This document shows, one piece after another, positions 1-64,000 of a stretch of 64,000 nucleotides of DNA. The stretch spans positions 3,582 through 67,581 of the forward strand of contig CAZLBV010000215.1 of assembly GCA_964557845.1 (NCBI GenBank), in the 5' to 3' direction. The notes under the pieces were generated by a model that was not told where the DNA came from, searched no databases, and saw only the letters and a list, made by a program, of their open reading frames with translations. Position 1 is the stretch's first letter; every line of letters begins with the position of its first letter. A program made the translations under genes and the position numbers. Origin of the DNA: an uncultured Eubacteriales bacterium (GTDB taxonomy: Bacteria; Acidobacteriota; Aminicenantia; Aminicenantales; Aminicenantaceae).

Positions 1-591
1 ATCATGGGTGACAACAGCGATGCCAATACCTTCGCTAGATAATTTTTGCAGGAGCCGGAAAAAACGGATCCCGCTGTGGACATCCAATGCTGATGACGGC
101 TCATCCAGAAGGAGTATTTTAGGTTTCTGTGCCAGAACAGATGCGAGAAAAGCCCTCTTTCTTTCTCCTCCTGAAAGATGGGATAGACGCCGGTCTCGAA
201 GGGAATCCATACCGGTAATTTCAAGGCTCTCCTGAATTATGGTAAGGTCATGGCTTCCCATCGTTCCCCAACCATGAAGGTGGGGATACCGCCCCATATA
301 TGCCAGTTCCTCAACCGTATAATCATATTCATTGGTAAGATATTGCGGCAGATATCCAATAGTGCGGGCGATGATCCGTCTTTTTATTTGACTAATATTT
401 TCTCCGTTGATCTGTACTGTTCCTTTATTAGGTTTAAGGATTCCTGCTGCGATGCGTAATAATGTTGTTTTTCCTGAACCATTGGGCCCAATAATTCCCA
501 AAACATGGCCAGAGGGAACAGCAAGGCTGGCTATGCTGAGTTTCCAGCTTGATTCCGGGTAAAGATGCCATATATTGCTTAATTGGAGCAT
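1..591 (-). CDS. ABC transporter ATP-binding protein of the iron-siderophore/cobalamin (FecE/BtuD) type; N-terminal ~197 aa, C-terminus lies beyond the window edge
   Basis: Not in the ORF track because it runs off the window. Reverse-strand translation from ATG (complement of 589-591) gives MLQLSNIWHLYPESSWKLS...GPNGSGKTTLLRIAAGILKP (Walker A), YLPQ (Q-loop), LSGGERKRAFLASVLAQ (ABC signature) and LLLDEPSSALD (Walker B). The start lies 3 nt from the stop of the upstream binding-protein gene. Confidence 0.8.
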   Translation of the reverse strand, partial: MLQLSNIWHLYPESSWKLSIASLAVPSGHVLGIIGPNGSGKTTLLRIAAGILKPNKGTVQINGENISQIKRRIIARTIGYLPQYLTNEYDYTVEELAYMGRYPHLHGWGTMGSHDLTIIQESLEITGMDSLRDRRLSHLSGGERKRAFLASVLAQKPKILLLDEPSSALDVHSGIRFFRLLQKLSSEGIGIAVVTHD

Positions 592-594
592 TTT

Positions 595-1530
595 TTAATT
601 TCCAGGGAAATCATAGATTCCGGGATGTATGACTTGGGCCATTTTTATAGCAGCCTTGGGGATACGCATCCCTGGGATCAAGAGATAATCATCGGTAAGA
701 AAATGAATGTTGCCGGTTCTAACTGCTGTCAGAATATCCAGGCGCTGCCAATCTTTTTTTAGCATTTTCTTATTTTCGACAGAAAATCCATCAGGAAAGA
801 TCTCAATTATGATATCTGGTTGACGCATAAGCAATGCTTCTTTGGATATATGAGGGTATAATCCTTCAAGGTTTGCAAAAATATTCTTGCCGCCTGCAAT
901 TTCAATGATCTCATTCAGAAATGTACCGGATGTCGTGGTCATTAATCCGGTCAGATCCCCTGGGGTATGTCCTAATGTTATGAACACCTTTTTTGGGGTC
1001 AGGCGAGAGGTTTTTTCTCTGATCTCATCCAATTCTCTTTTAAGCTGGTTAGCCAGACATTCAGCCTTAACCTTTCGATCTAATTTGCTGCCAATAATAT
1101 GAATGGCTGAGAAGACATCCTCCAGTGAATCCATATTAACAGAGAGAAAATCAATCTCCTGAGACCGGCAGAACTGGGCCAAAGATTCATGTTTCCCTTG
1201 GGTTATCACAAGGTCAGGCTGAAGTGCTGTTAAAATCTCCAGGTTAGGATTGAATAAACCCCCGATCTTCGGTTTGTTTTTGGCATTAGGAGGGAAAATA
1301 GTAAAATCACTCACTCCTATTATATGATCGCCCCTACCGAGTGCATACACAATCTCGGTTATTCCTGGGGAGGCAGTTATCAACCGTGTTGGATTTTTTA
1401 ATTTTGACGAGGGTTGATCCTGAGATGATGAAGCCGAAGACGATATTTCAGAGTTACACCCAAGAGACAACAATAAGGTCAAAACAACAAAAAACTTCCA
1501 GGAAACTGACAAAACCTTTTGTAAGATCAT
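595..1530 (-). CDS. ABC transporter periplasmic substrate-binding lipoprotein, class III (FecB/BtuF/FepB-like, iron-siderophore or cobalamin)
   Basis: 311-aa ORF with an N-terminal signal and lipobox (LLLSLGC). Its topology and motifs (ITASPGITEIVYALG, DLVI) fit the FecB/BtuF family. It is co-oriented with the downstream ABC ATPase and almost abuts it. Confidence 0.7.
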   Translation of the reverse strand: MILQKVLSVSWKFFVVLTLLLSLGCNSEISSSASSSQDQPSSKLKNPTRLITASPGITEIVYALGRGDHIIGVSDFTIFPPNAKNKPKIGGLFNPNLEILTALQPDLVITQGKHESLAQFCRSQEIDFLSVNMDSLEDVFSAIHIIGSKLDRKVKAECLANQLKRELDEIREKTSRLTPKKVFITLGHTPGDLTGLMTTTSGTFLNEIIEIAGGKNIFANLEGLYPHISKEALLMRQPDIIIEIFPDGFSVENKKMLKKDWQRLDILTAVRTGNIHFLTDDYLLIPGMRIPKAAIKMAQVIHPGIYDFPGN

Positions 1531-1858
1531 CTGTTTTTTTCTGAGAAAATAGTCAACCTAAGAAAAACACATACTTAAATAGGTAGAAAAAATAATTGTT
1601 GCTGTTTGAACACTTTTTGTCAACTTGGATTAAAATGATTGTGTGAGAATCTACTAAAATAATAAAAAATATTTTGACATTATAATATTAGAATAATAAA
1701 ATTATTAATGGACACAGAGTGAAAGGGCTGCATAGCTGCTTTTAGGGATTTGTAAAAATTGTCTTCAGAAAGACTAGGAACAGATTACAAAAAAGGAATT
1801 TGATCATAAAAAGGCTATGATAGATACCTCGAAACAAATAATTAAAAGGAGAATAAAA

Positions 1859-2020
1859 ATGGAAAAATACAGATGTACAGTTTGTGGTTATGTTTATGAC
1901 CCTGAAAAGGGTGATCCTGATTCCGGGGTACCTGCCGGCACAATCTTCGCAGATCTGCCGGATGATTGGGTATGTCCGGTTTGCGGCGCGCCTAAAGATG
2001 CTTTTGAAATAGAGGAGTAA
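1859..2020 (+). CDS. rd: rubredoxin
   Basis: 53 aa, [19 protein letters not shown]...[19 protein letters not shown], with the two canonical CxxCG knuckles. An AGGAG Shine-Dalgarno sits 7 nt upstream of ATG at 1859. The ORF track starts further upstream at 1817, which probably over-extends the gene. Confidence 0.9.
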
Positions 2021-2023
2021 AAA

Positions 2024-3199
2024 GTGGTGCCGTTAGAAATAAGTAAAGATCTATATTGGGTCGGAGGGATAGACTGGGATCTCAGGGATTTTCACGGATA
2101 TCTGACCCAGCGTGGTTCAACGTATAATGCTTACCTGATACTAGATGAAAAGGTTATTCTGGTTGATACCGTAAAACATTATCTTTTCGATGAGATGATC
2201 AGCAGGATAAGTCAGATAATAGATCCGGCCAAGATCGATATAATTCTTTCCAATCATGTTGAGATGGATCATTCCGGTTCAATTCCGAAGGTGCTGGAAT
2301 TAGCCCCTAAAGCAGAAGTGATCACTTCAACCCAAGGCGAAAAGGGGCTGCGCAGACATTACAAGCAGGACTGGAAATTCCGTGTAATGAATTCCGGAGA
2401 ATCTTATAAGATAGGGAAAAGAACACTGCATTTTGTCCATACTCCTATGGTACATTGGCCGGATAATATGGTGACTTATTTAGAGGAAGATAAGATTCTT
2501 TTATCCAATGATGCCTTCGGACAGCATATTGCATCTTCTGAAAGATACGATGCTGAGGTTGGCTGGGATATTGTTAGAGAAGAAGCCGCCAAATATTATG
2601 CCAATATTGTGATGCCCTATGGAGACCAGACCAAAAAAGCTTTAGATGTAGTTTCAGGATTAGAGATCGAGAAGATTTGTCCCAGTCATGGAGTGATCTG
2701 GCGGTCATACATTCCTCGTATAGTGGAACAATACAAAAGATGGGCCGATTACGCGAGCGAAAACAAAGCGCTGATCGTATATGACTCCATGTGGGGATCT
2801 ACCGCTAAGATAGCAGAGAAACTCAAGGAGGGGCTGGAAGAAAGCGGCCTTGGGGTTACAATTAGAAACTTAAAGACAAATCACATATCCGATATCATGA
2901 CCGATCTAATAGATACCCGCTTGATATTGATCGGTTCTCCTACTCTGAACAATGGAATGCTTCCTACTATGGGAAGTTTTTTAACTTATTTAAAGGGTTT
3001 AAGGCCCAAAAAGAGGATCGGATTTGCTTTCGGTTCTTTTGGGTGGGGCGGTCAGGCTGTCGGTGAGATAGAGTCAGTTATGAAAGGGCTTGGTTGGGAG
3101 ATCCCGGAGCGATCGTTGAATATTAAATTTATTCCAGATGAAGCTGAACTGAATACAGTTAAGGAAGCTGCGGTAAAATTAAGAAAACACTTAGAATAA
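2024..3199 (+). CDS. fprA: flavodiiron protein (rubredoxin:oxygen/nitric-oxide oxidoreductase, FprA/ROO family)
   Basis: 391 aa with a GTG start 4 nt after the rubredoxin stop. The N-terminal metallo-beta-lactamase-like diiron domain carries HVEMDHSG (HxExDH) and the C-terminal part is a flavodoxin-like domain (GSPTLNNGMLP). Pairing with rubredoxin is typical for O2/NO detoxification in anaerobes. Confidence 0.85.
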   Translation: MVPLEISKDLYWVGGIDWDLRDFHGYLTQRGSTYNAYLILDEKVILVDTVKHYLFDEMISRISQIIDPAKIDIILSNHVEMDHSGSIPKVLELAPKAEVITSTQGEKGLRRHYKQDWKFRVMNSGESYKIGKRTLHFVHTPMVHWPDNMVTYLEEDKILLSNDAFGQHIASSERYDAEVGWDIVREEAAKYYANIVMPYGDQTKKALDVVSGLEIEKICPSHGVIWRSYIPRIVEQYKRWADYASENKALIVYDSMWGSTAKIAEKLKEGLEESGLGVTIRNLKTNHISDIMTDLIDTRLILIGSPTLNNGMLPTMGSFLTYLKGLRPKKRIGFAFGSFGWGGQAVGEIESVMKGLGWEIPERSLNIKFIPDEAELNTVKEAAVKLRKHLE

Positions 3200-3577
3200 C
3201 TTGGAGAGATCACTATAGAAAGGAGGAGGTTACCGCTTTCTTTCCTTCTAGCAAGATCGGCAGGATGGATGAAAATCTAAAAGAGACGGTATACCATCCT
3301 TTTTCATCTTTTGAAATTTTAGCCAAAAATAGGCAAATCGAAGGAAGCCTTCGGTTAAGCCGATATTAAACGGGGGCTTTTTTCTTGATCCGATTTTTAT
3401 CTTTCCACAAGAGAGTTTCTTTTTTATTAGGCTTTTTTCATTCCCTGTATTTAATCTTATATAAAATGGCATAAGAATTGCTTTTATATATTATGATTGA
3501 AACATAAGCTTAACCTTAAAGAAGGAATGGCCTGTAAAATAGGGCTTGACTATTAACGAATGAAATAGGAGACAACA

Positions 3578-4720
3578 ATGGAACATGAAAAGAATTGGTG
3601 GGTATATCCGGGCTTTAAAATTAAAATGGTTGTGTCTGACCTTTATTTGCCAGTTAATATTTCTTTTGTAAAGAAACCTGGTGAAAGTAATCGAGACCCC
3701 CTTTTTTATGTGACTGAATTGTATGGTACCGTAAAAGTTATAACAAAGAATTACACGGTTCATACTTATGCTGAAGATTTATTGAATTATAGGGGAAGCG
3801 CTGAATTCCCCGGGAGCGGAGAATCTGGGTTGACCGGGATCTGCGTGGAGCCGGAATCTGGGGACCTTTTTCTTTCCATGCTTTACAAAGACGGAGATGA
3901 TTTCAAAGGTAAAGTTATAAGAGCTATCAGTAGCCGAGATGGTTTGAAGATGAAGGCTAGTGAAACAGTTATCGATAATATTCCTTCAACAAGACGTGCT
4001 CATCAGGTCCAAGCGGTTACTATTGGTCCAGATAATAAACTGTATATCAACATTGGTGACGGAGGAGATTGGACAAAATCTCAAGATAAAAATGATCTAA
4101 GAGGTAAAATTTTACGGTTAAGCCAAAATGGTAAGATCCCGTGGGATAATCCCGATCCAAATAGTCCGGTTTATGCTAAAGGATTAAGGAATCCTTTTGG
4201 AGCTGTTTGGAGAAAGAGCGACAGCTCTCTTTATATTGCAGGAAATGGACCTGATGTGGATGACCGCATCGCTAAAATCATGCCTTTTGAAAATTACGGA
4301 TGGCCAGGTACGATGAGAAAAAATAGCATTTTTTGGTGGCATTATACCCAAGCCCCGACAGCCCTCGATTTTATGCAGGACGGTCAGTTCCCGGCTCAGT
4401 TTGGGGATCATCTCTTTGTAGCTTTATTTGGAGCCGCTTATCAAAAAGGTCCACATGAGAAGGGGAAAAAAATAATCAAAATCCAACTGAATGAATCAGC
4501 AACATCAGTCAAATCTTACGATCACTTTGTGGTATATAAAGGAAAAGAAGCTGCTAGTCCCTGTGGTCTTGCATTTGGCCCAGATGGTTTATATTTTTCT
4601 GATCTTCATGGAGAAAAAATGGGTGCAGGGAATATCTTCAAGATTGTTCCTGATTGGGATAAACTAAAAGAAATGAGAAAGAAAACAGAAGAATATGATA
4701 AGATTTGGAATTCTTCTTAG
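3578..4720 (+). CDS. PQQ-dependent sugar (glucose/sorbosone) dehydrogenase-like beta-propeller protein
   Basis: 380 aa containing the GLRNPFG motif and a beta-propeller-like repeat pattern characteristic of the soluble quinoprotein dehydrogenase family. No signal peptide is visible. Confidence 0.5.
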   Translation: MEHEKNWWVYPGFKIKMVVSDLYLPVNISFVKKPGESNRDPLFYVTELYGTVKVITKNYTVHTYAEDLLNYRGSAEFPGSGESGLTGICVEPESGDLFLSMLYKDGDDFKGKVIRAISSRDGLKMKASETVIDNIPSTRRAHQVQAVTIGPDNKLYINIGDGGDWTKSQDKNDLRGKILRLSQNGKIPWDNPDPNSPVYAKGLRNPFGAVWRKSDSSLYIAGNGPDVDDRIAKIMPFENYGWPGTMRKNSIFWWHYTQAPTALDFMQDGQFPAQFGDHLFVALFGAAYQKGPHEKGKKIIKIQLNESATSVKSYDHFVVYKGKEAASPCGLAFGPDGLYFSDLHGEKMGAGNIFKIVPDWDKLKEMRKKTEEYDKIWNSS

Positions 4721-4843
4721 CGCCGGATATCAGATCCTGCGTGACAATTAAGACGATTAATAACACTCGAAGATTATATAAAGCGGCTTAGGGAATTGAC
4801 ATGATGATTAATCCGTATTATTGTTTTATCCACGAGGACTTCG

Positions 4844-5263
4844 ATGTCAAAAGTCACAAGATTTGGTGTGTCGCTTGATGATGAATTGCTTCATAAATTT
4901 GACGCCTTGATCGAGAAAACTGGTTATTCCAGCCGCTCCGAAGCCATTCGAGACCTGATTAGAAATAGAATGGTAGAAGAAGAGTGGAAAGAGGAAAGTA
5001 CGATTACAGTAGGAATACTCGGCCTTACTTTTGATCATGACGCCCGGGAGCTTACTGAAAAGTTAACCAAGATCCAGCATCAATATATTGATGCTATTGT
5101 ATCTTCTACCCATCTTCATCTGGATTCCCATAATTGCCTCGAGGTCATTTTACTTAAAGGGGAAAGCGGCCTGATCAAAAAGATCGCAGACGAACTTATT
5201 AGCACCCGAAGAGTTAAGCATGGGAAGTTATTAACGATGTCCACTGGCTCACAACTTTCCTGA
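4844..5263 (+). CDS. nikR: nickel-responsive transcriptional regulator NikR
   Basis: 139 aa. The N-terminus is a ribbon-helix-helix (RFGVSLDDELLHKFDALIEKTGYSSRSEAIRDLIR) and the C-terminus is a His/Cys-containing metal-binding domain (HLHLDSHNCLEV). Both are diagnostic of NikR. Confidence 0.85.
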   Translation: MSKVTRFGVSLDDELLHKFDALIEKTGYSSRSEAIRDLIRNRMVEEEWKEESTITVGILGLTFDHDARELTEKLTKIQHQYIDAIVSSTHLHLDSHNCLEVILLKGESGLIKKIADELISTRRVKHGKLLTMSTGSQLS

Positions 5264-5472
5264 ATCATCAGTAAAATAGGCCGATTTGTATCAATCTCTT
5301 TTCAATCTTGGACAAATAGTTTTCAAAATTAAGGAATATTGAATCGGTCATGGTGCTGGTTTAATTTATTATCAGCCTCTTTTACCCCACTGGGGTGGGG
5401 CGCGCTGATGTCAGCCCAAACACGTCAATGCCTCGAGTTCGAGGTGTTAATCATGAAACAAGAAAAAAGATA

Positions 5473-5504
5473 AAGGCTGCCCTTTTATGAAAAAAGGGCA
5501 GCCT
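5473..5504. terminator. perfect 14-bp inverted repeat hairpin (AAGGCTGCCCTTTT-atga-AAAAGGGCAGCCTT), candidate bidirectional rho-independent terminator
   Basis: Read directly from the sequence. The GC core of the stem is flanked by T/A runs on both arms, and a T-rich tail follows on the minus strand (read as TTTATCTTTTTTCTTG). It lies about 210 nt downstream of the nikR stop. Confidence 0.5.
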
Positions 5505-6100
5505 TAAAAGGGGATGGATTAAAAGATTAGGTGATTTATGTAAAATCCTTCGAAAAAAGGAGGGGTTAAAAGGAGGGATTTACATTTTCTGTTGCGTCTT
5601 TCTTTCCTCATTTTTGTCATTCCATATATATATACGCTGGTTTTGGGAAAAAAGTTGCCAATTATGCTTGAAAACAAGAGATTTTTATGTTTTTTTCCTA
5701 AATTAGGAAATTCATTAAAAAATTTGGTCATCAATTTAGTTTTTTAATCATGAAAAGAAATATGAAAGTATCCTAAAAGAAGGGAAATTATACTGTAACT
5801 TGTTGAAAACAAATAATATGTTTTACTTTTCTTATTTGATCTAACCCCTTAACCAATGCTATGAAAATATTATATCATAAATTATTATAAAATATCAAGC
5901 TTTTATTCAAATTTTTTATTATTTTCAATTAATTAGTTTGTTATGGCAGTTTTTTGCCTTATATTGCACCAAATTTACATGTTTTTTTGACTTTATATAA
6001 AAACAACACCTGATCGCTAATTTCTAAAAGAACCTTTGACTTAGGAAAAATGTTATTTTACTATGAATAATCCGGGTAAATTTTTAAGAGGATAAGTAAC

Positions 6101-7516
6101 ATGGATAAAGAGGAATTTAAAAAATACGGATATCAGTTCATCGATTGGATCGCTGATTATTTAGATGAGCTTGAAAAGTATCCTGTGTCTGCAAAAACAA
6201 GACCAGGTGAGATAAAAAGGAATTTGCAGGATAAAATTCCTGAGCATGGTGAAGATATGGATGTTATCTTCAGGGATTTTAAGGAGATTATCCTCCCGGG
6301 CATGACTCACTGGCAGCATCCTTCCTGGTTTGCCTATTTTCCGGCAAACAACAGCCAGCCTTCCATTCTGGCTGAGCTTTTGACCGCAGGCATGGGAGCC
6401 CAATGTATGAGCTGGCAAACTTCTCCGGCAGCTACGGAACTAGAGGAAGTAGTCATGGAATGGCTGCGCAAGATGCTTGGTCTTTCCGAAGGAATGGAGG
6501 GCGTTATTCAAGATACGGCTTCTACATCTTCTTTAGTGGCCTTGCTTTCAGCGAGAGAAAAAGCCACAAACTTTGTTTCTAATCAAAAGGGGATGAATAA
6601 TGACCTGGTTGTCTATACTTCAGAAGAGGCACATTCTAGTATTGAGAAAGGGGCCAAGATTGCCGGTTATGGGAAAGAGAACATAAGACTTATTCCAACT
6701 GCTCTGAATTATGCTATGATCCCGCCCCAATTGGAAAATGCCATAATCAGAGATAAAGAGAGGGGCTTGAAACCTGCTTGTGTTGTCGCTACTGTAGGCA
6801 CAACATCTTCCGGTGCGCTTGATCCTCTTTTGCTCATTGGCAAGATCTGCAAGTACTATGATGTCTGGCTTCATGTGGATGCTGCCTATGCTGGATTGGC
6901 TGCCATGCTACCCGAAAAAAAACAGATCCTGAATGGGATCGAATATGCTGATTCCTTTGTCTTCAATCCTCATAAATGGATGTTAACCAATTTTGACTGC
7001 TCTGCTTATTTTGTGAAAGATAAAAACACTCTACTGAAAACATTTGAGATCCATCCGGAATATTTGAAAACTCAGATGGATGCCATGGTTAAGAACTACA
7101 GAGATTGGGGGATACAATTAGGAAGACGGTTTAGAGCTCTGAAATTGTGGTTTGTCCTTAGGTATTATGGAGAAGAAGGCCTGCGTAGGATGGTGAAAGA
7201 ACATATACGCCTTGCTCAGCTCTTTAAGGGTTTCATAGAAGGTCATGATAATTTTGAATTAATGGCACCGGTTGATCTGAGCTTGGTGTGTTTCCGGTTA
7301 AATGACGGCCGGCCGGAAGAAACCATGAATCTGATTAATAAAAAGTTCTTAGATAGAATAAATCAAACCGGAAAATTATTTTTGACATCAACCAATTTAA
7401 AAGGAAAATTTGTTCTCCGTTTTGTGGTCGGGTCCAGAACGACAGGAGAAGTCCATGTCCGGGCAGCATGGGATTTGATTATGAAGACTGGAGAAGATAT
7501 CCTTTCCAAGATGTAA
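6101..7516 (+). CDS. PLP-dependent aromatic-L-amino-acid (tyrosine/tryptophan) decarboxylase, group II decarboxylase family
   Basis: 471 aa with the group-II decarboxylase PLP-lysine motif FNPHKWMLTNFDCS. The overall layout is similar to DDC/TyrDC. Confidence 0.8.
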   Translation: MDKEEFKKYGYQFIDWIADYLDELEKYPVSAKTRPGEIKRNLQDKIPEHGEDMDVIFRDFKEIILPGMTHWQHPSWFAYFPANNSQPSILAELLTAGMGAQCMSWQTSPAATELEEVVMEWLRKMLGLSEGMEGVIQDTASTSSLVALLSAREKATNFVSNQKGMNNDLVVYTSEEAHSSIEKGAKIAGYGKENIRLIPTALNYAMIPPQLENAIIRDKERGLKPACVVATVGTTSSGALDPLLLIGKICKYYDVWLHVDAAYAGLAAMLPEKKQILNGIEYADSFVFNPHKWMLTNFDCSAYFVKDKNTLLKTFEIHPEYLKTQMDAMVKNYRDWGIQLGRRFRALKLWFVLRYYGEEGLRRMVKEHIRLAQLFKGFIEGHDNFELMAPVDLSLVCFRLNDGRPEETMNLINKKFLDRINQTGKLFLTSTNLKGKFVLRFVVGSRTTGEVHVRAAWDLIMKTGEDILSKM

Positions 7517-7543
7517 CGCCTATTGTACAAATAATTCAGAAAT

Positions 7544-8554
7544 TTAGCTGATAACTCCGTTGGTGTATAACTTAACATGCAAAATATAATCCACTAATAC
7601 ATCATAGTTTTCGGCAAACCTATTAACTCTTTCTTCGAGTGAGCTTTTCCCTAGGAGTTTAACTTCGATCTGATCAAGATATATATAATTAACAACAGCA
7701 CGTGCATGTATGGCTTCCAGAGGTTCCAGTGCTTTAAAAAGTTTTAAGGCCTTATTTTTTACAAGGGTCACGTCCCATTTTTTTAAATCAAGAAGATGTC
7801 GTATTTTAAGAGAAGGATAAATTAAATTCCGTGCCAGAAAAGTCTGTCTTATTGTTTGCTTGCATTCCTCGATAGTATCTTCGGAATACAGACCTTTTTT
7901 TTGAGTGGGGATGGGAAGAAATTCTGCGATCGTATCGAATATCAGCTTTTTGTTTTCTTTTCCATAGATCCAACCTACATATGGAATGAGAATGCCGCTC
8001 TTTAACAGATTTAATTTTTTTTCTTTGAACCTGGATCCTAAAAAACTATCCTGATAAACATCTCTTGGTTGTTCGTTATAGTATTTACTCAAATAGTTTC
8101 CCAACCCATACATATATGAATTCATTATCATCCCTATCTGAGAAAGGTCTAAAAATGTAATGGGATCCGTTCGGACACCCTTTTCAACTTTACCAGAACA
8201 CATCATAAAAAGATCACAAGCCAGAAACAAAGATTTTCTGGTGAAATCTAGAATATATTTCCTTTCTTCATTAGGCAGGTCTTTTATAATAAACAAAACA
8301 TCAATATCATCTTCAATAGTGGGTATCCCCCGCAGCCAGCTGCCTCTCAAGTTTATGGACAAAAAATTATCCCCATATTTAGCCTTCAGTTTCTCTCCTG
8401 TTTCATTAAGAGTGTCTTCGAGCAGGTCAAACAGTCTATTTCTTCTAAGGGGATTATCCGGGTGGAAAAAAGGAAACCTGAACTCATGGCTTGCTCTGAG
8501 GTAAAATTTAATGGTTTTGATGTCTGTTTTTTTATTAATGGAATATTCAGCCAT
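7544..8554 (-). CDS. orphan Pol-beta-superfamily nucleotidyltransferase with a ~220-aa C-terminal helical domain; substrate unknown
   Basis: 336 aa. The minimal nucleotidyltransferase signature GS-x11-DDIDVLFII sits at residues ~70-90 (LRGSWLRGIPTIEDDIDVLFIIKD), followed by a possible third acidic residue (LACDLF). There is no recognisable partner gene, and it lies between convergent and divergent neighbours. Confidence 0.55.
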   Translation of the reverse strand: MAEYSINKKTDIKTIKFYLRASHEFRFPFFHPDNPLRRNRLFDLLEDTLNETGEKLKAKYGDNFLSINLRGSWLRGIPTIEDDIDVLFIIKDLPNEERKYILDFTRKSLFLACDLFMMCSGKVEKGVRTDPITFLDLSQIGMIMNSYMYGLGNYLSKYYNEQPRDVYQDSFLGSRFKEKKLNLLKSGILIPYVGWIYGKENKKLIFDTIAEFLPIPTQKKGLYSEDTIEECKQTIRQTFLARNLIYPSLKIRHLLDLKKWDVTLVKNKALKLFKALEPLEAIHARAVVNYIYLDQIEVKLLGKSSLEERVNRFAENYDVLVDYILHVKLYTNGVIS

Positions 8555-8678
8555 TTTATGATTTCTCTAACGGCAATTTTAATTCTTATGATCGATATTT
8601 TCAACGTTTTAAAAACTTGAAGATACAGAAGTAAAAGTGTACATTATTCACTGAAATCTACGAAAAATAGCCAGAAAA

Positions 8679-9617
8679 ATGATCGTTCTTACCGACAGTA
8701 TCTCTTTTGCAGAATGTTTGATCCTTCCAGGACAAAGTTGGGTTAAAAGGGATATTTCTTATTTTGATGAAAATACTGCTTTAAAGGAAATAGCCTCTGA
8801 GATTTTTCCTGATGGATCATTCTATCAAACAGATGTTTTCTCAGGGTGGAGATGGAGTTTTGCTTTCATTTCTGAGAAATTAGGACTTTCTAATTATGAT
8901 TTAATGATAGATGTAGGCAGAATAAGAAATGATCTCCCGCATGGGCTTGTGTTTGTGGCTGGAGAGAGTAATTTCTGCCATGGACACCACGGCCGTAAAT
9001 GGACAGCTCTACCCGGGAACCTGCATTTAACGGTTTTCCTTACACCCAAATGCCGGATGGCTTTTTTCGGGACAGGATTTTCCATACTTGCGGCTGTCTC
9101 AGTGGTTGAAACCATTGATGGTTTCCAAGGATTAAAGGGAAAGGCTCAGATCAAGTGGGTCAATGATATTATTATTGGAGAGGCAAAAATCGCTGGATTC
9201 CTGGCCCATACTCACAGCATGGGAACTGAGGTTGAATCTGCCATCATCGGCATAGGAATGAATGTTGAAACTAATCCTGGTATCGGGAGTGATGATTTTA
9301 TTCCGGATTCAGTCTCCCTTTTAGAACTGGTATCGACCGAGGAAGATTGTGATCTAGGTAAGGTTTTCCGGAGGTTGCTGACTAGATTGGAGAAAAATTA
9401 TATTCAGCTTAGGACCGGAGATTATAATAAACTCCTCTCTTTTTATCGAGAAAGGTCACTGGTCATAGGACGCAAGGTGAAGATCCTTTCGGATAGAGAG
9501 GATAGCGACAAAAGTGTCATTGCTTCGGGAGTAGTCAGGAAGATAGGTGATAATTTGGAACTTTATCTTGAAGGGCGGGAGCATCCAGTCACCCATGGAC
9601 GGCTGATTTTGGAATAA
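8679..9617 (+). CDS. biotin--[acetyl-CoA-carboxylase] ligase (BirA-like catalytic domain) with a non-HTH N-terminal extension
   Basis: 312 aa. It carries a BPL catalytic-loop variant (CHGHHGRKW, versus the canonical GRGRxGRxW) and KWVNDIIIGEAKIAGFL. It sits immediately upstream of the biotin-dependent oadGAB genes. Confidence 0.7.
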   Translation: MIVLTDSISFAECLILPGQSWVKRDISYFDENTALKEIASEIFPDGSFYQTDVFSGWRWSFAFISEKLGLSNYDLMIDVGRIRNDLPHGLVFVAGESNFCHGHHGRKWTALPGNLHLTVFLTPKCRMAFFGTGFSILAAVSVVETIDGFQGLKGKAQIKWVNDIIIGEAKIAGFLAHTHSMGTEVESAIIGIGMNVETNPGIGSDDFIPDSVSLLELVSTEEDCDLGKVFRRLLTRLEKNYIQLRTGDYNKLLSFYRERSLVIGRKVKILSDREDSDKSVIASGVVRKIGDNLELYLEGREHPVTHGRLILE

Positions 9618-9812
9618 TTGAGAAAAAGATTTATATTAAGTCAAATACAGGTCATATCTTGACTTGTTAGAAATGGGATTCTATACTTGCGTGTATTCCA
9701 CGACGTGTAATTAATGTGGGAGAAGATGAATTAGGATAGATCAAAACTGAAATATCATGTTGAAAATATATTATTTCAGGATTTCTTTTCGTCTCGTCAA
9801 GGAGATTAATAA

Positions 9813-10025
9813 ATGGGAACAGCAAACTTATTAGTAATATGTTTATTAGCGATTTTCTGGGTTTTTACCATTTTAGCTGTTTTGGCTCTCCTGATGAGAT
9901 TGATCATCCTGGTCTTTCCTGAAAAAAGGGGGAAAATAGATGGGGCTATAATTTCAGCGATAACGGCAGCGGCTTTTTCCGTATTTCCTGGACTGAAAAT
10001 TACGAAGATAGAGGAGAAAAAATGA
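9813..10025 (+). CDS. oadG: oxaloacetate decarboxylase gamma subunit (OadG family)
   Basis: 70 aa with a single N-terminal transmembrane helix. It directly precedes oadA and overlaps it by 4 nt. Confidence 0.65.
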   Translation: MGTANLLVICLLAIFWVFTILAVLALLMRLIILVFPEKRGKIDGAIISAITAAAFSVFPGLKITKIEEKK

Positions 10026-11878
10026 TATTCACCAAGACAGAAAAAACCATTCGTGTAATGTTCATGCCTTTTCGGGATGGCCTGCAGAGTTCATTTGGAG
10101 GAAAGGTCCGCCTTGCAGATATCCTGCCGGCCATGCAGGCTTCTGCTGAAGCCGGGATACATCATTTTGAGTTTGGTGGGGGCGCTCGCTTTCAAGCTCC
10201 TCTTTTTTATTTAGGAGAAAATCCATTTGAAGATATGAGGAAGATGCGTGAAGTGGTAGGTCCTGATGTCGATCTTCAAATCCTGACACGTTCAGTTTCA
10301 GGTGTTACTCTTACTACTCAGTCTCCTGAGACACTGAGGATGCAGGCAGAGTTAATGAAAAACGCCGGGACCACTTGGGACCGTAATTTTGACTATATGA
10401 ATGATGTAAGAAATCTGATTAATACAGGCCGTCCTATTGTTGAATCCGGAATGCATCATCAAGTTGCCATCGCATTGATGGGGATGCCTTTTCATTCGGA
10501 TAAGGTTCATACCGCGGATTTTTACATAAATATTGGAAAACAGTTGCTTGACAGTGATCTACATATTGACAGTATTTGTTTAAAGGATGCCAGCGGCACA
10601 ACTGATCCTAAGACCATATACGATACTGCAGTTGGCCTAAAAAAACTAATGCCGCCTGAGATGATATTGTGGATGCACACCCATGACACAGCCAGCATGG
10701 CAGTCGCCTGTTATATGGCGGCGGTTGCCGGAGGGGCTGATGGGATTGATCTGTCAGTGCGGCCGATGGCAAGTGGAACAGTTCAGCCTGATGTACGGTC
10801 CATGGCTCACGCGTTAAAGGGGACCGGATACAAACTGGATGTAGATCCCTCAAAAATGAATGAAATAGAGAATATGCTCAGTGAATTGATGAAAGATTAT
10901 GACTTTAATCCTACCACAACTACACCCGACGCCCGCGTTTTAGGGTTTCCTATGCCGGGTGGTGCTATCGGGCCCAATGTTCATATGATGGTTAAAGCCG
11001 GGATCCTGGATAAATACAGTGATGTCTTAGCAGAGTTCCCAGTTGTAGTGGAAGCAGGTGGGGCCTGGACTAGCGTAACCCCAGGCAGTCAGCAGTACTG
11101 GCTGCAGGCTTTTAATAATGTTCTTTACGGAAGATGGAAGAAGATCGATGCCGGTTATGGAAAAGCTGTGCTGGGTTATTTTGGGAAAACTCCCCTTCCT
11201 CCTGATCCAGAAGTCGTCAAGATTGCCTCAGAACTATTGGAGATGCCTGTTTTTGAAGGTGATCCTTTAGAGGCTGCGCCTAAGAATATCGAACCGGCAA
11301 AAAAAGCTTTGGAGGAAAGAAATATACCGGTCACGGATGAGAATATATTTTTGGTGATGGCTGCGATGGTTCCCGGAAAGAAAATGGAGCTTAATGAGGG
11401 AATTCGGCTTTTGACTGGAAAGGCCAAGATAGATATTCCGCTTAAAGAAAAAGAGGAACCAAAAGCTGAAACTCAGCCTCCTGCTCCTTCTACAGCAGTT
11501 CAACCGATCACAAGTGGTCCGGTAACATCACGTTGCACTGTTACGGAGAATAATATTTCCCGTGTGTTTACAGTGATACTGGAACCAATTAACGCCCCTC
11601 AGACTAATCAGGCAACTTCTGTGTCTCCTTCTCCCAATGAATCTTTGGATACAGTGGCTGGAACCTCTGTTTATTCCACCTTTGCTGGTACCGTAGAAGT
11701 TGTTGATATTAAAGTCAAAATAGGTGATGCGGTAACCAAAGGCCAGGTGGTGGCTAATGTGGAAGCCATGAAGGCTACCCATGACATTGTGGCTCCCAAA
11801 GATGGAAAAGTTACGGCCATACATGTGAAAGTCGGGGATGAGGTAGATTCCACCAAACCCATCCTGACTCTTTCATAA
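10022..11878 (+). CDS. oadA: oxaloacetate decarboxylase alpha subunit (carboxyltransferase + C-terminal biotinyl domain)
   Basis: 618 aa. The N-terminus is a TIM-barrel carboxyltransferase (FRDGLQS). A Pro/Ala/Thr-rich linker connects to a C-terminal biotinyl domain (VEAMKATHDIVAPKDGKV). Confidence 0.85.
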   Translation: MIFTKTEKTIRVMFMPFRDGLQSSFGGKVRLADILPAMQASAEAGIHHFEFGGGARFQAPLFYLGENPFEDMRKMREVVGPDVDLQILTRSVSGVTLTTQSPETLRMQAELMKNAGTTWDRNFDYMNDVRNLINTGRPIVESGMHHQVAIALMGMPFHSDKVHTADFYINIGKQLLDSDLHIDSICLKDASGTTDPKTIYDTAVGLKKLMPPEMILWMHTHDTASMAVACYMAAVAGGADGIDLSVRPMASGTVQPDVRSMAHALKGTGYKLDVDPSKMNEIENMLSELMKDYDFNPTTTTPDARVLGFPMPGGAIGPNVHMMVKAGILDKYSDVLAEFPVVVEAGGAWTSVTPGSQQYWLQAFNNVLYGRWKKIDAGYGKAVLGYFGKTPLPPDPEVVKIASELLEMPVFEGDPLEAAPKNIEPAKKALEERNIPVTDENIFLVMAAMVPGKKMELNEGIRLLTGKAKIDIPLKEKEEPKAETQPPAPSTAVQPITSGPVTSRCTVTENNISRVFTVILEPINAPQTNQATSVSPSPNESLDTVAGTSVYSTFAGTVEVVDIKVKIGDAVTKGQVVANVEAMKATHDIVAPKDGKVTAIHVKVGDEVDSTKPILTLS

Positions 11879-11890
11879 AGGGCTGCGATC

Positions 11891-13018
11891 ATGAATGCCG
11901 TCGCTAAACTATTACAGCAGTCGGGATTTGCCAATCTTAGTTGGGGAAATTGGGTTATGTATCTGGTGGGAGGAATTCTTATCTATTTAGCCATAACCAA
12001 AAAATATGAACCGTTACTTTTAATCCCCATTGGTTTCGGGACGGTTCTAGCCAATCTTCCTTTAGCTGAAATGGGTGCTTATGATGATGGTATTATAGCC
12101 CTTATTTACAATCAGGGTATACGGACAGAATTGCTTCCGCCTATAATCTTTTTGGGAGTGGGCGTGCTGACGGATTTCCGGCCTTTATTAGGAAGACCTT
12201 TAACCTTTCTTTTAGGAGCATCGGCTCAATTAGGTATTTTTGTGGCTGCCCTGGGAGCTGCTTATCTTCTTGATTTTAACTTCAAGGAAGCGGCCTCCAT
12301 TGGAATTATCGGTGGAGCAGACGGCCCTACATCAATTTTTCTCTCGAGCCAGCTAGCACCTCATCTCCTTGGACCTATTGCCGTAGCCGCTTACAGCTAT
12401 ATGTCTTTGGTGCCTATTATCCAGCCTCCCATAATCCGCATACTTACGACCAGAAAAGAGCGGGAGATCGATATGCCCCAGGCTATTCCAGTATCCAAGA
12501 CTGCGGTCATTTTATTCCCAATCATTACCGGGATTGTAGCTTCCCTGGCCATTCCTTCCAGTGCGCCTCTGATCGGAATGTTGATGTTTGGTAATCTTAT
12601 ACGGGAGTGCGGAGTTACCGAACGCCTGAAAAAAACTGCCGGTGGAGCCTTGATCGATATAGTGACTATTTTTTTGGGAATCGCAGTGGGAGCAACTATG
12701 GATGCCGGCCATTTTTTAAATCTCAAGACTCTTTATATACTTTTATTAGGCGCTATTGCATTTTCCTTCAGTACAGCAGGGGGAGTGGTTTTCGCGAAAA
12801 TAATCAATATCTTTTTAACCAAAGACAAAAAGATCAATCCCTGCATTGGTGCAGCCGGGGTGTCGGCTGTCCCCATGGCTGCCCGGGTTGTGCAGCAGTT
12901 TGTTTCAAAACATACAGATGGGAAAGTTAACCCTTTGATGCCTGCTATGGGACCGAATGTAGCCGGGGTTATCGGATCAGCCATAGCTGCAGGAGTTTTT
13001 CTCACATTTCTTGGCTAA
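11891..13018 (+). CDS. oadB: Na+-translocating oxaloacetate decarboxylase beta subunit
   Basis: 375-aa polytopic membrane protein with the characteristic OadB/GcdB N-terminus (NLSWGNWVMYLVGGILIYLAI) and conserved motifs. Confidence 0.85.
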   Translation: MNAVAKLLQQSGFANLSWGNWVMYLVGGILIYLAITKKYEPLLLIPIGFGTVLANLPLAEMGAYDDGIIALIYNQGIRTELLPPIIFLGVGVLTDFRPLLGRPLTFLLGASAQLGIFVAALGAAYLLDFNFKEAASIGIIGGADGPTSIFLSSQLAPHLLGPIAVAAYSYMSLVPIIQPPIIRILTTRKEREIDMPQAIPVSKTAVILFPIITGIVASLAIPSSAPLIGMLMFGNLIRECGVTERLKKTAGGALIDIVTIFLGIAVGATMDAGHFLNLKTLYILLLGAIAFSFSTAGGVVFAKIINIFLTKDKKINPCIGAAGVSAVPMAARVVQQFVSKHTDGKVNPLMPAMGPNVAGVIGSAIAAGVFLTFLG

Positions 13019-13140
13019 AATTCTGGTGATGTCACCAGAACAAGAGGGATTCTTAATAATTTTTAACCATTCTATCTTTATAATATATTAATATATAGTA
13101 CAATAATAAAGAGCTAAAAATTAAAAAGAGGAAGGAAGGC

Positions 13141-13566
13141 ATGAAAAAATTTTGGCGCTGTCATGTGTGCAATGACATTCATTATGGAGTAAGGCCGCCT
13201 GAGATCTGCCCGACCTGTATGGTAAAAGATGCTTATGTTGAAATATCTTCCCAGGAAGCGAAAAAGATAATAGGCCCGGCTGAAACAACTTTAGACAAGG
13301 GGAAATTCAGGGCTGCTATAGAACAGCTTTCTGAAAAAAGAGAATTCCAAGTCAATCCCGACAATGAAAAGGTTACTCAACTGATTGAAGGAGTCTTTAG
13401 TAATGAGAAAAATCAAGAATTAAAATATTGTCCCTGCAGAATGATCGAAAAGGATTTTGAAAAGGATCTTCAGTTGATCTGCCCGTGCAATTTTCTTATC
13501 CATGAAACCTATAAAAATAAAGATGAGGGGGAATGCTGGTGTGGCTTATTTAAAAAAAGGAGTTAA
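13141..13566 (+). CDS. ferredoxin:disulfide reductase-like protein: rubredoxin-like domain fused to a ferredoxin-thioredoxin-reductase catalytic-subunit-like domain
   Basis: 141 aa. The N-terminus is a rubredoxin-like zinc ribbon (WRCHVCNDIHYG...EICPTC). The C-terminus carries FTR catalytic-chain cysteine pairs (YCPCR...ICPC...ECWCGLF), with Trp where FTR has His in the CHC motif. Confidence 0.65.
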   Translation: MKKFWRCHVCNDIHYGVRPPEICPTCMVKDAYVEISSQEAKKIIGPAETTLDKGKFRAAIEQLSEKREFQVNPDNEKVTQLIEGVFSNEKNQELKYCPCRMIEKDFEKDLQLICPCNFLIHETYKNKDEGECWCGLFKKRS

Positions 13567-13568
13567 AT

Positions 13569-13847
13569 ATGAGTACATTGATCATGTTTCATGGTAAGGA
13601 GTGTCCCCACTGCGCAAAAATGAGGCCGTTAGTCGATAAATTGGACAAAGAGGAAGGCATAAAGATAGAAAAATTAGAAGTATGGCACGACGAAAAAAAT
13701 GCGGATAAGATGCGTTCCTATCGAGATGTTATAACCGCAAAATGCGGGGGTCAGCTTAGGGTCCCGACTTTTTTAAATACGGAAACCAATGATGTTTTCT
13801 GTGGTGAAGTCGAATATGACGAGCTGAAAGCCTGGGCCAAAAAATAA
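13569..13847 (+). CDS. small thioredoxin/glutaredoxin-fold protein with a CPHC active site
   Basis: 92 aa with HGKECPHCAKMRP near the N-terminus, typical of a Trx-fold redox site. Its start is 3 nt after the FDR-like stop, so the two are translationally coupled. Confidence 0.7.
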   Translation: MSTLIMFHGKECPHCAKMRPLVDKLDKEEGIKIEKLEVWHDEKNADKMRSYRDVITAKCGGQLRVPTFLNTETNDVFCGEVEYDELKAWAKK

Positions 13848-13896
13848 AGATTTTTGGCAGGGATCTTCAGATAAATTAAGTTCTGGAGGAAATTTT

Positions 13897-14967
13897 ATGC
13901 CTGTTTCACATGAGACTAAAAATATGTTTCGGATCATGGATGATGAAGGCAGGGTAATCGAAAAAAAGGATCCCGAACTATCAAAATCCCAGCTTGAAAA
14001 TATTTACCTCTATATGATTACAACCAGGCTGGTTGATGTTAAGTCTCTGAAACTTCAACGTCAAGGGCGGCTTGGTACCTTTGCTCAAAGCCTGGGGCAT
14101 GAGGCCTGTCAGGTGGGATCAGCCTTGGCCCTTACGAAGGAAGATTGGTTTTTTCCCTATTTCCGTGACCTGGGCGCTTACGTTACTTTAGGGCTGCCGC
14201 TTGACTTATATTTTGTTTACTGGATGGGTAATGAGAGGGGTATGTCGATACCACCAGAATTAAATATATTTCCTCTTGCTGTGCCGGTGGCTTCTCAAAT
14301 CCCCCATGCTGTGGGTGCTGCCATGGCAGCTAAAATAAAAGGTGATAAGCGTGTATTTTTAACCACGTTTGGAGATGGCGCCACCTCAGAGGGAGATTTT
14401 CATGAAGCTTTGAATTTTGCCGGTGTTTATAAAACTCCTAATGTGTTTGTATGCTTTAACAATCAGTACGCCATTTCCCTTCCCAGAGACAAACAGACCG
14501 CTTCGAAAACCCTGGCAGAAAAAGCTGAGGCATACGGTTTTTCAGGCCGATTAGTCGATGGAAACGATGTGTTGGCTGTGTATGTTTCCACCAAACAAGC
14601 ATTGGACAAGGCTAGAAAAGGCGGAGGACCTTCGATGATCGAAGCCTTTACATACAGGATGAGCGACCATACAACTTCTGATGATGCCACCAAATACCGC
14701 TCAGAAAAGGAAACCAAAATATGGGAAAAAAGAGACCCGGTTTTAAGATTTAAAAAGTATCTTCAAAACAAAAAAATATGGAACAACCAATTTGAGGAAA
14801 GGATAACCAGAAAAGCAAATGAAAACATAGAAAAAGCAGTAAAACAGGCAGAAGCGATGCCTCAGCCCAAAATAGAAGATCTGTTTGAATATACCTATAA
14901 AGCAATGCCTTCCCACCTGAAAGAGCAGTTGAATGAGCTTAAGATATTCCTAAAGGAGAAAAAGTGA
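13897..14967 (+). CDS. 2-oxoacid (pyruvate/branched-chain) dehydrogenase E1 component, alpha subunit (TPP-binding)
   Basis: 356 aa with the TPP-binding region GDGATSEGDFHEALNFAG and phosphorylation-loop-like YRMSDHTTSDD. Confidence 0.85.
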   Translation: MPVSHETKNMFRIMDDEGRVIEKKDPELSKSQLENIYLYMITTRLVDVKSLKLQRQGRLGTFAQSLGHEACQVGSALALTKEDWFFPYFRDLGAYVTLGLPLDLYFVYWMGNERGMSIPPELNIFPLAVPVASQIPHAVGAAMAAKIKGDKRVFLTTFGDGATSEGDFHEALNFAGVYKTPNVFVCFNNQYAISLPRDKQTASKTLAEKAEAYGFSGRLVDGNDVLAVYVSTKQALDKARKGGGPSMIEAFTYRMSDHTTSDDATKYRSEKETKIWEKRDPVLRFKKYLQNKKIWNNQFEERITRKANENIEKAVKQAEAMPQPKIEDLFEYTYKAMPSHLKEQLNELKIFLKEKK

Positions 14968-15941
14968 TGAAGTTGAATATGGTACAGGCTTTAAATCTGA
15001 CCCTTGTAGAGGAGATGGAGAAGAATTCCGATGTTGTGATATTAGGCGAAGATGTGGGGATTGATGGAGGGGTTTTCCGGGTTACAGATGGCTTGATAGA
15101 AAAATTTGGTCCTGAAAGAGTCATAGATACTCCTTTGGCTGAATCGGCCATGATCGGGGCTGCTATTGGAATGGCGGCATATGGCCTGCGGCCGATTGCC
15201 GAGATTCAATTTATGGGATTTGTATATGAAGCTTATCATCAAATAGTGGATCATGCTGCCCGGTTGAGAAACCGTACCAGAGGAAGATATTTTGTGCCCA
15301 TGGTGATCAGGATGCCCTATGGAGCCGGAGTTAAAGCCCTCGAACATCATTCGGAAAGTACGGAAGCGATTTTCTGTCACATTCCCGGCCTGAAGGTGGT
15401 AGTGCCTGCAACACCCCATGATGCACGAGGCCTTTTAATCTCAGCTGTCCGGGATGATGATCCGGTCATATTCCTTGAACCCAAAAGGCTTTACCGAGCC
15501 GGAAAACAGGAAATTCCTGATGAGCCAGAAGAGATTCCATTGGGTAAAGCCAAAATCCAAAGGGAAGGTGAGGATATTACTATAATTGTATGGGGCGCCA
15601 TGGTGCCGGTTGCGGAAGCTGCTGCTGAACAGGTAGAAAAAAAGGGTATTTTTCCCGAGGTCATAGATCTTCGGACACTAAGCCCCATGGATTCAGCCGC
15701 CGTAGTGGATTCAGTGAAAAAGACCGGCAGAGCTCTAATCGTCCATGAAGCCCCGCGAACCTGTGGTCTGGGTGCAGAGATCGCCGCACTTATCGGCGAA
15801 AAGGCGCTCCTTCATTTGAAGGCCCCGGTACTGAGGGTTACTGGTCAGGATATCACAGTTCCTCTGGCTAAAAGTGAACACTATTATTATCCCTCTCCTG
15901 AGAGGGTGATTTTTGCTATAAACAAGATCATGGAGTGGTAA
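14967..15941 (+). CDS. 2-oxoacid dehydrogenase E1 component, beta subunit
   Basis: About 324 aa (VILGEDVGIDGGVFRVT..., transketolase-like pyrimidine and C-terminal domains). ATG at 14967 overlaps the E1-alpha stop (GTGATGA) and has AGGAGA 7 nt upstream. Confidence 0.85.
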   Translation: MKLNMVQALNLTLVEEMEKNSDVVILGEDVGIDGGVFRVTDGLIEKFGPERVIDTPLAESAMIGAAIGMAAYGLRPIAEIQFMGFVYEAYHQIVDHAARLRNRTRGRYFVPMVIRMPYGAGVKALEHHSESTEAIFCHIPGLKVVVPATPHDARGLLISAVRDDDPVIFLEPKRLYRAGKQEIPDEPEEIPLGKAKIQREGEDITIIVWGAMVPVAEAAAEQVEKKGIFPEVIDLRTLSPMDSAAVVDSVKKTGRALIVHEAPRTCGLGAEIAALIGEKALLHLKAPVLRVTGQDITVPLAKSEHYYYPSPERVIFAINKIMEW

Positions 15942-15942
15942 C

Positions 15943-17181
15943 ATGGCAAAGCAATTTAAATTTCCGGATGTTGGGGAAGGTATAACCGAGGGAGAAATTG
16001 TAAAATGGCGGGTAAAAGAAGGTGATGAGGTCGAGGAAGATCAGACTTTGGCCGATATAGAAACAGACAAAGCGGTAGTTGAAGTTCCATCTCCCTATTC
16101 TGGTACAGTACTCAAGCTTCATTTTAAAGAGGATGATATTGTGAAAGTGGGAGAACCTCTGGTAACCATAGGTGAGAAAGGGGAAGATCCGGAAAAGGTT
16201 ACAACAGAAGAGATTCCTGAGGAGGAAGAGACCACAGCGCCTTCGGTTGTTGGCGATATAAAGGAAAGCAAAAGAGAGATCATCGATATCCTGGCTACTC
16301 CAAAAGTGAGAAAACTGGCCCTGGATTTAAAAGTCGATATCAAGGATGTACACGGCACAGGAAAATACGAGAGGATAACCGAAGAAGACGTTAAAAAGGC
16401 GGCCGCTGGTGAAAAAAAGAAATCACCAGATAAACCTGCGGTTAAAATTAAGTCAAATTATGATTTTTACGGGACTCTGAAAAGGATCCCCCTGCGAGGG
16501 GTGAGGAGGGCAACTGCCAAAAAAATGGCGGAATCTGTCTCTCATGCCGCCCATGTAACTCACTGTGATGAAGCAAATGCAGAAAAGTTGGTGCATATCA
16601 GGGAAACGATGAAATCGGAAGCAGAGAAAGAGAATATTAAATTAACCTACCTTCCTTTTATAGTTAAAGCTTTAATAGCTGCTCTTAAAAAACACCCTGT
16701 TTTAAATGCGACACTGGAAGAAGATACCGAAGAGATCGTGATCAAGCAATACTACAATATTGGTATAGCAGTGGATGTTCCTGAGGGACTCATTGTTCCG
16801 GTAATTAAATATGCGGAACAAAAAGACCTATTCGCTTTGGCAGAGGAGATTCAACAACTGGCTGAGAATGCCAAGGCCAGAACATTGGATCTGGCAGATT
16901 TAAAGGGAGGGACCTTTTCCATAACCAATGTCGGTTTACTGGGAGGGGAATTCGCTACGCCGATTATAAACTATCCTGAGGTCGCGATCCTGGCTACTAT
17001 GAAAATAGCGGACAGAGTCCGGATGGTTGATGGTGAGATAAAGATCGTAAAAACACTGCCCCTCTGTCTATCCTTTGACCATAGGGTGATAGACGGAGCT
17101 GAAGCAGCCCGGTTCATGAATGATCTTATTCAGCTTTTGGAGGATCCGAATCAGATCTTGAAGGGAGAAGAACGTTCTTAA
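15943..17181 (+). CDS. 2-oxoacid dehydrogenase E2 component, dihydrolipoamide acyltransferase
   Basis: 412 aa. It has an N-terminal lipoyl domain (IETDKAVVEVPSPYSG), an E3-binding segment, and a C-terminal catalytic domain with DHRVIDGA. Confidence 0.9.
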   Translation: MAKQFKFPDVGEGITEGEIVKWRVKEGDEVEEDQTLADIETDKAVVEVPSPYSGTVLKLHFKEDDIVKVGEPLVTIGEKGEDPEKVTTEEIPEEEETTAPSVVGDIKESKREIIDILATPKVRKLALDLKVDIKDVHGTGKYERITEEDVKKAAAGEKKKSPDKPAVKIKSNYDFYGTLKRIPLRGVRRATAKKMAESVSHAAHVTHCDEANAEKLVHIRETMKSEAEKENIKLTYLPFIVKALIAALKKHPVLNATLEEDTEEIVIKQYYNIGIAVDVPEGLIVPVIKYAEQKDLFALAEEIQQLAENAKARTLDLADLKGGTFSITNVGLLGGEFATPIINYPEVAILATMKIADRVRMVDGEIKIVKTLPLCLSFDHRVIDGAEAARFMNDLIQLLEDPNQILKGEERS

Positions 17182-17302
17182 AACAGTCAGTTTGAACCGG
17201 CTGGTATTAATCTATAGATCACCTTAACATGTACCCAATTAATATTAGAATCTCCATTTAATGGGATGTTGTGATCCTTGATATTTCAATATCAAATGGA
17301 CA

Positions 17303-17791
17303 TTGAAAAGGACAAACCGACATGATAATATTTCGGCTAAAGAAAATATGTTTTTAAGAAAAAGATACTATTGGATTTTTTATCTCTTGCTCATACTGGG
17401 TATTACATTTATTTTTCTGAGTAATAACTATTTACTAAACAGGACGGTCAGAGAAATATCAATGAGACTGGTCCAGATTGAGATTTTATCAAGTAAAACT
17501 GCTGTGGATTATAAAGTGTCATTTTATAAGGATCACTATGAAGTGAAAGTCTATAACAATATTAATGATCTGTGGGAGATATACACACGAGATTTTTATC
17601 CTAAAGGTATCATTACAGATTCTCTGCCAGTAGAGTTCTACTTTTCAAGAGGAAGATTCAGAGAGTATCAATTTAAAGACAGAAATAGAAAAACTCCTAA
17701 ATCAATGATTCTCTATTTTTCTTATAAGGGGAGTGAAAAGAAAAGAGCGCTTATATTTTTCAAGGATAATGACTGGAAAGTTTTAGGTTAG
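17303..17791 (+). CDS. hypothetical membrane-anchored protein
   Basis: 162-aa ORF with one N-terminal transmembrane helix. I recognise no family. The true start may be the internal Met at 17348. Confidence 0.35.
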   Translation: MKRTNRHDNISAKENMFLRKRYYWIFYLLLILGITFIFLSNNYLLNRTVREISMRLVQIEILSSKTAVDYKVSFYKDHYEVKVYNNINDLWEIYTRDFYPKGIITDSLPVEFYFSRGRFREYQFKDRNRKTPKSMILYFSYKGSEKKRALIFFKDNDWKVLG

Positions 17792-17797
17792 ATTTAC

Positions 17798-19186
17798 ATG
17801 AAAAAACTTTTGTCTTTCGTAGAAAGATCCTGGCCTTTCCTTGTTTTTTTAGTATTTACTATCGGGATCCGCATTTTTTCCTATTCTATTATGCAGCCTG
17901 TTGTCCATACGGATACTATCAGTTATCTTTTTATTCAGGAATTGGATTCAGTTAGAACACCAGGATACCCTCTTTTTCTTGAGATTTTCTTTTCTTTAAA
18001 TGATCTTTTTTTTCTGACTGTTGATTATTTTGATCTAATATGCTTCGCGCAAATATTTTTCCTTGGATTCCTTAACTCCCTTCTTATATACAAGATCACA
18101 GAGGCTTTAACAGCGAATAGAATATTTTCAATGCTGATGGGTATTATTTATAATTTTAACTTTTTTGTCGTAAGCTTTGAATATCAAATCCTAACTGAAT
18201 CTCTTTCCATTACACTTATTTTAGCGGGGATACTCTTCTATATAAGTATCCATAAAGCCAAAAAAAGCTCGGCAGTTTTAGCAGGGATTATTTTCGTTTT
18301 GCTTATATACACGAGGCCTGGTTTTCTTCTTTTAGGTTTTGCACTTCCGGTGCTGACCTTTTTGGGATTTATGCCCCGCTCCAAGGAAAAGAAATTCTGG
18401 AAGGATCTTGGTCCTTTCCTTGTTATTTTTCTTTTAATAAATATCCTTGGTATCGGTGCTTGGTCCATGCGCAATCAGATCAAATATGATTATTTCGGCA
18501 TGTCAAGTCTTATGCCTTTTAACCTAAGGTGGTATACCAATACTCTTATCCATAAATATAGACCGCGTGGTGATGAAAAATTGAACAAGATAGCCGCTGT
18601 CTATGCGGAAGAATACGAGAAAACAGCTTCTTCTTCTGTGACATTTTATAATTTTCAGAAAAGGGTGAGTGAAGAGATGGGCCTTACAGAAACAGAAATA
18701 TCTAAAGCCCTTTTAAAAATAAATATCCACTTGATTATGGATTATCCAGGAGAATATTTTGAACAGGTGCCTGGGTCCATGGTAAATTATTACCAACAAT
18801 ATTCACCGTTGTGGGCAGGTGGAAATACCAAGAAATTTATTCTAAGTAAAAATCTGTTCTCAAAAATCTTTAAATTCTTTTTCTTCATTTATCAAAAATT
18901 ATTCACCAGCACTTTGTTTCTGATTATTCTTGTGGCTGCCGCCCCAATCATAGTTCTTATGCTCACGTTTAAAAACAAGCCGGTCTTTCATGGATGGGTG
19001 ATTATTGAGACATTTATACTTTATAATTGTATTGTTTCTGTTTTTTCCACGAATGCAGGTGTCAATAATCTTAGGTATAGAGCGCCGGTTGAGCCTTTGA
19101 TCCTTTTGGTTTTATATGCTGCGATTTTTTATCTTTTTATGAGGATCAGGGAATCTGGAGTTTTTTTATCCCGGCATTCTTCTTGA
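17798..19186 (+). CDS. polytopic membrane protein, possibly a GT-C-fold glycosyltransferase (ArnT/PMT-like)
   Basis: 462 aa with at least 10 predicted transmembrane helices and an RTPGYPLFL motif in the first loop, as in GT-C enzymes. Family assignment is tentative. Confidence 0.4.
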   Translation: MKKLLSFVERSWPFLVFLVFTIGIRIFSYSIMQPVVHTDTISYLFIQELDSVRTPGYPLFLEIFFSLNDLFFLTVDYFDLICFAQIFFLGFLNSLLIYKITEALTANRIFSMLMGIIYNFNFFVVSFEYQILTESLSITLILAGILFYISIHKAKKSSAVLAGIIFVLLIYTRPGFLLLGFALPVLTFLGFMPRSKEKKFWKDLGPFLVIFLLINILGIGAWSMRNQIKYDYFGMSSLMPFNLRWYTNTLIHKYRPRGDEKLNKIAAVYAEEYEKTASSSVTFYNFQKRVSEEMGLTETEISKALLKINIHLIMDYPGEYFEQVPGSMVNYYQQYSPLWAGGNTKKFILSKNLFSKIFKFFFFIYQKLFTSTLFLIILVAAAPIIVLMLTFKNKPVFHGWVIIETFILYNCIVSVFSTNAGVNNLRYRAPVEPLILLVLYAAIFYLFMRIRESGVFLSRHSS

Positions 19187-20264
19187 CAACATAGGCTTTT
19201 GCTCTAGGTTCTCCATTTTTGGAATCGGAAATTTGGATTCTGGGACCGACAGGCAAATCACATACAATCTGATCGAATTCCAACCCCCTAGATCTTATTT
19301 TTTCTATGATTCCGAAAATCTTATTACTCGGTCGGGATGTAGTAAGGATAAGAGAATATCCATTGTCCTGCAATTCCTTTAATTTTTCTAAAGAGCCGCC
19401 TATAAATTCTATATCCTCAACCTCATCAAGAGGGACAGCTGAATGTTTTATGATTATACCTTCCAGATCACAGAAAATTGTAGCTTTTCTATTTTGACGA
19501 AATGTTTTTTCGGTGATAGGAATAGGAATGTGAGAAACATTTTCAATCTCAGGGAAAGGGGTCATGTTTCCTTCTGAATCACAAGCAATGGTTTTATCTG
19601 AGAAGTTCTTAAAAAGGAGTTTAAAGAAAATATTTTCGCTGTACATAGTGATAAGATTGCGGATCATGATCTCAGGAAGACTGCGGCGGGTAGTGTCTTT
19701 TTTAAGGATTCGTTCATGACATAGGATATCCGGAGTATTGACCAGTAAGATAATATCCAGATTTTCAAGATATTCGACTCCGCCGAGAATGCAGTTCTCA
19801 AAAAGAATGATACCCTTTTCTATCCCGGCGACATCTATAGTGAGGTCTTTTTTCCCGCTGAGACGGTTATAAGCATTTTTTATATAAAGATCCTTACCCA
19901 TGATCAATTCTCTTAGATCCCGGAAGATAAGCTCAAAATTCCACCAGCTGAACTGGTTGATGGCGTAGAGATAGGCATCTATACCAGTTCTCCATTTTTC
20001 CTGCATCCATAATTTTCTTTCTGCCGAATCAAGATTGAACCTCCAGTCGCCCGAATAAATGATGTTTTCAATTTTATTATGTTTCAGTTCATTTGAAATC
20101 TTATTGACCAGAGTTGTTTTTCCGGAGCCGGCCCTGCCGCACACACCCGCTAGAACTCGCTTTTTGTGGACAGCTAACTCTTTTATTCTATTAACGATTA
20201 AATCAGTGATCTCCACTGATGTATCTCCTTGTTTTTGTGAGCGTGTCTTCAGTTCCGAATTCAA
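19146..20264 (-). CDS. bifunctional fusion: uridine-kinase/phosphoribulokinase-family P-loop kinase + HAD-superfamily phosphatase-like domain
   Basis: 372 aa. The N-terminal half is a UK/PRK-family kinase with Walker A GVCGRAGSGKTT and DIILLVNTPDILCHERILKKDTTRR. The C-terminal half has HAD motif I-like FCDLEGII. Confidence 0.6.
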   Translation of the reverse strand: MNSELKTRSQKQGDTSVEITDLIVNRIKELAVHKKRVLAGVCGRAGSGKTTLVNKISNELKHNKIENIIYSGDWRFNLDSAERKLWMQEKWRTGIDAYLYAINQFSWWNFELIFRDLRELIMGKDLYIKNAYNRLSGKKDLTIDVAGIEKGIILFENCILGGVEYLENLDIILLVNTPDILCHERILKKDTTRRSLPEIMIRNLITMYSENIFFKLLFKNFSDKTIACDSEGNMTPFPEIENVSHIPIPITEKTFRQNRKATIFCDLEGIIIKHSAVPLDEVEDIEFIGGSLEKLKELQDNGYSLILTTSRPSNKIFGIIEKIRSRGLEFDQIVCDLPVGPRIQISDSKNGEPRAKAYVVKKNAGIKKLQIP

Positions 20265-20958
20265 ACATTTTTGTCAGAGGCAGAACAATGGTTCGTGCCT
20301 TTTTAATATAAGGTCGAACAACATCAAAGGCATAATCAATATCTTCAGATTTTGGGTTCAATACGGCTGCATTGTATACGATAGATTTCAGGAGCATGGT
20401 ATTATGGCAGATCATAATTCCTGTGAATCCATTTTTTTTGATAGAATTAAGGTCTTCATTCTCAATAAGGTCTAGTGCGACGCCTTCTTCAACAACAGCC
20501 AAGGTTTTGTATGTCCCATAGACATATCTTTCTTCAGGTATACAAACACCGATAGCATCGTAGTCAACCGAGAATTGTTCCTCGATGATATAATCACAGA
20601 AAGTGATCAACGTGGGGATTCTTGAATTGGCCCGATCCAGAGCGTAGATCAATGATTTTCCGGGACCCCTGAGTTCTGAAACCTCCTCCCGGCTGAATAA
20701 AAGGTTTAGTGATGAATATTTTCCTTTCACATAATTTTTTAGCAGGTCTGCACTGTATCCGACAGTAATAATTATCCGTTCAGCGAGATACTGGTACTTA
20801 GAGATTAAATAATCAATGGCGCGCAGTTCCCCCAGTTCAACCAGGGCTTTGGGAATATAATCCGTCTCAGGTTTAAGCCTCGTGCCGAGTCCGGACGCTA
20901 GGATTATGACATTGAAGGTTTTATTTTTTATACTGAACAATGGCGAAACTTTATACAT
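20203..20958 (-). CDS. sugar-phosphate/phospho-alcohol nucleotidyltransferase (LicC/G1P-NTase family)
   Basis: Called from the internal Met at 20958 (MYKVSPLF...NVIILASGLGTRLKP, the GxGTRL NTP-transferase motif). The track ORF extends further upstream into the neighbouring gene. ATG at 20958 lies 1 nt after the stop of the upstream GT2 gene. Confidence 0.7.
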   Translation of the reverse strand: MYKVSPLFSIKNKTFNVIILASGLGTRLKPETDYIPKALVELGELRAIDYLISKYQYLAERIIITVGYSADLLKNYVKGKYSSLNLLFSREEVSELRGPGKSLIYALDRANSRIPTLITFCDYIIEEQFSVDYDAIGVCIPEERYVYGTYKTLAVVEEGVALDLIENEDLNSIKKNGFTGIMICHNTMLLKSIVYNAAVLNPKSEDIDYAFDVVRPYIKKARTIVLPLTKMFEFGTEDTLTKTRRYISGDH

Positions 20959-20959
20959 A

Positions 20960-21709
20960 TTAAGCCTCTTGGTTTTGTTTATTTTTTTTATTTGGTTTCC
21001 AAAATGCCAGATGGATAATAGTTTTGAGAACAGACCATATATTTTTTGGCTTGAATATCTTCGTTGCTCCTCCACCAGGCCTTTCCACATGAATATAGGG
21101 AACTTCAATATATGTTTTACCTTCTTTTATCGCTTTTATTAGTAGCTCTGATTGGAAGCCGAAGCCGGTGCTGTTGAGTTTTATTTTTTTCAACCACTCT
21201 GTCTTGTGAATCTGTATCCCATTATAATACTTCAGGGATAAACGAAAAAAAACATTCATAAACTTAGTGAATGCCTTTGAGATCAACTGCCTGATTCTAT
21301 TTCTGGATTCAGGATTTTTTATATACCCGCACACTACATCAGCTTTTCCGACAGCCGAAAACACTTCATCAAGTGTTTCTCTAGGAAAAACATTATCGCC
21401 ATGTACCATAACTGAATACTGCATTCGGGCATCATTTCTGCCTGAATTGTAACTGGCACCGAATCCCCTTGTTTCAGGATGTGTGATAACGCGTATCTTG
21501 TTATTATTTCTGAGATTTTCCTCGATGATCGTAAGGGTTCCGTCAGTGCTGCCGTCATTGACAACGATGATCTCGTAATCTTCAAAATTTTTTTCTGCGG
21601 CATACACGGCCGCATCGATAGAGCCTTGAATGTTACCTTCTTCATTCAAGGCTGGGATGATTATGCTTATAGATCTTTTTTTTAATATTTTTTCCCTTTC
21701 AGATGTCAT
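20960..21709 (-). CDS. family-2 glycosyltransferase (dolichyl/polyprenyl-phosphate sugar synthase-like)
   Basis: 249 aa with GT-A motifs: SIIIPALNEE, IIVVNDGSTDGT and a DxD-like VHGDN. Confidence 0.8.
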   Translation of the reverse strand: MTSEREKILKKRSISIIIPALNEEGNIQGSIDAAVYAAEKNFEDYEIIVVNDGSTDGTLTIIEENLRNNNKIRVITHPETRGFGASYNSGRNDARMQYSVMVHGDNVFPRETLDEVFSAVGKADVVCGYIKNPESRNRIRQLISKAFTKFMNVFFRLSLKYYNGIQIHKTEWLKKIKLNSTGFGFQSELLIKAIKEGKTYIEVPYIHVERPGGGATKIFKPKNIWSVLKTIIHLAFWKPNKKNKQNQEA

Positions 21710-21990
21710 GAAGATTTTCTCTATGTTCTGTTATGCTTTTTATATAATTAGTTACCTTAAATTGAAACATCCAAATTTTATAGGCAAACAAAAGATTTTT
21801 CAAGCTGAGAAAGAGAGGAGTTTCCGGCCTTATATCACAAAAAAAGCAAGTTAAACACCATTGATGAAGATCATGCGGGCTATCAACTTGTAAAAAGACA
21901 CTAAATTAACTGGAAAATATAGACTGATTTAAAATAGTGGGATCAATTATTCTGAGTGGAGTGACTTGATCGGATTGGCCATGGACGCGG

Positions 21991-22743
21991 TCATAAGCTT
22001 TTTGCAGCCGAAAGGCCGGGAAATAGACATAACGAAAGTCCCCAGAAAAAATACGATTTGTGGCCAATGACTTCAAGTAGAACGAGAGTACCTTGGACAA
22101 AAGGAGTTATCTGAAGATCGCCCAGGGAAATAGGGAATTCGAATTTTAAATTCAAGTCGCTGAATCCCGTATCAGTGTCATCAGGTAGCCATTGCCCGCC
22201 ATTATAACCGAGAGACCCATATGCATTAATTCCGAAAGATTTCAATGCCTGGAAAAAGAACTCTGCCTCCAGTTCGGCATAAAAACCATCTCCATTGGTA
22301 AAGTCATAATATATATTAAAGGAAGGGCTAACTGGGAGATCGGTCACCTCAACCTGGAGGAAGATCTCATGAGAGGTGTCTTTATTAAATTGAAAATCCT
22401 CGGCAAAATACCAGCCGTAATGGATGATCCCTCCAGTTAGTTGGATCTTTTTGATTCCCGAATAAGTATAGGACAATGTAAGATCAAACTCGTTTACTTC
22501 CTTGTCTTGGAAAGAAAATATTCCATATGCCTCCACGTAAAGTCCTGTATTACCTAAGTTATAGGCGAGCCAAGGGGCCAGAATTGGTTTTTCCCTTGGG
22601 TTAAGATCGAATCCTCTCCATATATAGCTTGAATTGTAATCAGTACCGATCTCCAACTGGGCAGAGAGGGAATTGATTAGAATTAAACTAAGGAGAAGAA
22701 TGGATGTCGTTATAGCCTTAATCATATTTACAGTTTTTCTCAT
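21991..22743 (-). CDS. putative outer-membrane beta-barrel protein (signal peptide + amphipathic beta-strands)
   Basis: 250 aa with an N-terminal signal peptide (ITTSILLLSLILINSLSAQ) and alternating aromatic/hydrophobic beta-strand periodicity. It suggests a diderm host. Confidence 0.45.
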   Translation of the reverse strand: MRKTVNMIKAITTSILLLSLILINSLSAQLEIGTDYNSSYIWRGFDLNPREKPILAPWLAYNLGNTGLYVEAYGIFSFQDKEVNEFDLTLSYTYSGIKKIQLTGGIIHYGWYFAEDFQFNKDTSHEIFLQVEVTDLPVSPSFNIYYDFTNGDGFYAELEAEFFFQALKSFGINAYGSLGYNGGQWLPDDTDTGFSDLNLKFEFPISLGDLQITPFVQGTLVLLEVIGHKSYFFWGLSLCLFPGLSAAKSL

Positions 22744-22825
22744 GGTCAGGTCCGTTGAATCCAGGAACTAGTCTTGTCTATTTCAGCGAGCATTTGCTTC
22801 GACGAGTAAAAATATTAGTAGTCTT

Positions 22826-23533
22826 TTAATCAGTTGAATATTCCCTGATCTTTTTGGCGATCTCGTCTGCCACGATTTCAGCACCGGCATCATTGAGATG
22901 AACACCATCAATAGTGTAGTGAAATTTTCTTTTTTCCGCCTCTTCTGCGATCTTGCGTTTTGATCTTGGGAAGGAAAGGCTGAAAAGCAGCTTAGTTATG
23001 CTGTTGGGTACATAAGGCGAGACTGCTTTGCTTTCCAGAAAAAGTGAAAATACTTGCTGAAGATCTATAAAAGCGGCCTGTTTGAACTCCCTGCATATCT
23101 CTTCAATTATTTTACTTATATCATTTAACTTCCGGTTCCAAATATTGTTAAGATCCTCACCTATAAAAAGAGGTGAAAGTGTAATGACTTTGGAAGATTT
23201 TCCTGTGACAAATTCCATTAGCTTTTTATAGGTGTCTTCAAACTCCTTATAATCTTTAACCCATGGTTGCCCTCTGAGCTTTTTCAGGATCGGAAAGGTC
23301 CAAGAGGTTTTAACAAAAACATCATTGACGCCCACCCAGAGGACCGAGAAATCAAAAGGACTTTCCAATGAAGTGGTCTTAAGCCTTTGGTATAAGCTTA
23401 TTACCGTGTCCCCTCCCTTTCCGTAATTAAACAGATTATGATTTGGTAATTTATTTGCCAGGGCAGATACATAAGAAGCCCCAGGAAATCCTTGGGTGAT
23501 GCTGTCTCCGAAGAAGGCTATTTTCATGGTCAT
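22826..23533 (-). CDS. SGNH/GDSL-family hydrolase (lipase/esterase)
   Basis: 235 aa with the GDSL block at the N-terminus (IAFFGDSITQG) and a C-terminal DxxH block (DGVHLNDAG). Confidence 0.75.
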   Translation of the reverse strand: MTMKIAFFGDSITQGFPGASYVSALANKLPNHNLFNYGKGGDTVISLYQRLKTTSLESPFDFSVLWVGVNDVFVKTSWTFPILKKLRGQPWVKDYKEFEDTYKKLMEFVTGKSSKVITLSPLFIGEDLNNIWNRKLNDISKIIEEICREFKQAAFIDLQQVFSLFLESKAVSPYVPNSITKLLFSLSFPRSKRKIAEEAEKRKFHYTIDGVHLNDAGAEIVADEIAKKIREYSTD

Positions 23534-23594
23534 ACACAGAAAATATTTAGCTTACTATGAATCCGTGCTCCCTATCAAAATGTTTTCAACAGAT

Positions 23595-25130
23595 TCAATT
23601 GCCCGGCAGTTCCTTTGTTTTAAAAAAATTCATGGCTTTGGCAATTCTTACTTTTTCTGATTGAACATCCAGAGGAAATACCTGAATTATAAGATCTTCC
23701 TCAAGGATCTCCTCCGGCATATTGGGATTGGTGTAATTGATAGGTGAGGGGGAATTGGACGTTAGATCGTTTTTGAGAGATTCCGCATCTTCAGTAATTA
23801 TGGCGATATAGATATTCTCATAGTTTAGATATTTTCTTACAGCTTCGTTCACCTGTTCCCGTGTTATTTTGGGCAGCCTTTCCTGTACTTCAGCTAAAAG
23901 ATCTTCATAGCCGTAATAATGAGAATCCATCAGCCAGCCTAATCTTTCACTTAGAGTTTGAGCATAAAGCCGCGTGTAGTTTAAAAGATATGTCCGGGTA
24001 AGTTCAAACCTCTCCTGGGAAATTCCCTCTTCAACCAGGGTTTTTAATTCTCTTAGGGCTTGCCGGATAACAAAGTGCCGGTTGGAATTCGCGAGTGGTC
24101 TTATCCAGATTGAGAAATACTGCTGCTGGCGGCAGTAGTTCGGAGCAGGAAATTTTCCCCGTCCTTGGACAAAGTGATCTGAATAGGCATAATCCCCATA
24201 ATTCTGGCCTCTCTCCTCTCTAATTTTTTGAAAGAGATGGGAGAGGTGCTGCCGGTGTTCTCCAAAATGGGACACAGCGATCCAAAGAGGAAAAAAATCT
24301 TCATGAGCCTTAGTAATAGGGATCGGAAATCCCATTGATATGGCTGTGGCCGGTGTCGGCTTATCAGCAATGCAAATTTCTAAACCTTCAGGTGATCTCT
24401 GAGGCGGCAACTCTAAAGGGGGAGTTTCTTTTTCTGGAAGGATTGAAAAATCCTGAATGATCCTATCTGGGAAATCTGAAGGATATCCTCCAGCTAATCC
24501 AACTATAATATTTCCTTGGACAAAGTGTTCTTGAAAAAAGGATTTAACCTCATCTAAGGTCATGCTCTTGACACTTTCAACTGTACCTGATTCGGTATGG
24601 CCGTAGGGATGATCTTCATACATCATTAGATTTAAGATTTCTTTTCCGAACTGCTCGTCATCATTTCCTGGCAAGGTTTTTTCCAAATAGTTAAGCTGAT
24701 TGGATTTGATCCTAATGAAATCTTCTTCTCGAAATCCGGGATTTAAGAGCATTTCTTTGAAAACTGCGTAGAAATTCTTAAGATTGTCACTGTGGATAGT
24801 ACTGGAGAAAACAGACATTTCCTTTCCTAAATTCAAATGAACAGAAGCTGCCATGGGGTAAAATTTTTGACTTATCTCCGGGTAGGACAGCTCTTTACTA
24901 CCGCCTTCAGCAATCATGCTTAATGCTAAGGCACAGAGCCCTTCTTTCCCAACCGGATCGTTTGCTGACCCTAACTTTAATAGAATACGAAAATTTATGA
25001 GTGGGTTTCCCTGTTCTGGAAGTAATTCCACCTTTAATTGTTGTGTCGATTTTTCTCCGCAGGAAACCAGCAAATAGGATAATCCGAACAAAACAATAAT
25101 TATGGAGGTGATCATAAGGCCGTTTTTCAT
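23595..25130 (-). CDS. M16-family (pitrilysin/insulinase-like) protein, non-catalytic partner subunit, secreted
   Basis: 511 aa with a signal peptide and M16 fold-like layout but no HxxEH motif. It overlaps the upstream active M16 gene by 4 nt. Confidence 0.65.
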   Translation of the reverse strand: MKNGLMITSIIIVLFGLSYLLVSCGEKSTQQLKVELLPEQGNPLINFRILLKLGSANDPVGKEGLCALALSMIAEGGSKELSYPEISQKFYPMAASVHLNLGKEMSVFSSTIHSDNLKNFYAVFKEMLLNPGFREEDFIRIKSNQLNYLEKTLPGNDDEQFGKEILNLMMYEDHPYGHTESGTVESVKSMTLDEVKSFFQEHFVQGNIIVGLAGGYPSDFPDRIIQDFSILPEKETPPLELPPQRSPEGLEICIADKPTPATAISMGFPIPITKAHEDFFPLWIAVSHFGEHRQHLSHLFQKIREERGQNYGDYAYSDHFVQGRGKFPAPNYCRQQQYFSIWIRPLANSNRHFVIRQALRELKTLVEEGISQERFELTRTYLLNYTRLYAQTLSERLGWLMDSHYYGYEDLLAEVQERLPKITREQVNEAVRKYLNYENIYIAIITEDAESLKNDLTSNSPSPINYTNPNMPEEILEEDLIIQVFPLDVQSEKVRIAKAMNFFKTKELPGN

Positions 25131-26470
25131 TGATTGTTTCCTCCTGAGAGGGCGGCCACGGTGCTATTTGTGATGGCCAGGTATTTGTTTGCCATATCTT
25201 GCAGATCCTGAGGAGTGATTTTTTCATACAGATCAAAAAGTTTGTTAACGGTTCCTGGGTCAGCGGTTAAGCTGAGATAGAAAGCCAAGGTACTGGCGAT
25301 GCCATCTGTCGTTTCCAAAGATCTGGAGAAGGTGTATTTAAGGTTTGATTTTATATCGGAAAGAACATCGTTGGATATCAGTTCAGTCTTTAAGCTTTTT
25401 AGTTCCTTGAAGATTTCATCTTCAACCAGGGCCAGGTCTTTATCATCATTTAAAACTGCATTGATGGTGAGAAGGTGTGGATCTCTTCGGTCGGGAAAAC
25501 TGGCATATAAAGAAACGCATTTTTGTTCTGCTATTACCAATTTTTGATAAAGGCGAGATCTTTGCGAAAAAGCAATTTCACCAATGAGGTCGAGGGCGGC
25601 CTTATCTATAACTTCATCTGAATAAGCAGGGCCATGAAATCCGATGGCCAATCTGGGAAGTGTCCTGGTAGGCCATTCATAATGGATTCTTTTCGCTTCG
25701 ATCTGGTCCGGTTCCTCTGGAGTTTCCAGAACATACCCGGATTTTTCCCAATCACTGTAATAATTACGAATATATTCCATTAACTGTAAATGATCATAAT
25801 CACCGGCAACAAGAAGGATACAGTTATCCGGTGCGTAAAAACGTTTCTTATACAGTTGGCTGTATTCATGCTGATTGGGCATATCCTGAATGTCCTCAAG
25901 ATAACCAATAGTGGTATGTTTATAAGAGTGTTTTTCAAAGGCATTATCCCTGAGGATTTCATTTATTTTTCGGCTGGGATTGGAGACGCTGGCATAATAT
26001 TCCCCTTCGATAACAGATGCTTCTGTTTTTAGCATTTCTTCATCATAGTAGAGGTTGATGAATCTGTCGGCTTCTGTTCTGACTACGCTTTCCAGGTTTT
26101 CCCTGCCGGCAAAAATGATAAAATATATGGTGTAATCATCGCTGGTATAACCATTTGTTTCTGCACCAAGATGAGTGAGAAAATCATCGTATGCTTCTCT
26201 AGGCATTGTTTTGGTACCTTTGAACATCATGTGTTCAAAAAAGTGGGCAAACCCTGATTTTCCTGGTTCGATCTCGTTTCTCGATCCTGATCTTACGATG
26301 GTATAGTAAGCTATGATATGAGGATTATTTAGCGGAATAGATACGATTTTCAGTCCATTCTCAAGTTCTTCAAGCTTGTATTCATAAGGGAAAATTTCAG
26401 AAGCCTGGAGCAGCACCGGCACGACTAAGAGAAAAACAAGAATGAGTGTGCAGTGAAGAGATTTTAACAT
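25127..26470 (-). CDS. M16-family zinc metallopeptidase (active subunit), secreted
   Basis: 447 aa with a signal peptide and the inverted zincin motif HFFEHMMFKGT (HxxEH). Confidence 0.8.
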   Translation of the reverse strand: MLKSLHCTLILVFLLVVPVLLQASEIFPYEYKLEELENGLKIVSIPLNNPHIIAYYTIVRSGSRNEIEPGKSGFAHFFEHMMFKGTKTMPREAYDDFLTHLGAETNGYTSDDYTIYFIIFAGRENLESVVRTEADRFINLYYDEEMLKTEASVIEGEYYASVSNPSRKINEILRDNAFEKHSYKHTTIGYLEDIQDMPNQHEYSQLYKKRFYAPDNCILLVAGDYDHLQLMEYIRNYYSDWEKSGYVLETPEEPDQIEAKRIHYEWPTRTLPRLAIGFHGPAYSDEVIDKAALDLIGEIAFSQRSRLYQKLVIAEQKCVSLYASFPDRRDPHLLTINAVLNDDKDLALVEDEIFKELKSLKTELISNDVLSDIKSNLKYTFSRSLETTDGIASTLAFYLSLTADPGTVNKLFDLYEKITPQDLQDMANKYLAITNSTVAALSGGNNQ

Positions 26471-26565
26471 TATTTTTCTCCTACTAAAAAGTAAAGGGCA
26501 TTTTCTCCTGAAAGGAATATATCAAAAAACACTTTTTTAAACAATAAGGCAGACAAATCCCAGGC

Positions 26566-27048
26566 CTATTTTTTTCTTTGATCAAAATTGTCTAACCATC
26601 CAATTCGGATATTTTCCTTCCTGTCTCTGTCCGTATAGGGTTTGATGTCGAGAACCGGTGTGCCGTCGAGCATATCTATGCCTGAGACAGAGATGATATT
26701 CTTTTTTATATCCAATAAACGGGCTACAGTCATTCCTATCGGATTAGGCCGATGAGGGCTGCGGGTCGCGAACACTCCCCGTTTTTTCCCATCAAAAGGC
26801 GGATTAGCGTGTAGTTTATCCACTTGTTGGCTATGATGGAAAGCAAAGATCAAGATAATATGAGAAAAACCTTTCAGATCCTTAAGGCCGTTTACATATT
26901 CCTCAAGGACTTCGACTTGACCAACTATGTCTTCATAACCAGAGGGATCCGTATTCTTTTTAGAGGGGATATCTTCCTTCTTTTTATATTTAGAATGAAC
27001 GAATCCGATCGGTTTAAACTTGAAGTCACCTTGATTTGATTTAATCAT
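26566..27048 (-). CDS. trmO: tRNA (adenine37-N6)-methyltransferase TrmO/TsaA (YaeB family)
   Basis: 160 aa with RSPHRPNPIGMTVARL and DGTPVLDIKPY, the hallmark motifs of the YaeB/TsaA family. Confidence 0.8.
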   Translation of the reverse strand: MIKSNQGDFKFKPIGFVHSKYKKKEDIPSKKNTDPSGYEDIVGQVEVLEEYVNGLKDLKGFSHIILIFAFHHSQQVDKLHANPPFDGKKRGVFATRSPHRPNPIGMTVARLLDIKKNIISVSGIDMLDGTPVLDIKPYTDRDRKENIRIGWLDNFDQRKK

Positions 27049-28006
27049 ATATCATTGTCAGCCATTTGTGGAACTTCGGGATCTTGCCTTGAACAACATT
27101 AAGGTATGTTTCCCTAATCTTTTGGGTTAATTCACCGCTTTTTCCGGTTCCGATCTTTATCTCTGATGGATTTTCAGCTTTCTCGGAGCCATCGGTTATC
27201 TGAATGATGGGAGTTACTTCTGCTGCGGTACCACAGAAGAATGCTTCGTCTGCTTCGAACAGCTCATTTTTTGTGATGGGGGCTACTTTCGTCTTAATTC
27301 CCATTTCTTCAGCCATCTCGAGGATGCTGGTACGTGTAATCCCCTCTAATATCGAAGCTGTTCTGTCATTAGTTTTTAATATTCCCTTATGGTAAATAAA
27401 AATATTCTCTCCTGGCCCTTCTGCGACATGTCCTTCCAAATTCAAAAAGAGCGCTTCATCAAACCCCTTCTCCCGCGCTGTCATTCCACAGATGGTAGAT
27501 TGAACATAAGCTCCCCCTAATTTTGCTCCCATGTCGAATTGGCTGTGGTGAATTCTTTTTTGGGGGAGAATATAAACATGAACCCCGGTGACGGCTTTGT
27601 CTCCCAAATATGCACCCCACTCCCAGGCGGCAACCAGAAGTTCCACCGGACAGAATTTTGGCGTGAGGCCTAAATTCCCGAAGGAGTAGAAAAGAAGCGG
27701 CCGGATATAGGCTGCTTTAAGCTGATTTTCTTTCATTATGGTTTTTATTATGGAAATTATTTCTTCTTTGGAATGCTGTACCTTCATTTTTAAAACAGAT
27801 GCAGAGTGAAAAAAACGGTCCATATGCTCAGATAAGCGGAATACAGCCGGCCCTTTCTCTGTCTCATAGGCGCGGATTCCCTCGAAAACAGAAGTCCCAT
27901 AATGAAGAGTATGGGTAAAAGGATGGACCGATGCTTTGGAAATTTCGTGGATTTCACCCTGGAACCAATACTTTTTCGCTTTGGGAAAATGGGATGAATC
28001 AAACAT
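27041..28006 (-). CDS. ilvE: branched-chain-amino-acid aminotransferase (fold-type IV PLP)
   Basis: 321 aa with SVFEGIRAYETEKG and the class-IV aminotransferase signature. The layout is IlvE-like. Confidence 0.85.
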   Translation of the reverse strand: MFDSSHFPKAKKYWFQGEIHEISKASVHPFTHTLHYGTSVFEGIRAYETEKGPAVFRLSEHMDRFFHSASVLKMKVQHSKEEIISIIKTIMKENQLKAAYIRPLLFYSFGNLGLTPKFCPVELLVAAWEWGAYLGDKAVTGVHVYILPQKRIHHSQFDMGAKLGGAYVQSTICGMTAREKGFDEALFLNLEGHVAEGPGENIFIYHKGILKTNDRTASILEGITRTSILEMAEEMGIKTKVAPITKNELFEADEAFFCGTAAEVTPIIQITDGSEKAENPSEIKIGTGKSGELTQKIRETYLNVVQGKIPKFHKWLTMIYD

Positions 28007-28059
28007 GTTCTCTCCTTTTTAGTATTTTATTGTTTATTAAAGATTATAAGATCGCATGG

Positions 28060-28629
28060 TTATTCAATGACTGTAAATTCCCACGCACAATAGACATCCG
28101 GAGGATGAGGATCAGGAGGGCAGGTTATACATCTGGTCTGTATTCTGGGATCGATGGTGCGGGCAAAACCGCTGTACTCAACGACCCCTACAGGCTTGCA
28201 GGGAAAATCCGGTAATCCCTTTCTTTTCCTAGCATCCTGGACCCTGCACTTGTTCATCCGGAAAACACAACTGTTTTTCTGGATGTCGATGACCTCCTGG
28301 ACGTTGATATGGGCATAGAGCCTGAATTTTAAAGCTTGAATTAAAGCAGGTATACCACCCCCTGGCTGGATATTAAGACGATTCATGATCCTTTTGGCTT
28401 CAATGACGGTAAAATCCTCCCAGGCTGTTTTGTCCAACTCCATCGCTGTTTCCATCCCGAATTTTTTTTCTGCAGCCTGAAACCATAATCCGTCATGGGC
28501 CAACCAGTTTTTAGCGGCGTCTTTAAGAAGTTCCCTTAATTCCTCCTTGGACATATCTTGGATTTCTTTCATTATTTCTCCTATGACCTGATTTTTATTG
28601 TTTACAGAAGTTCTTTCAGACCGGTTCAT
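28060..28629 (-). CDS. hypothetical cysteine-rich protein, co-transcribed with a radical SAM gene
   Basis: 189-aa ORF whose start overlaps the radical SAM gene end by 14 nt. The C-terminus is Cys/Pro-rich (CRVQDARKRKGLPDFPCKPVG...RCITCPPDPHPPDVYCAWEF). I recognise no family. Confidence 0.35.
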   Translation of the reverse strand: MNRSERTSVNNKNQVIGEIMKEIQDMSKEELRELLKDAAKNWLAHDGLWFQAAEKKFGMETAMELDKTAWEDFTVIEAKRIMNRLNIQPGGGIPALIQALKFRLYAHINVQEVIDIQKNSCVFRMNKCRVQDARKRKGLPDFPCKPVGVVEYSGFARTIDPRIQTRCITCPPDPHPPDVYCAWEFTVIE

Positions 28630-29563
28630 AATATTTTAGATTTTTATATATAACGATTTTTATTTTATTTTCTTGCAGGAGAGAATTCAATTCTTTTAGG
28701 ACCGCGTTTCTATGTTTCCCAAGGGATGAGGAAATATCTTCAAGAGTGACAGGCCTCCTTTTTACCATATCAAGAATTTGGCTGGCTATATTTTCCTGAT
28801 AAGGAGGCTGGTCTCCACCCTGGAATTCTGCGATGATTTCTGCTTTATCACCGAGAAATTTTTGAATTTCTTCTAACCGTGACCTGCTTATCGGTTGAGC
28901 TGTAATTTCAGCAGGTGGGCGAACTACCGTATTGAGATGGATTTTGTCCGGGCGGATTTTTTCTATGACTTTTTTTAATTTTAACAGATGAGTATGTGAG
29001 TCATTGACATTTTTGACAAAAAGGATCTCGAGCCATATTTTACCATTGTATTGCTTTCTGAATTCAATCAAACCTGATAAGATCTCTTTAAGTTCAAGTT
29101 TAGGGTGAGGGCGGTTAATCTGTAAAAATACATCCTGAGAGGCCGCATCCAATGAAGGAACGACCAGGTCTGCCTTCTTTAAGTCCTGCCTGACTTCTTC
29201 TTGAGAAAGGAGAGTACTGTTAGTTAAAACAGCAACCGGAATATCAGTAAATGCTTTGATATTAGTTATCAATTCTCCAATTATTTTATTGAGAGTGGGT
29301 TCTCCTGAACCTGAAAAAGTAATGTAGTCGATATGGTGCCCAGTTTCGATGGCTTTCTTTATGCCAGCTAGAATTTCTTTTATAGAAAAGTATTTTTTTC
29401 TTTCTACAGTCTTTTTAGGGGTCGTCCCCAACTGGCAGTAGATGCAATCCAAACTGCAGGTTTTATATGGCAAGATATCTATTCCTAAAGAATAACCTAA
29501 CCTGCGTGAAGGTACTGGTCCATAAATGAATGTCTTTAGGTTTTTATTTTTAATTTTAGTCAC
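28616..29563 (-). CDS. radical SAM enzyme (CxxxCxxC) of a subfamily with an N-terminal YGPVPSRRLG motif and a C-terminal winged-helix-like tail; function unknown
   Basis: 315 aa with the radical SAM cluster motif CSLDCIYC after GPVPSRRLGYSLGIDI. A paralog with the same architecture lies at 59993-60943. Confidence 0.8.
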   Translation of the reverse strand: MTKIKNKNLKTFIYGPVPSRRLGYSLGIDILPYKTCSLDCIYCQLGTTPKKTVERKKYFSIKEILAGIKKAIETGHHIDYITFSGSGEPTLNKIIGELITNIKAFTDIPVAVLTNSTLLSQEEVRQDLKKADLVVPSLDAASQDVFLQINRPHPKLELKEILSGLIEFRKQYNGKIWLEILFVKNVNDSHTHLLKLKKVIEKIRPDKIHLNTVVRPPAEITAQPISRSRLEEIQKFLGDKAEIIAEFQGGDQPPYQENIASQILDMVKRRPVTLEDISSSLGKHRNAVLKELNSLLQENKIKIVIYKNLKYYEPV

Positions 29564-29645
29564 CGGATTTAAATACGGTCTATATATATATCAATGAATC
29601 TGAGAAGGGAACGATCATAGATCTGTTCCACCTCATATTACTTGC

Positions 29646-30116
29646 TTAAATTTTTCTGTATTGTTTTTTCCAGGGTGATTTCTTTTGATAGAGATAATCA
29701 GCCAAAGCCCGGCGTAGTGTTTCCGATGCCAATTGAGCGCAGTGGATGTTTTCTTCGGGAAGCCCTCCCAGCTCTTTCAAAATAACATCGGCACTGATGG
29801 AGGCAAGAGCCTGGTTGAAGGTTTTGTCTCTTGAGAGTTCCGAAACCACACTTCCACAAGCCAAAGTAGCTCCACAACCATCGGTAAGAAAAGTGCATTT
29901 GCTTATTCTGTCATCCTGAAATTTTAAAAAAATTTCCATAGTATCTCCACAGGATCCAGTTACCTTTGCATATCCATCAGGCTGCTCCAGTTTTCCCAGA
30001 TTAAGAGGATGGAGCCACAGATTGATAACCTTATCGGTATAGATCTGTCTGGCTTGCTCCATGATCTGCTCCTGAAGCTGCTGCGTTATTTTTTCTAATT
30101 CCTCGTCTTTATCCAT
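29646..30116 (-). CDS. IscU/NifU-N-like Fe-S cluster scaffold protein
   Basis: 156 aa with the three scaffold cysteines in conserved contexts: GSCGDTMEIFL, TDGCGATLACGS and HCAQLASE. Confidence 0.8.
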   Translation of the reverse strand: MDKDEELEKITQQLQEQIMEQARQIYTDKVINLWLHPLNLGKLEQPDGYAKVTGSCGDTMEIFLKFQDDRISKCTFLTDGCGATLACGSVVSELSRDKTFNQALASISADVILKELGGLPEENIHCAQLASETLRRALADYLYQKKSPWKKQYRKI

Positions 30117-30180
30117 TTTTATTGACTCTTAAAACTTTAGGTTTAAATTAAATATTTAATAATCAGATTTTTAACCTAAA

Positions 30181-30283
30181 GGCGAGTCGATCTTGGCCCA
30201 TTTACTGCATTGCGGCGGGTTCGCAGTGGACAATCACAGCTTCACCCGCTGGCGCCTTGTAACTGGACCAATCTCGACTCGTG
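30181..30283. ncRNA. candidate structured RNA or small palindromic element: ~103-nt GC-rich segment closed by an ~18-bp imperfect terminal stem
   Basis: GGCGAGTCGATCTTGGCC (30181-30198) is the reverse complement of GGACCAATCTCGACTCG (30265-30281), with 2 mismatches and 1 wobble. The interior contains nested complementarity (GCGGCGGG / CCCGCTGGCGC). GC is about 58% against an AT-rich surround. It sits between the IscU-like start (30116) and the DUF4405-like gene end (30409) and is preceded by an AT-rich 9-bp-stem hairpin at 30134-30180. Confidence 0.3.
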
Positions 30284-30408
30284 AATAATCCAAATTAATT
30301 TAATTCATCATTATAACAAAAAATAGTGTTTTTATTGAAATGGAATTACAAATAGTTCTAGATGAATATTTCCCATTTAATGGATATATTTCCATCAGTT
30401 TGGTTCAC

Positions 30409-31281
30409 TTACTTTTTTTGTCTCTTTTGCAACTCAGCGGTTATAAAATCCCTCAATTCTTGTATAGAGAATCCATAACTCTTTCTTAATCTGCCCAGGT
30501 GGTCAAACTCTGAAACATTTGCAGGCAATCCCATTCCCTGGATAATGGTTTTTGTGTTTATTCCGGTTTTTAATTCTATGTCTCTTAAACACATCTGCCC
30601 TGTGATCACAATGCCGGATGTATCTTCCTCCAGCCTTCCATGAACGAGCTTATCTTCATGTTCCTGGGTTTCTTCGTGAAGGTGGACAGCTGGATAACTC
30701 TCAGATTTCACCTCAATTTCTTTTTCTGGTTTCTGCTGGTTATTGGCTGCTCCAGATAAAGACTTTTCCGAGCTCTTACCAGGTACGGATGCTTTTTTTT
30801 GCTGTTCGATAATCGAAGGGGCAGGAGAAGGCACCGGGGCAGGGATCGAAGTCGCAGCCGGCACACTTTGCTCAACAATTCTGGACCTCCCAAATTCTCC
30901 GTTTCTTCTTCCATAGTTGGAATACAAAGGAGAGTCCTTAGGCATGAATGCCCAGATAAAAAAAATGGTAAAAAAAGCAGCTGCTACGGTAAGGCCGATA
31001 ATTAGAGGGGCCTTATTTTTAAATAGACGGCGTGACTGCGCTTTAATCCAGCTCCATTCAAGGATCAGATGAATAATGACTAATGCTGTGAATGCTAGGG
31101 ACAAAATTAGATGAATGTCGCCCCATTGATGCCGGTGCAGACCTAAAAAATATTTTCCCTGGTCATTGACTGTCGGTCCTTCTGCGAGAAAGAAAGCCAT
31201 CAGTATTCCTATAACTGCTATTCCAAAAAGAAATATGAAAAGAAAAGTATCTACCAGATATTTCCATATGTTTTTATTCAT
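30409..31281 (-). CDS. membrane protein with an N-terminal DUF4405-like His-rich transmembrane domain and a C-terminal soluble domain
   Basis: 290 aa with three TM helices and conserved histidines (HRHQWGDIHLILSLAFTALVIIHLILEW), typical of DUF4405 putative haem/cytochrome-b-like modules. A Pro/Ser-rich linker follows, then a C-terminal domain of unknown family. Confidence 0.45.
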   Translation of the reverse strand: MNKNIWKYLVDTFLFIFLFGIAVIGILMAFFLAEGPTVNDQGKYFLGLHRHQWGDIHLILSLAFTALVIIHLILEWSWIKAQSRRLFKNKAPLIIGLTVAAAFFTIFFIWAFMPKDSPLYSNYGRRNGEFGRSRIVEQSVPAATSIPAPVPSPAPSIIEQQKKASVPGKSSEKSLSGAANNQQKPEKEIEVKSESYPAVHLHEETQEHEDKLVHGRLEEDTSGIVITGQMCLRDIELKTGINTKTIIQGMGLPANVSEFDHLGRLRKSYGFSIQELRDFITAELQKRQKK

Positions 31282-31313
31282 GGTGGCCCTCCTTTCATTG
31301 TTTTTGTTATCTA

Positions 31314-32186
31314 TTAATTATCCACATTTTTTAGATTAAGCCAAATTTCTTTTATCTCATTGGCAAGGTCAGAATTAGGAAGTTCTGGAATAGGGATGCC
31401 TTGAGTGACAGCTTTAATCGCATCTTCTGAATAGGAGATTTTTCCTAAAATTTTGATGTTGTTTTTTTGACACCAAGTAATGATTCCGTGTGTGTTTTGC
31501 TTATTTATGTCGTATTTATTGATAATACAGGCAGTTTTGATTTTAAAATATTTGGATGTCTCGATAACTCTTTCCATATCATGGACCGCAGAAAGAGTGG
31601 GCTCAGTGACCACAACCGCTAAATCAACTCCGGAAAGAGAAGCGATGACTGGGCAGCCTATTCCGGGAGGCCCGTCGATAAGGACCCAATCCAAATTGCC
31701 CGACTCTGCGATCTCTCTGGCTTTTTCTCTAACCAGTGAAACAAGTTTTCCGGAATTTTCTTCCCCGGGATACAGCCGGGCATGAACAAAGGGGCCGTAT
31801 TTTGTTTGAGAAATATACCATTCTCCGCAAACCGCAGGTTTCATTTCGATCGCCTGTACAGGACAAGATAAGGCACAAACTCTGCATCCTTCGCATGAAA
31901 AAGGATCTATAGAAATTTTTCCTTCATCGGAAGAGTGAATGGCATCGAACCGGCATAAACTCACACAAGCACCGCAGTATGTGCATTTTTCTTCATTGTA
32001 AACGGCTTTTTCTCCGCTTGTAAATGTGTGTGTTTCTTTGATCTCAGGATGGATCATTAAATGCAGATTGGCTGCATCAACATCACAGTCAGCGAGTACT
32101 TTCTTTTCTGCAAGGGAGGCAAAGGCAGCGGTCACAATTGTTTTCCCAGTTCCGCCTTTTCCGCTGATAACAACTATTTGCTTCAC
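31314..32186 (-). CDS. MinD/ParA-superfamily P-loop ATPase with inserted 2x[4Fe-4S] ferredoxin domain (CooC-like, COG1149-type)
   Basis: 290 aa with a deviant Walker A (GKGGTGKT) and two CxxCxxCxxxCP motifs (CTYCGACVSLC, CEGCRVCALSCP) inserted in the ATPase fold. Confidence 0.75.
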   Translation of the reverse strand: MKQIVVISGKGGTGKTIVTAAFASLAEKKVLADCDVDAANLHLMIHPEIKETHTFTSGEKAVYNEEKCTYCGACVSLCRFDAIHSSDEGKISIDPFSCEGCRVCALSCPVQAIEMKPAVCGEWYISQTKYGPFVHARLYPGEENSGKLVSLVREKAREIAESGNLDWVLIDGPPGIGCPVIASLSGVDLAVVVTEPTLSAVHDMERVIETSKYFKIKTACIINKYDINKQNTHGIITWCQKNNIKILGKISYSEDAIKAVTQGIPIPELPNSDLANEIKEIWLNLKNVDN

Positions 32187-32217
32187 TTCTTTTCCTTATT
32201 TTAAATATTATCGAGAT

Positions 32218-33099
32218 TCATCTCTTGGTTAGATTGTCGGTCTGAATTTTAATCTTGTATTTTAAGCTGTCATAGAGTTCTGAGAATTTGGTCTTAAAAC
32301 TTGGATCTATATCAATCAAGGCTTCTCCTTTAGAGTAAGCTTCTGCTATTTTTCTGTCCAATGGAATTTCCATGATTAAGGGAATGTTTTCCTTCTGACA
32401 GTATTCATGAATGATCTCATCACCTGTTCTTGCCCGGTTTAAGATCACACTAAAGGGAATGCCCATTTGCCTGAGAGTATCAACTGAGAGCTTGAGATCA
32501 TTTAAACCAAAAGGAGTCGGTTCTGTGACAAGAAGGGTGTGATCGCTGCCCTTAACTGTTTCGACCATAGGACATGATGTGCCGGGTGGAACATCCAGGA
32601 TCACATCTTGTTCGTGGTCGATCATTTTTTTCATCTGCCGGATCAACGGAGGAGACATTGCCTGGCCCACATCCAATTTTCCTGATAGAAAAAATATGTT
32701 TCCGGCATGACCTGATTTGATCACTCCGATTCTTTTGCCAATTTCTTTTATTGCGTTTTCAGGACAGAAAAGTTTACATGCCCCGCAGCCATGGCAGAGT
32801 TCAGGAAAGGTAAGAACGCTTTCTTTGAGTACGGCCAAGGCATTATAAGCACAGACTTCAGCACAGCGCCTGCAGTAGGTGCATTTATTATCATCAATTT
32901 CAGGAATAGGCAGGTAAGAGATTTTTTCTTTCTCAAATTCTGCTTTTATGAAAAAATGGGCATTTGGTCCTTCTACATCACAATCTAAAAATTGCAGCTT
33001 CTGATCTGCTGAAATGGAAAGAGCTATATTTACAGCAACCGTTGTTTTACCCGTTCCTCCTTTACCGCTGGCAATGGAAAGGATCATTAAATACTCCAA
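32218..33099 (-). CDS. MinD/ParA-superfamily P-loop ATPase with inserted 2x[4Fe-4S] ferredoxin domain (paralog)
   Basis: 293 aa with GKGGTGKTT, CTYCRRCAEVC and CHGCGACKLFCP. It is the tandem paralog of the downstream gene. Confidence 0.75.
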   Translation of the reverse strand: MEYLMILSIASGKGGTGKTTVAVNIALSISADQKLQFLDCDVEGPNAHFFIKAEFEKEKISYLPIPEIDDNKCTYCRRCAEVCAYNALAVLKESVLTFPELCHGCGACKLFCPENAIKEIGKRIGVIKSGHAGNIFFLSGKLDVGQAMSPPLIRQMKKMIDHEQDVILDVPPGTSCPMVETVKGSDHTLLVTEPTPFGLNDLKLSVDTLRQMGIPFSVILNRARTGDEIIHEYCQKENIPLIMEIPLDRKIAEAYSKGEALIDIDPSFKTKFSELYDSLKYKIKIQTDNLTKR

Positions 33100-33800
33100 A
33101 CGCTTCCGGCGCCGAGTTCAAGAAAATCATCCTTATACTCTTCTTTAAAGAGAGTTCGGGCTTCTAGTCCCGAGCAATGGGTCGGCCCCACTTTTTCTAT
33201 TCCCTCTCTTTTAAATAAACGAATGATCTCTTTGATCTCTCGGTCTTCAAATCCACCTAAATGGAATCCCCCAAAGACCATATAAATATTTTTCTGGAAT
33301 TGTTTTTTAGTAAGATCGATTATGTTTGTGATCCGTGGGTGGGCGCATCCAGTTATAAGAATCAAACCTTTATTGGTTTCTAAAATCAGGGATTGCTCTT
33401 TTATCCATCCGTTTATGACGCCGGTTGTAAAGGCTCCAGGTGATAGGTTTTGAGGGCCAGTGATGTAAACCGGGCAGCTTCTGGCATCAGTAACGGCTTT
33501 TTTTATTTTATTTGGAAAAAAATCAGGAATAAATACAGTTACATCGGAGTTTACTGCCAAGAATCCCTCTAAACCCCCTGTGTGATCGAAGTGTTCATGA
33601 GAGAGAAATATTTGATCTACCATTCCAGGCGATTTTCCCAACTTGTTTATATTATCCAGCAAGATTTTATGTTTTGCCCCGGTGTCGAAGAGTATGGTTT
33701 TTTCCATTCCTTGGATCAGGCAGGAAAACCCCCAATCTGTAGCGAATTCTGTTTTATAAGCAATATTGTCATAGAGAATTGAGAAGGTTAATGGAGACAT
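33087..33800 (-). CDS. MBL-fold metallo-hydrolase
   Basis: 237 aa with the HxHxDH motif (LSHEHFDHTGG) and later His/Asp ligands (GCAHP, GGFHLGG). Confidence 0.7.
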   Translation of the reverse strand: MSPLTFSILYDNIAYKTEFATDWGFSCLIQGMEKTILFDTGAKHKILLDNINKLGKSPGMVDQIFLSHEHFDHTGGLEGFLAVNSDVTVFIPDFFPNKIKKAVTDARSCPVYITGPQNLSPGAFTTGVINGWIKEQSLILETNKGLILITGCAHPRITNIIDLTKKQFQKNIYMVFGGFHLGGFEDREIKEIIRLFKREGIEKVGPTHCSGLEARTLFKEEYKDDFLELGAGSVWSI

Positions 33801-33857
33801 CTCTTATTGGCCTTAAAATTCTGATTAGATTTAATATGATAATTATTTATTCAACTC

Positions 33858-35060
33858 TCATTCAACAACAGCTAGGGCCTGCTCCAGGTCTGCCTCAAGA
33901 TCTTCATATCCTTCACAACCCACTGAGATGCGGATCAGATCATCTGTTATCCCTGCTTCCAATTTATCTTTCCTCGAGACATTTGCATGAGTCATACTAG
34001 CCGGATGTTGGATAAGGGTTTCAATTCCTCCCAGGGAAACCGCAAGGGTACATAATTTAACTGAGTCGATGAATTTTCTACCGGCATCTAACCCGCCTTT
34101 CAAGCCAAAACTGATAAGAGCACCGAAACCACGCATTTGTTTTTTTGCCAGTTTGTGTTGGGGATGGCTTTCCAAACCAGGATAGTTTACCCAGGCTATT
34201 TTTGGATGATTCTCAAGATAAGTGGCCAGTTTCATGGCATTATCCTGGGATTTCTCTACCCTGAGTGCTAAGGATTTTACTCCCCGTAAGACCAACCATG
34301 CTTGATGCGGGTCCATGTTACCACCCAGAAGGGAGAGAGCTGACCTGAGTTTATTATAAAGTTCTTCGTTTTTGGGAATAATTATTCCGCCTACTATATC
34401 TGAATGGCCGTTGATAAATTTAGTAACACTGTGGTAAACAATATCGGCGCCCAATTCCAGGGGATTTTGAAGATGTGGGCTGGCAAAAGTATTGTCAACC
34501 ACCAGCAGAAGGCCTTTAGAATGGGCTAGCTTTGCACAAGCCTCGATATCTGAAATAATCATGGTTGGATTAGCTGGAGTCTCGATAACAATAAGTTTAG
34601 TATTTGTTTTAATAGCGGATTCAATTTTTTTTGTATCCGAGGTATCCACATAATCGAAACTGATGCCGAATTTGTACGCTAATTTTTCAACCAGGACTCG
34701 AGAAGCCCCATAAACAGAAGCTGTGCTTATCATGTGTGAATTTTGTTCTAATAGACCAAAAAGCAGTGTAGATAGAGCGGACATCCCTGATGAGGTAGCC
34801 ATGGCCCCGTAGCCCTGTTCTAAATAGGCTATATTGTCCTCCAAGGCTCTTATTGTGGGATTACCCATTCTGGTATAGATATATCCTTCTTCTTCTCCGG
34901 CAAACCGGGCTGCGCCCTGCCGGGCATTTTTAAATGCAAAGGTAGACGATTGATAAATGGGTGTCGATACACCCCCAAATACTGGGTCTGGATGTTGAGC
35001 GGCATGGATAACACTGGTATGCCTGCTTTTCATTTTAATATCAGTCACATTTTCCTCCAT
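33858..35060 (-). CDS. Cys/Met-metabolism PLP enzyme (methionine gamma-lyase / cystathionine gamma-synthase / O-acetylhomoserine sulfhydrylase family)
   Basis: 400 aa with PLP-lysine in SVTKFINGHSD and trans-sulfuration-family motifs. The real start is possibly the internal Met at ~35033 (MKSRHTSVIH). Confidence 0.8.
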   Translation of the reverse strand: MEENVTDIKMKSRHTSVIHAAQHPDPVFGGVSTPIYQSSTFAFKNARQGAARFAGEEEGYIYTRMGNPTIRALEDNIAYLEQGYGAMATSSGMSALSTLLFGLLEQNSHMISTASVYGASRVLVEKLAYKFGISFDYVDTSDTKKIESAIKTNTKLIVIETPANPTMIISDIEACAKLAHSKGLLLVVDNTFASPHLQNPLELGADIVYHSVTKFINGHSDIVGGIIIPKNEELYNKLRSALSLLGGNMDPHQAWLVLRGVKSLALRVEKSQDNAMKLATYLENHPKIAWVNYPGLESHPQHKLAKKQMRGFGALISFGLKGGLDAGRKFIDSVKLCTLAVSLGGIETLIQHPASMTHANVSRKDKLEAGITDDLIRISVGCEGYEDLEADLEQALAVVE

Positions 35061-35211
35061 AAAATTTAACTAAGCGATATTAATAAATATAATAATTTCT
35101 GGCTTAAGAGATATTATAATACCGTTTTTAATCTCTGCGGCAGGATCTTTTGTCGAAACATATTTAGAAAATTCCACCACAGTTTTGGCATTCGTATCTG
35201 CAGATAGGAAG

Positions 35212-35397
35212 CTACCTTCCCCGGATCATCTTGGAACCGCATTTAGGGCAGGTTAATTCAAAACAGGGTTTTCCAGGTTGATGAGAAATTTTGTGTCCGC
35301 ATTTAGGGCACACACATGAACCGCCTGGCCCAAGCCCCTGTCCTCCGCCTAATCCTCTACCTCCTTGCCCATTAGGATCTCCGTTCGAATTGGACAT
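35212..35397 (-). CDS. small Gly-rich zinc-ribbon protein
   Basis: 61 aa with a Gly-rich N-terminus (GQGGRGLGGGQGLGPGG) and two CPKCG knuckles (CVCPKCGH...CPKCGS). Its position inside the conserved island supports it being real. Confidence 0.45.
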   Translation of the reverse strand: MSNSNGDPNGQGGRGLGGGQGLGPGGSCVCPKCGHKISHQPGKPCFELTCPKCGSKMIRGR

Positions 35398-35412
35398 GAT
35401 TTTCTCCTCTTT

Positions 35413-35853
35413 TCAGTTATAGGCTTCCATTATCTTTTTGTCTTCATTCATGAGATAATCCAGTTCTTTTCTGAATTTATCATCCCAAAAATTAAGCTTG
35501 TTATGAATTTCAAGATATTTCAGGGGAATAGGATGGGTTCCAATAACAACAGGGACTCCGTACTGAGTTTCAATGTATTCTTTGAATTGAAATAGATAGG
35601 GACAAGGTGGGTACCCGACCACCAAACCAGTGGCCAGATGAATGACTTCTGCGCCATTTTTTATCATTTCTTCTGGAACATATTCAATATTCCCCCCCGG
35701 GCATCCCCCGCAATAGGAATATCCTACGACCTCTATTTCTTCATCTTTTGGATAACGAGCAAAACCTCCGGTCCGTTCCCGGACGGAACGGAAGCATTTC
35801 CCGCCACCGCATAACTGATAGCGTCCACATATTATGATGCCGATTTTTTTCAT
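35413..35853 (-). CDS. CGGC-domain protein
   Basis: 146 aa with MKKIGIIICGRY...CGGGKC and YCGGCPGG. I recall these as the CGGC-domain family signature. Confidence 0.55.
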   Translation of the reverse strand: MKKIGIIICGRYQLCGGGKCFRSVRERTGGFARYPKDEEIEVVGYSYCGGCPGGNIEYVPEEMIKNGAEVIHLATGLVVGYPPCPYLFQFKEYIETQYGVPVVIGTHPIPLKYLEIHNKLNFWDDKFRKELDYLMNEDKKIMEAYN

Positions 35854-35874
35854 TTTATTTCCTATTATTATTAA

Positions 35875-36681
35875 TTAATTTTTTCCGGTAGATTCCAAGA
35901 TCCTTTCAGCGACTTCGAGAAAAGCCTTGGCTGTTTCTGACTCGGCAGTATCTTCTAAGAACGATTTGCCAATGTCGCCGAGGATTACGATCTGAGGATC
36001 AATGGGAATTCTTCCCAGAAAAGGAACACCCAATTCGCCAGCGGCTGTTTCGCCTCCGCCCTGTTTAAAAAGGTCGATCTTTTTACCACAATGGGGGCAG
36101 GTCAATCCGCTCATGTTTTCTATGATTCCATACACCTGTAAATTCAATTTGCGGGCAAAGGCGACTGCCTTTCTTGAATCCATAAGAGAAACCTCTTGTG
36201 GGGTTGTAACCACAACTGCGCCGCTAGCAGGAATCAACTGGGCTACTGAAAGAGGTTCATCTCCTGTGCCTGGAGGCGAGTCGATAATCAGCCAATCAAG
36301 GTTTCCCCAATCAACGTCTCCAAGAAACTGCTGGATGGCTTTCATCTTCATAGGCCCCCGCCAAATTACGGGGAGATCAGGGCTTTCGAGTAAAAAAGCC
36401 ATAGATACGAGCTTTAAATTCTTATCCACCTGAACAGGTTTAATTCCGTTAGGTGAAACATCAAGCCGTTTCGTCTCAACGCCCAGCATTTTTGCCAGGT
36501 TGGGCCCATGAATATCTACGTCTAATAATCCAACTTCTAATCCTTTTTTTTCAAAGGCATAAGCGAGGTTGGCAGCTACTGTGCTTTTCCCAACTCCTCC
36601 TTTTCCACTGAAAACAAGAAGTCGGTTTTTGATTTTTTCTAAAGCTTTCTTGATTTTTTCTGATTCATTTTCGTTTGGCAT
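35875..36681 (-). CDS. Mrp/NBP35/ApbC-family Fe-S cluster carrier ATPase
   Basis: 268 aa with Walker [18 protein letters not shown] and the conserved CPHCG cluster-binding motif. Its ATG overlaps the stop of the upstream NifX-like gene (ATGA-type overlap at 36679-36683). Confidence 0.85.
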
Positions 36682-37400
36682 TATTCTTCTCTTTCCATGA
36701 AGTTTTCAAGGACATCTTTTACCTTTCCTGAGACTCCTGTGATCATTTTAATTCCGGATTCCTGCAACACTTTATCTGCATTGGGTCCAAAGTCTCCGGT
36801 CATAACAAGTGATGGATTTTTTTCGGCAATAAATTGGGCTGCTTTAATTCCAGCGCCATGAGCAGTATCTATATATGGATTGGAGATCGCTTCAACCTGA
36901 TCTGAACCAGGTGTCAAAAATAAGAAATATTGGGCTCTTCCGAATTTCGGATCAACCTCGGAATCAATGGTGTTTCCCAGTGCAGTAATACATATCTTTG
37001 TACGGGTATCATGAGACAGGGATTGATGTTCGTGATGTTTAGGATGTCCTTGATTCATATGGCGTTCGCTCCCGTGATCGCAAAGGTCTTCTCCAGGTTT
37101 CAGTTGGCCTAGCCTATATTTTTCGATAACTTCGTCGATCGGGCCTTGGACACCTATGATCGTTTGAATATTCTTTTTTCTAAACAATTCCTGGGCACGG
37201 GGGCCCATCCCACCGGTAATGATGAGATTGACCCCTCGCGCACTTAAAAATTCTGGTAGAAACCCTGGTTGGTGACCCGGATTATCAATTTCTTCTTTTT
37301 GGGAGATCCGGTTATCTTCTATGTCAACTATTGTATACTTCGAACACCGCCCAAAATGGGCGGCAACAAAACCATTCTCTGTAGAGACTGCAATTTTCAT
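36681..37400 (-). CDS. tandem fusion of two dinitrogenase FeMo-cofactor-binding (NifX/NafY/NifB-C-like) domains joined by a His-rich linker
   Basis: 239 aa. Domain 1 starts [29 protein letters not shown]. The His-rich linker reads [18 protein letters not shown]. Domain 2 starts [27 protein letters not shown]. Confidence 0.7.
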
Positions 37401-37460
37401 TCAAACCTCTTTATCATGATTCAGGGTATACTTTTTATCTTAGAAATTCAACATCAATAT

Positions 37461-37805
37461 TTATTTTGCTTTTTCTTCTTTTTCAATTTTACTGATTCTT
37501 TCTGAGAGATCTTTTAGCTCCTTTTCCATTAGGTCTTTTTCCTGTTTCAAATATCCGAGTTCTTCTTCTTGTGACATCGAAGGGGCACCTGCTCCATAGG
37601 GGTACCCTGGATAACCATAACCATAGCCATAAGGATTATATCCTCCCATTGGGTATCCCCAACCGTAACCTCTTCCGTATCCGCGTCCAAATCCGTATGA
37701 CATATAACCCGGGTAAGTATATCCTGCGCAAAATCCTCTTGCACGGCCTGTCATAGATCCGAAGCCCCAAGGTCCTGTTCTATCGCCTCCTGGCATTTTC
37801 TTCAC
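37461..37805 (-). CDS. small Gly/Tyr-rich low-complexity protein with a C-terminal coiled coil (DUF5320-like)
   Basis: 114 aa. MPGGDRTGPWGFGSMTGRARGFCAGY is followed by GYG/YGY low-complexity repeats and then EEELGYLKQEKDLMEKELKDLSERISKIEKE. This matches my recollection of the DUF5320 architecture, which is commonly adjacent to NifX-like/Mrp genes. Confidence 0.5.
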   Translation of the reverse strand: MKKMPGGDRTGPWGFGSMTGRARGFCAGYTYPGYMSYGFGRGYGRGYGWGYPMGGYNPYGYGYGYPGYPYGAGAPSMSQEEELGYLKQEKDLMEKELKDLSERISKIEKEEKAK

Positions 37806-37810
37806 CTCCT

Positions 37811-38257
37811 TTATTGGCAGTTTTTACATAGACCGATAAATTCAATATTATGGTCCAATATCTTAAAAGAAAATTTAGCTTCCAATTTTTTTTCTGCTTT
37901 ATTGATAAATTCTAATTCTTCTTCAACGAATTCTCTGTAATCAATTATTTTGCCGCAGTTGGAACAGATCAAATGGTGATGATGATCAGATTTTTTTCCT
38001 GATCTGAATTCATATCTATTCTGTCCATCACCGATAGAAATTGTTTGTATCATTCCTGTTCGAGACAGTAAATCTAGTGTCCGGTATACTGTGGTAAGCC
38101 CCAGGCCAGGATAGATTTTTATCAATTCGCTATAGATGTCCTTGGCACTTAAATGCTTATTTGTCCGGATGAGCAGATCTACGATCGCCTGACGGGGTGC
38201 TGTCCACCTGCATACCTGTCCTCTGAACCGATGATGCCATTTGTTTGCTTTATACAA
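37811..38257 (-). CDS. fur: Fur-family metalloregulator (Fur/Zur/PerR)
   Basis: 148 aa with an N-terminal winged helix, HHHHLIC-x-CG and a C-terminal CxxC (LCKNCQ). Confidence 0.8.
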   Translation of the reverse strand: MYKANKWHHRFRGQVCRWTAPRQAIVDLLIRTNKHLSAKDIYSELIKIYPGLGLTTVYRTLDLLSRTGMIQTISIGDGQNRYEFRSGKKSDHHHHLICSNCGKIIDYREFVEEELEFINKAEKKLEAKFSFKILDHNIEFIGLCKNCQ

Positions 38258-38272
38258 TTTAATCTTTCCTTT

Positions 38273-38294
38273 TGATAATGAAAACCATTATCAT
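38273..38294. promoter_or_regulatory. Fur box-like operator (TGATAATGAAAACCATTATCAT) in the fur/queF divergent promoter region
   Basis: About 16 of 19 positions match the classical GATAATGATAATCATTATC palindrome. It lies 16-37 nt upstream of the fur start codon (38257, minus strand). Confidence 0.55.
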
Positions 38295-38488
38295 TAACAA
38301 ATTACCTTAGGTACACTTATTTGTCAAGTTATAATTTTACCCAAACCCCTATTTACTTGTTTTATTTCCAATCTGCAAATTTTCATTTAAAATAATATCC
38401 TGGATCAGGATCATATAGTTGAAGGTAAAATCCACCTGTTGTAAAAGATTGTCTTCATCCTTGGGTTATTATATACTTTTCAAAAGGA

Positions 38489-38899
38489 TTGAAAATGAAA
38501 GAATACGGAGAAAAAGAGGCAAAAGCAGGTCTGAGAGATGAACTGCCCTCCTTAGCGACTTTTCCCAACCAGTTTTCTGATTATGAAATAAAAATTGAAA
38601 TTCCTGAATTCACATCTATCTGCCCGAAAACAGGGCTTCCTGATTTTGGAAAACTGACTATCCAATACATACCGATCGATCTGTGTCTTGAGTTAAAATC
38701 GTTAAAAATGTATATCCTTGCTTATAGAAATCTTGGTATATTTTACGAAAATGCAGTCAACCGGATACTGGAGGATATTGTTTCGGCCTGTAAGCCCGCC
38801 CAAGCAATTGTTACAGGAGAATTCACACCCAGGGGGGGGATAAGATCCATAATTGTGGTTCATTATCCCCGAAAAAAAACATTAAAAGAGAATAATTGA
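38489..38899 (+). CDS. queF: NADPH-dependent 7-cyano-7-deazaguanine (preQ0) reductase, type I
   Basis: 136 aa with EFTSICPKTGLPDFGKL (catalytic Cys) and the QueF motif region KSLKMYILAYRN. Confidence 0.85.
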   Translation: MKMKEYGEKEAKAGLRDELPSLATFPNQFSDYEIKIEIPEFTSICPKTGLPDFGKLTIQYIPIDLCLELKSLKMYILAYRNLGIFYENAVNRILEDIVSACKPAQAIVTGEFTPRGGIRSIIVVHYPRKKTLKENN

Positions 38900-38979
38900 C
38901 AGGTTTCTGATCGGATTTAAATGGGACCAATCTTTTAGGTCGGCTGTTTATAATAACATCAATAGTTCTAAATTGATAC

Positions 38980-39912
38980 ATGACAAAATATAAAAAGATC
39001 GGATTGAGCGATGTTTTGATGTTATTAGTTGTAGTTGTATGGTCAGTTAATTTTCTGTTTGTGAAGCAATCATTGTTGGAACTCCCTCCACTTATATTCA
39101 ATGGGATCAGATTGATGGTGGCAGCTATAACGTTGCTGATATTTGCAGCTGCCGCTGGAGAGAATTTTAAGGTTAAAAAAAGAGACATATGGAAAATATT
39201 CGTTCTTGGAATCATAGGGAATACTTTTTACCAGATATTTTTCATCCTTGGCTTTGATTTGACCACAGCCTCCAATACATCTGTCATTTTAGCTATGACC
39301 CCTGTTTTTGTGGCTTTGCTGAGTACGATGATAAGACAAGAAATACTCCACTGGGCTGTTTGGATAGGAATTTTTCTTTCCTTTGTTGGTTTGTATCTTG
39401 TTATTGCGGGAAAATCAGGCACTTTTCAGGTTTCCTGGGAGTACATCCGGGGCGATGTGATCGTATTCTCTGGAGTATTTTTTTGGGCTTTTTATACCGT
39501 ATTTTCCAAGCCGATGCTGGAGAGAATATCTCCCCTGAAATGGACGGCTCTCACTATGTCTGCGGGAGCATTAATGTTCTTTTTAGTTTCCCTGAATAAA
39601 ATAATTGTTTTTGACTTCCAGGGAGTATCTCTGGGGACCTGGATAAAGTTGGGATATTCCGGTGTTTTCGCATTGGGCGTGGGCTATTTTATATGGTATT
39701 TGTCAGTAAAAAGAATTGGAAGCAGTAAGACATCTGTTTACTCCAATATGGTTCCTGTTTTTACTATTATTTTGTCCTATTTTTTTTTAAAAGAATCTGT
39801 TTCTTTCATCCAAGCTTTAGGTGCAGTCACGATCCTTACCGGAGTTTATCTTACCAGAGCTGGCGATAGATGGTTTGAACGAAAGAAAAAACTGCCGGAA
39901 TATCCATATTAA
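38980..39912 (+). CDS. DMT-superfamily (EamA-like) transporter
   Basis: 310 aa with 10 TM helices and a duplicated EamA-like architecture. Confidence 0.75.
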   Translation: MTKYKKIGLSDVLMLLVVVVWSVNFLFVKQSLLELPPLIFNGIRLMVAAITLLIFAAAAGENFKVKKRDIWKIFVLGIIGNTFYQIFFILGFDLTTASNTSVILAMTPVFVALLSTMIRQEILHWAVWIGIFLSFVGLYLVIAGKSGTFQVSWEYIRGDVIVFSGVFFWAFYTVFSKPMLERISPLKWTALTMSAGALMFFLVSLNKIIVFDFQGVSLGTWIKLGYSGVFALGVGYFIWYLSVKRIGSSKTSVYSNMVPVFTIILSYFFLKESVSFIQALGAVTILTGVYLTRAGDRWFERKKKLPEYPY

Positions 39913-41675
39913 ATCAACTTTTTTCTTATGATGATCTTTGCTAAGCGTTTGCGGATTTTTTGTAATTTCTGCGCATTATGGGAGAATGAGTAGGCATTCT
40001 TTATGAGATTTTTCATTTCAGATATTGCCTTCCTTCTGAGCCCGTTTTTCTCCAGGATGATCATATATTCATAATCCTCCATTCCCTCTCGTATCTGCTT
40101 AAGCCTGATGCTGGTTATGGGAATGTGAGTTTTTCCACCGATCTTATCAGGACTGCCCGGATAGAACAGGGTCCCGTCCCCATTGCCTCCGAAGTAATAT
40201 TGATCTTTCCACGGATTGCCTTCGGTGTAAGCATAGATAGTGCTGAAATACAGCTCTCCATAGATGTCATAAAAGAAAGTCATCCATGACATGATCCTGT
40301 TCATGACTGCAGGATGATCGATCATGTAGGAAGGATAATCGGATTCACATCGGTCATTTGGAGGCATGCCGGTGCAGCCATGGCTCATGCAGGATTGATA
40401 CCACCAGAGCTCTTTTCCCTGATAGAGGATATGGTTGTAGCTTTTCCTTAGGTTTTTATTGTAGACATTGGAATAACACAGCTTGAAGGGTTTGCCATGA
40501 ACACAGTTAACAATTGGAACCCAGATATCGATCTTATCTTTTACACCATATTTCCGGGCCTCCTGAATATCGGTGGTAACCAATGTGCGGAGGGAAGGAT
40601 CCGCCCGGTGGATCAAAGCTGCCCGGTTTATGATCAAGGTATAATCTTCAGCTGTCTGAGGCTCATCAAAGGAATAGTCAAATAAAATATCAAACCATCC
40701 TTTGTTTTTAAAATGGGTTGAAAAATCTTTCCAAAAATCAATTTTTTGGAACTCTGATTTTCCTTTTTCTGGGATCTCGGCACTCGTCATTTTTGCATTT
40801 TGCAAACCGAAGGGGAGGTCTTTGCCTTCTAAAAATGGTCGCCAGGTACGGTCGAACCGGGTGAAATCGATCGGCATAGAACCATAGATCGACCAGTCCT
40901 CATGAAATACACTACTGAGGGTTAACCGGTGCATAAGGGCAGCGTCCAGGTACTTCATGGATAAAGGAATGATATCTTCATAATGGTTATCTGGATCATT
41001 AAAGTGTCCGAAGAGGACATCCCATCCGGAAAACCCAAACGCAGTAGGCAGACTGGAGATCGAAGGCAGAGTGAAGTCCCATACCGTTACTTTAAATTCA
41101 ACCGGAATAACTGTATTCTGTTCAAGACATATGGAAATCTCTCCTTTATATAAACCTGAAGGGGTATCAGGAGGGATGAAAAGATCGACCCAGATCGCTC
41201 TGTTTTCATGAGCAGGAATATCGATCGGAAAGGCATTCCTCATCTCTCTGCTGTGGACATCTTTTCTGGGGATCAGGGCATCGGGCCACCAACCTCTAGC
41301 TCCATCATAGTTGGATTTTTTATTTACTTTGATGAGTTCTTCCCGGTAGATTTTGATGTATTTAGCTGAGATCGAAGCAGCCCCATCCAGCCGTCTCGGA
41401 ATCATATCAAGGATTTTTATTGGTCCTTCCACTGCGATCTGGAAAGATTCATATTCATTTTTGGCAGCATAGAGCTGGATCGTTTTCTTTTTTCCCACGG
41501 CTTGATGGGGGCGGATTTTTTTAGTTGAAGGGAAAAGGCCGTAAGTGACTGATTTGTTTTGGCCGTAAATATTGGATTGCACATTTAAAAAAACAATTAG
41601 GAAAAAACTAATAAATGTACACCAAAAGATCTTTTTGGCTGACCGGGATCGGGAGAAATTATCTTTAGTATTCAA
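39909..41675 (-). CDS. secreted protein, probable DUF4091-type glycoside-hydrolase-like protein
   Basis: 588 aa with a signal anchor and a large soluble domain. FDEPQ and GGNGDGTLFYPG resemble DUF4091/GH123-like families. Family assignment is tentative. Confidence 0.4.
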   Translation of the reverse strand: MNTKDNFSRSRSAKKIFWCTFISFFLIVFLNVQSNIYGQNKSVTYGLFPSTKKIRPHQAVGKKKTIQLYAAKNEYESFQIAVEGPIKILDMIPRRLDGAASISAKYIKIYREELIKVNKKSNYDGARGWWPDALIPRKDVHSREMRNAFPIDIPAHENRAIWVDLFIPPDTPSGLYKGEISICLEQNTVIPVEFKVTVWDFTLPSISSLPTAFGFSGWDVLFGHFNDPDNHYEDIIPLSMKYLDAALMHRLTLSSVFHEDWSIYGSMPIDFTRFDRTWRPFLEGKDLPFGLQNAKMTSAEIPEKGKSEFQKIDFWKDFSTHFKNKGWFDILFDYSFDEPQTAEDYTLIINRAALIHRADPSLRTLVTTDIQEARKYGVKDKIDIWVPIVNCVHGKPFKLCYSNVYNKNLRKSYNHILYQGKELWWYQSCMSHGCTGMPPNDRCESDYPSYMIDHPAVMNRIMSWMTFFYDIYGELYFSTIYAYTEGNPWKDQYYFGGNGDGTLFYPGSPDKIGGKTHIPITSIRLKQIREGMEDYEYMIILEKNGLRRKAISEMKNLIKNAYSFSHNAQKLQKIRKRLAKIIIRKKLI

Positions 41676-43642
41676 AACCCTCTCTCAGGAAAAATAGTGT
41701 ACAAATTACGGGGTTTAAAGGTTTGGATGCGGCTGTATATATTTTTAGCTTCCTGTGTCTGTCCTGTCCGGGTGTAGCAGAGAGCTAAATGGCCCAAGAT
41801 GCGGAATCTGACTTTTGGATTTTTTTCTATTTGAAGGGCAGCTTCGAAACAAAAGGCGCCTTTTTGATAGTCTCTGCTCTTAACGAAAGCATTTCCCTGG
41901 GATATAAGCTCTGGTACACCGGGAACAGAAGGATGGCTACGCGAATAAAATTCTTCTAGAAAATCTTTGAATTCCAGGGAATAAAGGTGGAAAAATTCAA
42001 GGGGTCTTTTGATCAATTTTATGGATTTATCCCTTTCTTCAGGTAAAAGAATGGGATCCCCGGATCTTAGCCTTTCCTGATAAGAAAACAGGGGCTGGAG
42101 CAGGCCTTTATCGATTGTGCCGGTAAAAATATAAAACCTTCGCTCAGGAAAGCAGGAGAAAAGTTCTTGATTATTCTTACCCTGATCCCTTGCGTAGATA
42201 ATATCATTATTCAATTCAGGATCGTTGTAAATAAACCCTGACCTCCACCAATATCCGGGGAAATATTCCATGGGATGATAGAGAAAATTCATAATAATTA
42301 AAGCATTATCCAATGAAAGTTCTCTCAAGTCTTTATGAATTTGTGATGTGGTTCCCTGGAAATCTTTATCGATATGGTAATAATACCAGTTCTGATCCTC
42401 TGGATGGATCCATTTGGGAAAATGAATGAAAAAAGCATGGATAGTTAAAAGAATTAATAGGAATATGCCGACTCTTTGAAGATTGGCGGTCGAAAGGTGT
42501 AAATTGCATCTTTTCAGAAGCTGGGGAATTTCCCTTATTCCTCTGGCACTAAGTAGAACGAATAAAGGCAAGGTCTCAAAGAAAAGCCGTGCGCCCAAAA
42601 GGATCAAGGCTGCCCAGTAAAAGAAGTTTCCCATAAAAAAACTTAAGATTCCGGCTCCCAGCAACAGATCCTTTTTTCTATATTCAGGCCGGATTTTTCT
42701 GATCAACAAAAGAGGAATTAGAGCTAAGAAAGATGAGAGCGGCCAGCCGAAAAGATGCTGGTTTATTTCTGATAAATTTTCGATGGTGTTGGTCACACCC
42801 AACATAGGTGTATGGGGGATGTCGGTAAAACCTGTTTTGTTAAATCCGACACCATGGGTCTCTCCATATCGGACAGTATACCCCATACGAAAGGGATGTC
42901 CGTTGGTGGCTTGATTATACAGCATGAGAATGGATAAGCAAATAACAGCCGCAATGATTGCCGCCGCCATATTTTTAAATTTTTTCCTTCCACAAGGAAT
43001 AGATCGCACTAGAAAATAGATCAAAAAAGGAAAGGAGAACAGAATGGTTGTATAAGGCCGAATAAGAAAAGCTGCTCCCCATCCTATTCCGGTCAGCAGT
43101 CCGTGGGTGATAGATGGGGACCGGAGCGATCGGAAAAGGAACAACAGAAAAATTAAAAGGAAAAACATGCAGGATGTGTGAGAAAGAAAAGTTGAAGACA
43201 TCAGAAGAAGCCATATAGATAATGATCCCAGTGCTGCGGTAAGTATCCCGGTTTTACGGTCGTAGATCTCTGTCCCCACCAAGTAGAAAAGTAGAATCGA
43301 TACAAATCCCAAAAAAGGATTGACCAACCAAGGTATGCTGAGAAATAAAAATGGTACAAGGAGCAATGGGAATCCAGGTGGGTATTGGCTGTACCATTTG
43401 CCGTTATTTATGATATGCGGAAAATCAAAAGATTCCTTGCTGCAGGGAGAATCAACATAAAAATGACCGGATTTAAAGATCTTGGCTTGAAAGAGGTAAC
43501 CGATTTCATCATGGATATGGGGAATATGATCAAGAACAAAATATGAGAATAATCCTGAAAATAGAAAGACAAAGAGTGCTGCAGCCAAAACATTTTTGGG
43601 GAATCCCGGTTTCTCTATATCGGTTTTTTTTGATTTAGTCAC
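41672..43642 (-). CDS. GT-C-fold membrane glycosyltransferase (ArnT/PMT family-like) with C-terminal TPR repeats
   Basis: 656 aa. It has many TM helices in the first ~400 aa, followed by a soluble C-terminal region with TPR-like repeats (GNAFVKSRDYQKGAFCFEAALQI...GHLALCYTRTGQTQEAKNIYSRI). Confidence 0.5.
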   Translation of the reverse strand: MTKSKKTDIEKPGFPKNVLAAALFVFLFSGLFSYFVLDHIPHIHDEIGYLFQAKIFKSGHFYVDSPCSKESFDFPHIINNGKWYSQYPPGFPLLLVPFLFLSIPWLVNPFLGFVSILLFYLVGTEIYDRKTGILTAALGSLSIWLLLMSSTFLSHTSCMFFLLIFLLFLFRSLRSPSITHGLLTGIGWGAAFLIRPYTTILFSFPFLIYFLVRSIPCGRKKFKNMAAAIIAAVICLSILMLYNQATNGHPFRMGYTVRYGETHGVGFNKTGFTDIPHTPMLGVTNTIENLSEINQHLFGWPLSSFLALIPLLLIRKIRPEYRKKDLLLGAGILSFFMGNFFYWAALILLGARLFFETLPLFVLLSARGIREIPQLLKRCNLHLSTANLQRVGIFLLILLTIHAFFIHFPKWIHPEDQNWYYYHIDKDFQGTTSQIHKDLRELSLDNALIIMNFLYHPMEYFPGYWWRSGFIYNDPELNNDIIYARDQGKNNQELFSCFPERRFYIFTGTIDKGLLQPLFSYQERLRSGDPILLPEERDKSIKLIKRPLEFFHLYSLEFKDFLEEFYSRSHPSVPGVPELISQGNAFVKSRDYQKGAFCFEAALQIEKNPKVRFRILGHLALCYTRTGQTQEAKNIYSRIQTFKPRNLYTIFPERGF

Positions 43643-44413
43643 AGTTTTTAACAGTTCTCCAGGACTTGTTTATAAAGCTCTTTTAATCTTTCCAACTGAT
43701 TTATGATGTTGTATTCTCTTTCGATCTCGAAAACAAGAAAATCTTTACGCATGTTTTTTTTTATCCGTTATGCCCCTTCATCAATTCCTCTAATCATATC
43801 AGAAAAAGTATATAACATATGCCCTGAACCAAGTCAAAGAGGTGCTGTAGAGGTACTGTAGATAGGGGCTAACATAAGGAGGGTTTTACTGATGCTTTGC
43901 GATAAAACACTAAATATTAAGGCAGTCTGTTTGAATTAATCTTTTAATAAAAATTATGTATACTTTAATAAAACCAAGAGGAGCTTTCCTTCGAGAAATT
44001 GACATCCAGGGCAAAGAGATTAATTTTACATGGCGGCCTGAGAGCATGTGATCTTAACAGCTATTGGCCAGGCCGGGCCCCAACTGTAAAACCGGTTTGA
44101 GAATTTAGGATAGGATTGGAGTTCTTCAGACAGGCAGACGATCTGAATGGTTTCCATTCTGGCATCCGTAATGTGAAGTCTATTTTCTTCCTCACTCACT
44201 TTCCCAGGAAAAATCAGTAGCTTTTCCAGGTATTTCCTGTTTTGGAGTGGGGATCTCTCCCCGGCCGATAAAAGATCTTGCTTTGCCCACCAGACATGCG
44301 TTTCTCGGTCACGCCTTTGCTTATTTTATGGTTTGCCATTTATAAAATAGCATGAAGCATAAATCCAGCGCATTTATTAACGAATTCAACACCGTTTATT
44401 TCAATAAACATAA

Positions 44414-45157
44414 CTATGTCCTTTTGAATCTATCTATCGTTTGTTCAGAAATAAATACTGGGTTTGTTCTTCGCAACTGAGGCATTCCCAAAATAATTTC
44501 TGGTACTTGTTCATATATCCCAAAGAGAAAAAAACCTCTATTCTCTAAGTATATTTCGAATTTTTCAAAGGCCACAAATTTTTTATTGTTTGGGTTCATA
44601 CCGGCCTCAACCTGTACGAAATCAATCTTTTGTTGACTTAACATTTCTTGTGCACCTTTAAGAACCTCAAAATCATATCCCTCGGTGTCTATTTTTAAGA
44701 ACCCAATTTTTTTAATTTTTTGTCTAGAACAAAAATCGTCAATGGTGTCTATTTCAACATTTTCTATTTGTGTATTCGTCGTAGAGTAATTCACTATTGG
44801 GTTAAGAGAACTAAATAATGATTCTGCCGCTACATAAATATTGCTCCAGCCTTTTGAACTCCCGAGTGCCTTCTTAAAGCAATGCACATTAACAAAACTA
44901 ATTACATTTCTTTCAAGCTCAGAAAAAGTTGTACTTACTGGCTCAAAACAATAAATCTGGGATCCGGGAAAACCAGTTAAATATTGTTTCGTCGTTTGGC
45001 CAATGTTTGCACCAACATCAAAAATTATGTCCGGTACGTAACCCGGAAGCAAAATTTTAATATCATTTAGTAAATCGGTTCCATGCGGAATTATTTTATA
45101 TATATGTAGATGGGTCAACCGCTCTATCAATTTTTTAATTTTTCCTTTTAAGGTCAT
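44414..45157 (-). CDS. FkbM-family SAM-dependent methyltransferase
   Basis: 247 aa with FDVGANIGQTT (motif I) and KIDTEGYDFEVLKGA, typical of FkbM. Confidence 0.7.
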   Translation of the reverse strand: MTLKGKIKKLIERLTHLHIYKIIPHGTDLLNDIKILLPGYVPDIIFDVGANIGQTTKQYLTGFPGSQIYCFEPVSTTFSELERNVISFVNVHCFKKALGSSKGWSNIYVAAESLFSSLNPIVNYSTTNTQIENVEIDTIDDFCSRQKIKKIGFLKIDTEGYDFEVLKGAQEMLSQQKIDFVQVEAGMNPNNKKFVAFEKFEIYLENRGFFLFGIYEQVPEIILGMPQLRRTNPVFISEQTIDRFKRT

Positions 45158-45172
45158 TTTTTAAAATTTTTT

Positions 45173-45841
45173 CTAAATTTTAAAACAATTATCGTTCCGG
45201 TAAAATATTGATGTACACCAACAATAATTATTTATTGGTCCTAAACCTTTAAAATCAATGAATTTAAAACCATTATGCTTAAGAAACCGGATTCCTTCTT
45301 GATAGGCATCTCTTTCACTGTTGTCTAAAATAACGATCCCACTATTAGTAAGAGCTCCAAGAGAATTCTTTATGCAATTAACTCTATCCCGGCCATCGAT
45401 GACAACAATTTCAAACTTTTTTTGGTATTTCTTGATCACTTCAGCATATCCCCCATCGACTAATTCACAGAATAGGTATTCTACATTTGGAGGAATTTTG
45501 TTCTTCATTATATTATACCACTCAATATCATGCTCACACGCTTTGACCTCAGTCACGCGAACACTCCACCATAGAGTAGAATTTCCACTTCCGTATTCAA
45601 ATACTTTCATATTTAAATTCACTTTTTTTTCTAGAAAATAAATTGCAGAGTAAGTAAACCAGGATAAAGGACAGCCATTTTTATCCACAGGTAATCCTAC
45701 TATGCGGCTTTTTAACCAACCAATATTTTCAAAGTAATGACGCAGCCGGTAAAGAGATATAATCTTCATTCCCGTTCTGTTCTTTTTTATCATGCCGAAA
45801 ATCGCTTTTCTTATCAAATGCCTCATTGAAAATGATCCCAA
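45173..45841 (-). CDS. class I SAM-dependent methyltransferase-like protein
   Basis: 222 aa with a glycine-rich motif-I-like VFEYGSGNST and an acidic motif II (VVIDG). Confidence 0.5.
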   Translation of the reverse strand: MGSFSMRHLIRKAIFGMIKKNRTGMKIISLYRLRHYFENIGWLKSRIVGLPVDKNGCPLSWFTYSAIYFLEKKVNLNMKVFEYGSGNSTLWWSVRVTEVKACEHDIEWYNIMKNKIPPNVEYLFCELVDGGYAEVIKKYQKKFEIVVIDGRDRVNCIKNSLGALTNSGIVILDNSERDAYQEGIRFLKHNGFKFIDFKGLGPINNYCWCTSIFYRNDNCFKI

Positions 45842-47217
45842 ATTTTAGCTCTAAACAGAAACAATCTTAACGGAAAAATAAAAGCTTTGCTAATTTTTAT
45901 GGCAAGATTTCTACTTCTTGAATAAAAGAACAGGAATAAATAAGAAGAAGCTGCATATGATAACAAAGTGGCAACTGCAGATCCTATTCCCCCAAACTTA
46001 GGTATTAGAATAAAATTAAGAAGTACATTTAATAAGGCCCCTCCTCCATGAATCATAAGTTGAAAATGCAATGCGTTCTCTATTAAAACCCATTTATCAA
46101 TAATGGCCTTCATGAACATGAATATCCCGGCCCATATATGAATAATCAGAATGGGAGAGGTTCTAGTATATGCTTCACCGTACAAGAAAGGTATCCCAGG
46201 GACCGCCAAAAAGCTTGTTATTACTGCTACAAAAAACGCCAAAGCAAATAGAATGTCAAAAATTTGTTGCAATCTTTTATCATACTCTGAGAGGTTAGTT
46301 TTATTCAGTTCAATCAACCTAGGATAAACAGAGATTGCAATAGTAGTTGGAATGAAATACCAAACTTCAGAAAAAATGACCGCCACAGAATAAATACCAA
46401 CCTCATATGCATCAGTCATCCAGCGAAGCATGATTTGATCCACTCTGAGATTAACTAATGCCAGAAATCCAGAAAGAAAGATGATCCAGGACTGGCTTAA
46501 CAATTCCTTTGCCTTGGAAGGCAGAGCTTTCCATTGAAAAACCGAAAATCCTTTATAGCGATACATGAAAACAAGCAGCAGCGCGGTTAGAAAAAATTCC
46601 AAACTGGATGCTGCGGCAATGGCGATAACTGTTGCTCCTAAGAAAACAAGTAATACTTTTATAATTGCTGCAGCAATAAAGGCCGTGCTCTTGGCCAACA
46701 CCGTATACATTGATTGAACTTGAGACTGAAACCATAAGTCTATTGTCTCAAAGGGCCTTGCAAAAAGACTAAAACCAATGATCAAAAGAACCCCGAACTC
46801 AATGTCTCTAGTATCATGAACGAATTTAGCCACGCATAATATTATCAGGAATGCGAGCAAACTGCCTACAAACTTTAGAAAAAGGGTGGTTCCCAATAGC
46901 TTCTCTTTTTCATCGGGATGCCTAACAATATCTCGTACTACTAGTCCGCTAAGACCTAAATAGACAAATACTGCCATAAACGAGACCAAAGAAAGAGCAT
47001 AACTCAATATACCGAAATTCTCAGGTCCTAAATGCCTGGCAACGAATATATTAACTATTAATCCAATTCCAAGCGTTAATATTTTTTCTGAAATGAGCCA
47101 ACCTGCGTTGGTAAGAATTTTTCTTTGATCTTCGTGTTTCCTAATGTATTCCCTTATAAAAGAAGGAAGCAACTTTAGAATTATAGAGGGATAAAATCTA
47201 GAATTTTTAACTATCAT
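45823..47217 (-). CDS. wzx: Wzx-type polysaccharide/O-antigen flippase (MOP superfamily)
   Basis: 464 aa with about 12-14 TM helices and the typical polysaccharide-biosynthesis-protein N-terminus (NAGWLISEKILTLGIGLIVNIFVARHLGPENFG). Confidence 0.7.
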   Translation of the reverse strand: MIVKNSRFYPSIILKLLPSFIREYIRKHEDQRKILTNAGWLISEKILTLGIGLIVNIFVARHLGPENFGILSYALSLVSFMAVFVYLGLSGLVVRDIVRHPDEKEKLLGTTLFLKFVGSLLAFLIILCVAKFVHDTRDIEFGVLLIIGFSLFARPFETIDLWFQSQVQSMYTVLAKSTAFIAAAIIKVLLVFLGATVIAIAAASSLEFFLTALLLVFMYRYKGFSVFQWKALPSKAKELLSQSWIIFLSGFLALVNLRVDQIMLRWMTDAYEVGIYSVAVIFSEVWYFIPTTIAISVYPRLIELNKTNLSEYDKRLQQIFDILFALAFFVAVITSFLAVPGIPFLYGEAYTRTSPILIIHIWAGIFMFMKAIIDKWVLIENALHFQLMIHGGGALLNVLLNFILIPKFGGIGSAVATLLSYAASSYLFLFFYSRSRNLAIKISKAFIFPLRLFLFRAKIWDHFQ

Positions 47218-47751
47218 TCACATTATCAATATGAATTATTATGGATTACTTATAAAAAATATTATATTAGCAATTTTAGGTATTTTTCACAATTCTTGTC
47301 AACCAAATGTCAAACAAAGTCCCTGCGTTGTCATGCTTTGTTTTGTCTTATTTTGTCAATTTTTTGATCGGTGGATGCATGATTTTAATTTAGTTAATGA
47401 ATAATGCTTTTTTTAGGTATCCTACAAATACTTTAAAAAATTTATACATGGAAGAATTTCAGGGATTTGGCTTCAATAGAAAGCCTGGCAAGTACTGCAA
47501 GTGTAGCAAAACGCAGCAATGTTCCACCAAGCATAGAAATACTGCTCCATTTAACTCCGGAGATGGTTTTAGATTTCAGATCAACGGCCATTATAGTATT
47601 AGATGAGTGTTTCCGTATATTGCTGGTGATCGAGAAGCATGGCTGTTAATAATAACAATGGTGTTTAAAAATCCTTCTGGATTATATTTCAGTTGAAAGA
47701 CATCCCAATTATTTAATTTATTATTATATAGGACAGGGATAATAACTCTCA

Positions 47752-48903
47752 TTATCCCTTTAATATGTCCTTAACAGCTTCAATCACTTCTTCAACAACA
47801 TCATCGGTTAACTTCGGAGAAAGAGGAATGGAGACGGTTCTCTCAGAGATCCATTCCGCGTTGGGAAAGTCACCAGATCGGTAGCCATAGACTTTTTGAT
47901 AATAAGGATGAAGATGGGGGGCGATATAGTGAACGCCGGTGCCTACATTTTTTCGGTGCATTTTATCCAGAAATTGGTCCCGGCTCATATTCATCCGCTC
48001 GATATCTAGGATTAAAGTATACAGATGATACGCATGCCGGGTGCCTGACTCTGCAGGTGCTGGTGTAAAAACAGGGAGGTCTTGAAATGCATAGTTGTAT
48101 TTTTCCCATATCTGTTTCCGTCTTTCCCAATATTTTTCAACTCTCGGTAACTGATGTATACCGAGGGCTGCCTGAATATCCATCATGTTATTCTTAAAGC
48201 CCGCACAAACAACTTGATAGTGTTTATAGCCCTCATCGCTGAAGCGTTTCCAAGCATCTTTCGACATGCCATGGAGGGCTAGAACCTTTATTTGATCAGC
48301 GTAATCCTCCTTGTTGGTGATAATCATTCCTTCTTCACCTGTAATAATGTTTTTAGTGACATAAAAACTGAAACAGCCCAGATCGCCGAAAGTTCCGGTC
48401 TTTTTTCCATGATACTCACTTTCGATGGCATGAGCGCAATCTTCGATGACTTTAAGCTTTTTTTAGCAGCAATTTCCACGATCTTATCCATTTCGCAGGG
48501 CCTGCCGGCAAAATGAACCGGGATGATGGCTTTGGTTTTAGATTAGATCTTTTTCATGATGTTGTCAGGCTCTATATTCATGGTCTGTTGGTTACAGTCG
48601 GCCAGGACAGGTTTACCTCCGGCGTGGATAACAGCATTGGCTGTGGATGCAAAGGTCACAGCTGGAATGATTATTTCGTCTCCTGGTCGAAGCCCTATGG
48701 CTAGCATGGAAAGATGGAGGGCAGCTGTGCAGGAGTTTACAGCCAGGGCAAAACAGGTCCCTTTATACTGTTGAACATCTCTTCGAATCGATGCACTTTC
48801 GGGTCGGTCCCCAACCATCCGGAACGAAGAGAGAATCAACTACTTCATCGATCTCCGCCTGTTCGATCAAAGGGCTTCCGAAAACGAGGAAATTATCGCG
48901 CAT
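47752..48903 (-). pseudogene. decayed DegT/DnrJ/EryC1/StrS-family sugar aminotransferase (ArnB/WecE-like): at least 3 frameshifts plus 1 in-frame stop
   Basis: Reverse-strand translation from ATG (complement of 48901-48903) gives MRDNFLVFGSPLIEQAEIDEVVDSL. The canonical continuation RSGWLGTDPKVHRFEEMFNS is found only in a second frame, after an extra CT in a TCTCTC repeat near 48825-48835. YKGTCFALAVNSCTAALH...PGDEIIIPAVTF...MKKI is in a third frame, after a T-run deletion. An in-frame TAA lies at the complement of 48543-48545. A further frameshift lies in a poly-A(7) tract at the complement of 48458-48464, where AAKK-SLKSS should read AAKKKLKVIEDCAHAIE. The C-terminal part (47752-48327) is intact. 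Confidence 0.75.
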
Positions 48904-49322
48904 TCATTATCTCTTTTTTTTAGTTTTATCCCCTGTTTCCATTCTGCTCAACACATCTGAAAAATTTATAGCACATGGCCTGACTGAAGTCAAAGTTATT
49001 AGAGGTAAAACTTATTTTAATGCTGCTGCCTGGACATGTGATTCACTTGATAATTTCGAAATAAAGAGTGAAAATTTCAGGAGCATGTGGTATCAGAATA
49101 AAATCAAAGAATTAGGACAATTAAGCGAAGGAGTATACAGATGTTGAACAGAGAAAAACTAATAGAATGTGCAGCCTAAATGGAATGTGGAAATGCTATC
49201 GTTCACATGCGACGGAGTTGCCTTCTACTTGATTTGGAAAATATAAATACACAAAGGCCTGCAAAGACAAGAACAGCGAAATTTCAGGAAATACTATCTC
49301 AATTGAAACTGATACTATGTTT

Positions 49323-52300
49323 TTAAAATCCGATTATCAGGGTTTTCTCTTCTCGTTTCTTTCCGTTTTTGTTCTCCCAGGTCACGATCGATTTGGCTGC
49401 TTCATCTAGATTCGAGCTTCTGTAAAGCATAACTGACATAGTTGAATGTTGTTCGAGATTAAGATACCCCTGGAATTCATAAGTATCGGCACCGGTTTCA
49501 AGAAGTGTCATATCAAAGCTCAATTGTTTTGTTTCGTCAAAAACCCTAATATTCAGTTCTTCTCTTACTGAAGGATCCGCTCCCGCCAGCCGATCGATGA
49601 TATTTATAAACAAAAGGCGTCCTTCCTCTGTAGGGATGACCTCCATTTCCGCCAGCTGTGTGGAGACACTTTCAGTAGATGTCATAATGGAAAATTCTTG
49701 CAAGTCTTTTCCGCCCTTTCCATCTTCGACTTGAAGAGAGACCAGATTGTAACCGGCTGCAGAATCCTCCGGTTTCCATAAAAGCAAACGTCTGGAGGTG
49801 TCGAGTTGCATTCCTTCCGGGGCATTAACTAAAGAATAGACAAGGCCATCCTTGTCATAATCTTTTGCCTTAAATTTGTATCTATACATGGTTCCTGCCT
49901 GGGCCTCGCACTCAGGTTCAGATATAAAGAAAGGATGATTGTTCATATCACGTGTTCTGTATCTTACTTTCCTGAAATTGCTTATTTCACTTTCGGAGCC
50001 GTCCTGAGCAATTGAGGTAATACCCAATTTGTAAACACGCCCGGGTGTTATCATGGTGTTGTCCAACTCGATCTCAGTAATAGGGGGAATGTTTATACAG
50101 TCGGTGAGAACTTTTGCTTCAATATCATCGCTGTAATAAACGCGAATAAAATCTATATTACTTGTATCCCCTATTTCAGCATCAAAGACAATGGTATCTT
50201 TTTTCACATTGCATTTTCCCATCCGGGGTTGTTCTAGGGGGGTGGCTCCAAAATTAATTTTTTCTGGGAAATAAGCCCTACGCATTGCATGTGAAGAATC
50301 TATGATCTCAGTATAGATGTAACCGTTTTTAAGTGTTAGATTCTCTGAAGGAGACCAGGTGAATTCCAACTGTCCGTCATTTTCATAAGTGCTTCCTATT
50401 GGTATCCCGTTGAATTTTTTGTTGTTTTGGTTGAAGTAGAAATTGACCTTGGCCTTATCATCAGGGTCGTAAGCCTTAGCTATTAATTTGTACTGAGAGC
50501 CACCCAGTTTGACGATCCTTCTGGGGATAATATTGGGTGAAATATTTCCTGAAGCAAAATGGATGGTTGCTTCTCCCACATCATCTGTGTTTCTTACTTT
50601 TACTTCCCATTGGCCCGGAAGGGGATTTCTTATCATGAACCCTGCTGTCTGGTTGGCTTCATCATAGCGGTACAAGAAGTTTTCGTTTTCTTCAGGCAGG
50701 TTGACAGCTGGATCGATAACTTTGCCATTAGGAAGGATAAGAATAACATCCGGTGTTTTGTTTTGTCCCTGAACTGCAAAAATTATTCCCGGAGATTTTT
50801 TAGGGACAGAAAAATAGTGATTTCGGTCTAAAAAGTAATTAGAAACATTCTCAGTCTCAAATCCCTTTAAGGTATAAGTGGGAGAAACAGCTTTTCCATC
50901 ACTCGATTCCCAGAGAGGAGGAACATGGAATTCGAGTGGAAAGAGCCCCAATAATTTCCACCAGGACCAGAAGCCGGTGTCATCGATGTAAATATAACAT
51001 TCAGCCACATCGATCCTATCTTTATCTTTGGTTGCCCACTGCAGCCATTCCGGAATGTCGAAACCAACCGTCCCTAAAAAGGAACCACTCCACCAGTAAA
51101 AAGGTTTGTTCACCCAGAATACAGATAAAGTTCCGTCACCTTTGGCCAGCCCGTACATCAGAGTTAAATGCAGGTTGCCTGATAAGCCCACATTTGTCCA
51201 AATTTCGACAGAGCCATGCATACAGTCGTAACCGAGGGTTTCACCGTAGCCATACAGGGAATAATAGCCGCTCAGGTCAAGGGTGCCACTACCCCCGAAT
51301 TCTATGATCGAGCCGAAATTTTCAATCCTTTCGAAAACACTGAAGGCAATTCCCAGGGTTAATGACATGGGAACATTTTTCGGCTCATCCATGTTAATAT
51401 TGATGTCTTGAAGATAGACAGGGATGTCGTCGATTTGCAAATTAAGATCTTCTCCAAATCCTGAGAAGTGCTCCAGCCAGTTTTCCTTGATCCTTATGCT
51501 GCCCCCGAAGGTTGGCATTTCCTGAATGACTACTTTTTCAGCAGTAAGCTCAAAGGACTTATTGATGGTATCGATGAAACCATATACTCCCTGTAATTCC
51601 ATCAGATCGCCGATCTTAAAATCAGAGTAGTAGATATCTCCAATAAATCCCATGTCTTTGGCCTTAGGTCCTTTTATCTCCATTCTTTGGATATCGCAAT
51701 AGCTGCCTTCTCCGAACATTTCTGGATTGAGGGTTGTTTTTATGCTTAAAGCCACTCCAAATGGGTCGGTTAAAAATTCAATATATTTGACCTCCACGTC
51801 TGTGCCAAAAAGTTCAAGCGGCGAATCATAACTGAATCCATCGATCTTACAGTCAAAGGCATCGATCCTGTGGTTGCCAGCGATGAGGACATTGCTTCCT
51901 ATCATGAACAAGTTCGTTCCGGTGACTTTAAGTGTACCATTAAACTGGATATAGGCTTCGGGTTCGGTTTGCCCGGTTACAGTCCCGGAGATTGAGACCA
52001 TGGGTTTAGTGTAATCTCGGTCAAGAGAATCAATGTCAGTGCTTGATTTGCTGTCCGGTTGATAAAACGCCAGGCGGACATCCCCGCTGGCTGAAAAGGA
52101 ATTTTGATATTTAGTATAAATATCGGCTATTATGCGGATATTGCCGATATCCATGGTGGTGTAGTAAACCTCTATCTTGGTATTTTGGCCTGCTTCAACG
52201 ACCGCGGTCTGTGATGCCGGAGGAACCCAACCTCTGGCACTGGTGAAATCAACGATATATGTACCTGGAGGTAACTCAACCGCTTTGTTGGAATTATAAG

Positions 52301-53042
52301 TGCCTGTTCGGCCTTGGATCCGCCACTTTGCTCCTGCCCTGGTAGCTTGAATTGGATTAATAACCACTTGTAAAAAAGCGGCCAATCTGACATAGGTGGC
52401 GGTGCAAGTGGTGGTCTGACCAGACAAAGACTGGACCCATCTATTGTTTGGTTTGGCCCATCCGTTGATATCCTTGAATTCAACATAGTATTCTCCAGGT
52501 GGAACATCAGTCTCTGTATCACCGCTGTTATACCAGGTTGTTGTACTCACGCGCCGCCATTGTGCTCCCGCATCCACAGCTTCCTGGGGAGTGATGGTGA
52601 CTTGTATGGAGCCATATTGGACATAGGTACCGGTTATCACTACCCGGTCCCAAGGGATATAGACGGTTTGGTTTTCCGGTTTTATCCAGCCTGCGATATC
52701 TTTAAACTCGATCTCCATATATATTTCGGGATCCATATAAACGGTATCCACGTGTCCGCTGTCCAGCCAGGGGCTCCAGTCTCCTGAAGGCAGACGCCTG
52801 GTGCGCCACTGAGCACCTGCGGTTCGCGCTCCGGATGGCTCGATTATAACCTGAAGTTCTGGATCCCCAGCACTGTGAATCAATGTGCCCTTCATCGGAT
52901 CCGGCGGCGGCGATCCATCAGATGAAGCCTGGGTTAAAAATGATGAAAAAATGAATGTAACAAAAAAAATAAACAATAAAATCATTGTTTTTTTAATGTG
53001 GTCTAAATAAAACTTATGAAAAAAATGAGTAGAATAAAACAT
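49323..53042 (-). CDS. large secreted/surface protein with three tandem ~85-aa N-terminal repeats and a C-terminal dystroglycan-type cadherin-like (putative Ig) domain
   Basis: 1239-aa ORF. The alternative start is the Met at 52985 (MILLFIFFVTFIFSSFLTQASS, signal peptide). The tandem-repeat pattern is GAQWR...SG...PGEY.VEFKDI.GW.KP, seen three times between residues ~70 and 300. Near the C-terminus, FKAKDYDKDGLVYSLVNAPEGMQLD...LLLWKP resembles CADG/He_PIG domains. Confidence 0.6.
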   Translation of the reverse strand: MFYSTHFFHKFYLDHIKKTMILLFIFFVTFIFSSFLTQASSDGSPPPDPMKGTLIHSAGDPELQVIIEPSGARTAGAQWRTRRLPSGDWSPWLDSGHVDTVYMDPEIYMEIEFKDIAGWIKPENQTVYIPWDRVVITGTYVQYGSIQVTITPQEAVDAGAQWRRVSTTTWYNSGDTETDVPPGEYYVEFKDINGWAKPNNRWVQSLSGQTTTCTATYVRLAAFLQVVINPIQATRAGAKWRIQGRTGTYNSNKAVELPPGTYIVDFTSARGWVPPASQTAVVEAGQNTKIEVYYTTMDIGNIRIIADIYTKYQNSFSASGDVRLAFYQPDSKSSTDIDSLDRDYTKPMVSISGTVTGQTEPEAYIQFNGTLKVTGTNLFMIGSNVLIAGNHRIDAFDCKIDGFSYDSPLELFGTDVEVKYIEFLTDPFGVALSIKTTLNPEMFGEGSYCDIQRMEIKGPKAKDMGFIGDIYYSDFKIGDLMELQGVYGFIDTINKSFELTAEKVVIQEMPTFGGSIRIKENWLEHFSGFGEDLNLQIDDIPVYLQDININMDEPKNVPMSLTLGIAFSVFERIENFGSIIEFGGSGTLDLSGYYSLYGYGETLGYDCMHGSVEIWTNVGLSGNLHLTLMYGLAKGDGTLSVFWVNKPFYWWSGSFLGTVGFDIPEWLQWATKDKDRIDVAECYIYIDDTGFWSWWKLLGLFPLEFHVPPLWESSDGKAVSPTYTLKGFETENVSNYFLDRNHYFSVPKKSPGIIFAVQGQNKTPDVILILPNGKVIDPAVNLPEENENFLYRYDEANQTAGFMIRNPLPGQWEVKVRNTDDVGEATIHFASGNISPNIIPRRIVKLGGSQYKLIAKAYDPDDKAKVNFYFNQNNKKFNGIPIGSTYENDGQLEFTWSPSENLTLKNGYIYTEIIDSSHAMRRAYFPEKINFGATPLEQPRMGKCNVKKDTIVFDAEIGDTSNIDFIRVYYSDDIEAKVLTDCINIPPITEIELDNTMITPGRVYKLGITSIAQDGSESEISNFRKVRYRTRDMNNHPFFISEPECEAQAGTMYRYKFKAKDYDKDGLVYSLVNAPEGMQLDTSRRLLLWKPEDSAAGYNLVSLQVEDGKGGKDLQEFSIMTSTESVSTQLAEMEVIPTEEGRLLFINIIDRLAGADPSVREELNIRVFDETKQLSFDMTLLETGADTYEFQGYLNLEQHSTMSVMLYRSSNLDEAAKSIVTWENKNGKKREEKTLIIGF

Positions 53043-53269
53043 TTGATGTTTTCCTTCCCGATTATTTTTTTAAGACAAAATCAAAAAGAAACACGAATTC
53101 AACCTTGGGTAAATATTTATTATAAAAATATTTTTACTATGTCAATAAAAAATCTAAAACTAAATTCTGAGAGATCAAGATCTGAAGTGGCATGATTCTG
53201 GCACGAGCCATATGTAAATCCTATATTTATTTAGCTTAAAAATTTTCTGGAGTTAACAAAGAGGATCCC

Positions 53270-53617
53270 ATGGAAATCCGTATAAAAAGAGCCTATACAA
53301 AACCGGCTAGGTCAGATGGCTATAGAGTATTGGTGGACCGAATATGGCCGAGAGGAGTTTCTAAAGAGGATGCTGAACTGGATGATTGGATGAAGGAAAT
53401 CGCTCCCAGCAGTAAATTGAGAAAATGGTTCGATCACGATCCGGACAGATGGGAAGAATTTAAGCATAGATATTTCGATGAACTAGATAATAAATCAAAA
53501 GAGTTAAATGTTCTTCGAAACAAAGCAAAAATTGGGAGAATCACTCTGGTTTATTCTGCCAAGGATGAAGAACATAATAATGCTGTGGCTCTTAAAGAAT
53601 ATTTGAATGAAGCTTAG
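53270..53617 (+). CDS. DUF488-family protein
   Basis: 115 aa with YTKPARSDGYRVLVDRIWPRGVSKE...APSSKLRKWFDHDPDRWEEF, the conserved DUF488 core. Confidence 0.6.
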   Translation: MEIRIKRAYTKPARSDGYRVLVDRIWPRGVSKEDAELDDWMKEIAPSSKLRKWFDHDPDRWEEFKHRYFDELDNKSKELNVLRNKAKIGRITLVYSAKDEEHNNAVALKEYLNEA

Positions 53618-53675
53618 GTTGTGGACAAAGTAATTGCATGAGATATAATGTTTAGAAAAATAAAAAATAAGAGAG

Positions 53676-54548
53676 ATGTTGAAAAACAATAAGACAGAAA
53701 AAAAGGTCAAAGCAGCACAAAAGCGTGAAATAACAGAGCATTTGATCTATCGGAAACTATCAAGAACAATTAAGGATGCTCATAATCGTGAGATTTTATT
53801 AAGGATCTCGGATGATGAGCTGAAGCATTACAACCTGCTCAAAGATTATACCAAACGGGAAATGAAACCTAATCGAATACAGTTATGGCTGTATTACCTT
53901 CTTTCCAAGGTCTTTGGTTTGACTTTTGGAATCAAGCTGATGGAACGGGGCGAGGAGACGGCCCAGGTTATCTATCGTGATCTGGCGAGTTCCTTTCCCA
54001 GGGCTTTTGACATTGCAAAAGAAGAAGATGAGCACGAAGAACAGCTTATCCGGACGTTTGATGAGAAGAGGCTTGATTACATAGGTTCTATGATAAGGGG
54101 ACTTAACGATGCTTTAGTGGAGCTTACCGGTGCTCTTGCCGGTTTTACCCTGGCACTTCAGGATCCCCGTCTGATCGCTATGGCAGGGCTAATTACAGGG
54201 ATTGCCGCATCCATGTCCATGGGCGGTACCGAATATTTGGCGAAAAGATACGAAAAAAGCGATCAACACCCGATAAAGTCAGGTATATATACAGGAGTAG
54301 CTTATATTTTTACTGTTCTTTTGTTAGTCCTCCCTTATATTTTATTGGGCAATATTTATATCTCGCTGGGGATTATGGTATTTGTGGCAATCGTTATTAT
54401 TATAATATTTAGTTTTTATATATCTGTGGCTAAGGATCTCTCTTTTTGGAAACGCTTTTTAGAAATGGCCGGATTGAGTCTTGGAATAGCTGCATTATCA
54501 TTTGTTATCGGTTATATCGCAAGGAAGATCTTGGGAGTGGGTCTATAA
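53676..54548 (+). CDS. membrane-bound ferritin-like / VIT1-CCC1 fusion (MbfA-like Fe/Mn exporter)
   Basis: 290 aa. The N-terminus is a ferritin/erythrin-like helix pair with ExxH-type ligands (EITEHLIY, ELKHYNLL, EEDEHEEQL). The C-terminal VIT1/CCC1 membrane domain carries MIRGLNDALVELTGALAG and ITGIAASMSMGGTEYLA. Confidence 0.7.
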   Translation: MLKNNKTEKKVKAAQKREITEHLIYRKLSRTIKDAHNREILLRISDDELKHYNLLKDYTKREMKPNRIQLWLYYLLSKVFGLTFGIKLMERGEETAQVIYRDLASSFPRAFDIAKEEDEHEEQLIRTFDEKRLDYIGSMIRGLNDALVELTGALAGFTLALQDPRLIAMAGLITGIAASMSMGGTEYLAKRYEKSDQHPIKSGIYTGVAYIFTVLLLVLPYILLGNIYISLGIMVFVAIVIIIIFSFYISVAKDLSFWKRFLEMAGLSLGIAALSFVIGYIARKILGVGL

Positions 54549-54806
54549 ATGAACTAGCCTGAACTATTCATAAAAAATGCCGATGGTAATGATGATCTTG
54601 ATAAAAAATCCAGTTTTACAGGAATTTGTCTTATTCCACTAAACTTTTCAACAAGTCCGGTAATTTTAGAAAACGACGAGTTAAGTGCATTGAAGAGGAG
54701 TTTAATACATTTTGTGAAGAGTAGAGTATAGGTAAAAATGGTATAATTCTTGATTGTATTGTCATAAGATCTAGACAAAAATGATACTCGGCATCGATTT
54801 ACAATT

Positions 54807-55370
54807 TTGGAGGTTATCATGGAACCCATAGGTCCATTGATGTGGGAGCATAGGACTATCGAACGTGCTGTTAAACTGTTGGAAAAAGAATTGGAAAAGA
54901 TCCAGAAAACAGGAAAAAGCGATCATGAATTTTTAAATATGATCGTTGATTTTTTTCGGATCTATGCTGATAGAACCCACCACGGGAAAGAAGAGGATAT
55001 TTTATTTAAGGCTCTCAATTCTAAATCTTTATCCAGAGAACACAAAAAGATCATGGATGAGTTAATAGAAGAACATAAGAAAGGAAGAAAACTGACTAAC
55101 GAGCTTAAAAAGTGGGATGAATCCCATGGGGAGGATTCATCCGAGGATATAGATAAAGTGACCGATGCATTAAAGGAGCTTCTTCAACTGTATCCTCAGC
55201 ATATCGAGAAAGAAGACAAACATTTTTTCTTCCCAATAATGGATTATTTTTCAAAACAGGAAAGAGAGGACATGCTTGAGAAATTTTATGAATTTGACAG
55301 GCAGTTGATTCATGAAAAATATAAAAAGTTGATCGATGAATGGGAAGATATTTTAAGGACCAGCGATTAA
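54807..55370 (+). CDS. hemerythrin-like (HHE cation-binding) domain protein
   Basis: 187 aa with three H/E-containing helices (WEHRTIERA, RTHHGKEEDILFKAL, EKEDKHFFFPIM) typical of the hemerythrin HHE domain. Confidence 0.7.
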   Translation: MEVIMEPIGPLMWEHRTIERAVKLLEKELEKIQKTGKSDHEFLNMIVDFFRIYADRTHHGKEEDILFKALNSKSLSREHKKIMDELIEEHKKGRKLTNELKKWDESHGEDSSEDIDKVTDALKELLQLYPQHIEKEDKHFFFPIMDYFSKQEREDMLEKFYEFDRQLIHEKYKKLIDEWEDILRTSD

Positions 55371-55382
55371 GGAGGTTTAAAT

Positions 55383-56132
55383 ATGCTGGAGCTCAGAAAT
55401 TTTAGCGTGTCTATTGGAGAAAAGGAAATTGTTCATGATGTTAATATTACCATCAAAAGTGGAGAAACTCATACGCTGTTTGGACCTAACGGCAGTGGGA
55501 AGACCACTCTTCTTATGGCTATCATGGGATTTCCCAAGTATAAAGTGAATAAAGGTTCTATTTTATTTGATGGTAAAGATATTTCAGATTTATCTTTAGA
55601 TGAGCGAGCTCGCTTAGGTATAGGAATGTCATTCCAGAGGCCCCCTGTCGTCAAGGGAGTAAAAACTCGGGATATGGTTGCAGCATCCCTTGGGGATAAA
55701 CAGGAAGAAGCCGATAAAATTATTCTCGGACTGGCTGAAAAGGCTGATCTTGTGGATTTCCTTGATAGAGAGGTTAATTACGGTTTTTCCGGAGGAGAGA
55801 TAAAACGGTCCGAGCTCCTTCAGCTTCTGGCGCAAAAACCTAAGCTAGTTTTGCTTGATGAGCCTGAATCAGGAGTCGATCTAGTAAATATAGCCTTAAT
55901 CGGCAAACTTATTGATGAACTTCTGGAAAAAAACTGCCGTATCGTCGAGAGGAAATGCAGCGGTCTTATCATTACCCATACCGGTCATATCCTTGACTTT
56001 GTCAATGCCCGTACCGGTTATGTCATGTGTGATGGGCGGATAGGCTGTGAAGGGAATCCCCTTGAAATCCTTAAGACTATTAAGGAGAAAGGTTATGAGG
56101 AATGTATCAGATGCATGGTAAGGAGAAGATGA
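55383..56132 (+). CDS. sufC: Fe-S cluster assembly ATPase SufC
   Basis: 249 aa with Walker A GPNGSGKTTL, signature FSGGEIKRSELLQLL, Walker B LVLLDEPESGVD and D-loop/H-loop ITH. Confidence 0.9.
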   Translation: MLELRNFSVSIGEKEIVHDVNITIKSGETHTLFGPNGSGKTTLLMAIMGFPKYKVNKGSILFDGKDISDLSLDERARLGIGMSFQRPPVVKGVKTRDMVAASLGDKQEEADKIILGLAEKADLVDFLDREVNYGFSGGEIKRSELLQLLAQKPKLVLLDEPESGVDLVNIALIGKLIDELLEKNCRIVERKCSGLIITHTGHILDFVNARTGYVMCDGRIGCEGNPLEILKTIKEKGYEECIRCMVRRR

Positions 56133-56133
56133 A

Positions 56134-57366
56134 ATGGCAAGAATAAAATCATCTAAATCAGACCGAAAAAAGGCAGAGGCAGCGGCTCGTAAACCTTCAG
56201 AGATAGGTGAGGATATAGATCTTGATCAATATTCAGATTCATCAGAAGAACTGAGTTATCAGGCAGATCTGACAACCTTGCCGGATAAAGATAAAGAGCG
56301 AATGTTAAAGGCTGGTATCAGTCTTGATGATGCCAGTCAAAGATCCGGAACCTTCATTCAGATGGATAATACTCCAATCCATGCAGCTATGACTCAACCC
56401 GGTGTTGAAATCATGGCAACCAGTGAAGCTCTTCAGAAACATGATTGGCTTTCGGATTACTGGTGGAAAGCTGTATCAATAGATAAAGATAAGTATACAG
56501 CTCAGGTGGAGCTTTCCGGAAGCGATGGCTATTTTATAAGGACTTTACCGGGGAGTAAGACCGAATTTCCGGTACAAGCCTGTCTGTATTTGGCCAAAAG
56601 CGGTCAGATCCAGAAAGTTCATAATATTGTTATAGCAGAGGAAAATTCAGAACTGCATATAATTACAGGTTGTACATCAGCCTCAGATAAAGACATGGGC
56701 TTACATCTAGGTGTTTCTGAATTCTATGTGAAAAAAGGAGCCAAGATCAGTTTTACCATGATTCACAGCTGGGCGCCTGAAATAGCAGTACGGCCGCGTA
56801 CAGGAATTATTGTTGAGGAGGAAGGTGTTTTCCTGAGTAATTATGTGATCATGCAGCCGGTTCATTCTGTACAGACTTATCCCAGCGCCATATGTAAAGG
56901 AAAAAATTCGACAGTAAGATTTAACAGCATCTTGATCGCTAGAGAAGGTGCTACTATGGATGTTGGATCCCGCGTTGCACTCGATGGAGAGGGTTCGCGA
57001 ACAGAGATGATATCAAGGGCCATTGCAATGGGAGGGAAAGTTATTGCCAGAGGATATATTGAAGGTAATTCACCTGGGGTTAAAGGACATTTGGAGTGCA
57101 GAGGGTTGATCTTAACCGATGGAGTCATTCATGCAATTCCTGAGCTTAAAGGAAATTTAGCAGGAATTGACCTGTCACATGAGGCTGCAGTGGGTAAGAT
57201 CGCCGAGGAAGAGGTGGAATATTTAATGGCGCGTGGTCTGACCCGGGATGAGGCAACGGCCACTATAGTAAGAGGATTTCTTAGGGTTGATATCGAAGGG
57301 CTTCCTCCAATCTTGGCTGAGGAATTAGAAAAGGCAGTAAAGGCTAGTGATACTGATGCTATGTGA
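56134..57366 (+). CDS. sufB: Fe-S cluster assembly scaffold SufB/SufD-family protein
   Basis: 410 aa with the beta-helix core typical of SufB/D (ELHIITGCTSASDKDMGLHLGVSEFYVKKGAKISFTMIHSW). Its ATG is 1 nt after the sufC stop. This is a minimal SufBC-type system. Confidence 0.8.
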   Translation: MARIKSSKSDRKKAEAAARKPSEIGEDIDLDQYSDSSEELSYQADLTTLPDKDKERMLKAGISLDDASQRSGTFIQMDNTPIHAAMTQPGVEIMATSEALQKHDWLSDYWWKAVSIDKDKYTAQVELSGSDGYFIRTLPGSKTEFPVQACLYLAKSGQIQKVHNIVIAEENSELHIITGCTSASDKDMGLHLGVSEFYVKKGAKISFTMIHSWAPEIAVRPRTGIIVEEEGVFLSNYVIMQPVHSVQTYPSAICKGKNSTVRFNSILIAREGATMDVGSRVALDGEGSRTEMISRAIAMGGKVIARGYIEGNSPGVKGHLECRGLILTDGVIHAIPELKGNLAGIDLSHEAAVGKIAEEEVEYLMARGLTRDEATATIVRGFLRVDIEGLPPILAEELEKAVKASDTDAM

Positions 57367-57457
57367 ATTGAATTCTGATTGGGATTATTGATTTGACCAT
57401 AAAATCTATCTTTTTCAAATTTGGATAAATAAATTTGACCGATAAGGGGGTTTTATT

Positions 57458-58819
57458 ATGACTGAATTGGATATTTTGATTATAGGGGCAGGCAGTGCCG
57501 GAGAACGTGCTGCCAGTTATTCTGCTGGTGATGATAGGAACGTTGGATTAATTGAAAAGGCCAGAGTGGGGGGAGCCTGTGTATTTAATGCCTGTATCCC
57601 AACCAAAGCCCTGGTCCATGCGGCCCGTACTTATAAACAAATGCGCAAGGCCGATTTTTATGGTCTACCCAAATTAAAGGAGAATGCCGAGTACCAGAAG
57701 GTCAAAGAATTTAAGGATAGGATCATTTTAGGAATTTCTGAAGGCAGGGATGAACGCATGTCTAAAAAAGGAGTAAAGGTTATTAAAGGTACTGCCCGTT
57801 TCATTTCTCCTCATGAAGTGATGGTTGATGAAAAAAAATTAAGGGCGCAAAAGATCATAATCGCTACCGGCTCGGAACCTGTGGCTCCTCCAATTAAGGG
57901 TCTTGAGGATGCTGGATATCTTAATAATATCAGTATTATAGAGTTAAACCATGCTCCAAAAAGATTAGCTGTTATCGGAGGAGGTCCGGTGGGGATTGAA
58001 TTTACCCAAATATTTTCAGCTTTTGGTTCCCAGGTCCATATCTATGAGATGGAAGACCGTATTTTGACGACGGAGGATGAGGATATATCGAACAAGCTTT
58101 CAGAGCTTCTCTTAAAAGGTGGAATTTTCATTTCCGCTGGAGTGAAAGTAAGCGAAGTCCGACAGACTCGAACAGGAAAATTGGTGATAAGTGAAGATAA
58201 AAAAGGATTAACCAACTCTGAAGAGTTCGACGATATCCTGGTTGCTGCCGGCAGAAAACCGGTTATGGATGAGCTGGATCTTTCGGCTGCCGGCGTCACT
58301 ACCTATAAAAAAGGGATCAAAGTGGATCCCTCAATGCGCACAAATGTTCCACACATCTGGGCCGTGGGTGATGTTACAGGAGGTTTTTATTTCACCTATA
58401 TTGCCTCGGAACAGGCCAAGATTGCCGCCTTGAATGCAGCCAATAATGAAGAACGAGCTATACATTATGATGTCCTTCCCAGAGCTACATTTTGCGATCC
58501 TGAAATAGCAAGTGTCGGTTTGACAGAGGCTCAGGCTAGAGAAAAAGGCTATCATGTTCAAACCTCCAAATTCAATTATGCCGATATGACCCGGGCTATA
58601 GTCTCCGACACGACTGATGGTTTTATAAAGATCGTGGCTGAAGAAGGATCAGGCCGCATCTTGGGTGGACATATTTTGGGAGCAGAAGCATCGACCCTGA
58701 TTCATGAAATTGCCGCAGCCATAACAGGAAATTTATCGGTTAATGATATAGGAGATCTGCTCCACTCTTATCCCACCTTTTCCGAAGGCATTCGTTATGC
58801 CTGCCAGTTGATTTCGTAA
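57458..58819 (+). CDS. class I pyridine nucleotide-disulfide oxidoreductase (dihydrolipoamide dehydrogenase / mercuric-reductase-like)
   Basis: 453 aa. The FAD site is ILIIGAGSAGERAA. The redox-active disulfide is GGACVFNACIPTK (CxxxxC). An NAD(P) site follows (AVIGGGPVGIEF). The C-terminus carries the His-Glu pair (HSYPTFSEGI) in a dimerisation domain. Confidence 0.8.
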   Translation: MTELDILIIGAGSAGERAASYSAGDDRNVGLIEKARVGGACVFNACIPTKALVHAARTYKQMRKADFYGLPKLKENAEYQKVKEFKDRIILGISEGRDERMSKKGVKVIKGTARFISPHEVMVDEKKLRAQKIIIATGSEPVAPPIKGLEDAGYLNNISIIELNHAPKRLAVIGGGPVGIEFTQIFSAFGSQVHIYEMEDRILTTEDEDISNKLSELLLKGGIFISAGVKVSEVRQTRTGKLVISEDKKGLTNSEEFDDILVAAGRKPVMDELDLSAAGVTTYKKGIKVDPSMRTNVPHIWAVGDVTGGFYFTYIASEQAKIAALNAANNEERAIHYDVLPRATFCDPEIASVGLTEAQAREKGYHVQTSKFNYADMTRAIVSDTTDGFIKIVAEEGSGRILGGHILGAEASTLIHEIAAAITGNLSVNDIGDLLHSYPTFSEGIRYACQLIS

Positions 58820-58866
58820 GAGCTAGTATCTACTGAATTATCTTTATCTTCATTTATGCTGGTTTT

Positions 58867-59877
58867 TTACAGAAAAGCATTGGTTACATCAAATTTCTTA
58901 TCAGTTAAGCTTACATAAATTATTCCACTCAGTTTTGAGATTAACTTCTCGGCATCTTTGCGGTTTTCTAGGCCACTGGTCAGAATGACAAGGACATAGG
59001 GCTTTCGACCCTCAGGAAAAACAATGGCGGCATCATGGTCGATATGGGTAATGGAGCCGGTTTTATTGGCAACCTTGATTCCTTCCGGAAGTCCGGCCGG
59101 TATCTTGGCCTGGAACTTCTGCTGGGCCAGGATCTCGATCATTTCCCGACATGCCTCCGGCGAACCGGCTTTCCCTTCGGCAATGGAAAGCATGACCTGC
59201 ATTGTGCTCAAAGCATCGGTCCTGTTATTAAGACCTTTTTCATAGGCTCTGGTATCCTCGACTCCCCGTAGGACTTTCATGTTGTAGATCCCCATTTCTT
59301 CCATGGTCGTCATAACATTTTTTGCTTCCACAAGTTCGATGAGGATGTTGGTGGCCAGATTGCTGCTCAATGTGATCATGTGTTCTATCAGTTCTCTGAT
59401 AGACAATTTTTCTCCGATGAGTCCATAAATATCTTCATCTGAATCGTCGGCCGCATAGAGTGAATAAAGACTCCCATCTACGATGCTTTTAAATTGATTA
59501 GTAACGGGGATTTTATCATTCAGGCTGAACTTGCCTCTTTCTGCCTGCTGAAATACTTCGATCATAACCGGGACCTTCATCAAACTGGCGGCATGCATCA
59601 TCTCTTCGGCATGGATCAGCAATTCTTCCCCTGTTTCCAGATCTTTCAGCGCCAAACTCACTTCTGCCTCGGATTTTCTGATCATATTTTCTACGTGATT
59701 TTTTAGCTGTTCGGTTTTTCCGTTATGAAACGTCAAGGGATGGTCTATTAGATCTAACTGACTGCCGAACAAAATATCCAAGTCATCAGGATTGATGGAA
59801 CCTGCGGAGAAGATCAAAGTTCCGGTTATCAGAGAGAATAGTACCAATATAGAAAATGAAGCTTTTATTTTCAGCAA
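58867..59877 (-). CDS. class A beta-lactamase-family serine hydrolase, secreted
   Basis: 336 aa with a signal peptide, SxxK (AASLMK), SxN (SSNLATN) and KTG (NKTGS). Confidence 0.7.
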   Translation of the reverse strand: MLKIKASFSILVLFSLITGTLIFSAGSINPDDLDILFGSQLDLIDHPLTFHNGKTEQLKNHVENMIRKSEAEVSLALKDLETGEELLIHAEEMMHAASLMKVPVMIEVFQQAERGKFSLNDKIPVTNQFKSIVDGSLYSLYAADDSDEDIYGLIGEKLSIRELIEHMITLSSNLATNILIELVEAKNVMTTMEEMGIYNMKVLRGVEDTRAYEKGLNNRTDALSTMQVMLSIAEGKAGSPEACREMIEILAQQKFQAKIPAGLPEGIKVANKTGSITHIDHDAAIVFPEGRKPYVLVILTSGLENRKDAEKLISKLSGIIYVSLTDKKFDVTNAFL

Positions 59878-59992
59878 TCTGGTCTCCTTTTAATGATTTA
59901 ATGTGGTTGAAGACATAAAGTGTGCCCTCCTTATTTTCTGGACAATGCGATCAATAGTTCAGAGTGGATAGATTGAATTCTTTATCAAGAAA

Positions 59993-60943
59993 CTATAGTT
60001 TTCTCATATAATATTTATTCCCTTGATAGCTTAGCTCGATCAGTTTTTTTTCTTTGATCAGCCTTTCAACCGTATCCCAATCTTCCTGAGCTTTTTCCAA
60101 AAAGATCTTCATCGCTTCTTGCCTCATGGGATGTACGGATACGATACTTAAAAGATCCTCCTCCACATTTCCAGTGTAGGCAAAAGCGTTTCCCTCATAC
60201 CCAATAAGGTATTCTGTGCCGAGTTCCTGTTCCTTAAAGATCTGGTAGGCAGAATTAATATTATATTCTGTGGCAGGCTTCACCCATTCTTCGGCTGGAG
60301 GCCTGATCGGAATAGATATATAGCTTTTTTTGGGATTAAGGGTTTTTATAAAAGCTGCAGTTCTTTCGATTATTTCAGCTTTATCATTCATATCCTGTAT
60401 AAGCATGGTTTCAGTTACCAGGTCTCCTTTAAAAGATTTGGAAAACTCTCTGGCCCCATCCAAAATTGAATGAAGATCGAGCCCTTTGTGAGGCCGGTTG
60501 ACTGCATGCCACATATCCTCATCAACCGTGTCCATCTTCAAAGATACCCAGTGTGCCATGCTCAAGTCTTTTCGCACATCCTCCCTCCAAATTAAGGAAG
60601 CATTTGATATGACGGCGATCCTTCTGTCTGTTTTTCTAAGCTGTTCAATTTCCTTTCCCAGATTTTCATCCAGCGTTGGTTCTCCGTCAGGAACAAAAGT
60701 GAGGTAATCGATGGGCTCCTGGCTTTCTTGGGCTTTTTGGATCTTTGTTTTGACAGCTTCTACTACCTCATCCGGCTGATAAAAGGTTTGCCGTTTGATC
60801 TGCATATTTAGAGTTCTTCCTAGTTGACAGTATACACACGCGTATGTGCATATTTTAGGAGGAATATTATTTATTCCAATACTCTGTCCCAAACGCCTTG
60901 AGGGGACAGGACCATAAGCTATCATCGTTTTTTCATCAAGCAT
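59993..60943 (-). CDS. radical SAM enzyme, paralog of 28616-29563 (YGPVPSRRLG N-motif, CxxxCxxC, winged-helix-like tail)
   Basis: 316 aa with AYGPVPSRRLGQSIGINNIPPKICTYACVYCQLG. Its C-terminus ends ...LSYQGNKYYMRKL, and the paralog ends ...YKNLKYYEPV. Confidence 0.8.
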   Translation of the reverse strand: MLDEKTMIAYGPVPSRRLGQSIGINNIPPKICTYACVYCQLGRTLNMQIKRQTFYQPDEVVEAVKTKIQKAQESQEPIDYLTFVPDGEPTLDENLGKEIEQLRKTDRRIAVISNASLIWREDVRKDLSMAHWVSLKMDTVDEDMWHAVNRPHKGLDLHSILDGAREFSKSFKGDLVTETMLIQDMNDKAEIIERTAAFIKTLNPKKSYISIPIRPPAEEWVKPATEYNINSAYQIFKEQELGTEYLIGYEGNAFAYTGNVEEDLLSIVSVHPMRQEAMKIFLEKAQEDWDTVERLIKEKKLIELSYQGNKYYMRKL

Positions 60944-60959
60944 TTATTTTTCCTTTTTA

Positions 60960-61619
60960 TTAAATGGGCCATTCTTGTTTATGATAAACCGCCTCCCAAA
61001 ATAAAAATTCATATCTGCTTGCGGCCGTGAATACGTATTTTAATCTACCATATGGGCACTCTTCTCCGGCTTTATTAACCAGAGTTTGTATCTTTTCTAC
61101 CAGATTGAGGTAGGAATCAGTGAGATAGACATTTCCCCAGTCTTGGTATAGTTGAATTTTGTTGGTTCTTAAACTTTCCCGGTGGTGGCCGGCGATCTCA
61201 GCATAAGACCAGAAACAAGGAAGAACTGCAGTCATTGCTTCAGCATATGATTTCAAAGAGCTGGTAGTCAGGAGAAAACTGCTGTAGGAGAGATTTATAG
61301 GAATAGGATCAATTTCTGAGGCATCTGTTAGAGTGTAGCCGAGCCTTTCCACTAGTTTTTCGTATCCGTCGAATTCGCTGGTGGCTTCCAGGTTGAGTAT
61401 GTTAATGATCTCTCTCATGGCTTCAATGGAAGGCGCTTTGGAGGCGATAATTGCGAAATTTTTCATAGCTGCGACAAGATAGTGATAATCTTGCAGGATG
61501 TAAAATTTGAATTTTTCCAGGGGGAGATCCCCTTTGAATAATTCCACCACAAAGGGATGCTCGAATATTTTATTCCAGATAGGAGCTGCATCTTTTCTCA
61601 GCCGGCCAGATAGACTCAT
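60960..61619 (-). CDS. tenA: TenA/Thi-4-family aminopyrimidine aminohydrolase (thiaminase II)
   Basis: 219 aa with N-terminal W...HPFV..L..G.L....F..Y..QDY.YL, which is the TenA signature. A catalytic Cys candidate is present (LPCFWSY). Confidence 0.7.
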   Translation of the reverse strand: MSLSGRLRKDAAPIWNKIFEHPFVVELFKGDLPLEKFKFYILQDYHYLVAAMKNFAIIASKAPSIEAMREIINILNLEATSEFDGYEKLVERLGYTLTDASEIDPIPINLSYSSFLLTTSSLKSYAEAMTAVLPCFWSYAEIAGHHRESLRTNKIQLYQDWGNVYLTDSYLNLVEKIQTLVNKAGEECPYGRLKYVFTAASRYEFLFWEAVYHKQEWPI

Positions 61620-63091
61620 GATTTTCTTCCCTGAACGACTACATAATCACCTTTGTCATAGCCTTCCACTGGTTCTTCCAGTTCATCATTGGTGTATTTG
61701 GGATGTTTTGTCAAGGTCTGTACAAATTTCAGATCCTTGAAACCTGCTTGCTTTAATAAGGAGATTGTTTCTCCAGTGGAAAGCCATCGGGTCCCTCGGA
61801 TAAATTTGACTGGATAAGGATATTTGGGGGAAATTTCCGGGTCATGCCGTCCGCGAAGATAGGCCAGATCATACATCATGGCATAAGAGCCTTCTCTAGT
61901 TAAATAAGAAATGACCACATGCCCTCCAGGTTTGAGAATACGGTAGGCCTCGTAGACCGCCTGCTGCGGATCTTTGGCATAGCTTAAAATAGTGCTCAGC
62001 AGGACCGTATCAAACATCCCGTTAGGAAAGGGTACCTTCTCGGCAGTTCCGATCTTAACTTCGATTCCTCTTTTTCTCGCCAGATCAGCCATTCCTTTGG
62101 CGGGTTCGACTCCATATTTTATTCCCAGTTTTGAAGCAAATAAACCGCTTCCTACCCCGATACTTATAGCCTTTCCGGGATTTTTTAAAAATTGCTTTTC
62201 TGCCAGAAGCTCCGAATCAAAAATAATCCGGTTTTTATCAAACCAGGCATCAAAATCCCCGGCTTCTTCTTCAAAAGCCGATGGCTGGAGAGGTTCAATT
62301 TTATGGTACAGGGGACCGTTTCCTGATCCAAGATTATCGGGAGCATTTTTAATGGCACGGAAAATATAATCTTTGGCAGCTTCGATCGAGTTATGGATAT
62401 TCATCCCCTTGGCTAAGCCAGCGGTTATGGCGGCAGAGTAGGTGCATCCAGTTCCGTGGGTATTAACCGTATCGATTCTTTCAGATCTAAAATAATGATA
62501 AGAGCCCCCATCAAACAGAATGTCAACCGCCTCTTCTTCCTGAAGATGCCCTCCTTTCAGAAGCACATAGCGCGGGCCTTTTTTATGGATGATTTTAGAG
62601 GCTCTCTGGGCATCTTCGATATTCTTGATCGAGATCCCGCTGATTATTTCCGCTTCAAGGACATTAGGAGTGACAAGATAAGCAATCGGCAGTAATTCTT
62701 CGATCAAGGATTTTTCTGCCTCTTTCTGCAGAAGACGGTCGGAGCTTTTGGCCACCATCACCGGATCGACCACCAAAATATTCAGTCCATATTTTTTTAT
62801 TCTGTCTACAATGGTCTCTATTATTTCTTGATTGGAAACCATTCCTGTTTTTATCCCGTTGGGGCTGATATCTTTGATTACAGCATCAATCTGAGCACCG
62901 ACTATTTCTGCAGGGATATCGTGGACAGCGTACACTCCTTTTGTATTTTGGGCGGTTACAGCGGTCAGCACCGACATCCCATAAACACTGAACGCATGAA
63001 ATGTTTTCAGATCAGCTTGTATGCCTGCGCCGCCCCCTGAATCAGAACCTGCAATGGTAAGTGCTTTTCCCTCATAATTCATTTTTCTCAC
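61616..63091 (-). CDS. thiD: fusion protein: hydroxymethylpyrimidine/phosphomethylpyrimidine kinase ThiD (N-terminal ~265 aa) + class I SAM-dependent methyltransferase domain (C-terminal ~220 aa)
   Basis: 491 aa. The ThiD part carries LTIAGSDSGGGAGIQADLKTF, the ribokinase-fold anion hole GTGCTYSAAITAGLAKG and DVDPVMVAKS-like motifs. The C-terminal part has MTase motif I (ISIGVGSGLFASKLG), motif II (VLLST) and a post-II region. The gene overlaps tenA by 4 nt. Confidence 0.8.
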   Translation of the reverse strand: MRKMNYEGKALTIAGSDSGGGAGIQADLKTFHAFSVYGMSVLTAVTAQNTKGVYAVHDIPAEIVGAQIDAVIKDISPNGIKTGMVSNQEIIETIVDRIKKYGLNILVVDPVMVAKSSDRLLQKEAEKSLIEELLPIAYLVTPNVLEAEIISGISIKNIEDAQRASKIIHKKGPRYVLLKGGHLQEEEAVDILFDGGSYHYFRSERIDTVNTHGTGCTYSAAITAGLAKGMNIHNSIEAAKDYIFRAIKNAPDNLGSGNGPLYHKIEPLQPSAFEEEAGDFDAWFDKNRIIFDSELLAEKQFLKNPGKAISIGVGSGLFASKLGIKYGVEPAKGMADLARKRGIEVKIGTAEKVPFPNGMFDTVLLSTILSYAKDPQQAVYEAYRILKPGGHVVISYLTREGSYAMMYDLAYLRGRHDPEISPKYPYPVKFIRGTRWLSTGETISLLKQAGFKDLKFVQTLTKHPKYTNDELEEPVEGYDKGDYVVVQGRKS

Positions 63092-63220
63092 CTTTCATTA
63101 TTGAATTGATCAAATTATGTATTATAAAGGAATAATAATATAATAGTAAATCAAACTTTTGATCAATGCTGAGCCGTTTTTCTCCGGTTGGATGAACTGT
63201 TTTTTTGGAAGGCATTGGCT

Positions 63221-64000
63221 TTATGAGAACCCTAATAACTTTCCAACCTGATAAACAACGAAGGTTATAACACTGGCCATAGATAGGGACACGAGTAAGC
63301 TCATCAGCAGCCATTTAATACTTCTGGTTTCCTTCCAGGTTGCCCATACAGTGACAAGGCATGGCAGATAGAGCATATAGAAGGTTAGAAAAGAAAAAGC
63401 CGTTAGGGGTGTAATGGTTTGCACCAGATAATTCATAATGGTATGGGAATCTGCCAGAGTCGTTTGTAAACCATATGTCATGGCTAGAGATGAGACAACG
63501 ATTTCCTTGGCAGGGAGGGTAAAAATAAGCGCTGTGAGCATTTCCCCGCTGAGGCCGAAGGGCTGCCCAAATGGGTGTAGAAGGCTGACCATATGGCCAA
63601 CTGCGGTTTGCTCAAAAGCAGAATCGGGCGGGAGATTGCCCATAATCCAGATGATGATCATGGCAGGAGCAGCGATCATTACGGCCCTGCCGATAGTGTG
63701 CCCAACCTGGTGGATCAATGAACGCCGGATGACCTGCCCCCATTTGGGTTTCCGGTAAGGGGGAAGTTCCATTACGAATCCGCCCGGTTCCCGTTTAAAA
63801 AAAATTCGGTTTAAGATCAGTGTCGCCAGAAGCATAGCCCCAATACTTATAGCCAGGAAAGTCAATGTAACCGCCAAGGCATGATCTTTGAAGAAAAGGA
63901 TGATAAGAGCCAATCCTGCTCCGAATCTCCCGTTACACAGTATAAGCGGACTTGTGATAACAGCAATGATGCGGTCTTTAGCATTTTCAATAATACGGCA
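63221..64000 (-). CDS. feoB: ferrous iron transporter FeoB, C-terminal membrane-domain fragment (5' part beyond window edge)
   Basis: The reverse-strand frame is open from 64000 to the stop at 63221-63223. It contains the FeoB hallmark MELPPYRKPKW and gate-motif-like membrane helices. Confidence 0.65.
   Translation of the reverse strand, partial: CRIIENAKDRIIAVITSPLILCNGRFGAGLALIILFFKDHALAVTLTFLAISIGAMLLATLILNRIFFKREPGGFVMELPPYRKPKWGQVIRRSLIHQVGHTIGRAVMIAAPAMIIIWIMGNLPPDSAFEQTAVGHMVSLLHPFGQPFGLSGEMLTALIFTLPAKEIVVSSLAMTYGLQTTLADSHTIMNYLVQTITPLTAFSFLTFYMLYLPCLVTVWATWKETRSIKWLLMSLLVSLSMASVITFVVYQVGKLLGFS

Follow-up and report, generated by a model that had tools for sequence, protein, structure and literature searches.

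A DUF5320 protein and a metal-knuckle microprotein encoded in an operon of metal-sulfur cluster genes resembling the Desulfovibrio orp cluster

The window, by which we mean the whole 64-kb stretch of DNA analysed, carries an operon in the order Fur-family regulator, DUF5320 protein, NifX/ORP-like protein, Mrp/NBP35 ATPase, CGGC-domain protein, a 61-aa microprotein here called ZnR, PLP lyase, metallo-beta-lactamase-fold protein (MBL), two MinD-ferredoxin ATPases, DUF4405 protein and IscU-like protein (Table 1). The NifX-like protein (NifX2) joins a first domain of the MrpORP Di-Nase type, with AHFGRC and CDH motifs and a match to positions 265-361 of the NCBIfam MrpORP model, to an orange-protein-like second domain whose best PDB match is the orange protein (ORP) of D. 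gigas (2WFB, E=5e-14). The Mrp/NBP35 gene is the equivalent of the MrpORP P-loop domain and matches positions 1-253 of the same model at 373 bits. The PLP enzyme is a possible sulfur source. A promoter and terminator scan gave sites no more frequently than in shuffled sequence, and it placed no terminator between the operon genes.

Table 1. Features of the operon and of the DUF5320 gene, with positions in the window. A1, alignment of 24 DUF5320 sequences; A2, ZnR family alignment.
Feature	Position	Strand	Basis
Fur-box palindrome TGATAATGAAAACCATTATCA (candidate)	38273..38293	.	sequence match
Fur-family regulator, first operon gene	37811..38257	-	Pfam FUR E=4e-31
Shine-Dalgarno GGAGGTG of DUF5320 gene	37803..37809	-	read directly from sequence
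DUF5320 (PF17253) gene	37461..37796	-	111 aa + stop; Pfam 87.2 bits, E=1.8e-24
Residues 1-31, N-terminal module MPGGDRTGPWGFGSMTGRARGFCAGYTYPGY with invariant Cys23	37704..37796	-	alignment A1
Residues 32-75, Gly/Tyr-rich disordered segment	37572..37703	-	AlphaFold and composition
Residues 76-111 and stop, Lys/Glu-rich amphipathic helix, putative short coiled coil	37461..37571	-	AlphaFold and A1
Two-domain NifX-like (Nitro_FeMo-Co) protein, NifX2	36681..37400	-	Pfam E=3.5e-43, two stretches
Mrp/NBP35-type Fe-S carrier ATPase	35875..36681	-	Pfam PF10609 E=7.6e-99
CGGC-domain protein	35413..35853	-	Pfam PF08821 E=1.7e-26
61-aa Gly-rich metal-knuckle microprotein, ZnR	35212..35397	-	family alignment A2, AlphaFold
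Cys/Met-metabolism PLP enzyme (gamma-lyase/synthase class)	33858..35060	-	Pfam PF01053 E=3e-150
Metallo-beta-lactamase-fold protein	33087..33800	-	Pfam PF00753
MinD/ParA-like ATPase, two [4Fe-4S] ferredoxin motifs, Orp3/Orp4-like	32218-33099	-	Pfam CbiA/ParA and Fer4
Second MinD/ParA-like ATPase, two [4Fe-4S] ferredoxin motifs, Orp3/Orp4-like	31314-32186	-	Pfam CbiA/ParA and Fer4
DUF4405 membrane protein, distal cluster end	30409-31281	-	Pfam, NCBIfam
NifU_N/IscU-like scaffold, distal cluster end	29646-30116	-	Pfam, NCBIfam

A sequence-only reading of this DNA had described a DUF5320-like protein of 114 aa. The corresponding ORF (37461..37805, reverse strand) is present and reads as described, but its start and length had to be revised: its GTG start sits within the Shine-Dalgarno sequence, and the true start of the gene is the ATG at 37796, from which the 111-aa product begins MPGGD. 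This ATG follows the Shine-Dalgarno sequence by 6 nt and the stop of the preceding Fur-family gene by 14 nt. Gene callers give the identical 111-aa product in three public assemblies, and the invariance of M1-P2 across the family alignment agrees with the same start. The assignment to DUF5320 was borne out over the full length by the PF17253 profile (87.2 bits; gathering cutoff 27 bits), residues 4-106 of the 114-aa ORF corresponding to positions 1-98 of 99. Judged by this match, the window gene belongs to a known but uncharacterised family. In a literature search the name DUF5320 was met in two papers, each time as an incidental mention, and NCBIfam holds no model for this protein or for ZnR.

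That the two small ORFs are low-complexity frames without a product is a reading to which we give practically no credence. Their short, low-complexity sequence and the overlapping ORFs in other frames speak for it, and the sequence-only reading had itself allowed for spurious ORFs. It was rejected on conservation: homologues, which number in the thousands across bacteria and archaea, retain invariant residues that include the Cys of the N-terminal motif, the gene order is conserved, and fusion proteins exist. Strong Shine-Dalgarno sequences also precede both genes at the correct spacing, that of ZnR being GAGGAG, 6 nt 5' of its ATG. Both are real genes, of a kind already known though uncharacterised, and they lie inside an Fe-S island.

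The DUF5320 protein falls into three parts (Table 1), and it agrees with alignment A1 at each of the 16 invariant columns. In the N-terminal module these columns are M1, P2, G4, D5, G8, P9, G13, G17, R18, G21, C23, G25, P29 and G30, and the family motif MPxGDxTGPxGxGPxTGRxxG[FY]CxG..PG[YF], with its invariant Cys, is present in the window protein. The single Cys in GFCAGY, to which the sequence-only reading had drawn attention, is invariant in all 24 aligned sequences, and 165 of the 191 members analysed have exactly one Cys. In the middle segment it is composition that is conserved across the family and not sequence. Computed on the ~48 residues that follow the Cys motif and precede the final 38, the segment of the window protein is 33% Gly, 29% Tyr and 4% Arg, which places it at the 99th percentile for Tyr and lowest for Arg among the 191 members. 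The family medians for the disordered segment are 29% Gly, 10% Tyr, 12% Arg and 19% aromatic residues, with one Cys; the typical member is Arg/Gly-rich (GRGFGRG), and the net charge of the window segment is +2 versus a family median of +6. The window protein, being Tyr-rich and Arg-poor, is thus a compositional extreme of the DUF5320 family. An origin of the segment in a DNA tandem repeat was considered and rejected, as the repeat in the underlying DNA amounts to no more than 3.7 copies of a 6-nt unit; the low complexity is therefore a feature of the protein and not of a recent tandem array.

AlphaFold gave block-mean pLDDT values of 50 or less over residues 1-70, with segment 28-68 below 50. 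The coiled coil proposed earlier for the C terminus was supported by a confident amphipathic helix at residues 76-110, where block-mean pLDDT is 68-93 and reaches about 88-93 over residues 81-100. An a/d heptad can be read from the sequence as L80-L83-(K87)-M90-L94-L97-I101-I104, and E79 and R100 in this helix are invariant in alignment A1. A GRGFGRGMGRGRG-type block, ~14 residues long in P0004, is kept by the closest relatives of the window protein but is missing from it. Profile searches of the PDB with the DUF5320 and ZnR alignments returned only chance matches, among them ribosomal-protein RG tails, the IF1 and HA2 coiled coils and generic zinc fingers.

A word-indexed search recovered 411 homologues of the DUF5320 protein, and an exhaustive HMMER search recovered at least 7,084 cluster representatives at 50% identity, drawn from many anaerobic bacterial phyla and from archaea. 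A composition found in so many clusters and phyla is not rare in prokaryotes, and the earlier statement that it is very unusual in bacteria is contradicted. For comparison of gene neighbourhoods, 80 related loci from more than 20 phyla, archaea included, were examined.

The 61-aa neighbour had been credited with two CPKCG knuckles, and both are present. The core of its family reads C-x-C-x2-C-x5-H-x5-C-x4-C-x2-C, and in alignment A2 C28, C30, C33, H39, C50 and C53 are invariant and C45 near-invariant. In the AlphaFold model residues 25-60 are folded (pLDDT 82-86), with strands at 27-29 and 36-38, and the knuckles C30/C33 and C50/C53 lie on beta-hairpins. Two CPxCG knuckles are likewise found in the zinc-ribbon and rubredoxin-type Cys4 microproteins (RpoP, the adenylate-kinase LID, rubredoxin); unlike these, ZnR adds C28, H39 and C45, three conserved ligands beyond the four needed for a zinc ribbon, and has a Gly/Arg-rich N-terminal arm that carries the DUF5320 N-motif in its relatives. 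No Pfam family was matched (best zinc-ribbon score 22.3 bits, cutoff 25), the best profile match in the PDB had E=0.009, and Foldseek found no significant match of the model to the PDB (best E=0.45). ZnR is an unannotated family.

Relatives of ZnR occur in 41 of the 80 related loci, and 39 of these have one no more than 5 kb from DUF5320. About half of these relatives start with the motif MPxGDxTGPxGxGPxTGR, which in the window ZnR has decayed to MSNSNGD. When the DUF5320 and ZnR alignments were compared by hhalign, their first 20 columns matched with a probability of 92.4% (E=5.3e-7), and ZnR relatives starting MPRGDGTGP match positions 1-39/47 of Pfam DUF5320 at 21-26 bits. Because of this common N-terminal motif, the DUF5320 and ZnR genes are modular relatives. 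At least two microproteins with the N-motif are encoded in 25 of 78 loci.

The placing of both small genes at conserved positions in a metal-handling operon was upheld by synteny across the 80 loci. Co-occurrence with NifX-like and Mrp genes, a check proposed with the sequence-only reading, was seen in these neighbourhoods: the next gene downstream of DUF5320 is NifX-like in 43 of 75 loci, and Mrp lies within 5 kb in either direction in 36 of 80. MinD-Fer4 genes lie within 5 kb in 53 of 80 loci, Fur-family genes in 22 (nearly always directly upstream) and metallo-beta-lactamase genes in 16. In 50 loci the sequence reaches 5 kb or more beyond DUF5320 on the downstream side; within those 5 kb and on the same strand, a NifX-like gene was found in 37 of them and a MinD-Fer4 gene in 35. 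One locus (L003) reproduces the gene order of the window, the DUF4405/IscU-like distal end included, with a DUF5320 identity of only 37%. Readings of the N-motif as a RiPP precursor or a secretion signal were dropped because the neighbouring genes encode cluster carriers and ATPases, and no peptide-modifying enzymes or exporters.

Some related loci encode these parts as single proteins. In L046, L080 and L028 a Nitro_FeMo-Co domain, a GMGRG low-complexity segment and the DUF5320 coiled coil are joined, and in a Pfam scan the L046 and L080 fusions passed both gathering thresholds, with DUF5320 at 37-41 bits. ZnR follows an RG linker in L027, where the first domain is Nitro_FeMo-Co, and in L045, L026 and L049, where it is a 2x[4Fe-4S] ferredoxin. 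The NifX-IDR-coiled-coil fusions are without the N-motif and its Cys. Since a standalone DUF5320 is also present in L046, L080 and L028, the standalone protein is not simply a detached tail.

These fusions bear on the view that both microproteins are nucleic-acid-binding regulators that might control expression of the operon post-transcriptionally. RGG/RG boxes and zinc ribbons are classic binders of RNA and DNA, including G-quadruplexes, so such a role might follow; a motif scan has flagged a Methanosarcina DUF5320 with an RG-rich motif like those that bind G4 (PMC7565180), the JGI annotation of the 61-aa protein is RpoP-like, and the nearest Foldseek folds to ZnR include RNA polymerase subunit P. 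Those Foldseek matches are the non-significant ones given above, however, and the window DUF5320 is almost without RG. In the 80 loci the fusion partners are NifX-like and ferredoxin domains, never nucleic-acid enzymes, and a dedicated regulator of the operon is already at hand, namely Fur in the window and OrpR in the Desulfovibrionales. We regard a regulatory role of this kind as quite improbable.

By gene content and order, the operon matches the orp (orange protein) cluster of Desulfovibrio. In D. vulgaris this cluster is laid out as orp7-orp8-orp9 / orp5-orp4-orp3 (PMC8359166, PMC6345978), and the ORP complex contains Orp3, 4, 5, 8 and 9, Orp7 not being reported as a subunit (PMC6345978). 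The tie between DUF5320 and the ORP system is made by Desulfothermus okinawensis (L084), whose order of PAS-sigma54 activator (OrpR-like), DUF5320, NifX-like, two MinD-Fer4 and NifX-like genes mirrors the published layout. Judging by gene position in this relative, Orp7 (DVU2107) would be a DUF5320 protein; as first gene of orp7-orp8-orp9, it takes the same place as the window DUF5320, before an ORP-like Nitro_FeMo-Co protein and an Mrp/NBP35. A homology search seeded with a DUF5320 protein from the Desulfohalobiaceae brought up no named D. vulgaris protein, and in the literature search DVU2107 was found only in a regulon table. Both clusters have a pair of MinD-like 2x[4Fe-4S] ATPases. They differ in that the Di-Nase domain is fused to an ORP-like domain in the window and to Mrp in Desulfovibrio, and in the additional CGGC, ZnR, PLP lyase, MBL and IscU-like genes of the window.

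Control also differs, with sigma-54, OrpR and IHF acting on the Desulfovibrio cluster whereas the window has a Fur-family protein and a candidate Fur box. No sigma-54 activator was seen among the called genes flanking the operon. The candidate box has a TTGACA hexamer (38322-38327) on one side and the start of the Fur gene on the other, agrees at 17 of 19 positions and is the sole match in the 64-kb window, where 0.03 are expected by chance; comparable boxes were found 5' of the same operon in six unrelated loci. Expression of the operon would accordingly be expected to respond to iron, as far as can be read from the DNA. The sequence-only reading had passed over this box, as it had the shared N-terminal module, the orp-cluster identity and the NifX-like fusions.

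A second point of reference is IssA, the iron-sulfur storage protein of Pyrococcus furiosus. Its 70-aa unstructured tail, of high pI, is 10% cationic, 20% aromatic and 21% Gly, contains the only Cys of the protein and has been proposed to wrap anionic thioferrate (PMC5524996). The family medians of DUF5320 given above are alike, whereas the segment of the window protein, barely cationic, is unlike the IssA tail on charge. Both are tied to a NifX-like (IPR003731) domain, which stands in one chain with the tail in IssA and in a separate gene in the window (the two being fused in L046, L080 and L028). The likeness is one of composition; the window segment differs in belonging to a polypeptide of its own, which also has a coiled coil and, at its N terminus, a conserved peptide.

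The explanation that we favour, and to which we give an even chance, is that DUF5320 and ZnR are flexible accessory microproteins of an ORP/IssA-type metal-sulfur cluster handling system of anaerobes. Each would be a three-part module. The N-terminal peptide MPxGDxTGPxGxGPxTGR, with the Cys of G[FY]C in DUF5320, would serve as an anchor or ligand; the second part would wrap around the anionic metal-sulfide species that NifX-like domains bind, or hold them, or would, in addition or instead, glue NifX-like carriers into higher-order assemblies; and the third part, which in DUF5320 is a coiled coil and in ZnR a Cys6His metal knuckle, would act as an oligomerisation or docking module. Metal-sulfide binding, the partner of the N-motif and the oligomeric state of the microproteins are what we infer here. 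Several points tell against the favoured explanation. Orp7 is not among the reported subunits of the D. vulgaris ORP complex, and the loci with NifX-IDR-coiled-coil fusions have a standalone DUF5320 as well. The DUF5320 protein of the window ranks as the least cationic of its family, so the electrostatics of wrapping thioferrate fit it worse than they fit the family. Classical Fur repression would mean induction under iron starvation, which is unexpected for a storage system.

The low-complexity segment also invites an account in which DUF5320 is a condensate scaffold: the Gly/Tyr segment (RGG elsewhere) would phase-separate, the coiled coil would make it multivalent, and the Fe-S/ORP machinery would be concentrated at one site in the cell without the clusters being touched. 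The sticker-and-spacer composition (33% Gly, 29% Tyr), the keeping of composition and not sequence, and the succession of a low-pLDDT region (residues 1-70, 50 or less) and a predicted oligomerising helix are in keeping with this account, as are the polar location of MrpORP in D. vulgaris (PMC6345978) and the 20-300 nm particles made by IssA (PMC5524996). The argument is purely compositional, however, and it leaves the strictly conserved N-terminal peptide with its invariant Cys, as well as the fusions to NifX-like and ferredoxin domains, unexplained. We consider a pure scaffold unlikely, and for the most part it overlaps with the favoured explanation instead of excluding it.

The conserved Cys is taken up in a further alternative, in which a coiled-coil dimer would pair two copies of Cys23, which would ligate a bridging Fe-S cluster or cap a Mo/Cu-S cluster; the NifX-like and Mrp proteins would then receive the cluster or supply it, and the segment would be a linker and no more. 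Invariance of the Cys in the 24 aligned sequences and its being the only one in 165 of 191 members fit a cluster carrier, as do the extra ligands C28, H39 and C45 of the ZnR family. Mrp/NBP35 proteins hold bridging clusters at dimer interfaces (PMC6345978), and the sole Cys of IssA is in its tail (PMC5524996). Yet a cluster is rarely held by no more than two thiolates, both N-motif and Cys are absent from the NifX-IDR-coiled-coil fusions, and the conserved composition of the supposed linker is left unexplained; we think a carrier of this type rather unlikely.

If DUF5320 and ZnR do act as accessory proteins of an ORP/IssA-type system, several obscure pieces would gain in meaning. The ORP system and the many NifX-like proteins of the MTH1175 type in anaerobes are widespread and functionally obscure. 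IssA showed that storage of iron and sulfur by NifX-like domains can take the form of an inorganic polymer, which a disordered tail holds (PMC5524996). Were DUF5320 and ZnR to supply such a tail in trans, there would be a testable role for a family that comprises 7,000 or more sequence clusters, the genetically tractable Desulfovibrio would offer a defined target in Orp7, and Fe-S handling in strict anaerobes would include a disordered component that possibly organises condensates or mineral.

The related loci encode at least two further classes of N-motif protein, one with the Cys and an RG/aromatic segment ending ...RGRGRGRFxYWW and one with a pure RG tail. It is conceivable, though we hold it to be doubtful, that these classes, DUF5320 and ZnR make up one modular superfamily of disordered microproteins with an MPxGDxTGP...G[FY]C anchor, and that these would be detachable "IssA tails" for NifX/ORP-like carriers, on which they would act on anionic species, either iron-sulfide (thioferrate-like) or thiometallate, as a template, as a cap or by condensing them. 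A superfamily of this kind would be ancient, common to more than 20 bacterial phyla and also to the Asgard and DPANN archaea, and would amount to a prokaryotic, mineral-coupled analogue of low-complexity-domain condensates. The eukaryotic RGG and [G/S]Y[G/S] prion-like domains (FUS-type) have no evolutionary relationship to the DUF5320 segment. They resemble it in composition, with Gly combined with Tyr, or with Arg in the DUF5320 relatives, and in disorder, which is predicted for DUF5320. The DUF5320 segment differs from them in being short (about 45-55 aa), in having strictly conserved flanks and in being encoded in a metal-cluster operon.

The ORF at positions 37461–37805 of the minus strand was found, on direct reading of the sequence, to be a genuine gene, but its listed GTG start at 37805 sits within a Shine–Dalgarno sequence. 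The minus strand here reads CAA TAA AGGAGGTGAAGAAA ATG. Where the Fur-family gene ends, its stop codon runs straight into GGAGGTG, then six bases and an ATG at 37796. The product is therefore a protein of 111 amino acids, starting MPGGDRTGP. An identical product (P0001) is among the gene calls of three public assemblies, and the window sequence is identical to the 159-kb JGI metagenome contig 3300001335 ML8_10000347. As the sequence-only reading had proposed, the protein is a member of DUF5320, a known but functionally uncharacterised family: Pfam PF17253 was matched over profile positions 1–98 of 99 (E = 1.8e-24, 87 bits against a cutoff of 27), and NCBIfam returned no model for it. Spurious ORFs were considered as a reading of the small genes and given practically no weight.

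In an alignment of 24 diverse DUF5320 homologues, the N-terminal peptide MPGGDRTGPxGxGPMTGRxxGFCAGYxxPGY is strictly conserved, with M1, P2, G4, D5, G8, P9, G13, G17, R18, G21, C23, G25, P29 and G30 invariant, so that the GFCAGY motif and its cysteine, first noticed in the single sequence, prove to be conserved. The middle segment varies in length and sequence and is constant in character (consensus GRGFGRGxGRG), and the C-terminal helix carries invariant E79 and R100. AlphaFold, with this alignment as input, gave block-mean pLDDT values of 50 or less for residues 1–70 and a single helix at residues 76–110, over which they climb from 68 to 93. The hydrophobic residues L80, L83, M90, L94, L97, I101 and I104 occupy a/d positions of a heptad pattern read from the sequence, and a short C-terminal coiled coil is plausible.

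Exhaustive HMMER searching of 1.84 billion cluster representatives identified 7,084 DUF5320 members at E ≤ 1e-3, of which 3,244 reach E ≤ 1e-10. Scanning one genome per species identified at least 470 relatives, of which the best 80 were taken as loci. Hosts of these best 80 are, essentially without exception, anaerobes, from the Asgard and DPANN archaea, Atribacterota, Firmicutes, Planctomycetota, Chloroflexota, Spirochaetota, Desulfobacterota, Acidobacteriota, Bacteroidota, Zixibacteria and many candidate phyla. Because the 7,084 representatives and the relatives extend across bacterial phyla and archaea, the family is common rather than exotic, and the earlier view that its composition is very unusual in bacteria has to be dropped.

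Across 191 family members, the middle segments had medians of 29% Gly, 12% Arg, 10% Tyr, 6% Phe, 3% Trp and 10% Pro and a median net charge of +6. In the window protein this segment is 33% Gly, with Tyr at 29% (99th percentile), Arg at 4%, the lowest value of all, and a net charge of +2. Given its Arg and Tyr contents against these medians, the "GY repeat" described previously, although present, is an Arg-depleted version of the RG/aromatic segment that is the family norm. In the DNA of this segment, just a 6-nt unit is repeated, 3.7 times. The nearest relatives (P0002–P0004, 72–91% identity across the aligned region) retain an additional GRGFGRGMGRGRG-type block, which is missing from the window protein. 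A reading of the protein as purely a condensate scaffold was judged fairly unlikely overall; it is the one that the window variant, with its Tyr and Gly, fits best. Exactly one Cys is present in 165 of the 191 proteins. A carrier whose cluster is bridged by cysteines is a quite unlikely reading. Some database representatives (P0245, P0246, P0254, P0284 and P0291) have a second N-motif and Cys upstream and in frame (MPGFDGTGPxxGPxTGKGMGYCVV...); these represent either proteins with tandem motifs or pairs of small genes that gene callers have joined.

The 61-residue knuckle microprotein (ZnR) has its ATG 15 nt past the CGGC-domain stop codon. Only 12 relatives came up in a word-indexed search, and no Pfam domain was found in any of them; their JGI labels, "RpoP" or "RnfB," are evidently guesses and look wrong. 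Using phmmer, relatives were found at 41 of the best 80 DUF5320 loci, in 39 cases within 5 kb of the DUF5320 gene. The family alignment has the invariant core GPGGxCxCPxCGxxxxHxxGxPCxxxxCPxCGxxMxR, with six Cys and one His as potential ligands (C28, C30, C33, H39, C45, C50 and C53, spaced C-x-C-x2-C-x5-H-x5-C-x4-C-x2-C). This is three more than a Zn-ribbon requires and may indicate a second site for a metal or cluster. Of the zinc-ribbon assignment made from sequence alone, the two CPxCG knuckles stand as conserved, but the protein falls below all Pfam thresholds, the top match being Zn_Ribbon_1 (22 bits versus 25). AlphaFold modelled residues 25–60 as a knuckle domain (pLDDT 82–86) and the Gly-rich arm as disordered. 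A Foldseek comparison of this model with the PDB gave similarity to adenylate-kinase LID, RpoP and rubredoxin knuckles, none significant, and PDB profile searches with both family alignments found no related solved structure. RGG/Zn-ribbon nucleic-acid binding, whose sole support is a motif scan (PMC7565180) and non-significant fold matches, is very unlikely.

The DUF5320 N-motif also opens 19 of 40 ZnR relatives, as MPRGDGTGPxGQGPGTGRG, and these match Pfam DUF5320 at positions 1–39/47 with 21–26 bits, slightly below threshold. When the two family alignments were compared profile to profile, the match was confined to the first 20 columns (92.4% probability, E = 5e-7). In the window ZnR the motif has decayed to MSNSNGD, and a relative of 77% identity (P0122) keeps MPNGD. 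A regex survey of related loci detected a further class with a Cys and an RG/aromatic segment, ending ...RGRGRGRFxYWW and having no helix or coiled coil, and another with a pure Gly/Arg tail (~65 amino acids). Two or more N-motif microproteins occur in 25 of 78 loci from the best 80. Since ZnR relatives and these classes share the motif with DUF5320, the two genes belong to one modular set, in which a common N-peptide and flexible Gly-rich arm are combined with alternative C-terminal modules.

Coordinates of features in the window and at related loci (L numbers) with DUF5320
Sequence	Feature	Position	Strand	Remark
Window	QueF-family gene	38489-38899	+	
Window	Predicted Fur box	38273-38293		
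Window	Fur-family regulator	37811-38257	-	
Window	DUF5320	37461-37796	-	
Window	Two-domain Nitro_FeMo-Co protein (NifX2)	36681-37400	-	
Window	Mrp/NBP35	35875-36681	-	
Window	CGGC-domain protein	35413-35853	-	
Window	ZnR	35212-35397	-	61 aa; GAGGAG six bases before ATG
Window	Cys/Met PLP enzyme	33858-35060	-	gamma-lyase type
Window	Metallo-beta-lactamase fold	33087-33800	-	
Window	MinD-like ATPase	32218-33099	-	2x[4Fe-4S] motifs
Window	MinD-like ATPase	31314-32186	-	2x[4Fe-4S] motifs
Window	DUF4405 membrane protein	30409-31281	-	
Window	NifU_N/IscU-like scaffold	29646-30116	-	
Window	Radical SAM protein	28616-29563	-	
Window	DUF6125 protein	28060-28629	-	
L006	Fur box	9489-9501		
L010	Fur box	9890-9902		
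L019	Fur box	6943-6955		
L049	Fur box	3423-3441		
L052	Fur box	8087-8105		18/19
L060	Fur box	196-214		
L018	Further-class N-motif ORF	9676-9957		
L031	Further-class N-motif ORF	9650-9958		
L036	Further-class N-motif ORF	8331-8792		
L046	Further-class N-motif ORF	7039-7317		
L056	Further-class N-motif ORF	9234-9701		
L076	Further-class N-motif ORF	7547-8032		
L080	Further-class N-motif ORF	9489-9959		
L029	Further-class N-motif ORF	3-203		
L048	Further-class N-motif ORF	7942-8172		
L054	Further-class N-motif ORF	9754-9966		

Both microprotein genes lie in a series of minus-strand genes at 29.6–38.3 kb. The Mrp protein corresponds to positions 1–253 of the NCBIfam "MrpORP" model and domain 1 of NifX2, with AHFGRC and CDH motifs, to positions 265–361; domain 2 is nearest to the Desulfovibrio gigas orange protein (ORP; 2WFB, E = 5e-14) and MTH1175. 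Because of these matches the operon is a rearranged ORP cluster, in which the domains are permuted relative to Desulfovibrio MrpORP and the Mrp P-loop domain is encoded on its own. A His-rich linker joins the Di-Nase domain (MrpORP type) of NifX2 to the orange-protein-like domain. Past the IscU/NifU_N scaffold lie radical SAM and DUF6125 genes; taken together with the scaffold and PLP enzyme genes, they resemble a self-contained island for mobilising sulfur and assembling Fe-S clusters.

Immediately after DUF5320, and in the same orientation, comes a NifX-like gene in 43 of 75 loci from the best 80 of at least 470, and a MinD-Fer4 gene in 9 more, in agreement with the conserved position in a metal-handling operon proposed initially. 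Co-occurrence with NifX-like and Mrp genes, suggested as a check, was likewise found: among the 50 of these best loci with at least 5 kb downstream, 37 have NifX-like, 35 MinD-Fer4 and 19 Mrp genes, a strong association. One Eubacteriales MAG (L003) repeats the exact window gene order, with a DUF5320 identity of merely 37%. In D. vulgaris, orp7-orp8(ORP)-orp9(MrpORP) diverge from orp5-orp4-orp3 under sigma-54/OrpR control (PMC8359166, PMC4641369). Desulfothermus okinawensis (Desulfovibrionales) has a PAS-sigma54 activator, an unknown gene, DUF5320, NifX-like, two MinD-Fer4 and NifX-like genes; DUF5320 here holds the position of orp7, by which Orp7 (DVU2107) would be a DUF5320 protein.

Natural fusions join the same parts. 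Single polypeptides at L046, L080 and L028 combine Nitro_FeMo-Co, a GMGRGMGRG low-complexity segment and a DUF5320-type coiled coil, those at L046 and L080 exceeding both Pfam gathering thresholds (37–41 bits for the DUF5320 part). Nitro_FeMo-Co is linked through an RG linker to a ZnR knuckle at L027, as is a 2x[4Fe-4S] ferredoxin to ZnR at L045, L026 and L049. Such single chains are an argument that the arm and its C-terminal module work while physically attached to NifX-like or ferredoxin domains. As the N-motif is missing from the NifX fusions, which adjoin a standalone DUF5320 gene, the N-peptide probably has a separate role; the homologous coiled coils of fusion and standalone proteins could pair.

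Upstream of the Fur gene and downstream of a TTGACA hexamer, TGATAATGAAAACCATTATCA is the sole TGATAAT-N(1-9)-ATTATCA match in the 64-kb window (0.03 expected by chance). It agrees at 17 of 19 positions with the classical Fur box consensus, GATAATGATAATCATTATC. Boxes of the 7-1-7 or 19-bp type directly precede Fur-DUF5320 or DUF5320 operons in six unrelated genomes. Since boxes precede the operon in the window and at these loci, the cluster outside the Desulfovibrionales, where a sigma-54 activator is found instead, appears to be iron-regulated through Fur, which would link it to iron/Fe-S homeostasis rather than to Mo/Cu chemistry in particular. The QueF-family gene (PF14489 in the identical contig's gene calls) is transcribed divergently, so that this intergenic region is common to both promoters.

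For a NifX-like domain bearing a disordered tail rich in Gly, aromatic and cationic residues, the only characterised precedent, to our knowledge, is the Pyrococcus furiosus protein IssA. The IssA tail (70 amino acids, 10% cationic, 20% aromatic, 21% Gly, pI 10.7) holds the protein's only Cys and is proposed to wrap anionic thioferrate; IssA itself forms Fe-S particles of 20–300 nm (PMC5524996). The tail's make-up is nearly the same as that of the median DUF5320 middle segment, a likeness of composition. From this resemblance, DUF5320 and ZnR might be accessory subunits supplying an IssA-like tail in trans to ORP/NifX-like carriers, the likeliest of the readings, held with about even confidence. 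The role of anchor or ligand would fall to the N-peptide and Cys, and that of oligomerisation or docking module to the coiled coil or metal knuckle. Against an in-trans tail, the window protein is barely cationic, and Orp7 is absent from the reported subunits of the purified ORP complex (PMC6345978). Classical Fur control further suggests induction under iron limitation, which would not be predicted for storage.

The literature search found no paper on DUF5320 in the searchable library. As far as found, the recurrent Fur box and the resemblance in composition to the IssA tail are apparently undescribed, as are the NifX-like and ferredoxin fusions and the N-module common to DUF5320, the knuckle family and other microprotein classes. 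These are sequence-generated hypotheses rather than functional findings, and they make the DUF5320 family a reasonable experimental target.

Follow-up and report, generated by a model that had tools for sequence, protein, structure and literature searches.

A degraded DegT/ArnB-like aminotransferase gene in a surface-polysaccharide locus of an uncultured Aminicenantes bacterium, a probable remnant of operon turnover

Among proteins that are both characterised and structurally solved, the best match to the gene considered here is ArnB (PmrH; UDP-4-amino-4-deoxy-L-arabinose:2-oxoglutarate aminotransferase; PDB 1MDO, 4OCA, 8SNG). The two agree in fold type, in a length of about 383 aa, and in the motifs WxxTGPK, SF..KN (the lysine motif) and EGG, but the homologues of the gene sit in a Wzx-dependent polysaccharide operon and not in arnBCADTEF, and the copy treated here is dead. 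PseC (UDP-4-amino-4,6-dideoxy-N-acetyl-beta-L-altrosamine transaminase) belongs to the same family, PF01041, and some homologues in the databases are named after it, but the score lies under the PseC cutoff and there are no pseudaminic-acid genes near the gene. Contingency genes, in turn, have one long tract, and their frame, which is intact apart from it, can be restored by slippage. The gene resembles the simple-sequence-repeat contingency loci of Campylobacter, Haemophilus, Neisseria and Helicobacter in being a glycan gene with two lesions at short repeats, and differs from them in that its tracts are short, one of its four lesions is a stop codon, and variant alleles are not seen. Also the loss of a sugar-modifying gene by point mutation is well known, and the present case is a further example in an uncultured phylum that involves no new mechanism. 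In the O-antigen cluster of Salmonella Paratyphi A, rfbE has been inactivated by point mutation, with a change from O9 to O2 (PMC11078800). There as here, a sugar-modifying gene in a surface-glycan locus has been killed by point mutations while its neighbours are intact, with a consequent or, in the present case, presumed change of the sugar; the difference is that the phenotype has been demonstrated in Paratyphi A, whereas here the organism is uncultured and the locus full of relics. A literature search found no publication on this locus.

The gene lies in a stretch of 64,000 nucleotides, which is called the window throughout and was analysed as a whole. The gene and its four lesions are as follows, with the lesions called by nucleotide alignment to L006, L007 and L008, the contigs that carry the three best-matching intact homologues:

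47752..48903, minus strand: DegT/ArnB-like sugar aminotransferase pseudogene, defined by three-frame translation and by alignment to intact orthologues
48828-48834, minus strand: lesion 1, an insertion of 2 nt (TC), TCTCTCT in the window against TCTCT in 3/3 orthologues (alignment columns 177-178)
48771-48772 (TT on the plus strand), minus strand: lesion 2, a loss of 1 nt, by which a coding-strand AAA became AA (alignment column 239)
48543-48545, minus strand: lesion 3, a nonsense TAA at codon 120, S120* (alignment columns 467-469)
48458-48464 (T7 on the plus strand), minus strand: lesion 4, a loss of 1 nt at an A7 tract (alignment column 553)

In the three-frame translation of 48903..47752, the DegT pieces run through frames 0, 2, 1 and again 0: the first piece in frame 0 is MRDNFLVFGSPLIEQAEIDEVVDSL, the piece in frame 2 is RSGWLGTDPKVHRFEEMF, the piece in frame 1 is QYKGT...IMKKI*SKTKAIIPVHFAGRPCEMDKIVEIAAK, and the last one, in frame 0, is KLKVIEDCAH...DILKG*. 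The N- and C-terminal parts are in one frame because the indels add up to zero (+2-1-1). Correction of the three indels leaves the TAA as the sole stop, and repair of this stop as well gives a product of 383 aa. In a collection of 5.8 billion proteins, this rebuilt protein has intact counterparts of 383 aa with 84% identity over 100% of the length, and is 72-76% identical to homologues of many phyla, among them Omnitrophota, Aminicenantes, Nitrospirae and one archaeon of the Halobacteriota; the ArnB-like subfamily is very highly conserved across phyla. The rebuilt product matches PF01041 proteins over its full length, and the gene calls of JGI themselves place PF01041 on DegT fragments of 91 aa and 191 aa, but as it stands the gene is no working PF01041 reading frame, with its three frameshifts, one TAA and altered near-invariant residues. 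The lysine motif SFYVTKNI, which aligns with that of ArnB, is still present in the pseudogene, but the longest ORF, of 191 aa, begins past it, and therefore no DegT fragment can be expected to work as an enzyme. In the rest of the 64-kb window, tblastn found no second DegT-family match. Disabling lesions against intact orthologues recur in the assemblies, and neither 5.8 billion proteins nor JGI metagenome contigs yielded an intact allele above 84% identity, which is the picture of a bacterial pseudogene. Judged from its sequence, 48903..47752 thus reads as a genuine dead DegT-family gene that is closest to ArnB and an ordinary pseudogene.

The pseudogene is 82-83% identical to L006, L007 and L008 at the nucleotide level, and by blastn the window from 49001 to 47751 matches L006 from 1599 to 2846. 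Lesion 1, in the context GAT-TCTCT[CT]-TCG, shifts the frame past codon 25, and the native ATG then yields only 46 aa, which is the 46-aa ORF listed at 48763..48903 on the minus strand. At lesion 2, the window has ATGTTC-AACAG where the orthologues have ATGTTCAAACAG or ATGTTCAAGCAG, a run of three A only. The codon of lesion 3 is TCA in L006, ACA in L008 and ACG in L007, encoding Ser or Thr, and a single C-to-A substitution leads from TCA to TAA. At lesion 4, the window has GCTAAAAAAAGCTT and L006 has GCTAAAAACAAGCTT; a C is retained at this site in the orthologues, which read AAAAACAAG (Lys-Asn-Lys), and also AAAAACCAC and ACAAACAAG. The missing base is most likely the C of an ancestral A5-C-A2, and because the orthologues keep this C, the A7 tract can be regarded as the product of its deletion, with no A8 before it. 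The sequence A AAA AAA G might suggest a programmed frameshift, but this reading was rejected, as the other three lesions cannot be bypassed in this way.

A first-pass annotation of the window, made from the sequence alone, had described a broken DegT/ArnB-like aminotransferase with recognisable pieces in three frames, and the gene is indeed found exactly at 48903..47752 of the minus strand. It had also placed four breaks and proposed a comparison with orthologous loci; the comparison has now been run, L006, L007 and L008 are intact, and all four breaks have been recovered where they had been placed. Where it described an A7/A8 tract that lost one A, the base lost is most likely the C of A5-C-A2, and its view that the gene decayed exclusively at simple-sequence repeats is not supported, as the TAA is a substitution, lesion 2 is located in a run of three A, and the A7 was itself most likely made by a deletion.

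Not only the frame has suffered. In an alignment with 120 intact homologues, 129 columns are at least 98% conserved, and the pseudogene is altered at four of them (G33D, M82V, G191E and L329P), against a mean of 0.99 deviations per homologue; the only sequence with more deviations than the pseudogene is an N-terminally truncated gene call. G33D, G191E and L329P are radical substitutions, the first in WLGTGPK and the second in the near-invariant GEGG after the lysine motif SFYVTKNI. Private nonsynonymous and synonymous changes on the window branch amount to 27/40 = 0.68, and with 0.51-0.71 in intact lineages this count does not clearly set the pseudogene apart. The argument for relaxed selection is therefore carried only by which substitutions occurred and by the lesions that disable the gene. 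We read this as indicating that most of the window branch evolved under selection and that the inactivation is recent if measured by the 17% that separate the gene from its nearest known orthologue; a back-of-envelope estimate would put it at about ten substitutions' worth. Sliding-window identity may hint at some mosaicism of alleles, but the signal is too noisy to be read.

As to the enzyme that the gene once encoded, the reconstruction gives ArnB (NF008658) as the first NCBIfam match with 352.8 bits, below the cutoff of 631, and PseC (TIGR03588) as the second with 344.6 bits, below the cutoff of 423.5, so that it qualifies as neither. The solved structure closest to P0001, an orthologue with 84% identity, is ArnB 1MDO (E 1.6e-86, end to end). 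Equivalents of ArnA or ArnC were not found beside the pseudogene, near which there is a GT-C gene of the PMT_2 type, and the surroundings are thus not those of an arn operon. The pseudogene can be described as a former ArnB-like, PLP-dependent nucleotide-sugar aminotransferase to which, from the family matches, no specific substrate is assignable. For 48 homologues with at least 60% identity in GTDB genomes, the neighbouring genes were clustered, and these neighbours include GT4 glycosyltransferases in 24 of the 48 loci, Wzx in 20, SAM methyltransferases in 14, FemAB-like proteins and LbH acetyltransferases in 10 each, and AsnB in 6. A co-directional order recurs in many phyla, with DegT followed by an LbH or FemAB-like acyltransferase, a SAM methyltransferase, a Wzx of the Polysacc_synt_3 type, and GT4 or AsnB. 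These recurrent neighbours suggest that an N-acylated amino sugar is the contribution of the enzyme, and that the operon makes and exports a unit with this sugar for a Wzx-dependent polysaccharide. For the organism of the window, no amino sugar is to be predicted in the surface glycan from its DegT gene.

The surroundings of the pseudogene hold the following further features:

49152..49226, plus strand: DUF4440 relic, the last 25 codons (tblastn, 60% over 25 aa, E 1e-6), intact in L006
48904..49001, minus strand: DegT upstream region with TTGACT, a 17-nt spacer, TATAAA and the 5' leader, with about 80% identity to the corresponding stretch of intact orthologues
47481..47591, minus strand: remains of the cognate Wzx (Polysacc_synt_3), codons 1 to 37, MAVDLKSKTISGVKWSSISMLGGTLLRFATLAVLARL (tblastn)
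44414..47217, minus strand: low-GC cassette with another Wzx, an unknown gene and an FkbM methyltransferase (Pfam, NCBIfam), all three ORFs intact
44038..44284, minus strand: relics of a GH29 alpha-L-fucosidase, two fragments (tblastn to L007 residues 141-169 and 311-362)
43728..43839, minus strand: second DegT promoter and leader with the first 8 codons (blastn to L006 1605-1718)
39909..43642, minus strand: PMT_2/TPR GT-C glycosyltransferase (656 aa) and GH123-like protein (588 aa) (Pfam)

Read along the minus strand, the order is HePIG, the DUF4440 stub, the promoter and the DegT pseudogene, the Wzx relic, the low-GC cassette, the GH29 fragments, the second DegT 5' copy, the PMT_2/TPR and GH123-like genes, and EamA. 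The site upstream of the pseudogene is skipped by a promoter consensus scan; its second hexamer ends in A. The Wzx relic is 48-60% identical to residues 1-36 of the flippases that adjoin DegT genes of the ArnB-like subfamily in L009, L010, L011, L015 and L038, of which that of L010 matches Polysacc_synt_3 at E 2.4e-86; past codon 37 there is unrelated sequence, with a stop at 47442. The Wzx of the cassette has 464 aa and is only 21-24% identical to the cognate type (tblastn), the unknown protein of the cassette is a 222-aa ORF (217 aa in the JGI call), and the GC content of the cassette is 0.335-0.363 versus 0.448 in the pseudogene and 0.404 in the window. The two GH29 fragments have 73-76% identity (E 4e-18 and 3e-9) to the L007 gene, which itself matches PF01120 at E 8e-53. 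In the second DegT 5' copy, the ATG at 43752 opens MRKDFLVF as in L006, and the copy now is a 34-codon ORF with its stop at 43650-43648, a few bases ahead of the GTG at 43642 with which the PMT_2/TPR gene starts. The two promoter copies escape a repeat search because of indels, and the pair was confirmed by local alignment with shuffles (score 69 versus a shuffle mean of 17, z = 22).

The organism is most likely a member of the Aminicenantes, the name borne by matches to its oxaloacetate decarboxylase beta subunit (98% and 86-88%) and to its EamA transporter. L006, with 75-83% nucleotide identity, is the sole close relative that was found. Its order is a HePIG-like C-terminus, DUF4440, a GH29 3' relic, the DegT promoter, the intact DegT, EamA, QueF and FUR, with EamA 143 bp past the DegT stop. 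It thus bears the same GH29 3' relic upstream of its DegT, and the PMT_2/TPR and GH123-like genes of the window lie between a DegT promoter and EamA, a place taken in L006 by the body of DegT. In deeper Aminicenantes, an EamA-anchored search found no DegT after EamA but queE, queD, queC and V-ATPase genes, and the zone beyond EamA is therefore lineage-specific and variable. By this comparison, the lineage once had two DegT copies of the ArnB-like subfamily at the locus, both of which are dead now, one cut down to 8 codons and the other riddled with point lesions. The locus carries at least four relics besides DegT, i.e. at least five gene remnants, and is rearranged and cassette-swapped. The surrounding cluster, which had been taken to be otherwise intact, is so only with regard to the Wzx, FkbM methyltransferase and PMT_2 ORFs; remnants of other genes are found in both gaps between them, as well as in that upstream of the pseudogene.

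Quite likely, a polysaccharide operon was turned over and the gene stayed behind as a fixed pseudogene. Of the options that the first-pass annotation had offered, recent pseudogenisation is the one that agrees with the four lesions, the radical substitutions and the identity of the assemblies. Starting from the observed lesions, relics, synteny and assembly identity, the course of events may be reconstructed as follows. An ancestral DegT-Wzx operon would have been broken through cassette turnover, in which the cognate flippase was severed after codon 37, where now the low-GC cassette with a different Wzx, an unknown gene and FkbM follows, and in which the second DegT copy would have shrunk to its promoter and 8 codons, with the PMT_2 and GH123 genes replacing its body. 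With the flippase and other partners replaced, selection on the aminotransferase would have lapsed, and the gene may then have accumulated its three frameshifts and its nonsense codon, along with a few radical substitutions. The order could also have been the reverse, with a first null mutation in DegT making the old module dispensable. In L006, DegT is intact although no glycan genes adjoin it, so that the enzyme can apparently persist without local partners, which weakens the step in which the gene is orphaned by their loss. The amino sugar would probably be absent from the present glycan. The locus is a small, clean example of the turnover of polysaccharide loci, with the remnants of a flippase, a fucosidase and a duplicate DegT beside freshly inserted cassettes. 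Of some mild interest are how densely the relics lie, the reuse of the DegT promoter module, and the very high conservation of the ArnB-like subfamily across phyla.

The pseudogene might also be kept for a role of its DNA or RNA, either as leader or regulatory RNA for the downstream cassette or with the DegT 5' module as an anchor for recombination. The promoter-like upstream region is still about 80% conserved in comparison to the intact orthologues, and as a second promoter with leader and 8 codons fronts PMT_2, the module has been reused or has selectively survived at least once. However, the promoter is no better conserved than one would expect if the gene died recently, a strong promoter-like site at 47302..47273 (TTGACA and TAAAAT, 18 nt apart) belongs to the cassette itself, a terminator-like hairpin lies within the Wzx relic at 47562..47545, and an Rfam scan of the whole window matched no family, all of which makes such a retention improbable. 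Somewhat less doubtful, but still rather improbable, is the idea that the module of DegT promoter, leader and first codons serves as a reusable junction for the exchange of glycan cassettes in this Aminicenantes lineage. Two copies of the module are located within 5 kb, one heading the dead DegT and the other the PMT_2 and GH123 genes, and the second one, with exactly 8 DegT codons, may have been kept as the expression front end (promoter and 34-codon upstream ORF) of these newly acquired genes. If this was true, promoter capture and modular replacement would be seen here at one moment of their course in an uncultured phylum, and the pseudogene would be a by-product.

Much less probable than such a role, and very unlikely, is an error of assembly or of homopolymer sequencing, the third option of the first-pass annotation, by which the true gene would be intact and functional. 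The sequence does come from metagenome assemblies, and short runs (TCTCTCT and A7) are involved in two of the four lesions, but the TAA is a base substitution, another lesion is a 2-nt insertion, and near-invariant residues are radically changed alongside the indels. Moreover, the JGI assemblies 3300001335, 3300077563 and 3300077522 are 100% identical to the window across their overlaps, together span the whole pseudogene, and are 100% identical over 47267-48940; as the samples may share one site or reads, this is reproducibility across assemblies and not proof of independent populations. The first of them is a 159-kb contig that is identical to the window over 21.4 kb, one more JGI contig holds the identical last 171 codons of the pseudogene, a contig of 20-50 kb with the 191-aa fragment was taken to carry the same allele, and a Logan assembly of SRR2986055 is identical to the window over the adjacent cassette. 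Among 5.8 billion proteins there is no intact DegT allele above 84% identity; a scan of JGI metagenome contigs with the rebuilt protein gave intact homologues of at most 84% identity for all of its best 80 matches, among which the fragmented copies of the window itself did not rank, the best match in GTDB genomes, which do not include this species, has 74%, and the 90%-identity clusters with the DegT fragments of the window have the same broken allele as their sole members. The stronger argument, stronger than the identity of the assemblies, is the internal control. With thresholds of at least 7 nt for A/T homopolymers, 6 nt for G/C homopolymers and three units for dinucleotide repeats, the 44 intact ORFs of the window contain 67 homopolymers (46 tracts of 7 nt and 19 of 8-9 nt) and 95 dinucleotide repeats with not a single frame break, and the other genes of the window that were scanned have full-length domain matches. 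It is not credible that error or general slippage should strike one gene of 1.15 kb three times and spare about 50 kb of coding sequence, and the TAA could not arise in this way at all. In annotation, the gene should therefore be marked as a pseudogene and not be repaired as an assembly error.

The least probable explanation, to which next to no weight can be given, is that of a phase-variable contingency gene, in which slippage at the A7 or the TC run toggles the aminotransferase within the population: although two of the lesions coincide with repeats, A7 and (TC)3.5, and genes for glycan modification are a classic phase-variable class, three indels and a stop would have to revert together and slippage cannot remove a stop, the tracts are short, with equal or longer ones being common in the intact genes of the window, the A7 arose by loss of the C from A5-C-A2 and bears no sign of an older hypermutable tract, no length variant is seen in any assembly and no intact allele in the databases, and G33D, G191E and L329P, of which G191E lies in the motif after the Schiff-base lysine (TKNI..GEGG, by alignment to ArnB), would persist if the gene were switched 'ON'. 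The toggling of a single tract does not leave behind four independent lesions with a nonsense substitution among them, and as far as can be judged from the sequence, phase variation cannot restore the DegT function. The tract length is identical in all assemblies compared, although consensus assemblies can mask minority variants; such minority variants of the tract length in the reads would change nothing functionally.

The ArnB-like DegT subfamily, to which the sugar aminotransferase pseudogene in the window belongs, retains 66-76% protein identity between very distant lineages (loci L009-L168, which hold its homologues). These lineages include Omnitrophota, Anaerolineae, Aminicenantes and Actinomycetota, the CPR groups Harrisonbacteria and Saccharibacteria, and among the archaea Methanoperedens and Halobacteriota, and the gene is usually found in one recurring operon with an acyltransferase, a methyltransferase, Wzx and a GT4 glycosyltransferase. 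This high identity across lineages, together with the recurring operon, suggests that this is a very constrained module which has been spread widely by horizontal transfer.

Further features of the window are the following:
19146-21709, (-), three overlapping ORFs: PRK-like kinase, NTP-transferase and GT2
35823-38336, block of FUR, DUF5320, Nitro_FeMo-Co, ParA/CbiA Fe-S ATPase and CGGC genes, also in L006 and L175
39909-41675, (-), GH123-like protein gene, translationally overlapped with the PMT_2/TPR glycosyltransferase gene
43648-43839, (-), second copy of the DegT 5' end, comprising promoter, leader and codons 1 to 8, joined to unrelated sequence
45173-45841, (-), 222-aa ORF (217 aa in the JGI call) between Wzx and the FkbM methyltransferase
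49323-53042, (-), 1239-aa protein whose sole domain match, to He_PIG (putative Ig), is weak

By its fusion to unrelated sequence, the second copy of the DegT 5' region gives rise to a 34-codon ORF, MRKDFLVFEIEREYNIINQLERLKELYKQVLENC, the stop codon of which lies a few bases upstream of the GTG codon with which the PMT_2/TPR glycosyltransferase gene starts. The copy may represent a promoter capture, or it may serve as an upstream ORF for the new PMT_2/TPR gene. The overlap of this GT-C transferase with a glycoside hydrolase is an unusual pairing; in the GH123-like protein, the catalytic-domain match is limited to profile positions 137-323.

For the comparison of loci, the FUR-to-CGGC block served as synteny anchor. 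It adjoins QueF and EamA, and this arrangement is kept across Aminicenantes, in the window as well as in L006, the contig of the nearest relative with an intact DegT, and in L175.

The 222-aa ORF of the low-GC cassette has no match in Pfam or NCBIfam, and a variant that is at least 90% identical is present on an ENA contig. The 1239-aa protein is the sole member of its own 90% cluster. A region homologous to its C-terminus lies at 335-1018 of L006, where only a 76-aa ORF has been called, and this counterpart may be fragmentary or cut by the contig end. It was ruled out that the three overlapping ORFs are one frameshifted gene, as they are separate and each domain-complete, and their overlaps probably reflect over-long start-codon choices.

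Follow-up and report, generated by a model that had tools for sequence, protein, structure and literature searches.

A ThiD-methyltransferase fusion and a methyltransferase clade linked to thiamin salvage operons

The 64-kb stretch of DNA analyzed here (the window) encodes a protein in which ThiD is fused to a class I SAM-dependent methyltransferase. The methyltransferase half belongs to a clade that is almost confined to the thiamin salvage operons of anaerobes, where it adjoins TenA. We consider it fairly probable, judging from sequence and gene context, that the fusion is a two-enzyme protein whose methyltransferase acts with TenA and ThiD on a heterocycle of the pyrimidine side of thiamin metabolism. 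The data presented below directly support the identities of the two domains, the integrity of the SAM motifs, the purifying selection on both halves, and the linkage to TenA and thi genes. The features of the locus are the following.

61616..63082, minus strand: ThiD::methyltransferase coding sequence, 488 aa plus a TGA stop, single uninterrupted frame
62303..63082, minus strand: ThiD domain (HMP/HMP-P kinase), residues 1 to 260, from Pfam, TIGR00097, and PDB matches
62279..62302, minus strand: interdomain linker, residues about 261 to 268, from AlphaFold pLDDT and the start of stand-alone relatives
61619..62278, minus strand: class I SAM methyltransferase domain, residues 269 to 488, thiamin-linked "PYP" clade of the TM1293/1VLM family
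62144..62158, minus strand: motif I, G309-V-G-S-G313, predicted SAM-binding glycine loop, from alignments
61811..61852, minus strand: clade-specific 14-residue insertion, residues 411 to 424 (GRHDPEISPKYPYP), from an alignment and its presence or absence
63088..63093, minus strand: Shine-Dalgarno sequence AGGTGA, read from the sequence, 5 nt 5' of the ATG at 63082
63121..63150, minus strand: promoter-like site TTTACT-18 nt-TATAAT, 10 of 12 consensus positions, candidate operon promoter
61616..61619, minus strand: ATGA overlap of the fusion stop and the tenA start (tcat on the plus strand), translational coupling
60960..61619, minus strand: tenA, Cys-type thiaminase II, 219 aa, from Pfam, TIGR04306, and PDB matches
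59993..60943, minus strand: radical SAM gene, 316 aa, COG0731-like, Pfam Radical_SAM, 16 nt after tenA, optional member of the cassette

The fusion gene and its ThiD half

In the list of open reading frames, the gene spans 61616..63091 on the minus strand and encodes 491 aa if read from a GTG, and this was the form given in an initial reading of the DNA that used the sequence only. The frame of that reading stands, and its start is to be replaced: the true start is most likely the ATG at 63082, which gives a product of 488 aa, since the GTG at 63091, which would add 3 codons, falls within the AGGTGA Shine-Dalgarno sequence and the ATG follows 5 nt later. A database protein of 488 aa (P0001) is identical to this product (100% identity and coverage). 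The overlap of 4 nt with tenA was also recognized correctly, but it had been assigned to the stop region of tenA; it involves the tenA start (ATGA), and tenA lies downstream. In most related loci, the fusion gene and tenA likewise overlap by 4 nt or lie no more than 3 nt apart. The region contains 14 promoter-like sites, compared with 10.2 expected from shuffles, and the match at 63121..63150 is not above this background. No TPP riboswitch (RF00059) was detected in the window at the gathering threshold or, at E values of up to 10, over positions 62900 to 63400, and no further thiamin genes were found in the 64-kb window besides the fusion-tenA cassette.

The ThiD half is predicted to be a canonical HMP/HMP-P kinase in which all catalytic motifs are present. 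The Pfam profile PF08543 (Phos_pyr_kin) matches residues 14 to 258 (E = 1e-94; 316.9 bits versus a cutoff of 27), and the NCBIfam model TIGR00097 yields 344.4 bits versus a cutoff of 204.95, with 253 of its 254 profile positions covered. The motifs of this half are GSDSGGGAGIQADLKT, DPVMVAK, and HGTGC; they provide the N-terminal GSDSGGGAG loop, the DPV of the Mg/ATP site, and the HGTGC anion hole with Cys213, and Lys176 is present as well. Solved phosphomethylpyrimidine kinases match this half with an E value of 3e-88, and their motifs align identically. The proposal that ThiD is genuinely fused to a class I methyltransferase in one open reading frame is borne out. In the AlphaFold model, residues 268 to 273 are the only segment with a pLDDT below 50, and stand-alone relatives of the methyltransferase start at about the linker (residues about 261 to 268). 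Ordinary ThiD proteins (PDB 7R8Y, 1UB0, and 1JXH) lack the ~220-aa C-terminal domain of the window protein. The known ThiD fusions, which we take to be yeast THI20/THI21 (ThiD-TenA, PDB 3RM5), archaeal ThiDN (ThiD-ThiN), and ThiD-ThiE (NF007070-type), likewise join ThiD to an enzyme of thiamin synthesis or salvage, with TenA as a functional neighbor, but the partner here is a SAM methyltransferase. PDB searches with either half of the module also retrieved THI20.

The chance that the fusion is an artifact of assembly or gene calling, with a sequencing error joining two ordinary genes, is negligible. No point in its support was found, and several speak against it. (i) The initial reading had proposed a search for a frameshift or stop that would separate two genes; neither was found around codon 265. 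(ii) A protein identical to the window fusion is encoded on three independent contigs from different samples. (iii) Full-length homologs of 487 to 489 aa with 49 to 86% identity to the fusion make up more than 100 database clusters, which derive from various studies and phyla; the carriers include Aminicenantes, Acidobacteriota, Cloacimonadota, Latescibacteria, Thermoplasmatota, and Schnuerera. (iv) The junction residues P264, S268, F270, D276, D278, W280, and F281 are conserved across homologs. Averaged over alignment columns, conservation is practically the same in the two halves (0.74 for ThiD and 0.75 for the methyltransferase), and both are under purifying selection. As to whether the architecture is already common and characterized, it recurs in many phyla and is not a one-off, and no characterized example was found.

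A methyltransferase subclade in thiamin operons

The C-terminal half has the seven-stranded Rossmann-like methyltransferase fold. Pfam Methyltransf_11 matches residues 308 to 391 (E = 1.5e-16), and the motifs S307-I-G-V-G-S-G313, the acidic E326-P327 after strand 2, and A347-E348-x-x-P351 are present. Among 78 fusion homologs, all of these motifs are invariant or nearly so, and the residues G309, G311, G313, E326, and E348 are invariant or at least 90% conserved, G309 and G311 being invariant and G313 nearly so; all three glycines are invariant in a 15-sequence alignment. Outside the SAM site, W280, F281, N284, E291, Y404, Y423, W433, and Q455 are invariant, and H460 is nearly so. E397 and Y400 likewise vary very little. 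The NCBIfam matches to this half (DVU_1556, ArsM, UbiE, and BioC) are partial and weak, all far below the cutoffs. End-to-end homology was found with the TM1293/1VLM family (domain residues 6 to 223, E = 1.4e-41), and 884 representatives score at an E value below 1e-10.

We assign the methyltransferase half, from its sequence features, to a distinct subclade within the uncharacterized TM1293 family, which includes the structural-genomics methyltransferases TM1293 of Thermotoga maritima (PDB 1VLM) and TT1324 (PDB 2GS9). Thiamin-linked and 1VLM-like methyltransferases were aligned, and the presence or absence of the 14-residue insertion was scored in 44 sequences. Only the thiamin-linked clade carries it, with P419, P422, and Y423 invariant and P424 nearly so (P-x-x-P-Y-P), whereas the 1VLM-like relatives lack it. 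The clade is monophyletic in a neighbor-joining tree, and its bit scores (354 to 178) are sharply separated from those of the 1VLM-like proteins (about 140). The two groups also differ at S307, L314, S367, Y368, and W433 of the thiamin clade, which replace E, R, C, F, and F, respectively, of the 1VLM-like proteins. The fusion partners of the latter are unrelated, namely, C_GCAxxG_C_C, rhodanese, glyoxalase, HD, GalT, and HycI.

To describe the genomic context, 60 species-representative genomes were used; the denominators vary by feature. (i) A thi gene was present within the locus in 58 of the 60 genomes; two copies (L048 and L058) had no thi neighbor. (ii) TenA was encoded directly downstream of the clade methyltransferase in 51 of 55 loci. 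The window tenA matches Pfam TENA_THI-4 (E = 7e-46) and TIGR04306 (133.6 bits versus a cutoff of 130), and its active-site motif LPCFWSYAEIA is identical in PDB entries 1UDD (E = 4e-63) and 2GM7 (E = 1e-55). (iii) ThiD abutted the methyltransferase in 41 of 57 loci and Thi4 in 6, and thiM was located upstream in 7. (iv) The same clade occurs in other fusions: a ThiD-ThiN-MT protein of 696 aa, a Thi4::MT protein of 479 aa in the operon TPP riboswitch-TPK-ThiDN-Thi4::MT-tenA-thiC, and MT::TenA proteins in at least 25 clusters. (v) Stand-alone clade genes of 230 to 236 aa are found in many thi operons, including those of Halanaerobium (thiW-thiD-thiE-thiM-MT-tenA), Muribaculaceae (thiS-thiE-thiG-thiH-thiF-MT-tenA-thiD), and Mariniphaga (MT-thiM-thiE-thiL-thiD-tenA). 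They are very abundant in gut Bacteroidales, and one stand-alone ortholog is indexed in 3,322 blocks of the searched collection. (vi) TPP riboswitches were identified upstream of 11 operons (L007, L008, L037, L040, L056, L060, L061, L065, L067, L072, and L074). The pairing of ThiD and methyltransferase noted initially is genuine, but the more informative unit is the methyltransferase clade together with TenA.

Two further ideas were considered in the course of this comparison. Most operons lack thiC, and the methyltransferase might have been a substitute for ThiC; this was rejected as a rule, as the L040 operon has thiC. In Halanaerobium, a radical SAM/SPASM gene follows tenA. It was set aside, since a Moco riboswitch and an aldehyde:ferredoxin oxidoreductase gene come after it, and it is thus most likely part of that unit.

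Proposed function and alternative readings

In thiamin phosphate synthesis, the pyrimidine substrate is HMP-PP. ThiD forms this compound, and the N-terminal half would be an ordinary HMP/HMP-P kinase making it. The C-terminal half would be a SAM-binding class I methyltransferase from a clade dedicated to thiamin metabolism, probably cotranscribed and translationally coupled with TenA and, in other lineages, under the putative control of TPP riboswitches. With SAM as the donor, it would methylate a small heterocycle related to thiamin, on the pyrimidine side of the pathway, and TenA and ThiD would be its partners in one functional unit. This proposal can take two forms. (i) A degraded or derivatized pyrimidine, for example, an S- or O-substituted HMP derivative as may be common in sulfidic, anoxic habitats, would be methylated, and TenA would then release HMP for ThiD. 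(ii) A toxic analog of HMP or thiamin, of the oxy-HMP or bacimethrin type, would be methylated so that a promiscuous ThiD could not activate it. We infer from the above data that the domain is catalytically active, that its substrate is of the pyrimidine type, and that the chemistry runs in the direction proposed.

Some observations speak against this proposal. The window gene has no upstream TPP riboswitch, and L048 and L058 have no thi neighbor. Furthermore, a purely pyrimidine-side role does not fit the copies that are fused or adjacent to Thi4, which belongs to the thiazole branch, in some cases with no TenA encoded nearby (L047, L050, L054, and L055).

Some Thermoplasmata carry a ThiD half that no longer has the GTG anion hole, whereas the methyltransferase half is still 65 to 68% identical; selection therefore acts on the methyltransferase. 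The joining of the domain to a degenerate ThiD, likely a pseudokinase, is also compatible with a noncatalytic module that binds SAM or another adenosyl ligand and has a regulatory or scaffolding function, as is its attachment to ThiD, ThiD-ThiN, Thi4, and TenA in the manner of a portable regulatory unit. In addition, the invariant residues include predicted binders of the adenosine part of SAM, and the binding of a different adenosyl compound, for instance the ADP-thiazole that Thi4 produces, would preserve the same residues. We nevertheless judge such a module to be unlikely, and this applies equally to its two variants, in which it would couple thiamin salvage to the SAM status or assemble a complex of ThiD, TenA, and Thi4. 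The occurrence of the domain as a gene of its own, of 230 to 236 aa, in many thi operons is what one would rather expect of an enzyme, and the invariant aromatic and acidic residues and the clade-specific loop extend beyond the SAM site, as expected for a substrate pocket. The initial reading had offered methylation of a pyrimidine precursor or analog and a moonlighting regulatory domain as two options; the latter is less likely because the domain is also a stand-alone operon gene, and the former would be the likeliest reading.

The radical SAM gene raises another alternative, namely, that the methyltransferase works mainly with this downstream COG0731-like enzyme on a nucleotide, an RNA, or a cofactor and that the link to thiamin is secondary. 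Among 53 genome loci, 10 have such a gene after tenA, and these come from both bacteria and archaea. In 7 of 80 metagenome loci of the radical SAM family, a 1VLM-like methyltransferase is encoded directly upstream. In L071, 13 nt separate the radical SAM gene from such a methyltransferase, which shares 32% identity with the domain of the window protein (E = 1e-40). A different or additional partnership is hinted at, since the gene found after tenA thus also pairs with 1VLM-like methyltransferases outside the thiamin context; two random radical SAM relatives, L070 and L071, are both outside thi contexts. This alternative is improbable, however. In most cases of ThiD::MT-TenA, a radical SAM gene is missing from the locus; the methyltransferases paired directly with such a gene have no PYP insertion and do not group with the thiamin clade; and the radical SAM family is very common (at least 8,000 matches), with a second paralog elsewhere in the window. 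No PDB homolog of the radical SAM neighbor was found, and NCBIfam returned only weak matches to viperin, TYW1, and MoaA.

The window cassette shares its three enzyme types with the bacimethrin cluster of Clostridium botulinum, which likewise encodes a phosphomethylpyrimidine kinase and a thiaminase besides a methyltransferase (bioRxiv 10.1101/2025.04.17.649140). It could thus be argued that the cassette makes a bacimethrin-type antivitamin, with the methyltransferase as the counterpart of BcmC, ThiD as the activating enzyme, and TenA for self-protection; we hold this to be very unlikely. The same low expectation applies to the role that BcmC would then imply, the O-methylation of a 5-hydroxymethylcytosine-like pyrimidine. 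The likeness is one of enzyme type; the bacimethrin cluster comprises thiaminase I, a ThiD-like kinase, and BcmC, whereas the window encodes TenA, a type II enzyme, and a ThiD half that matches the canonical biosynthetic ThiD. No thymidylate-synthase-like CMP hydroxymethylase or glycosidase is encoded within 10 kb (Pfam list covering 21 kb). Elsewhere, the methyltransferase occurs with thiE, thiM, thiL, thiG, thiH, and thiC under TPP riboswitches, so that the relatives, in contrast to the bacimethrin genes, are embedded in TPP-repressed cofactor operons. TPP riboswitches turn an operon off when TPP is plentiful, and this regulation therefore follows a logic of cofactor supply and not of toxin production.

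Implications for thiamin metabolism

To our knowledge, no described thiamin pathway contains a SAM methyltransferase reaction. In the literature searched, neither TM1293 nor a fusion of ThiD to a methyltransferase was found to be described, nor was any methyltransferase belonging to thiamin salvage or a TPP regulon; NCBIfam likewise yielded no characterized ThiD-methyltransferase. In the THI4 context paper, the sole mention of a methyltransferase is CobA. No paper or curated family was found for the thiamin-linked PYP clade, which is thus previously undescribed. This has a bearing on annotation, since the names that databases currently give to such proteins are limited to "bifunctional HMP/HMP-P kinase" or "class I SAM-dependent methyltransferase."

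Thiamin synthesis is regarded as fully mapped, which cannot be said of how its many breakdown products are salvaged or detoxified (PMC11223231). When clustering and riboswitches connect an orphan gene with thiamin, a function in salvage or detoxification is the general expectation (PMC11223231). One such case is OarX, a short-chain dehydrogenase of the TPP-riboswitch regulon that has been in the literature for 20 years; what ties it to thiamin is solely TPP riboswitches and its place in clusters of thi, transport, and salvage genes, and its role is presumed to be in salvage or detoxification (PMC11223231). The type of evidence is the same as that for the PYP clade, but the fold and chemistry differ. 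The repeated independent fusion to ThiD, Thi4, and TenA, together with the TPP riboswitches, points to a reaction that is not yet written in the pathway. There is, in our estimation, about an even chance that the methyltransferases with the PYP insertion represent a missing thiamin enzyme, catalyzing a SAM-dependent reaction absent from current pathway maps, for which the two methylations outlined above would be the candidates. If so, the users of this enzyme would be diverse anaerobes, among them soda-lake sediment bacteria, Thermoplasmatota, and the abundant gut Muribaculaceae. Since the carriers include organisms dominant in anoxic sediments as well as highly abundant gut Bacteroidales, the clade may affect the exchange of vitamin B1, its precursors, and its antagonists in these communities.

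The ThiD-methyltransferase fusion and its two domains

The gene encoding ThiD (HMP/HMP-P kinase) fused to a class I SAM methyltransferase (MT) has two candidate starts, and the following features bear on the choice between them.

61616..63091, minus strand: ThiD::MT ORF of 491 aa from a GTG codon (ORF finder)
63093..63088, minus strand: AGGTGA containing the GTG of the 491-aa frame (read from the sequence)

Since this GTG lies within AGGTGA, with an ATG 5 nt farther on (63082), the product is likely a protein of 488 aa starting at the ATG; homology search retrieved an identical 488-aa protein from the public collection (database protein P0001). Pfam detected Phos_pyr_kin in residues 14 to 258 (E = 1e-94) and Methyltransf_11 in residues 308 to 391 (E = 1.5e-16). 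The fusion scored 344 bits with the NCBIfam HMP-P kinase model TIGR00097 (cutoff, 205), its first 262 residues matched solved phosphomethylpyrimidine kinases (E = 3e-88), and the motifs GSDSGGGAGIQADLKT, DPVMVAK, and HGTGC aligned identically to them. By these alignments, the ThiD half is an ordinary, canonical member of its family. The last 224 residues matched PDB 1VLM end to end (E = 1.4e-41), the structural-genomics entry for TM1293 of Thermotoga maritima, described as a "SAM-dependent methyltransferase." The sequence-only reading, which had placed ThiD and a class I methyltransferase in one ORF, is borne out by these Pfam, TIGR00097, and PDB matches. AlphaFold2 produced a confident two-domain model (mean pLDDT, 89.4) in which residues 268 to 273 were the sole disordered stretch. 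The linker-coding region that encodes SAFEEEAGDFD contains a terminator-like hairpin (62259..62281, minus strand), which is probably a chance match, since such sites were no more numerous than in shuffled sequence.

The same reading had considered that a frameshift or stop might part two ordinary genes. Against this, homology search yielded over 100 clusters at the 90% identity level (487 to 489 aa; 100% query coverage; 49 to 86% identity), the fusion protein occurred in different samples on three independent contigs, one of them the 159-kb JGI contig 3300001335 ML8_10000347, from which the window evidently derives, and the junction was conserved in homologues; an artefactual fusion is thus refuted. 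Homologues carried the source labels Aminicenantes, Acidobacteriota, Cloacimonadota, Latescibacteria, Thermoplasmatota, and Schnuerera, and all named ones were labelled only [quoted passage not shown] Mean column conservation among 108 full-length sequences reached 0.74 in the ThiD half and 0.75 in the MT half, with 0.71 in the linker, so that similar constraint acts on both halves. In the homologue alignments, the residues of the SAM-binding signature (G309, G311, and G313; E326-P327; A347-E348-x-x-P351) were all invariant or almost invariant. The MT half is shown to be under purifying selection and to retain an intact methyltransferase fold that is predicted to bind SAM.

The methyltransferase clade within the 1VLM family

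When 1.84 billion representatives were scanned exhaustively with HMMER, the scores broke sharply. Five representatives scored 354, 328, 219, 202, and 178 bits, followed by 158 and 148 bits and then a plateau near 140 bits, which corresponds to a large family of stand-alone proteins of about 205 to 220 aa that includes 1VLM (884 representatives at E < 1e-10). The high-scoring group differs from these 1VLM-like proteins in a 14-residue insertion, which they lack (residues 411 to 424 in the window protein; P419, P422, and Y423 invariant and P424 nearly so), and in the replacements E to S307, R to L314, C to S367, F to Y368, and F to W433. All insertion-bearing sequences formed one clade in a neighbor-joining tree, but their monophyly is only suggestive because the tree was built without bootstrap. 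Outside this clade, 1VLM-like MTs were fused to C_GCAxxG_C_C, rhodanese, glyoxalase, HD, galactose-1-P uridylyltransferase, and HycI protease domains (P0137, P0146, P0150, P0195, P0209, and P0183).

Association with tenA and other thiamin genes

On the minus strand, positions 61616 to 61619 read ATGA, so that the fusion's TGA stop and the ATG start codon of tenA, the next gene downstream, overlap; the 4-nt overlap noted earlier therefore stands, at the start of tenA and not in its stop region. The tenA product is a Cys-type thiaminase II (TIGR04306, 133.6 bits; cutoff, 130) whose motif LPCFWSYAEIA is identical in PDB 1UDD and 2GM7, and the gene layout shows a predicted translational coupling of the fusion to this TenA. 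A radical SAM gene (316 aa) lies 16 nt 3' of tenA. Upstream of the fusion, a 129-nt gap to feoB contains a promoter-like site matching no better than background, and no TPP riboswitch was detected in the window at the gathering threshold, nor at E ≤ 10 in 62900 to 63400. Farther downstream, 116 nt past the radical SAM gene, is the following gene.

58867..59877, minus strand: 336-aa class A beta-lactamase-like protein (108 bits; cutoff, 200)

Its hydrophobic N-terminal stretch may be a putative signal or lipoprotein-type leader, and the gene is not conserved beside the cassette in other loci.

Using an alignment of the MT domain alone as the query, we searched one genome for each GTDB species and placed thiamin genes on the resulting 60 loci by tblastn. 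(i) A thiamin gene was present within 58 of the 60 loci. The tenA start was at most 120 nt from the MT end in 51 of 55 evaluable loci, ThiD abutted the MT upstream as a fusion in 41 of 57, Thi4 abutted it upstream in 6 loci, and thiM was upstream in 7. The counts of tenA, Thi4, and thiM thus reveal a partner range wider than ThiD alone. (ii) Fusions varied, including Thi4::MT (479 aa) in a Syntrophobacterales MAG (TPP riboswitch-TPK-ThiDN-[Thi4::MT]-tenA-thiC), a 696-aa ThiD-ThiN-MT triple fusion followed by tenA on one metagenome contig, and MT::TenA fusions in at least 25 clusters. ThiD fusions fell in at least three separate tree branches and Thi4 and TenA fusions in others, which suggests repeated independent fusion of the MT to thiamin enzymes. 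(iii) The MT was a separate gene in Halanaerobium isolates (TPP riboswitch-thiW-thiD-thiE-thiM-MT-tenA); other operons were found in Mariniphaga anaerophila (TPP riboswitch-MT-thiM-thiE-thiL-thiD-tenA) and in a member of the Muribaculaceae (TPP riboswitch-thiS-thiE-thiG-thiH-thiF-MT-tenA-thiD), whose MT the collection indexes in 3322 blocks. RF00059 aptamers preceded 11 MT-containing operons, and the clade is shown to lie within the thi and TPP regulon of related genomes.

Such promiscuous fusion would accord with a noncatalytic ligand-binding or scaffolding module, but stand-alone MT genes are abundant and many invariant residues lie outside the SAM site, and we consider this reading unlikely. 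Several Thermoplasmata fusions carry a degenerate ThiD half that has lost the kinase motifs, both the GTG anion hole and the N-terminal glycine loop being replaced, for example by KKEADCT in the case of NTHGTGCT (loci L032, L035, L036, L039, and L041; representative P0121). This half retains 34 to 41% identity and scores 124 bits with Pfam versus 317 for the window protein; the MT half shows 65 to 68% identity. The products are likely pseudo-kinase::methyltransferases. Taken together, genome linkage, varied fusions, riboswitches, and degenerate ThiD halves indicate that the MT clade is a dedicated component of thiamin metabolism and that its closest tie is to TenA, and hence to pyrimidine-moiety salvage.

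Two loci (L048, 5989 to 6681, and L058) contain stand-alone MTs of the clade without a thiamin gene within 6 kb; in type, they hardly differ from the copies adjoining thi4 in L047 and L054. Past the Halanaerobium thi operon (L067, 7437 to 11754; L061, 8545 to 8664) lie a radical SAM/SPASM gene with an AbrB-type N terminus (by eye only), a Moco/tungsten riboswitch, an aldehyde:ferredoxin oxidoreductase gene (read from the sequence), and MoaD- and MoeB-like genes; the radical SAM/SPASM gene probably encodes a tungsten-enzyme maturase unrelated to thiamin.

The MT might instead be a partner of the radical SAM enzyme encoded downstream, given that such a gene lies 3' of tenA in 10 of 53 genome loci and that, among 80 metagenome loci of the radical SAM family, a 1VLM-like MT is directly upstream in 7 and ThiD::MT-TenA is present in 1. 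The link between the 1VLM-like and radical SAM families is real. However, most thiamin-clade loci lack a radical SAM gene and the family is very common, with a second copy in the window, and we regard this partnership as quite improbable.

28616..29563, minus strand: second radical SAM gene (315 aa), a paralogue of the copy after tenA (33% identity; tblastn E = 2e-51)

In L071 (4355 to 5957), L075, L078, L081, L090, L098, L112, and L140, an MT of about 210 aa without the insertion lies directly upstream of a COG0731-like radical SAM gene (gaps of 9 to 319 nt), outside any thiamin context; the two may form a conserved pair.

Proposed role of the methyltransferase

A published argument holds that orphan genes linked to thiamin should function in salvage or detoxification, since the routes of synthesis are complete but no fate is known for at least 14 degradation products (PMC11223231). 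We infer that the MT methylates a small thiamin-related molecule, acting together with TenA and ThiD. In one version, the MT would activate an S- or O-substituted pyrimidine for salvage, its methylation allowing the addition-elimination chemistry of TenA to release HMP for ThiD. In another, it would act as a gatekeeper by methylating an HMP analogue and so excluding it from the cofactor pool; ThiD is known to activate such analogues, bacimethrin among them (bioRxiv 10.1101/2025.04.17.649140). A role restricted to the pyrimidine side does not accommodate the cases in which the MT is fused or adjacent to Thi4, some of which have no tenA in the vicinity. Judged solely from taxon labels and sample types, carriers come mostly from anoxic sediments, digesters, hypersaline and soda lakes, and gut. 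Synthesis of a bacimethrin-like antivitamin is very improbable: a methyltransferase, a thiaminase, and a ThiD-like kinase are likewise encoded together in a Clostridium botulinum cluster (bioRxiv 10.1101/2025.04.17.649140), but CMP hydroxymethylase and glycosidase were absent from the Pfam list for the 21 kb around the gene, and the riboswitches follow the logic of cofactor supply.

Several fusions that join ThiD to another enzyme of its pathway are well known, such as ThiD-TenA (yeast THI20), ThiDN, and ThiD-ThiE; here, the partner belongs to a SAM methyltransferase clade. To our knowledge, no thiamin pathway has a SAM methyltransferase reaction for this clade. We found no description of the clade in the literature, and NCBIfam and Pfam offered only generic domain models; the earlier statement that no characterized ThiD-methyltransferase fusion was known to its author agrees with this search. 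The folds and the predicted ThiD function are known, whereas the thiamin association of the clade appears undescribed and well supported, and its catalytic step is probably new. The association of ThiD with an MT, known from the comparison of sequences alone, would surprise a thiamin specialist and is directly testable.
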